A DNA stretch of 64,000 bases, from positions 1,488,001 to 1,552,000 of the forward strand of contig JAMWBK010000003.1 in assembly GCA_029953675.1 (NCBI GenBank). Direction: 5' to 3'. The notes below the pieces were generated by a model. The model made no database searches and had not been told where the DNA came from. It worked only from the letters and a program-made list of their open reading frames with translations. Positions 1 to 64,000 of this stretch are shown in pieces; within the stretch, counting starts at the first letter, position 1; each line of letters starts with the position of its first letter. The position numbers and the translations under genes are program-made. The DNA is from Rhodosorus marinus CCMP1338. Taxonomy: Eukaryota > Plantae > Rhodophyta.

Positions 1-237
1 ATTCAACCACTTCTCGGTGGCGCCGTCATGAAACTCCCTTAGGTAAAAGAGGACCGTCTTCACTGCCCGACGAGTTATATAGTCTTTCAAGCAATCGGTT
101 CCTGCCTGCCTCACTTGCGGCTCGTTACCGACATACTCAATGGTCATCTTGGGCACGTTCACCCTAGCCGCGCGCGTACTCGACAACTGGGGCTTCCCAC
201 CCCTCGGCATGAACGAACTACTCCCGACAAAAGCCAT
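1..237 (-). CDS. Plastid-targeted RbcX-like protein, N-terminal 79 aa only (runs off the window; absent from the ORF track)
   Basis: Manual translation from ATG 237: MAFVGSSSFMPRGGKPQLSSTRAARVNVPKMTIEYVGNEPQVRQAGTDCLKDYITRRAVKTVLFYLREFHDGATEKWLN. It has a MAFV transit-peptide start. LKDYITRRAVKTVLFYLRE...WL follows the RbcX helix-1 pattern L..YLT.(Q/R)AV..V..QL.E......WL (comparison from memory). Confidence 0.65.
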   Translation of the reverse strand, partial: MAFVGSSSFMPRGGKPQLSSTRAARVNVPKMTIEYVGNEPQVRQAGTDCLKDYITRRAVKTVLFYLREFHDGATEKWLN

Positions 238-3200
238 ACCTTCTCAAATATACAACACTGATCCTGTGAACAAAGTTCTCTATATATATGTAGCAATAAG
301 TTACCCGAAATCCGCGTAGCACAACTCAGGAGGATAGCATGAAAACAGACCAATAAAACGAATAGAGAGTCAGAATCTGTTCAATTCGTACCCAAGAAGC
401 CTAGCATACATCACGAAACCTTTTCCCTAATCCTGCCCACCACATCCTGCCACTACAACAACAGACAACCCTTATATCGTCTTGTTTTGCAATTCATGAA
501 CAGAAAAAATCCTAGCCTACCCTCTTCCATCTTCATCCAACACCCTACCCCCCCCTCTTTTTGGTATTTCTCTCCAACAGACATTTCCCTCATTTTTTTT
601 ACGATTACATTGTGCTTCCCACCAAACACACCCACATCTCAAAACACATACTTCCACACATCCCTCAAAACAATCCTCAAAAGTCAAATGCACCCCATCA
701 TTGTCGAATCTAGATTTTCGTTTTCCAAACCGCCACACCCCCTACCCCTGTAACAGAATCCATTTCCATGAGTAAGTCCTATAAAATTTTCCCTTGCATT
801 CGTCAACAATAGTAGAGGGTAGGGTAAACAAAAACCCTAAACGTTTGTGATGAAGAAAGATGTCCTCATATTACTCATTTAATTTATGATTTCGGGTTGC
901 TCTGGAAAAACAGAAATGGTATATCTCCCCCTATCAAATTTTGGCTAGGTTTTTAATTTGCATTTGATTTCTAAGGAGGTTAGATATGGTTTTAGAAATA
1001 GGGGGGGGGGGAAGGGGTTTGAGATGAGGTTTTTTGGGGTTAAAAAAGAGAACATCTCGGAGAGAAAAGCACAAAATACAGCAGGACATTCTGAGAAATT
1101 TTCAAGGCTTAGAATGAACTGATTGGCTTTGGTAAGATCCATTCGGTTAGGAAATTCAACCCCATTGGCAAAATTCTGCTCCGATGAACAATTCATTGGC
1201 TAATATGCAACGGATTTACCCTCGATTTGCAGACCCGATTTGCTAGAGATACGAAATATCAGGAGATATTTGATATTGATTCATCCAATCATACAACATC
1301 ATGGTATGCAAGTCTCTCATACGAACACTTGATTGGTTAGAAAGAATATCGGAATGTCCGGGGAATCCAGCCCAATGATGTAATCTACAGCTGTCCTAAT
1401 CAGCAGAATTATTCTGGAATATGAAATATCCAAATGAATTGCCCGAAGAAGCAGAGGAGTTCGTTCATCTGTCATCAGCTATGGGATATTATACATCCCC
1501 TTGGGGGTGTGAGTAATACCATCTCAGCATCACCAGCAAACTTAGAACGATGATAGGGGGCTTGGAGATTGGTTAGGAGCGTTGCGGATGTTATTGTGGA
1601 AATGTTTTCGACTACTGAGATATGTTGCCAGATAGGAATGGAATAGGCATTTGCCGAATTTTCGGGGGGAGGGGGTCGGGTTGGGGATGTGTGGAATGGT
1701 CTTGAAGTAGACCTAATGGCAAAACGAGATATAGACCTTTAAAAGCACTAGCTGCGGATCAAAATTTCCGTATGAATTTACGAACTTTTACAGGACGATT
1801 TTACAACTTATCCTTTTCATATTTTCAGGTTCCATCCCCAACCGGAAATGACATCAGACCTCGACCGCCTTCCGAAGCTTCTGCTGGTAGGGCGCTCTAC
1901 CTCTTGTACAAGATTGGAGGCATATAGCATGTGCATGTGCAAACTTGAGTTTCCCCGATACCGTTTGACCACTGTTTGGGATGAGCGGCACTTTTTAGTG
2001 GGTTCTATATGCATTTGTAGACTCTTCTGGGAAAGGGGTAAGGGATATTTGAAGAAACGGAAGCGCGCCATATGCGGGATTCGGATCTTGCGCACGAAAT
2101 CCTTGAGAAATTTGCATCTCGTTTCACGCTTTTTAGCGAAGGTCAGAAATCGATGTCACTATCGTGAGAAAAGTATCATGGACGTTGGGTTCACGTTATA
2201 TGCAGACGCGTTATTTTTATCAGAAAAATGTTTTTCTCCGCTGGTTACGGAGAGCACTGAAACCTCTCGCTCCATAACTGTAACTGAAGATGACCTTGTT
2301 TTCCGAGGTAGCTCAGCGCACAAGTGCTTTTGCGCGGGAGAGCTGACCTGACCTCACACCGGCCCGCGTGCCGAAATTTTCTCTGAATGAACGCATGATG
2401 ACAGAAACTGGGACTAGCTCGAACGGCCCACGTCAGGAATATTATTCTCATTTTTTGTTGGTCGCAGATTCCCCGTATTGTGCATTATTCTTGCCAAGCA
2501 TTTTCAGTCTCAGAAACAAGAACGGGGCGATGTGGAGCTTTCAATTAACGTCTAAAATGCTAGAGCGAGGAGTTTTTTGTAGCCACGCAAAAAACGACAT
2601 CTGCCCCGCCCACCCCGAGGACATCATCCTGTAGGCCTCTGTCGCCAATTCAATTGAGGAAACAGCAGCAATACGACATCAAGGTGCTTGCCAAGCCTCG
2701 CTACTTCAGCGATCCCGAGATGACTTACTACAATCTGAAATTGAGGTTGAACAACAGAGGCCGCTACAGAATGATGCACTACTCCTCTGCTTTGGCTACA
2801 GAGTAGTCTCTACGACCCTCTCCGGGGTGGACGGGCAGATCGTATGCTCAGCTACCGCAAGGACAGAACATGCGGCGTGGGTTTGGCAGCCTGGCCAGAG
2901 CGCTTCGCACAAGTCTAATCTCTGGTGCTCCTCAGGAAACATGCTCAAAAGTTACTGCACGAACAAATTCTAAACGTCATCGCCAGCAGTTCAGCCTCTA
3001 CTATTACGCCGGGCAAATTCCAGATATCGAAAGAGTCTCTGAGACCTCCTATCTAATCGATTTCTCCGAGATAATACTTGAAACATCTCCGGACAAGAGA
3101 TCCGATGCGGCAACTCGAAACGATCTCTCCTAGACACTTTCGACCACTCGACTACTGGAAGCAAGACATCGACGGGACAATGATACGCCGCTCCAGCTGA

Positions 3201-3665
3201 GAACCTCTAAGACGCGCCACAGTGCGGGGACAATTTAGGCTGGACACTCCCAAGCTCTCCAAAGCAACAGGAGCACCCGATCCCTTCCGGGCTTTTCTAC
3301 TTCATGCTTCTTGAGTCTTCTGTTTAGCAACAACTAGCTTGTGTAGGCAAGGGTTTCGTTGTGGTTCTCCAAACCGCCCGATGTTCGACTTGACGAGGTG
3401 CGAACAAAGCATAGGTATCGCCAGTGCGTCCGCAAACCTGAATGTTCATCAGCGCACAACTCAAACTAAAAAAAAAAAACAACCAAAAGAAAAGCAGAAA
3501 GTGTCTCTGAGGGGAGCCCTTCGAGGCTAAACCGGGGGGGCAGGACATGTTTCTCAGAGTAGGGAAGACGGACTCAAGCAAGTCAGACGATAGAGACGTT
3601 CGGGTTGCAGGGGAATCGTACGTTCCATCTTGGCCTTACTGAGCATAACCTGAGGTAAATACGTC

Positions 3666-4828
3666 TCAGTTTTCGTCCCCATCTACGAAGTCAAAGTTGT
3701 TGCGTCGTCAGCAATCGCCTCAAGAAACTCTAAATGAACAAACCCCTTACCTCTGTCGCCGTTGTCGTCATCACGGAGATCACGATCTTCCTTCTCGTAC
3801 TCCTTGTCGACTCCTTTGTCGCCGTCCTCCCCGTCGTCCGCAGGGCGTTCATCACCGTGACGTTCACCTTCCTCCTCATCATCGTACTTGCGGCGAGACG
3901 TAGGGCGCTCAGCGTCGTCGTCCTCGTGTGGGCGTCGATCGTCCTCGCGGTCATCTTTGTCGTCTCGCCTAGACTCGCGCCTGTCTTCGTCGTCGCGATC
4001 GCTTGCAGGGGAGCGGCTTCGGCTTCGAGAACGCGAGCGCTTGCGTCCTCTACCATTGGATTGGCGCCCCTCTGAACGACGGGCGCTTGGTGAGATTGGC
4101 TCATTAGGACAGTCTCGCTTCGTATGTCCTCGTTCTCCGCACTTCCAGCACCTTTCTCCCCAGTCACCGTTCGGACACTCGCGTGCCCAATGACCTTCAA
4201 ACATAAAGCAAAATTTCAGAAGCGAAAGCAATTGCGTGAGATACACCGACCTAGGGAAGTGCCGAAGCCGAAAAAATACAGCTGCAAGAACACTTTCGAG
4301 AAGATCGCTTCTTCCAAGGAAATGATATCTTTTCATACCTGTCCCACCGCAATTAAAGCAGTGTTCAAGGTCACCAGGACGTGGCCTCCCAGAACGAGCG
4401 TACTGAACGCTCATGTGCTTCCCGTCAAAACGCCGGCTGTCCAACCCACGTAACGCGTCGGATGCATCTCGCGGGTTGCTCATTTCAACGAATGCGTAAT
4501 CTGACTTATGATCAACGTCCCGAACCCGGCCATAACGTGAAAAGAGGTCTTCAATATCGCCGGTCCTCACATGCCTAGACAAACCCCCGACATAAAGCCT
4601 TGACCCGCCACCTCTGCGGTCATCATCCCTTCTTGAACGATGTCGATCCCACCGATCCCGATCTCGATCCCGGTCCCGGTGGCTATCCCTATACCCATCC
4701 CTATCCCTATCCCTATCCCTGTAACTGTCCCGGTGGCTATCCCGATCCCTATAGCTATCACGATAGCTATCACGATAACTATCCCTATCCCTTTCACGGT
4801 AGGTATCCCTATCCCTATCCTCGTCCAT
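3666..4828 (-). CDS. SR splicing factor, RS2Z type (RD-repeat N-terminus, RRM, two CCHC knuckles, RS region, acidic tail), about 316 aa
   Basis: RRM with LYVGGL and YAFVEM, plus the SR-type VDHKSDYAF segment. Knuckles CFNCGGTG|HWAREC and CWKCGERGHTKRDC, then RSRSRSRSRSP. Introns 4195-4338 and 3683-3750 are GT-AG; the last exon encodes DGDEN*. Confidence 0.9.
4670..4822 (-). repeat. Coding tandem repeats (GATAGG / GATAGCTATCGT variants) encoding DR, DSYR and DSHR units
   Basis: The + strand shows ccctat x n and ctatcacgatag units directly; the translation is DRDRDTYRERDRDSYRDSYRDSYRDRDSHRDSYRDRDRDRDGYRDSHRDRDRDRDR. Confidence 0.9.
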
Positions 4829-5999
4829 CTCCACAACCAACAAGGAAGAACTCAACACCAACTCAACGCAACCACAAGAAAAACGGAAAAAAAACACTAG
4901 TACCCCTACAAATTTAAACCTCTCCCTTTTCAATCAACCCACGGCCCCCCCTTCCGGTCTTCCCCACCTTCCCACCAGCTTCCCGACGGCTCCCTTTAAG
5001 AAACCTTCAAGAGCAACCCCAAAGCTCTTTTTTTTTTCACGCCTCCGGTGCGAAGGCGAATAATCCACCTCCATACCCACACAAAAAAAAAGATATTTTT
5101 GACAATGGAATCCAATTCTACCCCCCTTTTCTTCGCCCTATTACGTTGCATAGATTAACTTACCCCTACTAGCAAAACAAAAAAACTTGTTTGCTTAATA
5201 ATAATGTAATATTTAGAAGGATATATTGATCTTATACTCAATGAATTACCCCAGATAAATCTGTGCTTCGCTCCTTTTTGAGTTTTCAACCACGTCAATA
5301 TATTAAGGTTTAGGGTGAAGGGGTGAGGGGTGGGGTGTGAACACTTTGTGTACGTACAAATAAGGTTTTACGTTTGAATTAGAAAGGTTTTTTTAGTTTG
5401 TTGGATATTGGTGAGGACCGGGGGAATCTTTCTGGATCGGTCAGGACGGTGTTCTTATTTCTTTTGTTTGATGAGAGAAAATTAGGCCGTTAGTTGAGAG
5501 TCTTTTTTGAGAAGAAAATAGACCTTTTTGGTTTTTCCGGATGATCATTTGTTTTGCTTAATTTTAGAGGGGTTTCTCATGTCTTGTTTTGTTTTGTTTT
5601 TGAAGTACACCTGTGGCAAATCTTGTTGGGGAGGGAGGGACACTAGTGACACTTCGAGGTGCATGAAAAGTAGAAACGGGGGGGGGAGGGAACCCGTCAT
5701 CTGGTCTCAAGCGTATTTCTATTTTACAAAGGGTTTTTCCCTGAGCGAGCGACTTTACTCTCTGGGCGTAAATAAGTTTTAGAATGGTACCATAGTTAAG
5801 AGTTAGCCAAAAAAAAAAGCATAGACCTCGTGCTTCGCACGAGTCCCGTGAATCCTAAAATACCGTCAACGGAGGATGCTAGACCTGTTCATATCTGAGC
5901 AGATTCTTCTACGCGTCTATAGATGCACATTTTTGCTATGGGAAGCCACTGTTTCCACAGTAGCGAGGCTGTTCTGTCAAAGCCGTCAGCGATTGTGAA

Positions 6000-6971
6000 T
6001 CAGCTCGTGAGCTCTGCAAAAGGCCCCGATTCGCCCTCCGCAGTTTGAACTTCTAACTGACAATTATCCAAACATTCGAGGTCTTCCTTATGCATTTCAA
6101 CCTCGCGATTGCAGAGAGGGCATCTCATCCCTCCCCTCCTCAGCCACAATCTGAGGCATCTCGAGTGGTATTCGTGTTTGCAATCCAAGCGAACATATTG
6201 CTGCTTTCGATCCGCATTATCAAGGCATATAGCACACGCAAAGTCATCCTTCAAGGACGAAACTGACGCCCTATATAGCTTCAAAATACTCTGAACCTGA
6301 AGGGAGGAGGATAGACTCTTGACTCAGTCTCGCTAATCTTGAAATAGTCTTCAGTTCAAGTCTAGGATGCGCTCAAATCGAAACTTGAAAACTCTCACCT
6401 CTTCTTTCGAAAATTTATCCTTGCGATGGGTATACACCTCCGGTGGATTCTCTTCGTCTTCACCCGTCTCGACAGGGCGATTGTTACCCTCTCGTCTGCC
6501 CTGGCACACCGAGACTACCACAAATGCCACTAGAACAAAACCCGCTAAAACCGCGAATACATCCGCGAGAATCATGAGGCTGGTCACCTTGTCCTCCATG
6601 TACGCAGGGCTCATGGACAAGTAGTCATCCCTCGCGTCCGGATCTACATAGCATGTACTGTTATTCATGAAACCTCCGCACTGCTCGGCCATAGACTCTG
6701 TCTGATTGTATACCGGGGAGCCGTATCTGTAGGCCAGGCGCGGGGAATCTTCATCTGCATCGATACCAGTTACATTAAAATTACATCGATAGAGACGCTC
6801 GCCTGACGAGTCCCGAGTAATGTTCCACCCAGTTGGAGTACACGATACACTTGTAAAGGGCCTAGTCAATTCAAGCATTGAGTAGTGGTATGCAATAAAA
6901 ATCGACGTCACAATAAGACCCACTCCCGTACAACCCACAAGCACTAGTTTCCATCTCGCAGCCGACCACAT
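6000..6971 (-). CDS. Two-TM membrane protein with C-terminal RING-H2 (E3 ligase), about 289 aa
   Basis: ORFs 6351-6992 and 6000-6284 join through the GTGAGA...CTTCAG intron 6297-6398 (KEE|VQSILKLY). Hydrophobic segments LVLVGCTGVGLIVTSIFIAY and LMILADVFAVLAGFVLVAFVVVSV. RING CAIC...LDCKHEYHSRC...W...CPLC. Confidence 0.85.
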
Positions 6972-9549
6972 CCTGTGCAAAGTCCGAAACACGGGTCACC
7001 ACAAATAGAGACAGCAAGGAAAGAAAAGAAACTCTAGTATCAACTATCACCCACGTTAATTCGCAAATAGTAAAACTCTCCTAGTCGATCATTCACCAGC
7101 ATACCGGCGAGGAACTCGTCGTATTAAGACAAGAGTTCCTATGAGTTCCTATACATATAAGCATGCACAAATTTGGTCCTGACAACAGAACCTTGCACAG
7201 CTCCCACGTGCTCTATTTTCATTGTGTATGTGATGCATCCTCGAAAATATTCGCAATGGAAAAGAGCCAGCCACTCCTTTCCGTGGAGAACCGCTTCACC
7301 CTTCCATTTTTTTGCTTCTAAAGTGCAAAGAAAAGGAATATTCGGGTGGGTTCAGAGCGTTCCATCGCCACGACCCGCCCGACAGTCTCGCAGCCCGACT
7401 CATCAGCACGAAAAAAAAAAGGCCCGCAAAAACAAACAAAAACAAAAGTGCCGCGCTAGGCTACGGTGTCATTAACCGTCCGAATTTTTTCTCGAGATAG
7501 ATTATTTGAATAAATGTAGAAAATATCAAAGGGACGGATTAAAAATATTCTAAAAACATATCTAATGATTGGACCGATAAGCCTTCCAACAAAATACCAG
7601 ATATTCGATCAAAACATCAATCTAATAATCAATCATCACCGATTCAGATATTTGAATCATGATTACTTCTCGATTAGTAGTATGACATGAGGTATTCCAT
7701 TATGATTATTTCTGGTCCACCAGACTGTCAGGGACAATCTAATTGTTTTTCAATATGCTGAGACTCAGGATTGGTGGAAGTTCAAACACTGCCCAGGCAG
7801 ACCACCACACCCGCGCAAGTGCGTACGTCCCACAAGGACACGCTATCCGCTAAGAAGAAGATTGAAATCCAATCAATATGGGAAGTCAATCGGACATTAT
7901 CGGACGGGTCCTGGGTTTTTTAATTTTTTAATTCAGGTATGATAAAATTATATCGGGCGTGGACAGGACGATAAACCAAATAAGTATTATAAAAATATGG
8001 TTTAATATGCTTTTAGATCGGGCGGTCCGATAAAAATATCGGACGTCAGCAGACATTCTTGTTATTGGCGACATACTACTATGACAAGCCTCGGCCTAAT
8101 CCCAAGCTCTAGAAAAAAGCCAGTAACTCCTTCTTGTGTCAAACATATACCGGTGCAGTTTTTCTATTCGTGTTTTTTTACTTTTTTTAAGCTGTATAAA
8201 CTGATTGCCTTACTTTCGGATACTATAAAAATAGCAACAATGGCATCCGATGTTTTATTACAGATTCCTTATAAATTATCGGCCCCTCGCCCACCACCCT
8301 GAAGTCTACCACACATTCTACAATGAAAGAAAACGCTGCATCTGATTCAATTTCCAAATCAAATAGCGAAGAATTAACATCGACCTTCTATTGGATAAAA
8401 AATTGAGCCTTCATAAAACAAAACTGAACTCTCTTTTTATCGTATATTCTGTATAGGAGATAAATTGTGGAAATAAAAAGTAAAACAAACGTTGTTTGAT
8501 CCAATTATATTGTATTTATGATATGTAGAAGAGTTAAACCGTTTCGGTTTTCGAATGGGCACCGCTGACAGCGGCAGTTTATATTTGCTCGCCGTGTCCA
8601 TTGTCCAAAGTACTATCCCCCCAAAATTGTCAATTATTGGCGAATATTGTTAAAAGCAGCATTCTCACAGAAAGAAAATTGGTCAGAGGCGCTTCGTCTT
8701 GGCTGGAAGCGACGAGTCCGCCGCGGGCGCCTGAGAACCAAACGTTGAAGCGTACATACTTAGACAGGTCACGCTGATTCAACTGTAATACAACGGATAT
8801 ATCTTGAATCCACTGGAAGGCATGAGACTTCAGGTAACCCCTCCTCAGCGTTCACGTGAAAAACGCCGAGGAGGTCGCTTGGGGTTTATGTTGCATGTGC
8901 AATCGCAATAGGCGCCAGTAGTAGAGAAGGTGCGACAATTTTTTAACCCTTGAGAACGAAAGAAGGGGGCAATTCCAACGACATATAGCTGGATTCTAGA
9001 TCACCCGCTGAAGGCCGCGATCGCTCGGCCAATCTGAGCGAAGAGAGAGCAAGGGAACCCAAGAGAAAAAGGTTGTCCCCGGCTGAAGGTGCCATTGAGA
9101 GCATGGCGCAACCTCTCGAGATCCATGGTTCTCAATAAAACAAAATACTTCCCAAATCACAGCTGGTTTATCAAATGCTGAGTATATGTTTTACAAGCAT
9201 GGTAGTATCTCATCGCGAGGTCCAAATTTGAAGCTGACCGCTTGCTTAAACCTCCACGATGCAAACAATTTACAACCTAATGGGGGCCAAATTTGAGAGC
9301 CTTTTGATAATTCAGTTGAATCACAGTCAGCACTTCTCTTTGCGCGGGGCACCAAAGTCCGAGCGCAAAGACAAGTTGTGGATGTTTCCAAGATTTGGAT
9401 GTGGTAGAGAACGATTTCTATTAGCAGCGTTCCTGAATGTTAACCACATTCTCTCCCTTCAAACTGGAGCACCGGCGTTCCGAAAAGGGGAAAGAGACGG
9501 TTTCGCTTCAGGAAACTAGAAGCGTACCACCATCTCTGAATCTGAACTC

Positions 9550-10800
9550 AGGATCCGCCGCGGAGAGTATTTTTCAGACGGACTAGATGGGCAAGCTGGA
9601 TGTCTTGGAGACCAAGAAGTGCCAATCGTGCTTTTTCGGGCATCTATATAAAAATTTCACGGTCGTTCAATTTTCTTCTCTGCCTCTTAAATATCAGACG
9701 TTGTGTGTCAACAGGACCTAAACCCTGGTACTCTGAGCTACCAGAGACTTTTCTTTGCAACAAGGCTCTCAAGAATGTAACCCGAGCGAAAGTGACTGCC
9801 ATGGGCCCTCTGATACAATTCCAGCAACCCAAGCGCCCGCAAGATTGTTCGGGATCCTGTTGGTTCCAGTTGGGATCCCAATCCGCCATGCATCCTTTAT
9901 TGCCAGCCGTCTTCGAGACATCAGTGGTAACGACGCATCTAGCACATCTATACAAGGGTAGTTCGAGAACGTAGGGGCTGGTAAATGTCGTCATGTTGCA
10001 CCTCGACAGCATGACCGGAACTCGATTTCGCTCCACTGTTCAGACTTCAGTGAAAATCAGTGTCTCAAAACGCACCACTCTCGCCCGTGTACTGAATAGC
10101 GCTTCTTCCGCAGGGAGGCTGCTCTTCCGATCCAAGAGCAGGAGCTGATGATCACACTGCTTCTGCAATCCGTGACCAGTGTTTGAGGGCTAAAAACCCC
10201 GAGAAGGGAGTTCCGACCCCCCGGTGCTTTCATCCAATGCGCAACTTGTTAAGCTTGTCTTCGTTTGTGCACTCAAGCGGCGGGTACTTGAAGAGCTTGA
10301 GCTTTTCACTCCCCGCTCGCCACGAAACCAGGGCAGGTAGTCACCCGGGATATTGTCCTGAATTGGCTTTTGTTCCTGTTACGAACGTTTCGGTATATAC
10401 CACACTCACTGTGTGGGTTTATACTCCATACGCATGCGAACGGCTTTTTTCTAGTTTTAAACGAATATGACCAGAACCCTGGCTCCACAGTGTCCCTACC
10501 ACAAAAAAAATTCTGAACCAGAAGGCTGTCCCGGTGGACCCTGCGATCTCGATTCAGTGCTCGGTACTGGCAAGTGGGAAGATGGAGTGCCACCCTAGAC
10601 AAGCAGAAAGCCTACAGTAATGGAAGGAATTGGACTTGATAAGAGTGGAACCTCTGGGGCGCGGAATTAGAGCGTAAATTGAGATTGAGTGCAACAGGAC
10701 ATCCTCGCTTCGAGATATCCGGGAAATCGTGAGAGCACCCACACGAAACAGGAGACAGACACGGTGACATGGGTGGTAACAGGGTTTTCAGACTACGAAC
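9550..10800 (+). mobile_element. Highly decayed Ty3/Gypsy pol relic (RT end, RNase H, integrase fragments)
   Basis: Fragments in shifting frames, in the expected order: KKCQSCFFGH (about KC.F..FLGH), PIRHASFIASRL (about PIAFASRKL), LATKPGQVVTRDI (about P..P...V.MDF), KLRLSATGHPRFEISGKS*E (about KLRLSTAYHPQTDGQSE). Many stops; boundaries approximate. Confidence 0.45.
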
Positions 10801-13381
10801 TGTAAAATTCTTAAAACTCCGAAAGAAATCGCGAGTACCTGAATATCCTTTACTTGGCTTTAACCACCTCGAGCGGTCATAGACCATGTGCAGAACAAGG
10901 ACAGTAAACCATCCAGATTGTGCGATACGTAGTTAATCGTTGCAAAGGCATTTTGGAAATGCATACACTTTCCAAACGTACTTGATCGTGCCTCACCAGG
11001 GACGCTCCGACTCCCCACCTGTGTTAAGACCCAAATTGCCAGGGACTTGCACTTTTCACGCACAGCTCTCGTACAAATGCAGGAAGAAGAAGAAGCCATT
11101 CCAAATCATGCCAGAATCGTCACTTTCCCAACTGCCCTCAAAGGGTTTTTTTTAGTACGAAATCCAGACCTTTTGTTCCTACGTAATGGTGCCTGTACCA
11201 TCCCACACAAATTGATTTTCTTTGAAAACGCCATGAATTGAGGACAATCCAATTAGCCATTACAAGTAGTAGTGGTTTGTGGACTTACAACGGCAGGCAA
11301 AAAGTTTCTAATTCACTGGGCCTCCAGAAATGTCTTTCTAACTTAACGCCAACAACCATCGCCCTCTTACCCCTCCTTTGGATTGGGGCCACTCCCTGAA
11401 TTCGTTCAAGTCCTCACCGTATTCAGTAGTAGGCATGCAAACCGTTCGCCCTAGGGGGTTCGTCTAAGATCATGTGCGGGCGATCGCAGAAGCAGAAGAG
11501 GGGTAGTTTTATTTCCCTGGTATATGCGAAACCTATTGAGGGGGAATCTGGAAAACTCAATTTCCAGTCCGGTTCGAAATAATAATTAAAAAACCACTAA
11601 TTGCATTCCGTAACAAAATAGAGTCCCGGTTTCTTCTATCATTTAATTACGATCCACATCGACAAACTCCCACCCCCTACTCTCGGTGTGGGCTGTGGGT
11701 GGCGCTCGGGATTCTTGTCTTTTTTTGACTAGTAATAACTTTTGTGTACATATTCTTGGGCCACCATCCTGTTCCACGCGCTAAGAAATCAAAAGCAACC
11801 CCCCCGTCAACGAAGAAGGTTTCTATTTATGTTTCGGACCACGTCGTAGGTGAGGTGAATGACTATGTTGGCGAGGTGGTTGCTTGGGCTTCCTGGAAAC
11901 TGGGCAGGGTCAAATAGTTAGTTTAAGTTGCAGACAACCTGTCTCTAGTTTATACGGTATAGAAGTACCTTAACAACGAGAGCAATAAATTATAAATTAA
12001 TAGTATCGCCCGTTCATAGATTTATACGGTACCTTGTCGGCAAAAAAAAAAAGAAGGCACGCAGGGCAACCGACAAATAGATGGAAGAGGCCCCGAAACG
12101 TGTCAGAGGTGCGATGCGCAGACAGTGAGAGAACCAATCATAAGTGTATATGCATTCTGTATTTGGTTTAATCGGGAAGAATTTATTGCTCAAGTTCGAA
12201 AAGTCTTATTCAAATTTAGAGTTTGGAATCAATGCTTTTGTTCCAAACTTACATTTAAGGGTGGAAAACATGAAAAAAATTTTAATTTACCTGTTTTGAT
12301 CTAGGCGAATGATGACGCGTGAAAGTAATATCCGGAAGAGTACTTATATATTATCTTTCTATACAGGATAACAAGTTCAATACACGACAACATAGTAGAT
12401 AGAGGATAACCTTTCACCCTCCAGAAACTAAGAAAATGGCCAGTTTCAGAGCTCCCTTCCAATTGAAACAAAGATAATCAATGAGATTCTCCAAAACAAT
12501 AAACAGAAGCCCATGAATTCGGCCCGCTTCAGTGTAAGAACCCATCAAAAAGTTTTTACTATCCAATATTAAGGTCGACTGGCCCTTTTTTTCCATTAGA
12601 AAGACTTCGAGACGGGCGACAGACCCACTGTTTACATTCAACCAGGGTATTGTTCATCGTTGTAACAGTAAATTAATGACAATACTGTCAATTATTTATG
12701 CTTTATGAAGGCGGTCGATGAAAAGCCCGTTCCGCGAATTTCCTTATTTGTCGGTGGGAACGCTCTCCAGTGTATGGCATTGTTGGGAATTGGCTTAGTG
12801 GGTGGGAGGTAAAAGAATAAGCTAAAAAACATTTATAAAACTCAAGCGTCGCCCGCTCTGGAGAGGTGTCCCCCGCCTTTCCTTTCCTTGCTCTGCTACG
12901 GCTTAACCCATTAAGATAAGTAATGTAACTTAGAAATAATTTTGGAAACAGAAACAACTTCACGCGGAATGTCAAGAGCCGGGTGGGTAGGAGAAAGGAA
13001 AAAGGGTTTTCGGGGGTGTGAACGTAGTAGTCTTCAAAACAGAGTGTGTTTTTTTTTCATTGATTTGCCAGCGCGAAAAGGGGGCTTTGGGAATAGATGA
13101 ACTCTTTTTTTTGAATTTCTGGGCACGTCCTTGTGAAGGTTGTAGGCTTGTTTCATTATTGGTTGTACAAATTCATTGTGTTTCTTTTGATTTTCTATTT
13201 TTGTTTGGAGGGGAGAGAGGCCGGAAAGGGATCGAGAATTGGTTTCATTAGCCATTCGACGCGGTTGGAGGAAGAGTAGATAAAGACGAAGATGAGGCTC
13301 GGCTGCCTGGTTTGTTGGGGGATGATCGCATGCTAGATGACCTAAGATTTGAGGAAGAGTTGTATTTGATTCTACGCCGAT

Positions 13382-13996
13382 ATGATGTATGCTGATTGTG
13401 AGGATGTCATCTTGAGTAACGTGATGCCCACGGATTTACCAAATGAGATCTCCCTGCTAAGCGAGGTTTCGGATGCTGACTTCGCTGGTCTCAACTCTGC
13501 TCCGTCGTCAGCCCAGATGCCGATTCAGAAGAGGGAGCAGGTGTTCCCGTGCCCTTGGGAGGGCTGTGGAAAGTCGTTCAACAAGAAGTACAATATGCAG
13601 ATGCACATGAGGCAGCACACGAACGAGAGGCCGTACGTGTGCTCAGTGAACGAGTGCAGGTTGAGCTTCAAGTGGCGCTCATCGCTTCGAAACCACTTGA
13701 GGTACCATTTCGCGGACGGTGTTGTACCAAAGGAGCTCCTGTCGCTGCCAGGGCGAAGCCGAAAGTCGGGCCCCAAGGCAGTCATTGCTAAGCGACCCGC
13801 GAAGGAGTTGCCACTCTCGTCCTTGGATAATACGCAGCAGAACATTGGAGAACTTCTGAATGGGAAGCAGATCACATCCAAGCAAGCTATGTTGAACTTT
13901 GAGGAGGTGATGTCGAGCTCAGTGAAAATGGAGGACCTCTTGCGCGGTCCAGTTCCAAACATCTACGACTCCGGTGCTGACATGTTTCAGCTATAA
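13382..13996 (+). CDS. C2H2 zinc-finger transcription factor (2 fingers), 204 aa, intronless
   Basis: FPCPWEGCGKSFNKKYNMQMHMRQH, HTNERPY linker, CSVNECRLSFKWRSSLRNHLRYH. Confidence 0.9.
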   Translation: MMYADCEDVILSNVMPTDLPNEISLLSEVSDADFAGLNSAPSSAQMPIQKREQVFPCPWEGCGKSFNKKYNMQMHMRQHTNERPYVCSVNECRLSFKWRSSLRNHLRYHFADGVVPKELLSLPGRSRKSGPKAVIAKRPAKELPLSSLDNTQQNIGELLNGKQITSKQAMLNFEEVMSSSVKMEDLLRGPVPNIYDSGADMFQL

Positions 13997-15169
13997 AAGA
14001 AGACCAAGGGGCTGGACTGATTGTTCTGTCTGCCTGGTGGTCAACCTTTCCGATTTTGATCACCACATTTGTTGTGAATAGAGTGGTGCTGACTGCAGTG
14101 TCTAAGACACGATTTTTCCGGAAGCGGTCAGCCTGGAATATATAAGATCCAGCGATGTTTCTGTGTACTTTAAAAAAAGGAGCCCCCCCAATTTTGCTGA
14201 GTAAAAGCTATGCATACGATTTCTGTCAATTTGTCTCAGCCTGGCGATAGAATTGATAGCTTTGTGAGGACAGACAACCCCGTAAGAGGTGCACAGGATG
14301 ACCAAAATCTCCAGCGAGCACCAACTACTTACCTTCTACCTTACAAATTTCACTCACACCCACACAACATCCTATTCAAACAAATCAGTCGCTTACATTC
14401 CTTCAAAGACCCTTTCTTTGAAGGCAGTAGCGCACGGCGGATACGTTCCCTCTCTAGGAAGATCAACATAGGTCAACCCGTTCTGGCTGGAGATAACAAA
14501 GCCTGTTCCAGTTGCTGACAAGAATTTTGCTCGGAATCAACAACGACGCCATACAAAAAAAAAATAAACAAACAAAAAAGTCTGAAAACACAAAGCAGCT
14601 CCCCAATTCTCCTGGAAACGCCACCTCAATATAACTCACCCAATAGGGGCCGTGTGACCTCTATACAGTCACACACACCCGGAAATCAAAAAACAAAAAC
14701 AAATGAATCTTTTATGTACTCGTGAAATTACGATGAAATATCTTCTCCTTCAATAGAATCTCATCCGCAAAATTGGATTTCTCCTCTGAAGAAGAAAGTA
14801 CTTAGTTTAGTACCTTTACAACAACGCGCTTTCCTTGTCGATCATTTTTCAACGAATTTAATCAATAACCAAAAACCTTCGAAAACGTTTTTGTTTTTCC
14901 AGAAGTTCAGCGGAGTCCAGTTGAAGGCGTTGTTAGTTGCTGAAATGTTCATTCACGTTTCTAACAAAATGAGCACAATTCTACAGTAATCTGAATTAAA
15001 ACGAAAATCGATCGATTTATTGTATATACAATAGGAATATGAAAAATTTGTTGGCGCACCCAATAAATTCATTGTAGAAATATGGTATTTATTGATATAA
15101 ATTTCATTTTTAGATATAATGATATAGTTTTTACTGTTCTTATTCGTCGTTGTTTGGATTGTTCCAGTG

Positions 15170-17200
15170 CGTTTTGAAGCCATCGCGGTTTCGCCAAAGG
15201 CGTTGGGTGACGCCTCCACAGGATTGTGGTCTGAGTCCGGGAGCGCGGAGATGAAGTCAAAACAAGGGCCGAAGAGATACTCCTGTAGCGCTTGTGACTC
15301 TAGCAAACATCCAATTTGGCAGTTGTGTGGGCTGACGTCCGTCTTTTGAATGCGCTCGGCCGGACTAGGAAACAAATAGGACCACGTCAATTGGCGATGT
15401 GCATTTCGAAACTCAGGCAGTTTAAACCATGCTGAGAAGCATGACATGGGAGCCATACTGTTCAACAAACGCGAAGCGTCCAGACCTGGATCGTGAATCT
15501 CTTTTCGTGCCCTCTGCGGGATACAACGAGCGTATGTACGTGTCAATTTCGTTCTTTTTCCGATCAGCGCCTGTGCTGAACAGGGTATGGGCTAACCACG
15601 ATTTGCGGTGCTGGCATATTATTAGATTACCGGAACCGTGATGTCCCGTTTCCGGAATGCATCGGATGCTTTGTAAAATTCAAACGTTGTGAAGTTGTTG
15701 TACCGTTCTTTTACGAATAATTGATCAGAAGAATGCCGGCAAGCTTTGGTGTTTGACCCGCAATGTGACGAGTGCGTCACAGTGTGCTGTGCGGGCTTGG
15801 ACTGTGGTGGTATCTGAAGAAGACGAGCTCATCAGAAAAAACAAGTCAATCCCTTCCTAGCTCTAAGCTCGCCGGTGCTCTTGTTCTGGATAATATAGCT
15901 GAACGGAATATAGTGATGCGGCGGGGTTACCACATGCTGCTGAACTTTGACAAGCTCTGGGATTAAAAGAGCCCAACCCACAAGCTTCCTCCCTCGTGAT
16001 GTAACCTGATACTCGCACAGTGATCACCCTAGGCCAAGAGAGTACAATAAAATCTCAGCAGTCCATGCCTTTTACGCCGAAGCGTTCGCTTGTGCGGATG
16101 TCCTTCAAAACATCCGCACAAGCGAACGCCGCTTCGGAACATGCACTCACTACAAGTGACAACTCGCCATGCTCCAGCAAGACGTGAGGACTCTTTGTCA
16201 ACATAAACAACAACCATTGAGATACTTGAGGACTAGTAGCATAGGTCGAGGATAAACTCGTCGCAATGTTCATGGTTGGATATATTAGAGAGCGTCCGCA
16301 TTCACGGAGGGATGGAACAAGACTGCCTTTTAAGCATGAGAGTATCATCTTTTTGCCTGATCCAGCCCAACCACGATGAAGGACAGATGTCATTTGTCTT
16401 GACTGTGTTGCTACCTTGGCAGCAGCCTGGCAGACTTGTAATTGAAGCTCCTAATAACCAGTTGTGCGATCTGGCTTTGGTAAATCCTAAACACAGGGCA
16501 TTGAATCGGAATTTACGAAGCCTCTCGTCTTGAAGACTTGTTCGAAGGGGTGCTAGGAAATCTTGATGATGATTTTAAGGGGTACGGGGATCGATTACCG
16601 AACATGCTGAGTTGCTGTCTCCTTCCTACGGAGAAAAACTTGCCATCCTCATCTGTGCAGTTGGGAAATCTAATATCGCGCGGCCGGGAAGCAACCGAGT
16701 GCGGCATACTGAATGCTAACCTGCAATACTAGTTCTCGGGCAATGTCCTCTTCTGGGCCAAAATAGGAGGCAATTCGTTGGGCCTGAACGTATGTGGCGA
16801 ACGCGTCAACCCTTGAGGGTTCTCGTGTTTCAACGGCTAGACTCGTTCGCGACTAAGTTTCTTGTTCTTAGGTTTCGCGCATAGACGGACTAAGGTCGAC
16901 CGCTACCAAACTTCACTTCGGACGTGGCGAAGGCGTTAACTTCAAGTAGCCTTCTGCATCACCTTCAGCTTCTCGCTATCCAGCCGGCAGGCTCGCACAC
17001 GAATCCCTTTAGCATCTCACAGTTCGCGGATAGCCTCAATGTATTGGACAACAACCAAACTGCCTCCCAGGCGCGCTCGGACACACTCTCATAAGCTTTC
17101 CACAAAGGCTTGACAAGCGCGCAGACCACAAGAGGACTATCACTAAAAGCTTGCGTCCGTTGGGCGGCAAACTGACTTCATCAAAGACGGCATATCCAAT
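15170..17200 (+). mobile_element. Probable decayed non-LTR (LINE-like) retroelement relic
   Basis: Knuckle-like CSACDSSKHPIWQLC, then fragments resembling RT motifs in order: MLLNFDKLWD (about FLDF.KAFD), IHGGMEQDCLLS (about GV.QGC.LSP), LCDLALVNPK (about GL.IN..K). No recognisable YADD motif; many stops. Confidence 0.4.
16077..16137. repeat. Perfect 20-bp inverted repeat (8-nt loop), extendable to about 25 bp with a 3-nt bulge
   Basis: gcgttcgcttgtgcggatgt (16082-16101) is the exact reverse complement of acatccgcacaagcgaacgc (16110-16129). Flanking ccgaagcg / cgcttcgg also pair. Confidence 0.95.
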
Positions 17201-18144
17201 AATCGGATCCTAGCTTTCCCTCTATGAATTTAATCTGTATTGTTGCCTGCCCCACCATTAACACTCTTTGATGATTCACGATTGATGGCCAAAATTGATT
17301 CCACCAAGCACGAATCTTGGCGCTGACGGGGAAGGTTTCCGTTAGTTATCGATTTTTTTTGATTGATAGTCGTGCTAACTTGGAGGTATATTATTGCTCA
17401 GATACCTGAACAACAAAAAACTCTGAACATTAATTGGCTAAAAACGAAAATATTGATTAGATACAAGACCTCCTGCCCAGTAAGAAGAGTCTAGCAATGA
17501 ATATCTTCCGCGGTTTTTGTTTATATAGGATAATAATAAAATAATCAATTTTCATCCGCCAACCATGTTCAAGATACTTTCGAGATTTTTTTTTCTCCCG
17601 CAGCGAATGCTCCATACGTGCTTCCCTTTGGCTGCAAAATAGTTTAGTCTGCACCCCCCCTTTAGATGGAACCAAAAATAAGATATATTTCTTTTTAAAA
17701 TATTTAAAAGATTAATCTACGGAGCTCGGCTGCAACCCTAGGGTCGAAAAAACCCGAGCGTTGGAGGAGCTCGCTTTTACCCGAAGACTTCTACCAAGGG
17801 GTATCAACAAGCTACCAAAAGTAACAAAGTTCTTATTGTAATAAAATGTGGGGAACATTGACATCACTGGGGTGGGGCAAAACAAGGGGTAGATGGTGCA
17901 ATAGAATAAGCTAAAAGTATGAGGCAAGTTGCTGTTTCGTTGCATTCCGAATTTCTGGTAGTCGCTACCCTAGGTTGGGGCATATAAAGCATTGAGGGGA
18001 AGCTTGGGGGGAGTGGGGGGTTGAAAAGGGTTTGGATGGAGAGGATGAAGATGGATTGTTGACGAAGAATTTACTGAGGAAGTTCGTTTAGTTTAAGGGT
18101 GTTGGAGTATTGGGTGAGGGACTGTTTGGATAAAGTAAGGGAAG

Positions 18145-18635
18145 ATGGAAAGAGGACGAGGGAGTCATGGCGAGGTCGGGTTTGTTATGACCCCTACGAT
18201 TTTGAGTGCAGGTGCGGCTGTAGCTGCCCTGACGTACAGGTTGTTGAGTGGTAATGAAGTTGAGACAGCCGAGAGAGAGGACAGGAGGCCCTGCGGGAAG
18301 TGTGGTGGGACGGGATATGTGGAATGTTTTTGTACGAGATGGGATTATTCAGCAGCAAGTGGAGTAGAAAGTAGGTTGAACCCTTTTTCTTGCTTGGAAT
18401 TCTAAGCGACGGGGAAAAATAGAACGTTGTTGATGACTTACGCTTTGTCCATGTTTGCTTTCTACTCATAGGGGCAGGATGCAATACATGCCGGGGAAGC
18501 TTGAGGGAGAGATGTCCTGGCTGCAACGGAAGTGGGGGGTTGAAAGTGCAGGCAATGCAACCGGCGGTGATTCCGGCAAGAGTAGACCGAGGGTCTCCGT
18601 ACAAGTTCTCGGTTGCACCCTTTTCTCTGAAGTGA
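18145..18635 (+). CDS. DnaJ-type (CxxCxGxG) zinc-finger protein without a J domain, about 115-129 aa
   Basis: Exons 18145-18370 and 18472-18635 (GTAGGT...CATAG): PCGKCGGTGYVECFCTRWDYSAASGVE|RAGCNTCRGSLRERCPGCNGSGG. N-terminal hydrophobic stretch ILSAGAAVAALTYRLL; the start could be ATG 18187. Confidence 0.8.
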
Positions 18636-20310
18636 TGTGCTGAGATGGTGTTCAAAAGGAGTGCTGTATTATAGTCAGAATTATTGGGCAAATAGTTTCA
18701 TCAACAAGTTGTGTATAGTTATGGTAGATATTTGAAATGATTCTTTAACAGAGGTCAATGGTGAGAGGGAAAGGGGGAGGGAGGTTTGGTGTTGGTTCAT
18801 GAACTAGCGGAAAGTCAAGAGCTGAATTTGCTCGCGGATTGTTTAGTAGAGCAAATACCTTATGGTACGAAGAGAACGTCTTGATAATGCTAGAGGCCAA
18901 AAAGCTTCACCGAGATCGTAAATTGTTTATTGGAACAAAGATAATTTAAAGAGAATCATTTTAGTAACCCTTCGCCTGCGTGGGAGGAAACTGCATCCTA
19001 CAGTGAACGATCTACAAAGTGAAGCCTTGGGAGACATGACTACTTTCTCGTTATACTTCCGACTACCAAACGCAGAAGGGGTGATTGCGTGTTGTGTTGC
19101 GGGGACTCCGATACTGAGACGTCCTAACCGTTCATGGAGCGCGCTTCCCGCACCCGCGGACGAGCGGTTGCGTCCAGATCAGTTTCTATTGTGCACCAAC
19201 CGAAAGCCGGGGTTTCACGAAATGCCCTCATTCCGTCTCAACCGTGAGCGATGGTAATCCTAGTCTTCCTTGTCGAGACCCAATGTCTTTTTCAAATATA
19301 CTGCAATCGTGCATGAACGGATAGATGGCATTCCTTCTCCTCCGGCGTTCCTCGATGTTGCTTGACTGGAACCTATTTCAAGAACACACAGGCCATTTCA
19401 CACTGCGATTGGACATGCCAGGTATGCAATTCACACCTTCCCTAATCAAAAGTACTCCCGCTTATGTTTAACAACGGTCCACTGGAGGCCGAACAATGGA
19501 TGCTCCCGACCGGATTGTCTCGTATCTGCAAGCAGGGAGACACAAAGTCAAAGAGGTGGAGAGCATTTGTATTTGAGAAACCTGATGTGGAATTACACGG
19601 CAATCCTTCACCAACTGCTCACCGTTCCTCTCTACTTCCACAAAAAAAACAAAGTAAAGGATACAATCCCAAAAACAAACACAACAGACGACACAGTAGT
19701 GACTACCACCACTAGTAAAAGAGACAGACCTTGCGAAGTTGGCTTAATATTCCCAACCCTAACAAAAACTTCATATATCAGCGGGAATTTAACTTTATCG
19801 TATATACACTAAAAGTACGTAAAATATGACAAAATATACAATATTTCTAAAACAATCAACGTTCTTATGATAAAAACTGTATGTCGTTACACGATTGCTT
19901 TTTTATAACTAAACATGATTTGCAAGAAGATGACATAATTATTTTAAAAATATTAAATGGATATCAGACGGAAACCGAGATTGATTGGCTGGATGGTGAG
20001 AGAATAAGCTCATTTTGCTTTTATTTTAAGAGGCATCCATTGAAAAATGGATTTGGAGTCTTTAATTTTAATTTTTGTCTTCAATTAAGGCGACCAAATG
20101 TGGTTTTTTTGGAAGAATGGAGTTTTGAGGGGAATTGTTTTATTTCAAAATACATTTTGAGTTGACGCAGAAGAAGACTTGAGAAAAAGAGGTGTGGTTA
20201 TTTGGGGATTGTGGAGGTGCTTTTTGGTGGTTTTGGTGGGGGATGATGTGGGTTTGTGGGGTTTAGGGTCTTTTGTTTGGAGTGAGAGGAGAGGGAGTGA
20301 GGAGGGTTTG

Positions 20311-20340
20311 CTGTTGTTGTTGTTGTTGTTGTTGTTGTTG
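20311..20340 (+). repeat. (TTG)n microsatellite in a 5' leader
   Basis: ctgttgttgttgttgttgttgttgttgttg is read directly. Confidence 0.95.
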
Positions 20341-20393
20341 AGACTGGTTAGGAGAGACGTTCGTGTATAGCTGGAGTTTATTATTTAGGGGAT

Positions 20394-21339
20394 ATGGGTT
20401 ACGCCGAGGTTGTTCCGACGAGGAAGAAGGTGTATGGGTCGTGGTTGGTGCTGTTACAAACCTTCACTGTGGTATGGACTGGAGTCTAGCTCTCTACTAA
20501 ATGTATCGAGCCTGCATTTCAAGGAATCTAAAAGTCGCTGATGGCTCTTGTATTGCTGTTAGATATCTGCATTGCTGGTCTTGACCTGGACCGCAATTTT
20601 CGTTGCGAGGCAGGGCACGGGAACGAGATATCCCAACAATCGCTTCGTCTCTGAGGTTGTTGACCCTGGAGTCGCTTTGCCCCTGGAAGGTGCTCCATCA
20701 GCACAAGTTCGGCTGCTCGACGGGACTTTCACTGGCGGCTGGCCGTATGCAAACAATGTTCTCCGCCTTTTCGCATCATCCTTTGGTGTGTTTATTGTTG
20801 CTCTTCAGGTGTGCACCCCTTCTCGATGTTCTCACCCATCCACTGTTCTCACTCGGTCGCTGTACGTTCTTTCTGGATTGTCGCAGATGTACTTAGCCGT
20901 TTTCCTCAACAAACCCAAGTACTTCATGCTCATGACCGTCTTGTTCGTTCTTACCGCAATCTTCTCCGGTGTATCGTGGATTCTCGACGCGACTATTATC
21001 ACAAGCGTAAACGAAGAATGTGATGCAGAAGTCTGCACGTTAGGAATTCCTGACGAGCTGTAAGCACGAACTCTGACTCACATACTGCTGAACCTGATGA
21101 TGCATTCTCATCGGCCTTCCAGCCCTAACTCACGTTGAACATCATCGCGCTGTCTTTGCCTTGAAAGGGTGGGAGACAGTTTCATCTGTGCTTGTCAATT
21201 AGAAGTCTACACGTACACGACGTTAGCTTTAAATGTCCTCTTCTTTGTGAGCGCCTGTACCGTATCGGTCTACCTTCTGGTCGTCTCGCTGCGCGGAAGT
21301 GTAAGCAAGGCACCAAAATTGGCAGCCGTTCATTCATAA
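20394..21339 (+). CDS. Four-TM membrane protein (MARVEL/tetraspan-like topology), about 222 aa
   Basis: Exons 20394-20471, 20563-20808, 20887-21059 and 21168-21339 with GT-AG introns give a continuous frame. Four hydrophobic helices; the Cys-rich loop ECDAEVC...ICAC lies between TM3 and TM4. Confidence 0.7.
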
Positions 21340-21549
21340 TGTACTTAAGCTTCCATATTGACCTCTACTCAAACCCATTCAGGCGAAGCCAAAGGAAGTC
21401 TAGCAAGACGTGCGCAGCAGATTCAACTGACGAAGGTAGAAAACTATGAACGACGAGAATCTGGCCTTGCTAGAGTGTTCTGGGGTTTTTCGTTAACGTC
21501 GGAAAATCTAATTGTATATTGCTGCCGCTAATCACCAGTCTCTCGACTC

Positions 21550-23250
21550 AACGATTAGTGCATTTACAGGAAATTATACTCTGAAGGCTACTCTAAAGTC
21601 GACGTTACCCGAACAATCGGGTAGCTTTTAAGCGGCTATCATCTTCTGGCATCAACTCTAGCGGGGGAGGTATGGACAACTCCCAATAAACGGAAATTTT
21701 TTTAACCCGGTCAGATTCTGGTGAACACCCGTGGAATCGTGGGTGTTGGGGGTTAGCTGCCAATCCAAAGGGCATCATAAACCATTCGCACGGGCTGGAA
21801 TAGCTCGATAAATGCGGTCCTCGGTAGATCGAGTTCTCAACCTCAAATCTTCCAGAACCCACAATCGAGGTCAATGTCTTTGAGAAAGCCCTCTGCCAAA
21901 GGCCATCCAGACAATCGTCAATTGTTGGTGTATTCCACTTTGGCAGCCTTTTCTTGACGAATCGTCAGGGCAGTCTCATCGCGCCCTAGTAAGAACGAGG
22001 TGGACAATAATCGTCCCAGAAGCTTTCGTGTCTCTAAATTTCTGTGGCAGCGATGGTATCAGTGCCTCCGCTGTTTGGCCGTCCTATTGATTCAATGCAA
22101 TCGTGTTCCTTGAAAAGAGGCGCGAGTTTCGCGGTGCAACCCCTAGCTGCCAAACCTAGGCGCAAGGCGAAAAGGCGACGATTTCGAAAATTGATTCCCC
22201 ACTGCCAACCAAATGTCCATCATGGAGACTAATAGAGAAATAGTTTTCCCCAACATTAAAAACCTATTCATACACCAAATCAGGTCGCCATTAGCCCATC
22301 CGTCGCTCCCACAACATCCAGTACGTGGGCTTCGTCGGGGGGTCCACAACCGTTTCTCGTCCTCGACTGAGCAGCTGCTCCTAGTGACCACATCAGAATG
22401 CCACAGGCAAGTCCCCACAACCTTAAAAGAGTGCTGAAGCAAGTCCACACCGTTGGCAAATGTGACCAAGCCGAAGCCCAGCATTAAGAAATGTCTTCCC
22501 TGTGAGTATAAAGGTAGATGCTGATGCGTGCGTCCAGCAGCAAACAGCGCTCGAACGCCAGAGAGTCAGAGACAGCTCCGTGAGGGGGCTGTCAAGACGG
22601 CTGGGGGCATTGTGAAAAACAGAACGAAGCCAGCGAGAAGCAGTCCGTCTAAAAGACCCAAGCACTCATAGATCAGCAAGACTACCGTAGCAAAGGGTCC
22701 CTGTCTGGGGTTATGCCATTTGCGCGGGGCCTTTTGCCACAGTAATCACAGATGACGCGTGCGTAACTTCGCTTCTGAAATGCCTGGGCCGTGGCCGGTA
22801 CGAGCGGTCTGAGCCTGTGCCTGTACCTAGGTCCCTTGTTTTGCGGTTCGGTGAAGGACAGAATTAGAAAGCGACGAAGATAGATTTGGGATACGAACTT
22901 AAATTGCGACATATTATCTTGGAGAAAAGCTGAATTTAAGAAGAACTTGGGAGCGAGGACAAACTCTAGGTTCACAACCTTTCAGCAAAACTAATAGTTT
23001 TCAAGTAAAACAGGCTGTCTTTCAACTTCAATTAGGACAAAATCTTTCTAAAATTGGAAGGAGAAAATATAGACAGACTGTCAAATAAATCGGGGTGGAA
23101 ATGTAGACAAGCTGTCCTGTAAAATCGGAGTTGAAAATGGGGATTTTGAATGGAGCACGGTTGGTGGTTGGGTTGGGCACTCTTTCCAGCGGAGGAAGGA
23201 GCAGCTCGATGAAAATTAGGGGGGAGGGGAGAACGAGCGGCTTCATTGAG
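21550..23250 (-). mobile_element. Decayed Ty3/Gypsy relic (gag to RT)
   Basis: On the minus strand, in order: KIPIFN (gag-like), VICDYCGK (broken knuckle), KSSPFRLAP, PTIDDCLDGL..AFSK, DIDLDCGFWKI, DLPRTAF, EWFMMPFGL. These match the Gypsy RT pattern PRIDDLLD.L..A..FSK.DL..GYWQI...D..KTAF....YEF..MPFGL, broken by frameshifts and stops. Confidence 0.75.
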
Positions 23251-23636
23251 TTTGGAGAGGGAGAGGGATATCGTTGAACTGGGAGCGGTGAAAACAGAGC
23301 AGGTTCACTAGGAAGAAATGGTTGATATATGATCGTTTTGGGGTTTCGTTAGTTTGGTGAGGGTACCGGGTTCTGGAAGTAGTTGTTTTTGTCTTGTGGC
23401 AGAAATTTTCTTTTACTGTTGAGGGGTCTTAAGGGGAGTTTAAGGTTCATTTTCCATGAGGAAAACCTGTACTGGGGGCAACTTTTTCCTAGATTTGAGG
23501 GGATAGGGGCAGTGGAGATATAAGCGTGTTGTTGTTTTAGGTTGTTTGGAGTAACGCTCAGTGTTAGTCCGGAGGGCTGAGGTTTTCGAGATGGGAGGTG
23601 TGGTACGGGTGTTCTGCTTTTGGTAGGAGCTGAATA

Positions 23637-25668
23637 ATGCTGGCCTGTGGGCGTTCTCGTTTCCGCTTACTGGCGAGCGTCCGGAAGAGGTGGCTCACAC
23701 GGGACCCCGCCAGCGGTGATCGTCCGGGTGGTGGAGTTGTGCATACAATTAGGGATGAGAGGGACGCTCCTGATTTGATTGTCGAGCAAGGAAAGAAAAA
23801 ATCTTCTCATGTCGCGGAACTGCTCTTTGAATCCGCTCTCAGGGAGAGTAATCCCGGAGACGCACGTAGACTTTATGATGCACTGCTGGAGGTTTATGCA
23901 CATCGTCGTGATTCAAAGGGTGCCCTTTCACTGCTGAGACGGATGCAAGCGGCGGGTATACACATGAAACCCTACACCTTTTCTTACGCAATCCGGGCCT
24001 GTGTTCAAGAACCCAAAAGTGCAATGGATCTTTTCTTGAGGATGAAGGATGCTGGGTTCAAGCCGACGACCTTTATCTACAATACGGTGATGAGGTCTCT
24101 CGTGAACGATACAAAGCGCTCCGGAGACACTCGCTTTAGACACACGAAAGAGATAGGCATGGTTGAGTCTCTCCGGGAGGAGATGCGAGAAAACGGCTTG
24201 ACGCCAACAATCCATACCTATGGGGTGCTGCTTTTTTGCTATAGTAAAGCCGGCGAGGTGGAGAAAGCCGAACAACTCTATGCAATGCTAGTTTCTGAGA
24301 AAATACCGATGGAAGCCACGATCATTAATACGATGCTACAAATGAGAATTGAGCATGGACTCAATCCTATGCCACTTCTGGAAAGTATGCATAAGTTTGG
24401 GTAAGTAGTTTCTTTCGCAGTCTCGTCTTCACATCCAATCCGTTAGGGGAAGCTAGCTTCTAGCTTGTAACCATACGCGATATCTCAAAGTCCTCGGGTG
24501 GCCTAAATTCCGTCTCTTGACTCTTCAGATTGAAACCGGATCCGCGAACGTTCTCGGCGATTGCAAAAGGATGCACCATAACTGGAAATAATGGACTGGC
24601 GGTAAAGATGTTCAGGGAGCTGAAGAATCCTGACATTGAGGCTTGGGGCAGTTTATTGCGCTGCTTTGTTTCGGCGCGGGATGTGGAAGGCGCGGAGCGT
24701 GCCTTTAAGGAGATTCTTGCTGTCGGATTGCAACCGAATGGGTTCATTATGACGAACATGGTCATGCTCTATTCGAACTTGCACCTAGAGTCGAAAGTGA
24801 GGAAGTGGGTGGAGAAGGCGATGACGATGAATCTGGGAAAGCGACCGGTGCAGATCTGCCGAACGCTGTTGATTAAAACGTTGGCTAGAACCGGTGACTG
24901 TGTTGCAGCTGAGAACGAGTTCAACAAGCTATGGAAAGAGAACTCTGCTGATATTGTGGTGGTGATCACCATCATGAACATGTATTCGAAACTTAAACAA
25001 GCGGACAAAGCCCTCGCCCTGTTCGAGCAGACAAAGCATAGGGACGACTTTGGAAACAGGGAATCCCTGTACAACTTGGTGATGGATGCGCTTTGCCGTA
25101 CCGGGGAAATCGAGCGGGCGAAAATGTTTGCTACCGAGCTGACTAGCGTCGTACCGAAGCCTTCAATCTTCTTCTATACTCAGCTGGTCAAGGTAAGCAA
25201 CAATTGCAAAGGCAAGATGTGGACGTTGAGGAATACGCGGAAGCCCAGGCGGACGGGGCTACTTGTTTAGCTTTGAACCAAACGCAATTCCTCTCTTGCG
25301 CTCTACGACCTCAGATCCATGGCTTGGAATACAACGCGAAAGGAATTGAGCAGGTGGTTCGTGTTGTTCGAGACGCCGGGCTTCGCCCATGTACAGAGTT
25401 TTACAACACTTTAGTTGTATATCAAGGACTGCTGGGTAATTTTGAAGATGCGGAAGCATACCTTGAGGAAGCCCGAAGAAACAACCTGGCTTCCCGAAAA
25501 GTCTGGACTAGTCTCGTTAGAGTGTACGTGAAGGGAATGAAACTTGAACGGGCAGAACGGGCACGGGATAGGATGGAGGCTGCTGGCTTTCGCCTGGATG
25601 GCAGGACTAGAGAGCGGCTGGAACAGTTTAGAGAAAGTCGACGAAGTGGCGAACTGAGCTTAATTTAA
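23637..25668 (+). CDS. P-type pentatricopeptide-repeat protein 1 (probably mitochondrial), about 593 aa
   Basis: Exons 23637-24400, 24529-25192 and 25315-25668. Repeated ~35-aa motifs (KPYTFSYAIRAC, KPTTFIYNTVMRSL, TPTIHTYGVLLFCY, QPNGFIMTNMVMLY). The N-terminus is Arg-rich with no acidic residues. Confidence 0.9.
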
Positions 25669-26189
25669 GATGCGTGATTCGATTTCATTTGAGGAGTCGT
25701 TGGTGAACTAGTTAATGTTGGAATATGGTAAATTATTAAGTACTCTCGAGGTCGGTGTGTGAGCCACTCACTGCAAAGGAGCAAGTAGTTATTACGGTGG
25801 CCAAACGTGCGCGAAGAGGATTGCTTCACTCAGTAGGATCGGGCGAGGAGAAACCTTTTGAAGCGGATGTTGACGCTGCCTGTTCCGCCCCAAACTCACA
25901 AAACGCGGCAGTTGCATGAACGAACATAGTTGCCACGCGTAGGCAAAGCAGTTCCAGCAAGAGAGTGAGAGCCCCAACGTCTCAATTCCACCCTCATTTG
26001 AAGTAGGAAACCCAACTCTGCCACAGATTTCCAGTCGCAAGGTCGATGCCGCAACTCAGTTGTCCCCAGAGATTCATATGAACACCGTCCACACCTCCAA
26101 CCGTCCCAAACCCCAATATCGTCCCAACTCCGTCCCGTGTCCCAATCCATTCAAAACAAACTCCACAACCAACTCCCCCTTCATCTATC

Positions 26190-26420
26190 GCACCTAAGAA
26201 AAAACCCTAAATATATAAATATTTTAAAACTATTTCGTTCGTCCAGTCCAACGGGCCAAGGGGAGCAAAACTTTTGAACTTTACGAATGTCAGTTTTTGA
26301 GTGAGATAGCCGGAGTTCATTGACATTGAACGGGGTGCCCAGCGTTCATAAATATTTGAACTTTTTACGTGGCCATGGAAAAGAGGTGGTAAGAGGCGAA
26401 TGTTAATTGGAGAGGCCTTG
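26190..26420. promoter_or_regulatory. Probable bidirectional promoter
   Basis: AT-rich core (aaaccctaaatatataaata) flanked on the left by a C/A-rich tract and on the right by a G/T-rich tract leading into PPR2. Confidence 0.4.
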
Positions 26421-26682
26421 GGGGTATGTATATAGAACGGTTCGGATAGAAAGTTTGGGAGGGTAGGAAGGTGTGATGATTGTGATTGTGAATTATGATG
26501 CTCAAAGAAATGTCAAGCTAGTCTTATTCCTGTTCAGGAATGCAATTCGACCGTGATTGTGAGGGCAGGTGGATTGTGTTCCTGTTGAGGGTCGGAGCTT
26601 TCGGAGTTGGCAAGCTGGAGGGATTGGAACATGAGCAATTGACAGTTTAGGTCGGATTGATCTTTGCTAACTTAGTATCTAA

Positions 26683-28623
26683 ATGTTCGTTAACGTAGCT
26701 TCCTATGAAACCGGAAGGTTTGGAGGTGGACGGCGGGCCGTGTGTTTTGTGGATGTGAAATGTGACAGAGTTCTGAGCGAGTTTGTGCGAAATAGTAGGG
26801 GCATTCCTTCAGGGGAGGCGCTGAGGAGAGTTCAGGCAATTGAGGCTGAATGTGCACGAAATCCGAAGGTGTTTTCAAAACTTATTGACCTCTTCCACGA
26901 CAAGTATGGCGTTGAAGAAGCTGAGGAGGTGTGGAGATGGCTGGTTGAGGTTGGCGGGGTGGAACCAAACCTGAACCACTTTAATGTGAAGATGAGGTTG
27001 TACTCGCAGGGACTAGAGGCAGACAAGATGATCGGATTGAAGAAGAGTATGGAGGAGAACGGAATCAGGCTCGATGTGGTGTCCTACACCATGCTGATTC
27101 ACGTGCTCGGAAAATGCGGCCAGTTGGAAGAAGCTGAGAGATTAGTTAGCGAGATGCAGGGAAAAGGCATCAAACCCAACGTTGTGACGTTCAATTCACT
27201 CCTCACGTCGCTCTCGGAACACAACGACACGGCTCGGTTTCGACACTGGAAGAGCGTTATGAGGAAGCTGAGAATACCTGAAAACGCTGTCACGTCACAC
27301 ATTCTGGTCGACTCGCATGTTAGACTCGGCCAGCTCATTCAAGCGGAGAATCTCATCTCCGACATGATCAGAAGAAAAAAAAGGGTGCGTACTTTGTTAA
27401 AGTGATATTTAACCTTCGGCGGACCCCAAGCGATATGGCTGTTTTCGGGTCCATCAGCACGCGCTAGGCAACTCAATCATCGGATCTACCAGGGCCATAG
27501 GCCATGCTTCTTATGGAAGCTGATACGTCATTGGAGAATCTGAACAAAGTACTCCGTATCAATAATACTTTTAGGTCAAACCGGAGTCGCTCACCAGTGT
27601 TATGAACAGCTACGCGTCGAGAGGAGACATAGATGGCGTAGAAAGGTGTAGGTTGTTATTCCTGGCGGCTGGCCTTCCGCTTGGAGAGTATGCGTTCAAT
27701 GTAAGGTTTCGACGACTTCCCCTATATTTTTGGTGCTAGCCCTCTGCCGTAGGTTCACCAAGGCTTAAAATCTCCGGCTGTGTTTCGAATTTGTTCATTA
27801 ACCTTTCCAGGTTCTCCTGAAGGCTTTTCTTAGAGCTGGAGATGCAGAAGGCATGATCCGAACGTCCAAAATGATGCGCTCTGCCAAGATTGAACCTAAT
27901 GCCGTAACGTTTACCACGCTGATGAAGGCGTGCTCGGCAAAAGGAGATGTTCGTCGTGTTCATAGATGCTTTAATCAGATGCTGCGTTTTGGAATCAAGC
28001 CGGATCGGATTACGTACAATACTCTCCTGAACTCACTTCGCGTTGCGGGAGATTTTCGGAATGTTGAGAAATATGTGAAGATGATGGAGAGATCCGGCAT
28101 CAACCCTGACGTCGTTACGTACAACACACTTTTGAGTTTGTATTCTGAATGTGGGAGGATTGCCGACGTGTGTTCAGTTGATACGTTCGTGTACTAGGAG
28201 CTGGGAGTATAATTCTGAACACGATCTTTGGTTGTCCCGTAGGTCAAGAATATCAGTACAAAAATGAGAGAAGCTAACATTGCACATACGGAGTTCACGT
28301 ATAACACTCTCATCAGCGCATACGCAAATGCCGGGGATGTAGATTCCGCGGAGGAAGAGTTCTACAATCTCAAAGCGAGTGAAATTCGGCCAACTGTAGT
28401 AACTCTCACCGCGCTGATCCACGCGCACGCCAAGAACGAGAACTTTTTTGTGGCGGAAAGAATTCTTCGCCAGATGAAGGACACCTATGGAGTGCGACCA
28501 AACCACGTCACTTACTCATGCCTCATACACGCCATGCTCAAACACGATGCAAAAGATCGTGCGATGAAGCTGTATGAGGAAGCTAAATCCCAGGGCTTCA
28601 AGATCAATGTCAAAACGATCTAG
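26683..28623 (+). CDS. P-type PPR protein 2 (probably plastid)
   Basis: Three ORF-track pieces plus a small exon (VKPESLTSVMNSY...YAFN from 27575) are joined by GT-AG introns. Classic repeats: DVVSYTMLIHVLGKCGQLEEA, PNVVTFNSLL, PDRITYNTLL, PDVVTYNTLL, PNHVTYSCLI. Confidence 0.9.
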
Positions 28624-29276
28624 GGCAGCGGCTGCTGCGTATCTGACAATAACCGTACCACCTCAGGCTTGTGTAGTAATGGAAACTCTTATTTATTTAC
28701 CCAATCTGCTGTTCCACTGTCATGGAATTTGCAGGGTCATAAATACAAAAAAATTCTGAATCCTAAGGTTGCTGTTCGTCAGTGAGGAAAGCCCAAACCT
28801 GTTCAGGAACGAACTTGCGAACTACCAACTACCAGAATTCCATCGATCCTACATGTAAAATGCGCATCCATTAACGCAAAACAAAACCAGTTCGTCCGAC
28901 TGCCAAACTAGGAGAGCCCACTCGAAGGTTGTGTTACAAGTCTCCGTTACTAGATCCAAGACGAGGCACAGCTTGTATTTCGTTCGACTCCTTTTCGAGG
29001 ATCACCCTACGGAAACCATTTTGGTTTCCTTCATCCAGCGCGTGAAGACGGAGTTGTGAAGCCAGTCCCTTGTTTGCATTCCAAGTCATTGTCTCTTGCT
29101 CTCACCGCGGATGTTTGGCTATGTTCGAATCTACTAGACAGGCCGTGAAGCTCTCAAAGTCACAATCTCCGCATTCTTTCCGCAATCGAGGTGCCTTCAT
29201 GGCGGTGGTAGGTGGGAATATTCATTGATAGACTAGAGAGCAGTACCCGATTTCATCATCGATGGGGTCTCCCGTA

Positions 29277-31684
29277 CTAGCTGTCTAGGTCGACGCCTCG
29301 TTCTAGAGAGTATCTGGAGAGTTTGTCCGCGAGGTCCTTCTCCCCATGCTGGCGGAGGCTGTGAATGACTTGATTCACCGATCGCGCATCCCAATCTTCC
29401 GTTTTCTGAAGCGTTCTCAGCGCTCGAATTGGCTGTCTTTTACGCAGGTACACAGCTATCAGTGCCCTCTTGGTATAATTGTCCGGTTGTAGCTTCCGCA
29501 TCTGCATTTCTCGGAGGACGTCATCCGGCCGGATAGACTTTATCCGAAGCATTGTGTTGAAAATCGCTGTATCTGCAAAAACTCCCTCGACATCCATTTC
29601 CTGAAGAAGCCGGTAGGGAGTTTCCCTTTTGGTGTTGGGGTCCCTCGCGAGAAGGACCATGCACATTGAAAACGTGGCAACATCGAACTTGATCAGCTGG
29701 TTTCGCATATCGCCCAAGACGTGCTTTGCCGCTGTGTGCCTTCGAGCTACAATTAAAGCTTGAACCGCAGCATTGTACACAGCTACGTCCGACCCCATCT
29801 GCTTCGCTTTTCGAAAGAGCCTTAGCACCTAACCGGACAAATGAGAACAGCAACAGGACCATCAGGGTAAACATGGCCGAAAGGCCAGCCTCCTGTCACA
29901 GTCTCTCTCAAGCACAACGCACCTGCTCAACATCGCCTGCTTTACCCAGTTCGCGCATCGCTTGTGTGATTTCCAGCAGGGACGAAGGTTCTTTCTCCAA
30001 TCCTGCAAAGGTCCCTCCCGTTCCTCTCTTCCTCTTCTTATTAGCAATAATCCAGTCTGTTACATGATCACTTCTTATACTAGATCCATGCATCTCCTCC
30101 ATCAGGGACTCTACTTCCTCGCCAATTCTAGACCTTATCGAAATCATTGTATTGTAGATGGCAAGATCAGGTGGGATACGCAGAACCTTCATTTCCCTGA
30201 AGAGCCCCTCCGCTTCGTCAAACTCTCCCGCACGATTACACGCTACGATCATCGCACAATACGCATGCTGATCCGGTTCGATCTAAACGAGACAAAGCAC
30301 AACCAAAGGAGCCAGCCGTCAGCACTTAATAGAGAGCTATTAGGACAACTTGAAATGCGTATAATACCCCATGCTCTCGAATCCGCTCAAACGCCTCCTT
30401 CGCAAGTCCAAATTCACGATCATTCGCATACAGTTGAATAAACGCGGTGAACGTAAACACATCAGGATGAATTCCATCTTCCTTCATCCTATTTCGGATA
30501 TTCGAGACAACCATTACAGTGAGCAAACTTCCTAGATTTCAAACTCGTAACAGAATGGATACTTCCCAAGTCAAAATGAAACCCAGCTGCCCTGTGGATG
30601 GGGGGGGTCTGGGGTGTCTTGATGGGCTACGCAGGATGGCCGAATTGCTACAGCCTCTAGTCACGAGTTCTCGCAGGGAACGAGCATACGCTTACCTTTC
30701 GAAGATCGTTTCAGCAGCACTGACGTTTCGAGCTCTCTTCGCTGCGCCGATTGCGACATTGTACAAAACGAGGTCGGGCTTCAAGTTAGCATCGTGAAGT
30801 CTCGAGAAACACCTTTGAAAAGTCACAGGGCGACATTTGGAGAAGACGGAAGGGGTGAAGGGATGCGATTGTCGTCTCTTAGCAACTGAAAACTGACAGT
30901 TCTTCATCGTGGTGTTGTTTCGTAGTGTTGGGGGGGGGGATGGTAGATACCTTTTAACCTCCTCAAATCTGTTGGCTGTGGCATATCCTCTTATGAGGGA
31001 TGTAAAAATGTGAACGTCTGGTTGGACGGTTTCCATCGACATCATAGTACGAAGGACGCTTTCAGCTGCTGGCATCTTGTTGAGTTTGGCGTAGGTATCA
31101 ATGAGAATCCCGAAAGAAATGATATCCGGCTTGACTTCAGAATTGCTGCCATTCAGCATCCCGTAGATAATGTCATCGATGGCCTGTACCATCCTCGCCT
31201 TGGAGTATCCCTTCATGAGAGCGTTGTATGCGCTAATATCAGCAGTCCGCTCAGTCTCCGTCTCGAACTCTCGTAAAACCGCTTCGGCGACTTGTGGTGA
31301 TGACTTTCTACAGAACTCCTGAACCAGTCGAACCAAATCCCCATCAAGAAAATCATCCTTCAATCTTGACTTCCTAAACGCTTCCAACGCGAGATCATTC
31401 TTCCCCGATTTCAGCAGCCTGATAATGTCCCGAGCCCGTTCATTTCGGTTTCTCGTTAGATCTTCCTCCTCATCCGCAGCCGAATCCCCATCCTCTCCCA
31501 GAACTTGATCCTCTGGTCGTTCCCAATTTCCAAACGACGACCCACTTAAACACAAACGACTTCTTCCTCTACTTCCATTTACATTACCATACCCAACGAA
31601 CCCTTTACAAGCAGACCTTCTCGAACCTCCGCAAACCCCAACTGAAGCAACGCTCAGATGAATGAATCCAAGTCCCATAACCAT
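29277..31684 (-). CDS. P-type PPR protein 3 (probably plastid), about 5 exons
   Basis: Repeats ADISAYNALMKGY, PDIISFGILIDTY, PDVHIFTSLIRGY, PDLVLYNVAI, PDVFTFTAFIQLY, PDLAIYNTMI. Intron 30813-30950 and further GT-AG introns. Transit-peptide-like N-terminus MGLGFIHLSVASVG. Confidence 0.9.
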
Positions 31685-33032
31685 AAGAATACCAAATAAA
31701 ACCAGGCCCCAACTCCGCCTTCTAAACCACCCGAAACCAGCTCTTACCCAAAAACTAACTCAAACCTTCACTAACAGCCGAAAAGATTTCCTCCTAAACC
31801 CGACATCATAGACGATATCCAAGGCTACAACCTCGACCAGCCCCAAAGCAGCCAGTTCACGACATGTACCTTAATTTTTTTTTACCAAACTCTTCGTCAA
31901 CAGCTTGTCCCCATCTCCTTTCCTCTCCTCTCCCGGTCTCCCTCGGTCACTCGGTCTCTCTTCTTACCCGTCTCACGGAGCTCACACCCAATCCCTGATC
32001 TTCCAAGAGTATCCTCAGCACATGAACATGTTCGCAATTGGCCGTATCCTTTTTGAGCTGTAATTCCTTAAGAAGCCTTTCAGCAGCGGATCTGGATGTA
32101 TCAGTTTTAGGTCACCAGCTATCCGCTCTTCCCACGGCCGGCTAGCCTCCTCGACAAGCTATCAACAGCCAGACCCGCAGTCCGCATTGTTGTGAACTCG
32201 AGGTTTGCGCGGATGGAGTACTTGCAGATGTTCACCCATACTGGTTGTATTGTAGAGAGCTCCTTTTTGCTCATGTCTCGGATCTTAGTTTCAGATTAAG
32301 AATACGTCCATGTTCTGCTCTTGGTCTGTCTTGTGGTTCTCCGCTTTGCTCCGTCTCTCAGAAGCTCGGGGTTGAGACAAGGATCCTACTAAAATGCATT
32401 TGCGTTTGTTGTGGGCTTTGTTACGGATGCTTGAACCGATGGTGCCTGTATCCGCTGAGTCAGAGCTATTTTCCTGAGAGGGTTGGCGAAGGTTCTCTCT
32501 TGGCGAATCTATCTAGTTGTTCTTATCATTCGCCTTCATGCACCCGATTCAGCCACGAAAGCTGTGGCCATTCGTCCCGAAGGAGATGGGCTTGGAGATG
32601 ACTTGCATCTATAGATGGTTTTGCGTTAGTTCTGGTTGCGAGCTGGATAGGCTCAAACTATCCTGATAACGCGAGCGGAAACTCACCATCTAGCCAGGGC
32701 ATGAGTACCAGCCGTCTTAGGCTTCAGATCTGATGGTAAAAAGACTTGAAGGTTTGTGGTAAACTCGGAGTACGGAGTATTTCCTTGTACAGTCTGTTCT
32801 GGTATCTCCTATGCTCTCTTTGAAAAGCTTAGCGATCAGTAGTTCCCGTACAGGAGCGGGCGGGTCCGTATCTAGTTCACCTCAAAGCTGTCAGTTTTAG
32901 TCTTGCTTCACCGAATGTTGTTTGCGCCCACGTTCTGAACAGTCACGGGTTATTCGGAATTGCGTTGTTGGGAAGCGTGAGTTTCATGCGTGACTATCCA
33001 GATAAACTTGTTTCTCTGGATTGTTTCAGTTC

Positions 33033-33651
33033 CTAAGTATTGGGCTTCGTGCTGTGCTTCGTGCTGTGCTTTCCCAACGCTGGAGCTAGATCAACGTCGG
33101 CCATTGTGTCTAGGTTTAGGTGTCCATGCTTTTTCGCTTTCGATTTCTTTCCTTGCGAACTTTCGCCACCGTCCCTTGGTACCGCTACGACTCGATGGAA
33201 TGTCGTTTTTTTAGTTCCACTTCCGTAGAACATCGCTTTCCCGTCTGCCAGGGACCCGCGCAAAACACGAAAAGAAACCATGCGCGTATCAGCTTTTTTG
33301 CTGTGACTAAGGAGCAAAGAGCAGGTCTTCCGTCCTCATGGAATCACCTTGCAAGTAGAAATACAATTGCGTCCCTAACACATCTTCATGTGCACCTTCA
33401 AAGAGAACACGGTCAACTGAAAGCAGTGGCTTCTCCGTATCAAAACCCTTTCCACAACAACAAGTGCAAATTGCTTGAGGTCAAGACTCAATAGCGAAAA
33501 ACGCTGCTCAAGTACAGGAAATACATCCCCTTACCGCCAGTTGGTATGAGCTGCAACTCGGAAGAACATTCATGTCCTCCCAATTGGCAAGCTCGAGAAG
33601 ATGGCAGTCAGATCTCGGTGCCGAATCATTGTCATGCTCTTCACCACTCAT
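33033..33651 (-). CDS. GTF3C6: TFIIIC subunit 6 (GTF3C6/Tfc7 N-terminal-like), about 142 aa, 3 exons
   Basis: Exons 33651-33535, 33447-33348 and 33244-33033. The spliced product contains YQLA|GFDTEKPLLSVDRVLFEGAHEDVLGTQLYF, matching the family motif GLDT..P.L......F.G.YED..GT...F, followed by TKKTTFHRV. Confidence 0.75.
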
Positions 33652-34275
33652 CCTGAGACGCCATTCGCTCTCCCGCTTTACTCCTAACCTGTACTCGGAC
33701 TATTTAGTTTAAAGCCAGAGCTACTCTGTCAGAGGAGAAGCAGCCCAAGCATCCTCACCCCTCCCAAAGCAACCTCGCGTAACTCACGGCGATATATTCC
33801 ATTGTCTACCCTCGGCGAAGGTTTAAGAGGGTGAATTACAGGGCCACCAAGAGTCTACTTCCGAGGAGCGTTTGGAGTGGTCTATGCCTTTCGGGCGGCT
33901 GAACTGGAATCGCATCGGAACTCTCCTGACCATCGCCAACGGGTGCAGCCCTGATATGCTGCTTATGGGTCTGCTGGATTTGATATAGGTGAGAACGTGA
34001 GATCATTCCCGACCTCAAGAGTGCCGGCCATGGTGCGCGGAGAGGACAAACTCGCTCTCTAGTCTCGCGCTTGCGGGCTAGACAATGGCGATGCTGGAAG
34101 GCAACTTCTCGCACAAGAAAGTTTGCCCAACTTTGGTTCAACTGATTGAGTTTGTGCGGCAGGCGTTTTTGTTCAAAAAAAAATTTTCCTTCTCACGATA
34201 ATACTGCAACATACATCATGGAAAACCTATTAATACACGATCCTAGTAGAACGATTCCTCCTGAATCGCAGGTTC

Positions 34276-34834
34276 CTAATTTGGGTCGTCCTCGTCCCCT
34301 TTGTATTCGTCAAAATTCTGATTGACACGTTCAATATTCAAGTAAAACTTTTCACCAGGTGCGTTCATGACTGATTTGCCCATCCAAAGGTACTCCTCTG
34401 CACCTGACCCAAAGCAAGAAAGATCACAGGCTTTTAGCGGGAGTTTTTGCAGCCTCATCGAACGGGGCCGTGGCAAAAAAGTGGTCTGATCGCGTACCTT
34501 CAATATCCGAGTACTCCAAGTCCGATGACTTCAACGTATGACGCACCTGAGGGGAAAAATTCTCCTGCACAGTCTCCTTAATCCTGTCCTCGAGCCACTC
34601 CGTATTGTATACAAAAATGGGCGTCCTTTCAGCCCCATTCACGGCAGTCGCCAAGTGTGGTACTTTCGGGAGTGATCGCTTCGGAGCTGGAGTCTCAGCC
34701 TCGTGAACAGTCTCTGCCAACTGCGGCACTCGCGAAGGTAGAGATCCCTTGGACCCTTTATCACCAGAACAGCACCACCTACGCCAGATCCCAGATGACC
34801 TGATTCTACTCAGTCCCAGCCGTGAAGACATCAT
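34276..34834 (-). CDS. Uncharacterised, probably mitochondrial protein, about 154 aa
   Basis: Presequence-like MMSSRLGLSRIRSSGIWRRWCCS. Intron 34404-34497 (GTACGC...GTCAG) joins two ORFs in frame (DIE|GAEEYLWMG). Confidence 0.65.
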
Positions 34835-36331
34835 CACCGGCAGTCCGTCCTAGACCAGATCTTACGAAACAACCTAGTTCAAAAGCCTCTCAATTAGCCC
34901 AAACATCAAAATTTCAATCCTAAATACCAGATCATTTAACCAAATCTCCTCTCCAACCACAGAAACTCTACCAGATTTTCCACCAAGTCTCCTTCCTCGG
35001 AGTACTCCCGAACAAGTCCATAAGCCTTCCTCTTTGACAATTTCCTCCTCGCCAAACCAACTGTTGTATTTTGAAAATATTTTAAAGGGCTTGCGTTTTC
35101 CCCTTCTCAATGTGATGGAAAACGCATGCCAATTTCTCCCTCTGCGCTGACGTGAAACTCTGAAGAAATTTGCGTCCATTGTTCCCATAGGCTTTATCAA
35201 GGGGGTATGAGTTTGTTTCGTTTTCTGAATAGTAGTTATAATAATCAATTATTTGGACGTTTAATCTTCCGGTTGTAGGGTAGGAAGATATGGTTCATAT
35301 TTTGGCCCCCCTGAGGACGGAAAAATAGTATTTTCGATTTGCTTACCAATCCCAATCGTGGCCAGGGCCAATGTTACCATGCACATATAGACTCCCCTTC
35401 AAAAAATTACATGAAAACCCAGCTCATGTTGGAACCTTCTAACACCCTTCCTTTGGCCAAGCACGACAAGCTAAAAACCAAGAATAAGGAACAACGAAAA
35501 AATATATAATATACATTTTGAACGAATAGCTCCAAAGGAGCGCCATTTTCCTGTATTTTTTTACTCGAGGGGATCGACAAATTGATGAAACGAATATTAT
35601 TTGAACTATTTATACTTTTAAAGCGTATTGAGGGGTTGTCGAAAGTTGTTTGTATAGGGGTTGATTAAATTGCTTAATCGGGACTGGGATTGTAGCAAAA
35701 AGGTCGCTGGGGAGGAAGGTGAGATCGATACTGGATCTCAAAGGGACGAGCATACATACGAAACAAACTCCTCTGACAAGTACGATGCGAGAAGGATTTT
35801 AGCACTTGCTGTGAGTTGGATTCGTATAGATTGTGTGTCGTGATCAATTGGTTCAACGGCATAGATTTTTCTCACTTTATTCCTTATTGTGGCGAGGCCA
35901 CCATCATTAGATATAAAAACTAGGTGCAGGTTTGCCCGGCAACGGTTAAGAAGAGTCAGAGCCGCGAGCGCTTTTGCTAGGACGCGCTGAGTGTGTGAGT
36001 CCCTGGATAAACAAGGGTTTGGGTTTGGAGAGCCACCTCACCGGTGTGTTATCGTGAGGTATGAGGAGAATGCTCATGTTGCAGGTTGACCTTCGCGTCC
36101 GGCCAAGGGACGTCAACTGGGCTGGGGTGTTTCAGGTTTTTCTCAACACAGCCTTGAGGGCTCTTTTGCCATTTGCGCTGTTCCTAGAAAGATGTCTGGC
36201 TTTAAAGACGGCTTTCAAAACAACGGAAAAAGGTCAGCAACAACAAAAATAATAGGGGCTTCTCGATTGTACAAAGCGTGGGATGGTTGGGGACGGTCCG
36301 TTCAGTTCTGGCTTAGACTCTCGGGCCAACA

Positions 36332-37346
36332 TCAGGACTTTTTAGAGCTGTGAGCGATCAACCACTGTAGTGTGATGTCAATGTTCGTCCGATTCCTAGC
36401 CTAAGAGTAAGTCAAGAATAAGAAAATCAGAACTGCGCGCTTGTGTGCTGGCCGAAACAGCGCTGTGGCAATGTCCATGACGTAATTAATGCTATGCGGA
36501 TTGGGACCCAGATCGAAAGGCTTACCGAGATCGAATATGCGCAAACTTCTCTCCCTTTTAGACTGGCTAAATCACTGCTCATGTAGAAGAATGGCGTTCC
36601 GCCCTGAGTGAGAATTCAACCTGCTTGTTTTGCCGAGACGCTCGGAGCTTGAGCTTGTGCGGATTGCTTACAAAATTTCCGCCAGCTCCTTCTCGCTCTT
36701 GACTGCCGCTGGGAGGTCGCTCTTATTCCCTAGCAACAGAAGAGGGATCCCTGGACCACATGAGACGAAGCTCGTTAGTTCCCTCAACTCACAATGGCCC
36801 AACGAGTACCAGCATCCTTACCTGCAAGCGACGGTTTGCTCAACAGATCGTGCAGCTCCGATCGAGATAGCGCGAACTTTTCCGAGTCCGCGGCATCAAC
36901 AACATATACAATAGCACTTGCTCCAACACAGTATCTATGGACACGAGAATCACAAGAAAGTTTTAGGAGAGCACCGAAGCAGAAGAATTTGAAGGTTCAG
37001 GACATCAACAAACCGCTCCCACATAGCCCGAAAATTTGCTTGACCTCCTAGATCCCACATCTTCAAAGTCACCCCTCCTTTTGAGTACTTCTGCATATTA
37101 AGCCCTCGAGTTGGAATTCTGTCTTCGATCATTTCATTCCTTGAAATCAGAGTTACCAGAGTAGTCTTCCCCGCAGCAGGAAGGCCCAGAATTGACAAAT
37201 CCATCTCTTGTTGAAAGAACATCCTGCAACAAACAATTGATCAAATTTCTGAGAAACACAACCCAAGCCAGCTCGACCAAACACCAGTAGAATTCAGAAA
37301 ACCCTTACCCATAAAGCCAGTCCATGAGATCAGTCCATGACCTCAT
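36332..37346 (-). CDS. ARL8: Arl8-family small GTPase, 6 exons
   Basis: [13 protein letters not shown]|[20 protein letters not shown]...[15 protein letters not shown]|[16 protein letters not shown]...[15 protein letters not shown]|[12 protein letters not shown]...REVCAYSIS|[18 protein letters not shown]. The LF.QEM, ELHDLL.KP.L.GIP and REV signatures are Arl8-specific. Confidence 0.93.
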
Positions 37347-37369
37347 CAACTGACTAACCAGGTCAGACA

Positions 37370-38380
37370 TCTTGTCCTCTTACAACAGAAAGAAGACGAA
37401 ACAGAAAACAACCAACCTCAGATATCAAAAACAGATAATCAGCCACCCTCCTTCCCCCCCAACTTTCGCCTCCCCCACTTCCCCTCCCTCCTCACCCGTT
37501 CCGCTGGTTGTATCCGTTAATCTAACGGATACGTCGACAGCAACACCAACGAACTCCATCTGGGTTTAGTGGATAGTGCAGAGGTCCTCGTTGGTTTCGT
37601 GACCTCTTTCGGAGCGTGACTCAGCTCTTCTTCTTGATAGCGTCTCCTCGCCAAGCTGTCTTTGCACTCTCTCGCGTTTGAAACGCTGCTTTGTTGTTGG
37701 ACGCACGTCATCAGGATCTTGCTTCCCTCTTCACAAGGTAGACTTGAGGAAGACTCATTGAGTAAAGGAAGGGTTTGTTAACAAGTAACTTCTGACGGGT
37801 CCTTCTTGATACATCCCCTTTGGGTTTTCTTCTATAGGTATATATTGAAAATCATGATTACTTGATCGTCAAAAGTATTGCTAAAGAGCAAACGCGATTG
37901 CGTCGCGTTCTCCATGGAGTAGGTTGTGGTCTGTTGCGATGATGCCGTCGGTTTGGGTGGAGGCGATGGGGATGGAGATGAGTAGCTTCAAGTTACTTTT
38001 ATGGGACTGTTGAAGGAAAAGCGAGGATTGAGTAAAGGAGAACTTGGGGGTGCCTGATACGGTTTTGAAAGGACTGGTGACAAGGAAGGATGTCCTAGAG
38101 GGTGATGGTGGTAGATGATGCCAGTGGGTGGGTGGTAAAGAAGTGAGCTTTGACTGAGAAGATAAGACTTAGGGGAGGGGTTAAACGTGGTATGTAGAGA
38201 CGGGTGAGATATTCGTGGTAGCAGATGTGGTGATGTGGTGATGTGGTGATGTGGTGAAGAAGAAAGAATTGATGGATAGCTTTGAAAGAAGGAACAGGAT
38301 AGGATTGAACAGAATTGGGGTTTTGAGGGTTGTCTTGGATGGGAAGCTTGGATGAGGGAATATGAGAGAGTATTTGTGAG
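37370..38380. promoter_or_regulatory. Divergent intergenic/promoter region between ARL8 and VPS35
   Basis: Head-to-head genes with outward-facing G/T-rich leaders on opposite strands. Confidence 0.45.
38224..38255 (+). repeat. (GATGTGGT)x4 tandem repeat in the Vps35 leader
   Basis: Read directly from the sequence. Confidence 0.9.
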
Positions 38381-38382
38381 GG

Positions 38383-40760
38383 ATGTCTGGTGGTGTGAGG
38401 TTTGAGCTTGGGCTTCAGAAGGAGGCTTTGTTGGGTGTATCTCAAACGGGTATGAGATTGGCTGAGGCGATTGAACGTGGATCGTTGGAGGAGGCGGTTG
38501 CTAGAGCTGGAGAGGTGGCTGGACAGCTACGGTTGGATTCCGTGGCATCGTTGCCGATCGAGTTGTATAGCGATGTCCATATAGCGGTTGGGGAGGAGCT
38601 CCAGGTTCTTCAGAGATGGATCGCTTTGAAACGTAGTACACGGTTTTCCGAGAAAGCGCTCCGAAAAGCTCAGGAAAATGCACAAATTGTTCCCAGGCTT
38701 TACGTTACCGTGGTCGTGATCGGGGCTTCCTGCGAGATCAATCCTCCCTCAGCTGTGTATACCTACTCCGACTTGATGGACCTTCTGACAGGTGTTCAGG
38801 ATCCCATCAGAGGGCTCTTTCTTCGCGCTTTCGTCACTCAACATCTACGAAAGTCCTTTTCGGAACTCGGAAGCGCGGAATCGATCAAGTTGTTGATTCG
38901 CAACCTGATTGAAATGACGAGGCTTTGGGTTCGGACCTCTCCGAAGAAGGGAAAGAAGGAAGCACGAGTTCTTATAGGACAAACTCTGTCCGCTCTTGGT
39001 CGACTGGATCTGGATACCGAAACGTACGCAAGGACAGTCCTTCCACGGCTCACGGAAATGATCCTGAGCTATTCCGATCCCCTTGCACAAGAGTACATCG
39101 CCGAGTGTATCGTGCAAGTATTCTCTGACGAGCTTCATCTAAGCACACTGGATAGTCTTCTTGGGATGTGTCAGGGACTGTCTCGTGGTGTTCGCTTGAG
39201 GATCGTAATATCAGCTCTGACCGAACGACTCGGATCGTTTGTCCTACAGTCTCCAGAGAATGCCAAGATGGCCGATAATGCTGAGGCTTTCCAGACGCTA
39301 ACGAGTCATCTACCCGCGATAGAAGCTCGAATGGGAGATAAGCTCAGCGTTGTCGATCGAATAGGCATTTACCTCGCTGTACTCCGCTATACGCTGAAAG
39401 CTGAGCCGGAGCGATTGGAAAACGTCGATAAAGTACTTGTTTATGCCCTTCAGGCCGTCCCCGAGGAGGGCTTTGAACAAGGATCTGAGCAGGAAGAGCT
39501 CGTCGGAAGCGCTCTTACTGAGCCACTCATTGCGAACAAAAGTTTGGCCGCAGCTCTAAAGCTCGAAAGCTATAGGGAGCTGGCCGCGAGGTTGTCCTCA
39601 CAGACCCGAAGGATAGTGGCGGCCACGATGCTCAAATCTGTTACGCAGTTCTCAGCTTGCTTGTCGGACGTGGAAGACATGGAACGGCTTTTCGAACTGG
39701 TGGGTGCACTTGTCGAGGACGAAAGCGCAGAAGATGTTGATGAGGATGCACAGAACCTGGTGGCTAGAATCGTTTTCTTGTTGGATGATTCGGATCCCGT
39801 GAGATTGTTTCAGTTCTATCAGGTGCTGCGCAAGAGACTGGCAAGGGGTGGTTCGAAGAAAGCTCGAATCACGTTCCCATCGCTTATTATTGCCTGTCTA
39901 CGTCTCACAGTGCGACTCTCTAGTAACGAGGAGGAATTCCTAAGGGTTTGTCAATTCTCTATCGAAACCATCAGTGCTCTTGACGAATCAGACCCGCAGC
40001 TTGCACTGAAGATGTATTTAGAAGGGGTCGCTGCGGCAGCTAGCTCTGTGCGGCTTGCGTCACAGGTCATGTATGACTTTGCTGCTCACGCGATCGTCCT
40101 TTACGAGGAGCACATGAGCAATCACGCTCGACTTGGCTATGAAATGATCGTGCTCATCCTTGGCGCAATTGGAGCAACAGCAACGTCCTTCCACGACACT
40201 GACTTCAAGACTCTAACTAACCGATTGTGTAAGCACTCGGCTTGCCTTCCTGACGACCTCCAAAGGTAATTCTTCCCCCCCCCGCCCCCACCGTCATCCT
40301 CGCCCCTCCTACCAGTATCCCAGCTGAACCTAAGACTTTACTGTGCGCCGGGAACAGATGTATCGCGCTTTGCTTGTGTGCGAGGACCTATTGGAAAGCT
40401 TCCATGTTGCGGAGAGAACAGGATCCTTCCTGTTCAGTACTTGATAAGCAGGTTGTTCATTGTCTGATTAAGGCTAGATCAATAGCAACGTCAAGACCGT
40501 CCCGTCAAGAGAAGGGCACCACTCTTCTCGAAGTCTTCGGAACAGTCTCATTCCTGTGGGAATCCAGGTGTCCTCTGAACTACAAGGAGTGGGTGATTGA
40601 TATGCACGAGGAGGTGCAAAACTGCTTCGGAGCCAATGATTCCAAGACAGCTCTGTTAACGGCGCACATTGAGAGATTCAACGCCCAACGATTTTCGCGC
40701 CTATCGGCGTCCATCAAGGACAGCGAAGAGCTCAGCGTCCCCAACGGTTCCCTTCACTGA
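38383..40760 (+). CDS. VPS35: Vps35-family retromer subunit (divergent), about 761 aa
   Basis: IVPRLYV, GVQDPIRGLFLRAF, LIRNLIEMTRLWVR, LIGQTLSAL, VLPRLTEMI..YSDPLAQEYIAECIVQVFSDELHL.TL. Intron 40266-40357 gives QR|CIALCLCARTYW (about QCR.V..CSHLFW). Confidence 0.85.
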
Positions 40761-41520
40761 TCACATGCCGTACTACGGAATCGAGGACGAACTACATGGC
40801 CGGATGGGTTCATAACTTTGAGAGATTTTGTAAATGTATAGATGTAAATTTATTCATATATCCTTAATCCAATAGGTCGAAGGCAGAGGAGTGCAAACAA
40901 GGTCAGGCTCACTTGCGCTTTCCCCTGTCCCACCGCGTACGTGTTGACAACCCCTGAGCACGAAGCGGACCTTCTGAACTAACCCGTGTAGCACCTACAT
41001 CACCTGCCCCGGTTCGGGTGCAGCGCTTCCGACGTTGCTGAGTTGTTTTACAGAGTATAACCCACAACGAATCTGCCAACCTTGCGATACCGGAGACTCT
41101 AAACGAACAAGTACCGGAGCTCAAGACTCGTCCTTCGGTCTCGAGGGTTAGTCCATTTCAGGAGCATCGTGGTGCTCTCAGCGCATGGACTTGGCATCCT
41201 GCCCATGAAAGACAAACAGGTGTGTATCGATATCTTTGATACCAATCAGCCGTGGTTTGGGACTCCCATGGGAACGAATGCTGTTTCCTCTCTAAGCTTG
41301 GATCAATTCAGGCGGATTACAAAACACGTCTTGGTTTACTTTATTACTTGCATAAATGAGGGGCAAACTATTTTATAAACAGGATCAACAGGAGTTTCAT
41401 ATTGTTCAGGATCAGTGAGATGGTGCTAATATAAACAAGCTCATCTCACGTTGTATATAGGCAGAAAACGCATTTTTGCATGTTCGTACACTTATCCACG
41501 GCTGACAAAAGTGCAACATA

Positions 41521-43408
41521 TTATGGAAGCGATTTGCCAATGCAATGCCTCATGTTCCCAATATGGGGGTGCGACTGAATCACACCCTGACCTTTGTACT
41601 GCACATGTGCAGCCGTACCCAACTCGGCCACTCTATGCATCTCCTCGCTTCGGATTTGTATCTCAAGGGGAAACTCACCAACATCCGTCTGTATAGCCAC
41701 TGTGGTGTGCAGTGATTGGTATCTGTACAAGGCAATCAAAAATCCAACCAGGTGGGTTAGCAAATTCGCTCCCAACCACGGTAAGAGGTTTTCGCGTACG
41801 TACCCATTCTCCTTCGGATGCTTAATATAATCCTTGACCTTCATGTCCTTGTACTCATCCCACTTGCCCTGTACGAGCCCCATAGCTCTGTAGCAGGAGA
41901 TCTCACCATCACTGTCAGAAACGCGTCCACCCCATCGTGGGGTAATAATAACTCGAAGTGCAAGCACGTCCAAAACTTCGTCCAGTGAAAGGCCTTTCTT
42001 CTCCATCTTCTTGTGGATAGAATACAGGCTCTTTTGCCTCCCGGACACTTTAACACAAGACACCTGGGGTACAACAAATGACGGCGAACGTCAACACTCA
42101 TTCACATCAACAACTACTCATATCAGGTTCTTGGGCTTCGGCAAGGCTATGTACTTACATACGAGCGTAGCTGGGGATCGTCCCACAGCAGAGACTCTAC
42201 CTTTCTTCTAGACTCGTCTAGGACCTCAGCAAACAAAGATGTCTTCTCTTTCACAGCTTCTTTCAATCTTTCGTACTCCTCTGGGTGACTAACTTCAAAT
42301 GCCCGCTCCTCCAGTTCCCGCTGCAACACCGCGAACCCGCATGTATGTGCGAGAGGGGCATAGAAAGAGAGGGTTAAATCCGCAAAGGACTTGAGCCTTG
42401 TTCTCGAGGACTCATCCAAAGACGAGATTGACCAGCGGAGGTGCGTCAACGCGTTCACAAGCTCAATCGCCACAATTCGAAAATCACAAAGGTTTTCCAA
42501 GACCTCACTCAGCTGTGCCTCGGAGAGCTTTTCAGAGGAAGTATTCCTCATCAACCTCTCGTGAAGGCCCTTGCGAGATTCCACGAGCCGGGTTACCTCC
42601 GGGTCCAGCAGAGACGTAAGCTGGCTCGATGGTTTTCTCAAGGCTGAGACGACACCTGCCAACAGAGTCTTGTGATCGAGCTCCAGGTCGGCAAGGAGCG
42701 AGAAGACACCCTTACACCGTACCAATTCATCTTTGGACGTGCAACTCTCGATCGCGAGGGTCAGCGCCTTCCGAGCCTTGTATTTCGCCATACTGTTCAG
42801 GTATGCCAGCTTCTCATCCAATTCTCCGAAAGCAGACTCGAACGCAGGGAAAGTTACTCCAGAACCCAAACCCACTCGCGCGGAATTTCCGCTCGGCAGG
42901 GTTTTCGCTGGGGTGAGGGAAGCCAGGTTCGAAACCGGCGAGAAAACATATCTACTTATGGTACTCCTCATCACCTCATCCTCCTCCTGCATAGAAAGCA
43001 CAATAGGCGTGTTTAAGCGCATTTTCTTCTTCTGTCGCAAGTTGGTTGTTGAAGCTCGCGGAGAAAGTTCTCTCCTCTTACCTCAGAGTCCTCTCCGGCG
43101 AGAAATGGCGTCCCAGGATCGGTATAAAACGGTATACTCGCTGGCGAATAACCGGAAAACGAGAAATTACCGGTTACCGGCTCCTCAACGTCAGTTACGG
43201 ACATCATCATTTCCCGCTTTTGAAACCCATGCCCTGCTCGAAAGTCCGGCAACTGCCCCCTTACTGAGCTTGGCGTGTTTGATGCTGACCCATGAAAGAA
43301 GGAACCCGAAGAAGAAGAACATATCTCACTCTTCGAAGATGGAATTGGCATGGGAGCCGACTTGCCAATCGGCTCCAAAAAAGCTGCCCGCTGTCCCTCC
43401 GCATTCAT
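41521..43408 (-). CDS. RSH: RelA/SpoT homolog, (p)ppGpp synthetase with degenerate HD domain and no TGS/ACT, about 538 aa
   Basis: Exons 43408-43082, 42986-42159, 42063-41804 and 41722-41521. Synthetase motifs GRQKSLYSIHKKM, DVLALRVI, KDYIKHPKENG|YQSLHT, EIQIRSEEMH..AELGTAAH..YK are intact. The HD site reads LLAGVVSAL instead of AAGLLHD. Confidence 0.92.
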
Positions 43409-46400
43409 ACTTGCGCTTCTACTCTAAACCCCGAACCAAAAAAAACAAAAAACCTACAAACCTCACCTCACTTCCCCGAACCCCCCAAAAAATCCACAAA
43501 AAAAGCTACTCACCTCCTCACTCATCCAAACATCCTCACATGAACCATTTGCTCAAAACCTCATCAACATACCAAAAGCGCAAATGCTAAAGGCTTACCT
43601 CCCAAAACACCTCTCTTCAAACCTTCCCACTTACTACACATATCCTACAGACCTTCCCCATCCTCTCCACTCATCTAAACAACCTTGACCAGTCTCGCCC
43701 ACATCTCAGAACCCTTTCTTGGGACCTTAGCCATCTTAATCTACCCAACCCCTCACCTTCTTCTCAAAGCTTCCACCCCCTTTTTCTTTTGCTGGCATCC
43801 TAAGCACTCCATAAACACAAAAAAAAAAGAAAAAAAGGCATACTCATGCACATGAGTTAACCTCTCCATCCACCCCCGGGGACATTGTGCTCCTTCGCGT
43901 TGCGGAATACTTCTTATTGAGAATAGAACTACCCTTATGAAAATGTACACGGAGACTAAATTGTCTTAAAATATTACTTAATTACTATACTCATGGGTTA
44001 ATGGTGTTGAGAACCACCCCCTGCAGAGATATATTCTTGCTGACTGTTCCCGCTTAGATTAGTAAGGGTTCTGAGGGAAGGGGGAGAGCTGAGGGTGAAC
44101 AAGATGCTAGAATTTAAAAATGCATAAGTCTTCGATATTTTTGAGGAGTGATTTGACAACGGGTGAATTTGATTTTCGTGATCAATGCAATAGTAAAGTT
44201 TCATTCGGTTTTTTAAAAAAGGTTCTATTTGGTTTTTTCTCTCTACCTCGTTAACAGGAGGAGAAAGAACGAGTTCATGAATGTTATGATCATTTTAGAC
44301 GAAATAAAATTCGCGATCGTCTTCCTAAAATTTCGGTCCATTGACGGTTCCAGACAGCCAATCAATGGAAGCTCATCTCGCCTTTCCGTTGAAATTTTTT
44401 TCTTCGTTAGCTAATAACGCTCATTGAAATTTTCCCACTGACAACTTACTTTTGGATACGTTTGAAAAACAAAAAAACGTTTCTTGGGGAGGGGATTTTC
44501 CGATATCACATCATTCATACACATTTTGGTACCAAAATTGAGGGTTCTATTGGAATCAACCCCTCACTCCACCCCCACACGCTTTCTCCCACCTTGAGAG
44601 ATTCATCCAATTCCATATAGCAAAATCGCATTGCAGGAATGGTGTGTACAGAAAAAGGAAAATTGGATATTGCACCCACAAAGCACATACGCAGCAAGCC
44701 GTTGCGTATTAGATACTATTTTCATAAGAGGGAAAAGAATTTTGGAAAACCATTTTTATTGGTTTGCAAAGTATGCCCGTTGCCCCTGGGCCGGCCAACG
44801 TAATATATATACGTCAGACGCATATTAGCTGGTAAAAACGTTTGCCGCTCTTTGAATGCAGAAAATGCATTTGTGGAATGTCAGCAGATGGTGTGGGAAG
44901 GGGCGGTTGCTTGCTGTCTATGCAATTTGCTGGCTTCCGATCAGAGCTTCGATGACACCATCGGGTTTGGTTTTGACCTCTAGGGTTTTGGGATTAACAA
45001 GGGTATGGACTGAGCACGAGTGTAGGATGCATTGACTGAGGAAGGAAATCTGGAGGTTCCATTATGTGGTGCGTTTAGACGTCTCTTGGAGCTCAGCATG
45101 ATGGGGGGTGCCTGATGAGATTTAAATATGAACATACCCAACAACCGATTGCATGCGAGGGAATAGATCGCACATAAACGAACAGGACTGAAGAGGCAGT
45201 ATAGTCAAACCGAGGCCGTTCCGGAAAAATTCACGGGCTAGTTAAGACGTTAAGACGCGTTGAAGGGTAAAAGATTCCTGCAGACCAGTCCCGCCTCCAG
45301 TTCGAGTCTCAACCCCCCCGCACTTTCGATCATATCGAGACCAGAGAAACAAACCGCGCTCCTGGGCAACCGTTCAGAGAATCCATTGCCTACCGAGAGC
45401 ATTTCGTCCTACAAAGTTGTCCCATCCTCATCCGCAGAAATCCTACCACGAAATTACTTGAAACGTCAATTCATAGCCGAAAGGGGGACACTGCATTTCT
45501 TCCCTAACTTTGCAGAGGATACAATTTTCCCGCACAAATTACACACCCTTTCGAACTAAGATTAATCCAGATATATGTAAAAATAGCTTTTATTCATTTC
45601 TAATACTATACTTGTAATGGGCAGTTTTTGAAACAGATCTATGAAATCATTAAAAAGTAAATGAATCCTATAATATATCTGGTTCAAACCAATTAATATG
45701 TCGATACGGACTGGTTTTCCCGGACTTTGTCAAGTAAAGTAAAGTCATTGGTAAATCCAATCGGGGATTCTGTTTTGAAGGTTTTGTTTTTCTAGAAAAT
45801 GGTTTGATCCAGTTTTTCCCAACCGTCAAAAAAACTGTGTTGCGGTGGGGGGAGCTCACACATCTTCTTCACCTCGACATGAGGTTGCAAGTCTTTGAAC
45901 AGGTGAGGTCGGCAGCAGGGTAAATGCGGGGCTACCAGTGATATAGGATCCCTGCTGAGCAACCAGCTGGTTGCTGGTCTAAATGGAACATCATTTTCGG
46001 TTAATTGGATACCCGACTTCAGGGAGTAGCCTTTGTAGTTTCTTAGAAGTGCTGCTGACCATCAAGATAAGGAGTGAAGCATGAAATGATAGAGCACGGT
46101 TAATAAATTAGTTCGAGCATTGAATGCGAAGGCGATTGGAGCCGATCGGATGCTTGATGGCAGCTATGGCGCTTGAGGTATTGCCCAAAGCAAGATGATT
46201 TGGCCTGCGTTTCCAGTGAAAAATATATCCCCATGTCATACGCACTGTATTCCATCACTCGGCGAAAGCACTGTCCTTCCCAGTGCCATCTATTGGGAAA
46301 CAAAGAGCATCGATCTTGCGACCTTTCAGTCCCTACGTGTGAGTACGCACTGAAAGGTCTCCCCAGCAAGAGCCTGAAAGTTTGATCGCGCACTGCTTAC

Positions 46401-47292
46401 TACCCCCGTGGAACCGAGTAAGCCTGTTTGCACCAGTTTGGGCACCGCAGCAGCTCAATTCCCCAAGCAGGCGCACATTTCAGAACCCAGTATCCACCCG
46501 GCGGAAGATCCGGCAATATGTCCTACAGGTCAATGTACATAGAAACTCACGTGGAGCAAGTGTATAGAACCCATGAGCGAGCATGCTCCTAGTTCTACGA
46601 TCGAAAACAGTAGTGGTGACTTCTTACTTGAAGTCGTCAAAGCCTTGCATCCCCCATTCCTTCCCCCTCCCCCCCCTCTAATACTCATCACCCCCAGGGG
46701 GCGCCTGAACCAGCTGCGCCATCTGCGCCATCTGCGCTGGGTTCCAGGCTCTCTCCCCAGAAGTAGCCGTCTCCTCCAGATCTCTTCCTGGCGGTGCCCC
46801 CCGAGACGCGATTTCCTCCCCACCATTAGAGCACCCATGCGCGATCGAGATTCCTCCTCATTGTCCTCGATGAGCGTCTCTCTCCAGCCGAACCCCCACC
46901 TTCCTGGGTTCGCCGAAGCTCGCCTTCGGACCTCCGGAGCCCCACTGCGTCCCCGCCAACGCTAGCGAGACCGCTCCCCAGCAACAAAAGCCCAGGCTCG
47001 CAAAGAGTTGTCACCTCCGAGCCAGTCTACATCAGTCTTTTATAATGACTAAAACAGTCAATACTGAACAGCGACGAGATTTTCTTTAGATCGTTTGGCG
47101 GGCGGGCGCGTTGTTTGGGGATCTTGTTAGGGAGGCCCGGCGTGGATTGTTAGTGCTTGGGTCCCTACGAAGCGAGAAGTACAACTAGCTGGTTTGTTCG
47201 TCTTGAACTGCTTTATAATTCTTGTTTGTTCGAGCCTAGTTTTGTGAAGCCAAGTAGATTGAATTTTGATAGGTTGGCTGCAGAAAAGTACG

Positions 47293-47938
47293 ATGAGGAC
47301 CTGCTTTGTCGCGGGATCTATTGATCTCGTTGGTTGTGGTTCACGACTTCGAATTTGCAAGGATTCATGTGGGAAACGGCGGCGTTCGATGATGGCTGCG
47401 GTGGATGAAGAGGACGATCCGATGCTGGCAGATATCGCAGCCATGAAGAAGAGGATGGAGGGGAAAAAGAGTATGGAAAAAAAGAGTGAAGGTAGACTAT
47501 GACAAGCGGCTTTTGATAGCAAGCCTATGCGAAGCAATGGAGTCTTTTATTCAACTGAGGCGCTTTGGTTCCTTTCGCACATGTATCTCAGGAGGAATTC
47601 GTGCTAAAGTTGGACAGGCAACGACTGGAGTGCAAGACTTTGTATCAACGTTGCTGCTGTATAATTTCTTTGCGGTGATCTTCTTCCTCGTTTGGTTGGC
47701 TATTGGAGCTGGAATGCACTTTATTTTTGGAAACAACACGCTACTTGACCCGTAAGTGTGCCAACCAATGTACTTTCTTGGAGCCGAGTCGCCCCTGGAA
47801 AAGCGTACTCTGGCTAAACATCAAAAATACTTCGATACGAGTAGGTGGTTACAAATCTGGACCCCTCTGATTCAGCCCCTGTTGGGTGTGTTAATGTTGG
47901 GGACAATAATAAGTGGTACTATATCCAATATGCGCTAA
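47293..47938 (+). CDS. Plastid-targeted 2-TM protein of unknown function, about 150 aa
   Basis: Exons 47293-47491, 47592-47751 and 47845-47938. Transit-like MRTCFVAG. TM segments LLLYNFFAVIFFLVWLAIGAGM and WLQIWTPLIQPLLGVLMLGTIISG. Confidence 0.75.
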
Positions 47939-50331
47939 GGTTTATGCCGAACGTGGATTCTACCAGTACGGGTCGCTCCAGCTCAGCTCGTTAGCGCATT
48001 CGCGACCGCCGTCAAGAAGACCGAGCGTTGGGTAGGACTACTTTCCCAGCTGGTCAGCCAAGGTGGCGAATTCTTTGATTGTGCACACGCTTTCAATCAC
48101 CCTGTAAAATACAAAATTTTCGAATTCGACTGGTGCTCAGACAAAGAGGGGGATCCTAACGGATACGAAGAGAAGCGGGAAGCATTGAAGCGGAACCGCA
48201 CAAATCTGCACAAGTTCGCGCAGTTTGTGAACGTTAGGGGCGGACGAGATTTCATGGCATATCGGCGCCAAGCTCATCGGACCATTGTCACCGAATGAGG
48301 ACCGAGAGGGACTACTAAGATGATACTTTGGCGAATCAGGCAGAATTCCTCATCTCGTCGTCGCGTCGAACTGGCCCTAGGAGGAATCGTCGAACGAGAA
48401 GTATGAGGGAGGAATTGTTCAAAACGATCCGAGCCGATGACAGAGATTCTGAAAACATTTCCAAGTCTCTTCTCCCTCGTGACGGTAACAGGGTATACAC
48501 GTAGTAGTACGTATAAGGGCTAGCTTCCTTGTGAGGATCGCATCCATCAAGCACTCATAGCTCGCACTTCGCCCCATCGCTCTGGAACCCACTGTTTTCT
48601 CTCGCGGAGAACAGGTTCGCGAATCTAGGGGCCCTGCAATCATACGGAGACGTTTTAAACCAGAGTACGTTCAGTCCTGTCGGCGGTAGTAACCATCATA
48701 TCAAAGGTCAGCGCCCATCGCCTGCTATTAAAAAGCCTTCTGCGCAAGTTACCAACGTATCACATATACCCCGGATAATAGGGCTTAAGCAACCAACCGA
48801 ACCACGCCATTCACTTCGCGAACGTGATCAGACAATATGACCCAAGCGCCCAAGCCAGCCAAGCCAACCACACCATCTACGTCGCTAGGTGCCGACACTC
48901 TCAGACAAGTTGCTACGCTATCGATCCGCAACTGCGAAAACCACTTGCGACAGTGAGATTATCCTTTTGTTATAAAAAAAATATTAAAAACAGATAAACC
49001 CAACTTTACTTGCGTATGATTTGTCTACTCATCTACTAAGCTATTTCTACTTGGTAAATAATAACAATAAACAATATTAAACTATTAATAATAAACTAGC
49101 TAGAATCATTTGAAGTAACATAATTGGTAAGAAACAAAGCTTTTGACTGAAGTAAATAATTTAATATAATACACTACTATTTGTTCCTCTGGCAGTTTAG
49201 GGGTTATACCCCATCTATGTCCTTAGAATAAAGGATTTATTTACCATAAATAGAAATAGTGCACTATGCCGGTAGAACTATTAGAGGGGGGCATATCGAA
49301 GCAACGAGCACGAGGAACGAAATATTTTAGTATATAGACACTAATTTACCAATTATATGTCGTTAAATACTAAATAATAAAGGAACTTTTTGAGACCTGG
49401 TGCAAGAGGCGACCTCAGGACCGCCCACAATTAAATTACCAAAAAATCATAAAACAATTTGTGTTTTTTAATATATTTTGTTTTCATGTCCATGTGAATA
49501 TATCCGAATAGATAAGATCGACCCCTTTACCCCTCCATGCAATTTCCATTGAAAAGCTTCCTTTCGCTCAAAGTTTAGAGTTAAAGGAAGAATTCTAGTA
49601 AACAAAATAGTGCCACCCTACTTCAGGGGGGTAAATTGAACCCCAAACAAAAAACCTAATTCTCATGTTTTCTATTTATATTTGAAGAGTCTCCTTAAAT
49701 ATCTTGTTCTACTCCTTGAAAACTATTTCTTCTAAATGAATTCTCTTGTCATGCGAGTTGAGAAGCCCCAAAAAAGTTTTGGGATTTTTATTGGCTCAAA
49801 AATGGGCCTCCCTAAAATTTGAATAGCTACCGTTCTTTTGTAGATAAGTCTCCTTCAAAAATAGTTTCGTTTTTAAAGGTAATTAGGAGACAATGATTCT
49901 TGTTTTTGAAAAAGAGCATGATTTGGATTCAACTGAGCATTTTCTAGGTTTTTTTTTTGTTCGTCGTTCCTTTCGAGATGGGATGTGTTGGTTGTTCGAG
50001 AGTGGGATGGAGAAATGTCTATGTGGGAGGGAAGGGGGGGGTTTGTGGGGGGTGGGGAGGGGGAGGCGGAAGGGAAGTCGTGGGAAGGAATGGTTTGCAG
50101 GTGGTGAGGTTTCTTGACTATTGAAATAGTTATGTGACGATGAAAGATTTCAGCAAAAGTTTTTACGAAATACTGGAATTTACCACCTTGACGTGCTTTT
50201 GAGATTTCGTCGTGCTGGTTTTTACGTGCTTTTCGGGGGGTGTTTCTGCGAGAAGCGGGGTTTGAAGGAGTGTTTTTGGGTGGGATCATAGTACTATGAT
50301 GGTATAAGTTGTTTTGGTATTGTAGATAAGA

Positions 50332-51926
50332 ATGATGGCGTTGCGAAGAAATCATGACGGGACTAGTGATCATGACGGAAAGGATGAGGAATCGACGTTT
50401 CTGAACGAGGACTTTGAACTCGGGGTTATTGAAAATGCGTATCGAAGCGGGACGATGCCCAGGCTCACGGGTGTGTCCTCGGGGGCGCCATTGCCTGGAA
50501 TGAACTTTACTAATGAAATGGAGGGAAGGCCAAATTCGCATGCGATGAGTGCTGGTGGTCTGTTCGCGGACGAGCTCGATGACTTTGACCCTATGCATGA
50601 CACTACATCCAGACTGCCCATTGATGGAACAGAACCAAGACAGGAAAACGGATTAATTAGCGACGAGGCTGGCGGAAAAGTTCCCTATGCAAATGTAAGC
50701 TTATTTCCGACGAGAAAATGTTATCCTCCGTCTTGCGAATGAGCAACATCGCTTTCCCTTGTGAGTTGTGTCGAGAGAACTAATATCTCTTGGTCTGCTT
50801 TAAAAACACAGGGAACTACGAAATCGCTCGCTGGTTCAAAGCGCAGCCACGACAGCTTGGACAATGACAATGACGACGACGACTCGCATTCGTTTTCGAA
50901 ACTAACAAAAACGGGAAAGGATTCGAACAAGAGCCACACACGGAAATGCCGAGAGAAGGTCAACGACAAATTCAAGCAGCTTCTTGAGGAGTTGCCAATG
51001 CCTCCGGCGGGAATTGAACTTCAGCACAAAGCCCAGATCCTGGATTACACGATAAAGACCCTCAAGGAACTGTCAAACCGGAAGACCTCTCTGGAAACTG
51101 AGTTGGCCTTCAGCAGCAAGAAGAACCTGCTTAGATGGGTTGATAATGTCATTTCCAACGCAAAAAACTTCCCTGATGCGGTGAAACCCTTCTTGGATAT
51201 GTTCTGCACCAAAAAGGGATGGAAGTATGCTGAGCTTTGGCTACCAGCGAAGAACGTGGGCGAAACGACTCACGGGAATCAGAGAGAAGTAAGAAAATGC
51301 ATGCAGTCCCTTGTCCCTTGTTGGGGTCCGAGCAAAAAAAAAAAAAATATGCATTTGCGCTTCTGGATTCATGCCGGCCACCTCGTGTGGGGGTTTTGCT
51401 CTTAAGAAACGCTAACGCGGAGTTGCTGCTGTTTTTCTCTTGCCTGCCAGATGCTTCTCCGGCTTCGTCGATGGGTTCTGAACAGATCACTGGGAGGTGA
51501 GGAACGTGAGAATCTCTTGAAGTTCGCTGCGAAGAGTGAACACTTCACTTTCAACCCACGCGTGGGTGTGCCTGGAAGAGTTTTTAGCACGCTCAGACCA
51601 GAGTGGCTACCCCAGCTTGACAATGATGAAACTTTTGTTCGTGCGTCTGAGGCCTCAGAGTTCGGCTTGAATGTCTGCCTAGCAGGTATGTTTAAACGAG
51701 TTCGGAGGACGCAACGTGGGTATGGTAGTCAAGTTGGACAGACCCTGAATGTGAATGCCTGGACCTTTTTGCTTCGTTAGTGCCGGTTGTGGTCCGCGGA
51801 CAAGTCGCCGCGGTGACTGTCTTCTTTGACACGGAGGTCAGGGACTATGACGCGGATTGTCTAGACCTTGCGATTGACATTGCCAGTCTCACTGGTAACG
51901 CTTATGGAGCCAAGACTGGTTTTTAG
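50332..51926 (+). CDS. bHLH transcription factor with C-terminal GAF-like domain, about 406 aa
   Basis: Exons 50332-50694, 50812-51288, 51451-51685 and 51781-51926. bHLH: HTRKCREKVNDKFKQLLEELP...HKAQILDYTIKTLKEL. GAF-like: GWKYAELWLP...GVPGRVFSTLRPEWL...FVRASEASEFGLNVCLA|VPVVVRGQVAAVTVFF. Confidence 0.85.
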
Positions 51927-53359
51927 TGCCTAAGGCAGCCATAAACCTGTACGCGAATGAGCTACCGGGGAGGACCAGAGACACACCTAGCTACTATTGA
52001 TTGATGACCCTGAGCGCTGATTACCTTCTATCCAGGAGTCGGATGCATGCGCCGAGGCTGTGGAAGAGGAAGGAGACTCTGCCGACTTCGGAGGAAGCCG
52101 CATGCACAGACCGAAAGTGTACAGACTTACGGACCGCAGTCCACAGCTATCCTTCTGTTTTTTCGGTTTGGAAGGCGCAAAGACTCTCTAGGAGGTTGCT
52201 CTAACGAGGAAACCAGATTGGACTTGCGATATAAGATGCGCGTGTTTTTTTTTCTATCCTATTAATTTTTGTATTCAAGAAAAATCCATTCGCAACAAAA
52301 CACATGGTGCAAGCGAATTGGTTTCACGATTAGAAGCTGGAGCACGAAGGGTTTCATCTACATTTGTTTATAGGATGAAGTACTGGAGACAACCAGCACA
52401 TCAAAACTCCAAACGAAGAGCTCACCCACAGGAAGCGCCAGCACAGGAACGTTGGCAAGCGCTCAGACCCCTGCCCAAGCAATGCAATCCGTCATCGATC
52501 ACAGTCAAGGAATCAAGTCCTTAACAGTCTAAGGAAAGCTTTCTTTTGCATGATGCTTGTCATCACCGCGCTGTTTTTTTTGGCTCATTCGCTTCGATAG
52601 AGTAAATAGTTTACCGCAGTACACCTTCTGAGCCCGGTTCACATCGCTTCTGGCCCTTCGGTATTGAAACTTGCAGCCCACTGGCCTACAAGAATTGGAG
52701 ACGGGAACGATATTGCAGATTCAATGCCAAAGAAATGTAACCAAACTTATGCGTTATCCCCAAGGGCAAACGATTGAGTGCTCAAGGAAGGGAATCAGAC
52801 AGTACGAATACATTTCTAGAAAAAGAATTGCGGTTTTCTCAACATTGAAGAAAACGGTCTTCAGCACAACGAAAACGATTCTTCTCCATCATAAGTAGGC
52901 CCTTTCAACAGATTTGTCGCGCGTACAGAAACGGATTCACAGGAGGGAAGAGAATTTTAAACTCACGGTGGTTGTTGTTATTGGCTTCCCCGCCTTGCTC
53001 GGCTGCGGGGAACAGTTTTCAATAGTAGTAGAGCAGGTCCAACGCTGCGAAAAGAGGATAGACATCGCTTCAGAAACTTCGCAACCGAAAAATGGGAAAG
53101 ACCGGATCGACGGCTCATAAGATGGATACACGGAGAAAAGATCAGACAAGGCATATATACATGAGAAAAACTATTTCGACAACGCGAAGCTTCAGTTCAA
53201 GTGTTGGATTAAGTTTTGACAATCATCATCTCCTTCCGGGAGGGAGAGTAACAGCTCGCCGCTGTAGGTGAGTCCTCACCTAGTCCCGCAAACCCTGGAT
53301 GTCTTCTTTGATCTCAGACTGGACAAAAACCCTGTGACGTCGAAGGTGAAAACAACAGT

Positions 53360-54055
53360 TCAGAGCCGTGAAAGCCTCAATTCAGGTTTGGGGGAAAAAA
53401 GGCTTTGAACTATAGTGAGCGTGAAGACTGTCAGAAAATAGACTAACTCTGCCTTTCCAAGTCTCCGCTGCGGGAGACGGGATCAGCTCAAAGTGAAGAA
53501 AATAGTTTTGTGTCAAATAAAAGTCTTCATGCAGTCTTCTAGTAATCTGGAGGACGTTTGTGGGCACCCCGTTCTCTATCAAGTTTAGATGAGCGCGCTC
53601 AAAAGTGATGTTATCAATCGAGGACAACCTCAACGTTCTTTGCAAACCCTACCATCCCAAGGAGTTCGTCGATATAAAAGCCAATCAAAGCTCCCAGCTA
53701 CCTCAGAGACGCTACTTCATACTTCCGTAGAAGATCCTGCGCCACTTTAGAATGATGGATAGCTTCAAACTCCACAGTCACATCCTTCCCTACGCCAAAA
53801 CAAGAAAAGCAATTCTCGAATTTCAAAAACAGCGCAAACCAAGAAACACATTCTAAAATTTATCAGCACATGTAGCTAACTTCAATCCCTACCTGCTCGC
53901 TCTCGAATCAACCCCTCTCCCCCAGGATGCCGTCTCCAAAACCCACTCAAATCATAGACACGATCGTGAACCGCAACATATAAATCATCATCACTTTTAT
54001 GTTTAGACACTTGAAACAGCGTTAAACTCTTCTTCTCCTTTCCATCTTCATCCAT
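53360..54055 (-). CDS. Cytochrome b5 (probably tail-anchored); 3' exon structure uncertain
   Basis: LTLFQVSKH...LYVAVHDRVYDLSGFWRRHPGG...ERAG|KDVTVEFEAIHHSKVAQDLLRKY has both heme-ligand His positions. Introns 53790-53892 and 53638-53701. A candidate last exon encodes LVYFLTVFTLTIVQSLF. Confidence 0.8.
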
Positions 54056-55072
54056 AACTACTCTTCTACTATCAAACACAAAATTACCAAATCCATTTCT
54101 CACCAAAAGGTTTCCATGACCTTCCCCCACCCACTCCATCCTCTTCCTCAGAACGCTCTACACTTTCTCTCACCAAAAACCCTCAAAAACGTCCAACTCC
54201 TCCGAAACGCGGAAAAAAATCCAACTCCATCCAAACCCGCCGATTTCAAAGTTTATTACTAAAACCCAACTAAAAACGCAACTTTTTGTCTGTAGACGAA
54301 AAGCATATTTTAGCCCTTTTTCATCGAATTCAAATCAATAAAAATAGTACTAAAAAATACGTTTTCGGATTCCTTGCTTTTTAAGCAAAGAATATGGGTT
54401 TTTGGGTTTTCTTCGAATTGTTTTGCTTATTTTAAGTTTGGCTGGGGAGGGTTTTGGGTGAGTAGCGATTGGGTATGGAAGGGGCTTCTCCATCTGAAAC
54501 TTGAGGATCCTGGGTGATCCTTCTCTGTTGATGTAATGCTCCAAATGCTGTTACTTTGTCGATCTCCTCAAGTTTGTTTTGCTTGGCATATGCCGTTAAC
54601 CCCTCAACCAATGAGACAGTAGGGGAAGGTTTGGTCTTCGCCTAAGAGTTTCTGACCTTGAACTCTAATTTAATGATTCGAGCAGTTCTTGAAGGGGTCC
54701 CAGATGTATTCCTTTCCTGCGCAACATCACCTTCGACGAACTGCTTTGCTCCCTCTCGTACACCCAGAAGCGCTAAGCTGCTCGGTTCTTGACACAGCAA
54801 CTTCGTCAAAAGCGCTTGGGAGGCAACGACCCTCGATTTCTCTCGGATTCGGTTAAACGCATACCAGCGAACGGAGTGCTTGTCATGCACCGGCTAGTAC
54901 GAACAAGCCTCTTTCTGGTGGCAAGTCAGTCAGCAAATGGTCTTGGCGACCTTGAGATTGGGACAGGTCCTTCCTCGCTTCCGAGTAGGCCAACTTTTGG
55001 TTAAAACTGAAGGTAGAAAATGTTTCATTGTAACGGTAGCTAGATTACAACCTCCCATCATCGCGCTTCCGC

Positions 55073-56434
55073 TCATGCAACGTGGGCTTGAGCTGGAAAG
55101 GATTTCGACAGGTAGCCCGATACAGTCTCAAAGAGGAAGAAACAGGCTGCGTTTGCTGGAAAAGCTCGAATCAGAGCTGGTGATACGCCCTACAGAATAG
55201 TGGAAATGGATCCTAAAATTCAGATTTAGAGCTACCTCCAAGGAACATTGAGCTCTCTGTCTGTCTGTCTGTCTGTATGTCTTTCGCGAAGTAAAAGGTT
55301 CATCGCGTATACGTACACGGAAGAATCCACGGAGTCCAGATTCTTTGTAGATCGCTGTAGCGCAGTCAGCTGTACTTTTATACCTCGGCGATACATCGCT
55401 GTCAGTCTGGATTCTTGTCTTAATGATATCAAACGGATAAGTCTGAGTCACACGGGCAGGGAGATTGGGTCTTAAACAAACAGGACGAACTGGAATCATT
55501 GTCTGCACGTATGCGATTTGACGTTACCGAGCCCCAATACACTACACCAGCGACTCCTCCTGACAATAGCAACGTTGACTGAGAAGGGGCTTTCCCGACA
55601 TCGGTCAAGCTTTTCTTGAGCACCTCGTAACATGTGAAGTACGCTAATCCTCCTGGAACTTCACGTAGAAGAGTGGGGGTAAGTCCTTTGTACATTCCGA
55701 GAATTCCTCGATTCCTGATGATGCTGCGAATGCAATCCATTGGTCTGGTAGTTGATAACGTAGAGAGTAACAATTAGTGACAGGAAGATTAAGCGTTTGC
55801 GTGTGGACGTGCATACCCTTTGTAGGAGACATGTCCCTCAGATTGTATCTGAAGTCGGCACTTCACAAGCTCCGTTGGACATGCCACTGCTGCCATGAAA
55901 ACGCCAGATCCAGCACCACAAGCAGCGTACATAGAGGTTGTCAGGGGAGCATTTTCCTGATGCAGAGGGACACAACGTTGGTGAGCCCGCAGTGCTAAAC
56001 GATTTTCTTTGTTCCAAGGAGTGGTGTACAGAGAGACCGTATCATCCTTACAGGCAGGTTTGAAATCTTCCTAGCCATTCCTCTGAGGTATCCGTTGGCA
56101 GAGAAGAGAACAGCATTGAGTACCGATACCGTGGCCAGCGGGGGGGCAATCCCCCGGAAAAGTCCTGGCAGGCCCTCGCTCTTAACCACTTGTCGAAAAA
56201 TAGACACCGCTCCATGATCAGATACAGAAGCCGACATTTGCAGCTTTACTTTGATCGTGTCGAATGGATGACCGACGATGATTTGGCCTGCGCCACCACA
56301 TGATCCCTGGAATTCGTCACAACAAGGAGAGTCTCTTAGGCACAGGATTCGAACACACCGAACTCGGATACTGACAAGTTATCCTTTCTTACAGCTACAA
56401 CATCGAGAGCAAAGTTTCGGATGTCCCAAGACAT
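55073..56434 (-). CDS. Mitochondrial carrier (carnitine/acylcarnitine or basic-amino-acid carrier subfamily)
   Basis: MSWDIRNFALDVVA|GSCGGAGQIIVGHPFDTIKVKLQ...GLFRGIAPPL...GMYKGLTPTLLREVPG...YPFDIIKTRIQ...GFFR|GVSPALIRAFPANAACF. Px[DE]xx[KR] motifs and the RE and RAFP contact points are present. Confidence 0.9.
55254..55280. repeat. (CTGT)n microsatellite in an intron of the carrier gene
   Basis: ctctctgtctgtctgtctgtctgtatg is read directly. Confidence 0.85.
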
Positions 56435-57061
56435 TGGAAGATAATTCCTGCTGCCAGAAACCAGCCCAGATTGCCCGAGCTCAAAAAGTACTGGCCGCTG
56501 GTCAAGACTCTATTTGCCCCTCAAACCCAAGCGGAAACTAGAGATCCAAAGTGTAACATGAACGATGTTACAACAGCGCCGGCAACTCTACTAAGTATTC
56601 ACCTCTGTATCCTCGGAACGACGACTATGACGTCCCACATTCCTTTTTTTTTGATTGCAAATTCGAATGCGGAATACTGAGGTGAAGAAACCTGGAACTA
56701 TTCTGGTATTGAGGGTCCCACGATGATGTCATTGATGCACGCGAAGCTTGCTACTTGGCCAAGGGATCACGCTGGGGCGTAATTTGTTGTGTTCTTTGTA
56801 CAGTGAAACAGTTGAGGTCCACCCTGAAGTTTTCCGAACTTGAATTATTGACGAGTCTACGCTGGGTGTGGGGTTGGGCGTGCGACGACCCCCGTTTGAG
56901 AAGGGTCCGCGTCATCGTTGCATTTCATTTTCGGCATTTTCTCTTTAAAAAGCTTCCCTCATCAGCATTGACAAAGGCCGACAACTGATGAACAAACCTG
57001 ATCGCCACAGCGGAGAAGTCCCTACATCGACGAGACCACCGATTTCTCACCAATACAATTT

Positions 57062-58699
57062 TCAATCTACACGGGTCACCTCCCAAGAAAATCCGGAAGC
57101 GTTCGCGGCTTCTCTCGTCGACGGTGCCACCGGGCCCGCTAAGGGAGGGAAATCTGCAGCACTGTTATAATCAGCAACGGGAACCCTTGCACCAGCCGTA
57201 CTCGGAGCTTGCGGTCTGTACTGTTCTTGCGGTTGGGTTGAGTACGTTGTACCCTCAAGTCCACGATCGCCGTCGTTTGAAGCTACTCGCGCCTGTCCCA
57301 AGTAGGCGTCTTGCGGACCCAATAAGTCGTAACCGGACATCGTCGGAACACTGGCCTTCTGTCCAAAGTCTGCCTGCTGGTCCCCGGTGCTCGACATATC
57401 AACATGCCCGCCCTTGACTGGGTACGTTTGGTTCATCCCGGCCATGTCGCTAACACCATCAACAACACCATGGTTGGCCGAGCTAGGGATCCGAGGGTTT
57501 ACCCACATCCATTCTTCAGGCCCGACTATGCCTCTTCTACTCATGCCCTATTGCAACCCAACACGGAAAGAATAAACAACACTCAGATAATCCAATTTTT
57601 GCCAATGAGACTTTGGCCAACCCTTGCTCACCGTGAATGGGTCATGTCCGACCGGAACGAATGGCGGTGTGGGCGTAACCCAGCGGTGATAACTCCGGTC
57701 AAAGTCCGGATCATAAATGTCATTCTCCCATTGTTGCCTCGGCTTCCTATTCGAAGTGGGTGAGTCAACCTGTGCATCACTTTGCGGGAGCGAGTCCGAG
57801 CGAAGAGAATTCCTCTCCGCAGCGGACTGTTTCGGAACGGCACACTCTCCTCGTCCAATGGGGCCCGGAGACTCGACGCGCTGTGAAACTCCAACACTAG
57901 AACTCGACGGTGGTTGAACCCCGTCAGCAACGGCGCGACGCGTGAAGCCTCTAGATCCATCTACTGGACCAAGAGGCTGTCTCGGCCTTGCCACTGGCTG
58001 CTTTCCATCGCTTTCGACAGAACTGTCCCTGCCCGAGTCACTGTTTTGGAATATTCTAGCACGTGCTCTGGAAAGACGAGTGAAGAGGGGGGCAGCAGAA
58101 ACGTGAGCATTTGAGCGCACATCCACTGACCAATGCGGCGGTACTATTTTTGAAAATGGCACTTACTTTGCATACTCCTCCTCTGTGATAGTGCGAATAG
58201 TTCCAGAGTTCTGGTTTTTCTTATGCACATTAGATCCCTTGCCGTGAGCGTGGTCAGACTCACGCCTTCTGATGGACATAGTCTTCATTGCACTGTCCAG
58301 TTTATCTGTGTCCCGTGATTGCTTTTGAAGGGACATATCGATATCGCTTAGTCGTGTCTTCGGAATCGCGGTAGCTTCAGTTTTGATTAATATAAGCGCC
58401 CTTGCTTCATCCACGCCAGAGTTGGATGCAGGCGCCACTAGTTTGTTCTCCAGATTATATCTTACAGCCACCTTGTGAACAATCTTTCTCTGAAAGGCGT
58501 TCTTCGGTGGGACCTCCAAACGCTGCAGTAACCCATCCCTCACAAAATTGTCGAGATTTGCTTCAAGTTTCACCAGGCTTCCTCTGTTCTTGGGGTTTTG
58601 CAATAAGCTTAGCAGAAACTCGTCAACTACCGGGGATTCATTCGAGTCGTTGATGGGACTCTCTGCACCCTCCGTCCACGCACTTCTTCGCATCTCCAT
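57062..58699 (-). CDS. R3H-SUZ domain RNA-binding protein (R3HDM/ARPP21/encore-like), about 484 aa
   Basis: VDEFLLSLLQNPKNR..LVKLEA...F...; R3H motif NAFQRKIVHKVAVRYNL; SUZ-like MSIRRR...TEEEYAK|ARARIF. Introns 58068-58166 and 57548-57631. Confidence 0.85.
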
Positions 58700-61600
58700 T
58701 GCAGATACCACACGATTCAGACGCCCAGAAGAGATCCCCGTTCCACTCCCCCCCGAAAAGCAAGCACCTGCTTGCTCCTCAACGAACTCGGCGGGAAACA
58801 CGCTTAACAACGTCCCCCTCTCAAACACATTCTGCTCACAACGGACACATCTTTTCACGCGGCCTAGAGTGGTCAAATCCCTCCACAATCCTCCTCCCAA
58901 CAAAAGTCCAGGGGACAAACAAAAGCGACCCGGCAACTCCCACCACCAAAAGCAAACTCTACTAGAGCCCAACCCCTTTTCACACAAACCGCTTAGGCGA
59001 AGAAGGATCAAAAGAACAAAACTTACTATATATATATCCTCCGCAGCTTAACAGCCTATTCTATCCGTCCCCATCCTTACTGAACTCATCATATACCAAG
59101 ACCCCTAAAGACTCGACTACACCCACAAAACAATAGAAACCAAATATTCCTCGTATAGCATATTGTCCTACTCCATAAACACAAACAGATACACACACAC
59201 ACCTACCTATCCTTCCCTACCCCTCACAACTCCAACCTTTCCCACTGACAGCAGCTCCTCTTCTCCCAAGACATACAAGGAATCCATTCGCACAAGTGTG
59301 TCCCTGTTCAAGCAACCAGCAACACACCCTCCAACGCCAGAGGATTCCAAAAATTCCACTGTACAAATATTATTATTATATGTCATAAATATACTTTATA
59401 AACTTACGTCCTAATTCGATCTAATTTCGGCAACTGCGTTTTGGGCAATCTTAGCATATTCATAGTACCAGAGGATCATTTGTTTTCTTATGGTATAGAT
59501 TTTAGGGAATATTGTCAATAAATAGAAAACTATCTTTAAATAAGAAATAGTTGAATCTATTTTTATAATGTATGTAGATATGATAATATAAACTTAAGAA
59601 AGGGTATATCTTTACGTCCAGTCGGTTTTCGCTCCCAAAAACCGAGCGTTGGGGAGTTACCACTGTTGTTCTTCTTTATTCGATTATTTTTTAAAGGATG
59701 AACTCGTCCACGGTTTGGGGGGTGACATTTGACACCCCTCCTCAGCTTCTTTTCATAGCAGCCCATCAAAATACTATCATTTTGTGATAGGTGGGCACGA
59801 CCCCACCCACTACCCCATAAAATGATTTCAGCAAAGAAGTTTATTAGAATAAACAAAGGTATTTCTTGAAGCGGAATAATCTCTAGAGGGGTAGATAGAA
59901 ATTCTGTTCGATATTTGCATGGAGAAATAGTGATTGCGATCCTTGGTTTTGAGTTCACGAGGGATGGTTATATTGACTTATTCGAGTTTAATGATTGAAG
60001 TCGAGGCCTGTATTTTTGTACTCGGATGAGGGGGATATTCAGTGCAATTGGCCTTTCCGATTTTATAGTATAATAAAAATAATATGGATATTTGAAAGCG
60101 TTTGATAGATATTTAGTAGGGGGTATTGCTAGGCTGTTTGCTTCCGAGCGTAAAACAAAAAATACATCAAGGGCTTTTTGCCGGAGCTCCTAACCCCTCG
60201 TAGCTTACCCGCTTTGAAAGGGGAAACCATCCCCTTACTATAGTAAGCAATGGAATATGAAAGAACGAGAAAAAACCATACTTACTCATATTCCTCCCCC
60301 CCTGCCAAATAGATTGAATTGTCTCCGGTTGAAACTCTCGTATTGCACCCTTTTGGCTGTGTTGGTATTGTTCTCCCTTTATCGATGTGCAGAGGAAGCT
60401 GTGGGCGAGCGTAGGTTGGTCGGGCTGGCTCACTTTGGTAGAACGTTTGCCAGATGACATCCAGATGCACTAGAAAACGCATACATGGAGTTACCTCAGC
60501 CCATATCCACATTCACATCTAGGCGAACAGGCCATGTTCGCGAACACTGGATTCTGATTAGAGACAAGAGGGTCTCTTTGATGAGTCATGATTGTGATAG
60601 TTTCCTCCTCTAGCCTAAACCAACCGCGCGAGACTAACAGGTCATGTAGGGAATCTTGAAGGCCGAATATGAGGTTCTACAAATGTTCGCTAAAACACCA
60701 AGGGTTTTTGAAGTGCGCAGTTCAAGAGCTCGAGATCTAGGCATGCATCAGCAGCATATCCATAGCACCAAGCACAATAAAGAATTGAACCGATGAAATC
60801 CATTCTCGCCGGGATGAAAATCCTGGCCCCTAATGCGAGCGGCGATCAGGCCTTCAGGCCAGTCATACAGGGGAAACACACACACTCTCTCTCTCTCTCG
60901 CACACAGTCATCCAAAAGACGCAACCAGATCAAACAAAAATAGCAGCTTCAGGCAGGTGGGCATCCCAAACCTAAATCGATTCTATCATACCTCTTAGCC
61001 AGAATCGTTAACCAAACATTCCTCGTCCAAGTCAAGACCTCCATCCACTACTGTTTGGTTTCCGGTAAACCCACCAGGCAAGACGAAAGACAAGACAAGT
61101 GTCTCCATCACCAGTTCCCCAACACTTCCCCTCTTAAACTCTTCCCTCAAACTCAAAACGGCCACCTTTATAAGCACACAATTTTTCCTCAAGACAGACT
61201 CCCTCCCCAGCCCTCAAATAACAAGAATAAACTTTAAAAAGCCTCACTTTCCGGCAATACCAAAAAAACCTTTCTAAACCCTACAAAAATCCCGCCCCCT
61301 CAAATACCTTCAAAACCAAACCTTAATGTAACAGGAAAAGGAAGAAGAAGGGGTTAAAATGAGACCCGTAAGAAGAATTTTCTTATATTTAAATGCGTAA
61401 ATATTATTTCTGATTTTGTATTTTTGGTGTAGATCTACCCCTACCTTGATGTTGTTCTTATTTTTTAATTGTAAATATATAAGGGGGGGTATTAATTTTT
61501 TTGGATTTGATGAGGACGAGTATTTAGGGAGAAGCACGTCTTGTAGGAGGAGAAGGGGCCACTGCGACGAGAGGGTGGGAGTGGTGTGAGAAGAGTTTGG

Positions 61601-62633
61601 AGGAGGTGAAGAAGGAGGATTGTGTTTGGATTGTTTCCTTGTAGAGGATCGGTTTGTTTTGTCTTATTTTTGTTCGTTTCGTTGTTAGGTGGGTTCAGGG
61701 TTTTGCTTTTGTAACTTTTCTGGGATTTGGGCTTTTCTTTTAGTGTTGCGTGTTCTTGTTTTTGGGATTGGGAACCAGTCTGCTAAGCTTTGGTTGTGAG
61801 GAGGTTTGGACAGTGGTGGTGCTGGTGGTGTTTTTTTTGTTCGTGCCCCTTTCTTTTTCGGTGGTGCTTTTGGCTGACCGAGAAGAAGGCGTAAATAAAT
61901 TGGAAGAGCGTGGTTTTGTCACCATTGTGTATATTTTGTTGGGAAGCCCAGAAGTCCCGTCGAGAGCTTTTGAGTCGAGGGGGGTTGTCTGTAAAGGAAC
62001 TTTTGGTCCGGAAATATTAATTTTTGTTAATTGAAAGGGAAGCGTGCTAGTTTGGGTTGGTTGAGGGGCTTCTTGGAAGCATCGGCGGATTGTCAACCGA
62101 TATTTACCTACCAACGCATCTTGCAGCTGGGGAGGCTTTTGCAGCTACGAAGTTCAGCGGAGCAACCGCGAAAGACGCTCCTTCCGGCTTGTCCTCCGGC
62201 CACGCGCTCCTCTCGCTCGTTTGCTCTGAAGCTGGTGAGATGCCGCTCCAAGCAAAGTGATGTCGAGCTCTCTTCACTATGAAAATGCTGTTTGCCAATG
62301 GGATTGTAATAACTCTTTTCACTACCATTTTCTGCGTTTCACCGTCCCGCCTGCCTGTTCTGAATATCACAATGGGCTTGTTGGTCCTTGCCTTTGCATA
62401 GTTTGGGAAATATAGTGCTCAGGCCCTTTTATTTGAGGAATGCACTGTGCTCATTCCTTTCTCTTCTGGTCTTCTTCTTTCCCCCCAACCAGTAACGGCG
62501 GCAAGTGGTTTTCCCCTAGGGGAACGAGACAATTTGTATCACCGGACGTTTTCGTCAACTGGGTTGCTGCCCGGAACAGTCACTCGTACATAAAGTTCAC
62601 TGTGCGGGAAAGGGACATAGACAGGGGGAAGAG

Positions 62634-63305
62634 ATGCAGACAGCGAAGGTTGAGGTGATTGAGCCAAAGGCTGAGGCGGCTGAAGTCTCTGCTGATGCCC
62701 CTGTAGAAAAAAAAGAAGCGATCCCGAAGGAGTTATCGCTTGTGGAAAGCATGGGAACCAACGGGATCATTCCGGACATTCAGAACGTCGTAGCAACCGC
62801 AAGTCTAGGAGTGCAGCTGGATTTGAAAACAGTGGCTATGAAGGCTCGGAACGCAGAGTACAACCCGAAGCGCTTCGCCGCCGTAATCATGAGAATAAGA
62901 GAGCCAAAAACTACCGCCTTGATCTTTTCGTCCGGGAAAATTGTCGTTACCGGAGCGAAGCATGAGGACTTGTCTAGAACAGCGACGAAGAAGTATAGCA
63001 AGATCATCCAAAAGTGCGGGTACACGGATGCGAAGTTGAATGAGTTCAGCGTGCAGAACATCGTCGCGAGCTGCGACGTACAGTTTCCTGTTCGTTTGGA
63101 GGCTCTTCACACTGAGCATTCCGGGTTCTGTACTTACGAGCCCGAAATTTTTCCGGGGCTCGTCTATCGTATGATGTCCCCGAGAATTGTTCTCCTAATA
63201 TTTGTTTCCGGGAAGGTCGTTTTAACTGGTGCCAAGGTCCGAGACGATACTTACAGGGCCTTCCAGAAAATCTATCATGTACTATCACAATTTAGAAAGG
63301 GTTGA
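62634..63305 (+). CDS. TBP: TATA-box binding protein, 223 aa, intronless
   Basis: IQNVVAT..L...[37 protein letters not shown] and [15 protein letters not shown]...[31 protein letters not shown]; all four DNA-intercalating Phe are present. Confidence 0.98.
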
Positions 63306-63727
63306 GGTGAATGCTGTGTTTTTCCCGCCCACATTATGATAAAAAACTAAACTAAGCGTTGCACATAAGACCCTGAATTAATTCCTGTCTCTTCCAGCCT
63401 GTGATCGATCGCACATCAGGGCCCTGTCGTGAATTTGACATCAGCAAAGTACCGAGAAACGCGGATAGCTGTGGATACTCATGGGTGCATGGGCAATGTA
63501 CTAGCTCCAGCCTTTCCGGCTGTCCGCATTGCTGATCAACCATATTTCTGGAATAGACCCGCCACACTCCACTCCTCTCAGTGAATGGTCGACTGCACCA
63601 GAATCGACTTCATGAACTGACAACTTTCTAGACAAGCCTTAACTGTGAATCCATGGCAATGTGCCGTTACATGTTGTCCACACGTACAACGAAAGCATTG
63701 CTAAGAGGCGGAGCGCTGAAAACATCG

Positions 63728-64000
63728 TCAAGCGCAATCGCGTTCTACTTCGTCGGCAGCAAGGACCCGCTTTCGCGGCTCTGTCCTTCTCAGCTCATTG
63801 GTATGCACAGAAACTTGTAACCCCACTTGGGGTGGTGGTGATAGCCCGACTGGAATAGACACATGAACTTGGGTTTCTGTACAACAAGGAACTTCCTGGA
63901 TTTCGAATATTGAAAACTCGAGAAAGTCTCCTGACCTTCTTGATCGAGATTTAGGCTGAGCTCTGCCCCTTCGGCAAGTTCAGTTCTAGAGTCAAAGAGA
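63728..64000 (-). CDS. Possible 3' end of a minus-strand gene entering from outside the window
   Basis: An open frame runs from the window edge (LFDSRTELAEGAELSLNLDQE). A possible later exon encodes EVPCCTETQVHVSIPVG...DEVERDCA*. No recognisable motif. Confidence 0.25.

Follow-up and report, generated by a model that had tools for sequence, protein, structure and literature searches.

Transcription factors of the bHLH type are a major class of eukaryotic regulators. The signal-receiving partners known for them are PAS domains, leucine zippers, ACT-like domains and the MYC_N domain of plants. In plant bHLHs with a C-terminal ACT-like domain, a fold of the small-molecule-binding type controls dimerisation. 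As to GAF domains, published work reports that nitrate-dependent behaviour requires that of NLP7 and that nitrate is bound directly by NreA (PMC9310391). In red algae, bHLH genes are very scarce: Pires and Dolan (2010) report a single one in Cyanidioschyzon merolae, which they could place in no clade (PMC2839125).

The locus described here lies at positions 50332-51926 on the forward strand of a stretch of 64,000 nucleotides from the red alga Rhodosorus marinus (the window). The encoded protein consists of an acidic, disordered N-terminus, an atypical helix-loop-helix and a GAF fold. We give about an even chance to the overall reading that it is a putative nuclear bHLH-GAF transcription factor of a red-algal family, in which the GAF receives a signal and is ligand-gated. 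An earlier note on this DNA had proposed the order of bHLH, helical connector and C-terminal GAF fold, and this order is borne out by Pfam, the family profile, AF2 and Foldseek. The motifs it quoted are all present (HTRKCREKVNDKF...KAQILDYTI, WKYAELW, GVPGRVFSTLRPEWL and FVRASEASEFGLNVCLAVP), the last of them straddling the junction between exons 3 and 4.

An exhaustive profile search yields 118 proteins at E<=1e-30, and both the bHLH and the GAF half are covered in 123 of the 150 best cluster representatives. The GAF is C-terminal to the bHLH in 123/123 of these two-domain representatives; the position N-terminal to the bHLH, typical for MYC_N, is seen in none of them (0/123). All 13 named family members are Rhodophyta, from Galdieria to Gracilaria, and the family is likely, though not proven, to be confined to this group. 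Across the red-algal classes the architecture is kept, and it has diversified into several paralogous subfamilies; one paralogue of the present protein is KAJ8903037.1. The profile search uncovered a large bHLH-GAF family, for which no published description was found: literature searches on bHLH+GAF, bHLH-MYC_N+GAF, red-algal bHLH and NLP7+NreA gave none of the bHLH-GAF architecture, and two surveys of red-algal transcription factors mention bHLH and never GAF. No characterised example had been known to the earlier note either, and none turned up in the literature searched.

Gene model and expression

The gene runs exactly from its ATG to its TAG stop. Its four exons join to an open frame of 1221 nt, coding for 406 aa, and are separated by three GT-AG introns, whose donors are GTAAGC, GTAAGA and GTATGT and whose three acceptors all end in AG; an in-frame stop is present 5' of the ATG. 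All of the following features are on the forward strand. According to translation and splice sites, exon 1 (50332..50694, aa 1-121) opens with the start codon and encodes the larger part of the acidic N-terminus, which is predicted to be disordered. Intron 1 (50695..50811, 117 nt, GT-AG) is absent from MMETSP transcript P0001 and from the GenBank model. Exon 2 (50812..51288, aa 122-280) completes the disordered region, continues through the bHLH and the conserved junction and reaches into the GAF as far as its first two helices and its first strand. It is followed by intron 2 (51289..51450, 162 nt, GT-AG); the sister strain has an alternative transcript that keeps this intron. The central part of the GAF, including GVPGRVF, PEWL and FVRA, is encoded by exon 3 (51451..51685, aa 281-358). 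After intron 3 (51686..51780, 95 nt, GT-AG, phase 1), placed by its splice sites, exon 4 (51781..51926, aa 359-406 and the TAG stop) supplies the last two strands and the C-terminal helix.

GenBank entry KAJ8906717.1 (Rhodosorus marinus, "hypothetical protein", assembly GCA_029953675.1) is identical to the 406-aa model, and P0001 (405 aa) shows 97% identity over 100% of it. The gene is expressed and its model is correct; these two records confirm that its exons belong to one transcript. Scans of the whole window for tRNAs and Rfam families gave no match.

Reading through intron 2 leads to a stop at 51405. In the sister strain, P0002 (292 aa, MMETSP) terminates inside this intron, and P0014, from the same MMETSP transcript, begins precisely with M281, the codon that opens exon 3. 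Judging from the sequence, the intron-2-retained product would be a bHLH with just the start of the GAF. Such a protein might be signal-independent or act as a dominant negative.

Comparison with the sister strain places 11 of 12 substitutions in the disordered region (aa 1-157) and leaves a single one for the 249 structured residues (p = 1.8e-4, Fisher). This suggests that the structured part is under purifying selection, which we count, together with the breadth of the family, as support for the gene; such a pattern is far from what chance would give. The prediction of disorder for aa 1-157 derives from AF2 (pLDDT below 50). The region is acidic, with a pI of 4.6 and 30 D+E residues, and is a possible activation region.

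The GAF fold and its possible signal

The bHLH and the GAF are linked by a short, highly conserved helical junction. On the basis of conservation and DSSP, this junction (ELA-F/L-SS-x3-L-x2-W, aa 217-231), together with the N-terminal helices of the GAF and its first strand (WKYAELW), is assigned to 51109..51288 on the forward strand. Over 113 family members, conservation is 85-99% for A220, S223, W230, W258, E262 and W264, and 85-95% for the junction residues A220, S223 and W230 alone.

The C-terminal region is modelled as a GAF domain with high confidence: the AF2 model of the GAF alone (aa 221-406) reaches a pLDDT of 93.6 and a pTM of 0.89, and agrees with the GAF fold, in which an antiparallel sheet is covered by the N- and C-terminal helices on one face and by a helical lid on the opposite face. 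In Foldseek, dozens of solved GAF domains match it with probability 1.0 and TM 0.6-0.7, among which are ligand-bound structures (Lcd1 with cAMP, PDE6 with cGMP, and NreA). The Pfam families considered were the GAF domain (PF01590 / PF13185), the NLP GAF (PF22922) and bHLH-MYC_N (PF14215). The protein exceeds the cutoff for Pfam GAF (25.8 bits vs 22.4) and stays slightly under that for GAF_2 (27.3 vs 28.6 bits); across 109 members GAF_2 matches 69 and GAF 48. A search of PDB sequences with the single sequence returned a GAF match only, and a marginal one.

The closest relatives consisting of a GAF only are the GAFs of bacterial multi-sensor signalling proteins (PAS-GAF-HD-GYP, histidine kinases). 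The motif set GxPGRV, PEW, FxRA and AVP also occurs in bacterial GAFs to which the MYC_N and the NLP model both give a score, so the common GAF subtype named in the earlier note is a fair description. The most conserved GAF residues are E262, W264, R323, W332, R344 and P360. Since these also occur in the consensus shared with MYC_N-type and bacterial GAFs, they may represent the structural core and not a ligand site.

Two specific ligand sites were considered and dropped. A PDE-type cGMP site is rejected because the NKFDE motif is absent. A bilin or light sensor was considered because red algae are not known to have phytochromes; it was set aside, as phytochrome GAFs come below rank 28 in Foldseek and no canonical chromophore-Cys motif is seen on reading the sequence.

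In the reading that we prefer, the GAF, placed directly on the end of helix 2, would be the dimer-specifying and signal-receiving module, like PAS in bHLH-PAS factors. A small metabolite would be its most likely occupant, and the conserved junction would transmit the occupied state so as to alter dimer geometry, DNA binding or activation. Counted for a sensor were the sensing context of the closest GAF-only relatives, which sit in bacterial signalling proteins, and the ligand-bound GAF structures among the Foldseek matches. Counted against it was that the best eukaryotic structural and profile matches are the N-terminal domains of MYC3 and EGL3, which dock JAZ/MYB and are not known to bind metabolites. 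Also counted against it was the domain order: most one-component sensors have the sensor domain N-terminal to the output domain, and here the sensor is C-terminal, the opposite of that usual order. The 'one-component ligand sensor' proposed in the earlier note, possibly for a nutrient or small anion, is plausible, with docking of a partner protein as an equally good rival because MYC_N, to which the domain is structurally closest, serves to dock proteins.

According to this rival, the GAF serves as a docking platform as in plant MYC/GL3-type bHLHs, accepting a repressor, a co-activator or a MYB-type partner and no small molecule; regulation would then come from partner availability. Searching Foldseek with the high-confidence GAF model, ranks 1-9 are all N-terminal domains of EGL3 or MYC3 (E 6e-9 to 1e-8, TM 0.58-0.68), and several of these structures are complexes with WER, CPC or JAZ peptides. 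The Pfam bHLH-MYC_N score of the protein is just under the cutoff (28.4 vs 30.2 bits, model positions 90-156 of 181), and 48 of the 109 members match this family at E<=0.01, the best at 2.1e-9. In addition, the family profile and EGL3 can be aligned over the GxPG...P.WL...F.R..LA block, and the plant and the red-algal domain are both attached to a bHLH. Nonetheless, the order is reversed, with the domain C-terminal here and N-terminal in plants, and the Foldseek E-values and TM-scores of MYC3/EGL3 are just marginally better than those of bacterial ligand-binding GAFs. Furthermore, the bHLH part has no special similarity to that of plant MYC2, which is solved and in the PDB but absent from the profile matches at E<=10. 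Weighing these points, we hold docking as a tentative and somewhat doubtful explanation.

It might be argued that the red-algal bHLH-GAF and the plant MYC_N-bHLH go back to one Archaeplastida pairing. The red form would then be the ancestral, metabolite-gated one and the first bHLH one-component sensor that uses GAF and not PAS, and the land-plant domain would later have become a JAZ/MYB docking site. We consider this scenario rather unlikely.

If red-algal bHLHs do carry a MYC_N-like C-terminal GAF, this would amount to a new sensor/output architecture and offer a lead on the origin of the JAZ/MYB-binding domain of plant MYC/GL3 factors. It would also provide candidate regulators for nori, agarophytes and the extremophilic Cyanidiales, where transcriptional control is poorly known.

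Another explanation is that the GAF is a constitutive module for dimerisation or partner selection only, similar to a leucine zipper or an ACT-like domain, and takes no signal input. GAF domains commonly dimerise through their terminal helices, the GAF follows helix 2 directly via the conserved junction, and a species with several paralogous subfamilies would require rules of pairing. A fold of about 185 residues with a strongly conserved lid (GxPGRV...PEW...FxRA) is however large for dimerisation alone, and the closest non-bHLH relatives are the GAFs of bacterial signalling proteins, which makes this explanation quite improbable.

The domain had originally been called an NLP-type GAF. What stands of this is the common GAF subtype, as judged from the motifs; the NLP-type label is weakly supported, as the best folds are MYC3/EGL3 and Pfam GAF_NLP (PF22922) gives no match on the protein. 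GAF_NLP matches 2 of 109 members at E<=0.01 (and one of 11 close relatives at E = 0.21), against 48/109 for bHLH-MYC_N and 69/109 for GAF_2. RWP-RK and PB1 were found in none of the 109 members, and together with the GAF_NLP result this leads us to reject NLP membership. A nitrate sensor resembling NLP7 or NreA, in which nitrate in the GAF pocket activates the factor, is accordingly judged very unlikely. It could draw on the motifs shared with a GAF subtype that includes NLPs and on the presence of NreA among the fold matches (Foldseek ranks 27-34), but apart from the missing GAF_NLP, RWP-RK and PB1 domains, the match of NreA to the family profile reaches only E = 0.26. Nitrate is one ligand candidate only, and nothing in the analysis favours it specifically.

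The atypical bHLH

The bHLH (aa 156-220) is encoded by 50914..51108 on the forward strand and comprises the basic region GKDSNKSHTRKCR, helix 1 extending to L182-P183, a loop (184-193) and helix 2 (aa 194-220). AF2 predicts helices at 163-181 and 194-220, with mean pLDDT values of 85-95 per ten-residue block. Pfam HLH (PF00010) does not match the protein, even at E<=10, and what identifies the bHLH is therefore the AF2 topology, together with the family profile and the relatives. When the family profile is compared to the PDB, the top matches are all bHLHs, namely Max (E 0.012), MITF, HES1, USF2 and HIF (both HIF-2alpha and HIF-1alpha are included), and the alignments with Max, MITF, HES1 and USF2 run from end to end. 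Among the relatives, 25 of 109 match Pfam HLH at E<=0.01 (best 1.5e-6). A helix-loop-helix was defined by two amphipathic helices with a loop and a hydrophobic core of F20, L23, L27-P28 and I/L in helix 2. These elements are present here, and F175, L178, L182, P183, K194 and L198 are conserved at 88-96% in the 113 family members. The bHLH proposed in the earlier note is therefore retained as regards topology, family profile and relatives; a canonical type is not, given the missing Pfam HLH match and E-box Glu.

In the alignment with Max, T164 takes the position of Glu9, C167 that of Arg12 and N160 that of His5, whereas R165 (R10) and R168 (R13) are kept. The E-box-binding set His5/Glu9/Arg13 is thus incomplete, and Glu9 is found in none of the subfamilies inspected. 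Conservation in the basic region amounts to 81% for H163 and 98% for R168 (113 members), and its 13 residues carry five Lys/Arg. We infer that the protein binds DNA as a dimer through its HLH, where the target would probably be non-canonical, i.e. a non-E-box or half-site sequence. With Glu9 lost, binding could be weak or partner-dependent. The changes to Thr9 and Cys12 predict a new DNA specificity, and the Cys in the basic region might confer redox sensitivity. An HLH that does not bind DNA itself, but inhibits in the manner of Id or serves another bHLH as its obligate partner, would agree with the missing Glu9 and Pfam HLH match, but is most improbable in view of the strongly conserved, Lys/Arg-containing basic region and of the class I bHLH-PAS factors HIF and SIM, which bind DNA also without Glu9.

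Comparison with known systems

Like the NIN-like proteins (NLP7: GAF - RWP-RK - PB1), the Rhodosorus protein is a eukaryotic transcription factor with a GAF of the same broad subtype (GLPGRVF...PEW). It differs from NLP7 in having no RWP-RK, PB1 or GAF_NLP match, and in its GAF being C-terminal to the DNA-binding domain.

The bacterial GAF proteins (the NifA-like activators Nlh1/Nlh2, Lcd1, PtsP, NreA, PAS-GAF-HD-GYP proteins and histidine kinases) provide its closest GAF-only sequence relatives and good fold matches, and they too couple a GAF to an output domain through a helix. Unlike in these proteins, the output is a eukaryotic bHLH lying N-terminal to the GAF, and the gene is nuclear with spliceosomal introns.

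Among eukaryotic factors, the bHLH-PAS proteins (HIF, AhR, SIM, ARNT, CLOCK and diatom RITMO1) likewise carry a sensory or dimerisation fold C-terminal to their bHLH, and class I (HIF, SIM) shares the absence of Glu9, with HIF-2alpha and HIF-1alpha among the profile matches. The fold in Rhodosorus is GAF and not PAS, however, and a single domain instead of the tandem PAS-A and PAS-B; PAS-family domains gave no match in the protein or in its 109 relatives. The plant ACT-like bHLHs may be comparable in that a small-molecule-type fold follows the bHLH in both, an ACT fold there and a GAF in Rhodosorus.

Plant MYC2/3/4, GL3/EGL3 and TT8 combine, as seen from the EGL3 alignment, a bHLH with a GAF-like alpha/beta domain that has G-x-PG, P-x-W and F-x-R-x-x-A. 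The W-x-Y-A-x-x-W motif, whose red-algal copy was read from the window sequence, is present in the plant proteins as well. The plant domain binds JAZ and MYB peptides. Differences concern the order, which is GAF-like domain then bHLH in plants and bHLH then GAF in Rhodosorus, and the basic region: the plant factors have the canonical H-E-R for G-box/E-box sites, whereas the Rhodosorus protein has Thr9 and Cys12.

Gene structure, transcripts and genomic setting

The gene lies on the plus strand of the window at 50332-51926 and consists of four exons (50332-50694, 50812-51288, 51451-51685 and 51781-51926). Its introns of 117, 162 and 95 nt have donors GTAAGC, GTAAGA and GTATGT, and all acceptors end in AG. 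After splicing a 1221-nt frame is obtained that encodes 406 amino acids and terminates at TAG, while an in-frame stop is located 5' of the ATG. All motif strings quoted in the earlier note are found in this translation. That the exons form one transcript also holds: the MMETSP transcript product P0001 (405 aa) shows 97% identity over the whole length, which independently confirms the splicing. Every residue of the predicted protein is identical to KAJ8906717.1 ("hypothetical protein NDN08_003206", Rhodosorus marinus; UniRef name "BHLH domain-containing protein"). This identity, together with the position on contig JAMWBK010000003.1 (assembly GCA_029953675.1), shows that the window comes from the nuclear genome of a red alga.

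Neighbouring genes are of ordinary nuclear types, among them a Vps35 retromer subunit (38383-40269, plus strand, E 5e-106), an RRM and CCHC zinc-knuckle protein (3683-4933, minus), an R3H-domain protein (58163-59011, minus) and, according to the public record, a minus-strand cytochrome b5 gene approximately 1 kb downstream. PPR-repeat ORFs are present at 23637-27405 (plus) and 30692-31684 (minus); the three on the plus strand probably belong to a single large PPR gene as its exons. An HD_4-domain ORF (42147-43040, minus, E 7e-11) could encode a (p)ppGpp hydrolase domain of RelA/SpoT-homologue type, here in the nuclear genome of a red alga. Scans of the 64-kb window for tRNAs and Rfam families found none. 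Around 230-350 nt 5' of the start codon, a G-rich tract at 49985-50100 (plus) with runs GGGG, GGGGGG and GGGAAGG could be a G-quadruplex-capable promoter or 5'-UTR element. Antisense to exon 1 and the upstream region lies a 241-aa ORF (49873-50598, minus), whose low-complexity translation is rich in Pro, Ser and His; it is probably spurious.

An RNA that keeps intron 2 is present in the sister strain, since MMETSP transcript 32976 carries two ORFs: P0002 (292 aa), which begins at the start codon and ends inside intron 2 (window 51289-51450), and P0014 (126 aa), whose N-terminus is exactly M281, the codon with which exon 3 opens. Read-through in the window meets a stop at 51405, and the product would comprise the bHLH and only the start of the GAF. 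Retention is either regulated or splicing noise. Profile matches of the relatives P0086, P0087, P0088, P0091, P0101 and P0154 end at approximately 128-143, the equivalent of the exon 2/intron 2 boundary, which suggests that the intron position is conserved and that gene callers read through it.

An atypical bHLH followed by a GAF fold

A full-length AlphaFold2 prediction based on an 11-sequence alignment divides the protein in two. Residues 1-157 are acidic (pI 4.6) with pLDDT below 50, whereas from residue 160 onward the mean per ten-residue block is mostly 85-95, with a dip at the 274-277 loop. The predicted order is helix 163-181, loop 182-193, helix 194-220, a three-residue gap, helices 224-237 and 241-256, a beta-alpha-beta core and a long closing C-terminal helix (383-404). 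Residues 1-157 account for 11 of the 12 amino-acid differences with the sister strain, the other 249 for one (Fisher p = 1.8e-4); the structured C-terminal two-thirds is therefore more strongly constrained.

Three findings back the bHLH described in the earlier note. Pfam HLH does not match the protein even at E<=10, but a bHLH-region profile built from nine relatives and run against PDB finds Max (E 0.012), MITF, HES-1, USF2, HIF-2alpha and HIF-1alpha, the top of the list being all bHLH. Moreover, Pfam HLH matches 25 of 109 family members (E<=0.01, best E 1.5e-6), and the core positions F175, L178, L182-P183, K194 and L198 are 88-96% conserved (n=113). Aligned to Max, T164 occupies the position of the E-box-contacting Glu9 and C167 that of Arg12, while R165 (R10) and R168 (R13) are retained and H163 is conserved in the family. 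Position 9 is Thr, Ser or another non-acidic residue, never Glu, across the inspected subfamilies. By the usual plant and animal criteria we take this to be a basic but non-E-box type; it recalls the class I members of the bHLH-PAS group (HIF and SIM, for example), from which Glu9 is likewise absent. The cysteine of the K-C-R at residues 166-168 (window 50944-50952) is invariant in the main subfamily and replaced by Ser or Tyr in others. Its Lys-Cys-Arg setting resembles the redox-sensitive KCR in Fos/Jun basic regions.

For the C-terminal domain, the GAF fold is confirmed at the level of the predicted model, so that one refuting outcome named in the earlier note, a C-terminal region that does not model as a GAF, did not occur. 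A second AlphaFold2 run (residues 222-406, 17 diverse relatives) gave pLDDT 93.6, pTM 0.89 and a secondary-structure order typical of GAF. Foldseek against PDB places Arabidopsis EGL3/MYC3 N-terminal domains at ranks 1-9 (E 6e-9 to 1e-8, TM 0.58-0.68), closely followed by the bacterial GAFs Nlh2, Lcd1 with cAMP and PtsP, with NreA at rank 27; the full-length model leaves this picture unchanged. Sequence profiles order the PDB matches as Lcd1 (7e-4), Nlh1 (5e-3), EGL3 (0.01) and NreA (0.26). In Pfam, the protein scores 25.8 bits for GAF (cutoff 22.4), 27.3 for GAF_2 (cutoff 28.6) and 28.4 for bHLH-MYC_N (cutoff 30.2).

A red-algal family and its GAF subtype

A word-indexed search found 12 relatives only. 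An exhaustive HMM search with a trimmed profile spanning bHLH to GAF yielded 6232 proteins at E<=1e-3 and 118 at E<=1e-30, and both profile halves are covered in 123 of the best 150 cluster representatives. All named members are red algae: Rhodosorus marinus (paralogues KAJ8906717.1 and KAJ8903037.1), Purpureofilum, Porphyra umbilicalis (OSX80661.1), Hildenbrandia rubra, Gracilaria domingensis (three, two annotated "GAF-like protein"), Gracilariopsis chorda, Agarophyton chilense and Galdieria phlegrea. As these span four classes (Cyanidiophyceae, Stylonematophyceae, Bangiophyceae and Florideophyceae), the architecture is probably as old as the red-algal ancestor. Confinement to red algae is likely, although most clusters come from metagenome or SRA assemblies without species names. 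Between the several subfamilies the GxPG lid varies, as does the basic region (HTRKCR, HTKMCRDRLN, HSKRYRDN, HTRKSREKLN or RRRRDVRAARD type). The second R. marinus paralogue (P0084, 297 aa, on another contig) has diverged: its basic region reads HTQNSR and its lid DLIGRV. It may pair with KAJ8906717.1 as a heterodimer.

The GAF had been called NLP-type, which stands for the common motif subtype but not for the family assignment: Pfam GAF_NLP does not match the protein and finds 2 of 109 members (E<=0.01), against 69 for GAF_2 and 48 each for GAF and bHLH-MYC_N. RWP-RK, PB1 and PAS domains are absent from all 109. Among proteins that share only the GAF, the exhaustive search puts nearest the GAFs found in large bacterial PAS-GAF-HD-GYP proteins and histidine kinases. 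Because these match GAF_2, bHLH-MYC_N and GAF_NLP simultaneously, NLP GAFs, plant MYC_N and the red-algal domain all fall into one subtype (GxPGRV, PEW, FxRA, AVP), within which the red-algal GAF looks nearer to MYC_N than to NLP.

Proposed coupling and signal, and a parallel

Architecture, conservation and expression are established by the results above; how the factor works is inferred from here on. Few stretches are as well conserved as the helix 2-GAF junction E-L-A-[LF]-S-S-x3-L-x2-W at residues 217-231 (A220 85%, S223 92%, W230 95%; n=113), and conservation this strong points to rigid coupling of bHLH and GAF. GAF domains usually dimerise via terminal helices. The most economical model would make the factor a dimer: its GAF would lengthen and specify the HLH dimer and may pass a signal on to it, as PAS does in bHLH-PAS proteins. 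We favour a small molecule as this putative signal, since the nearest non-bHLH relatives occur in bacterial sensor proteins and ligand-bound GAFs fit the fold well. A docked protein partner is a serious alternative: the domains with which MYC3 and EGL3 bind JAZ and MYB peptides match fold and profile equally well. No result singles out nitrate. The most conserved GAF residues may be structural, as they recur in the consensus motifs of MYC_N-type and bacterial GAFs.

The gene and its relatives are already in public databases under automatic names ("hypothetical", "BHLH domain-containing", "GAF-like"). In agreement with the earlier note, which knew of no characterised example, no description of a bHLH-GAF was found in a full-text literature search that covered few subscription journals. 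Pires and Dolan (2010) (PMC2839125) report a single bHLH from Cyanidioschyzon merolae, which they could not place, and apparently make no mention of GAF; bHLH, but never GAF, comes up in two recent surveys of red-algal transcription factors. The probable novelty is a bHLH paired with another kind of regulatory domain. Most interesting is the parallel with the plant MYC_N-bHLH factors, where the same kind of pairing occurs in reversed order, the GAF-like domain preceding the bHLH.
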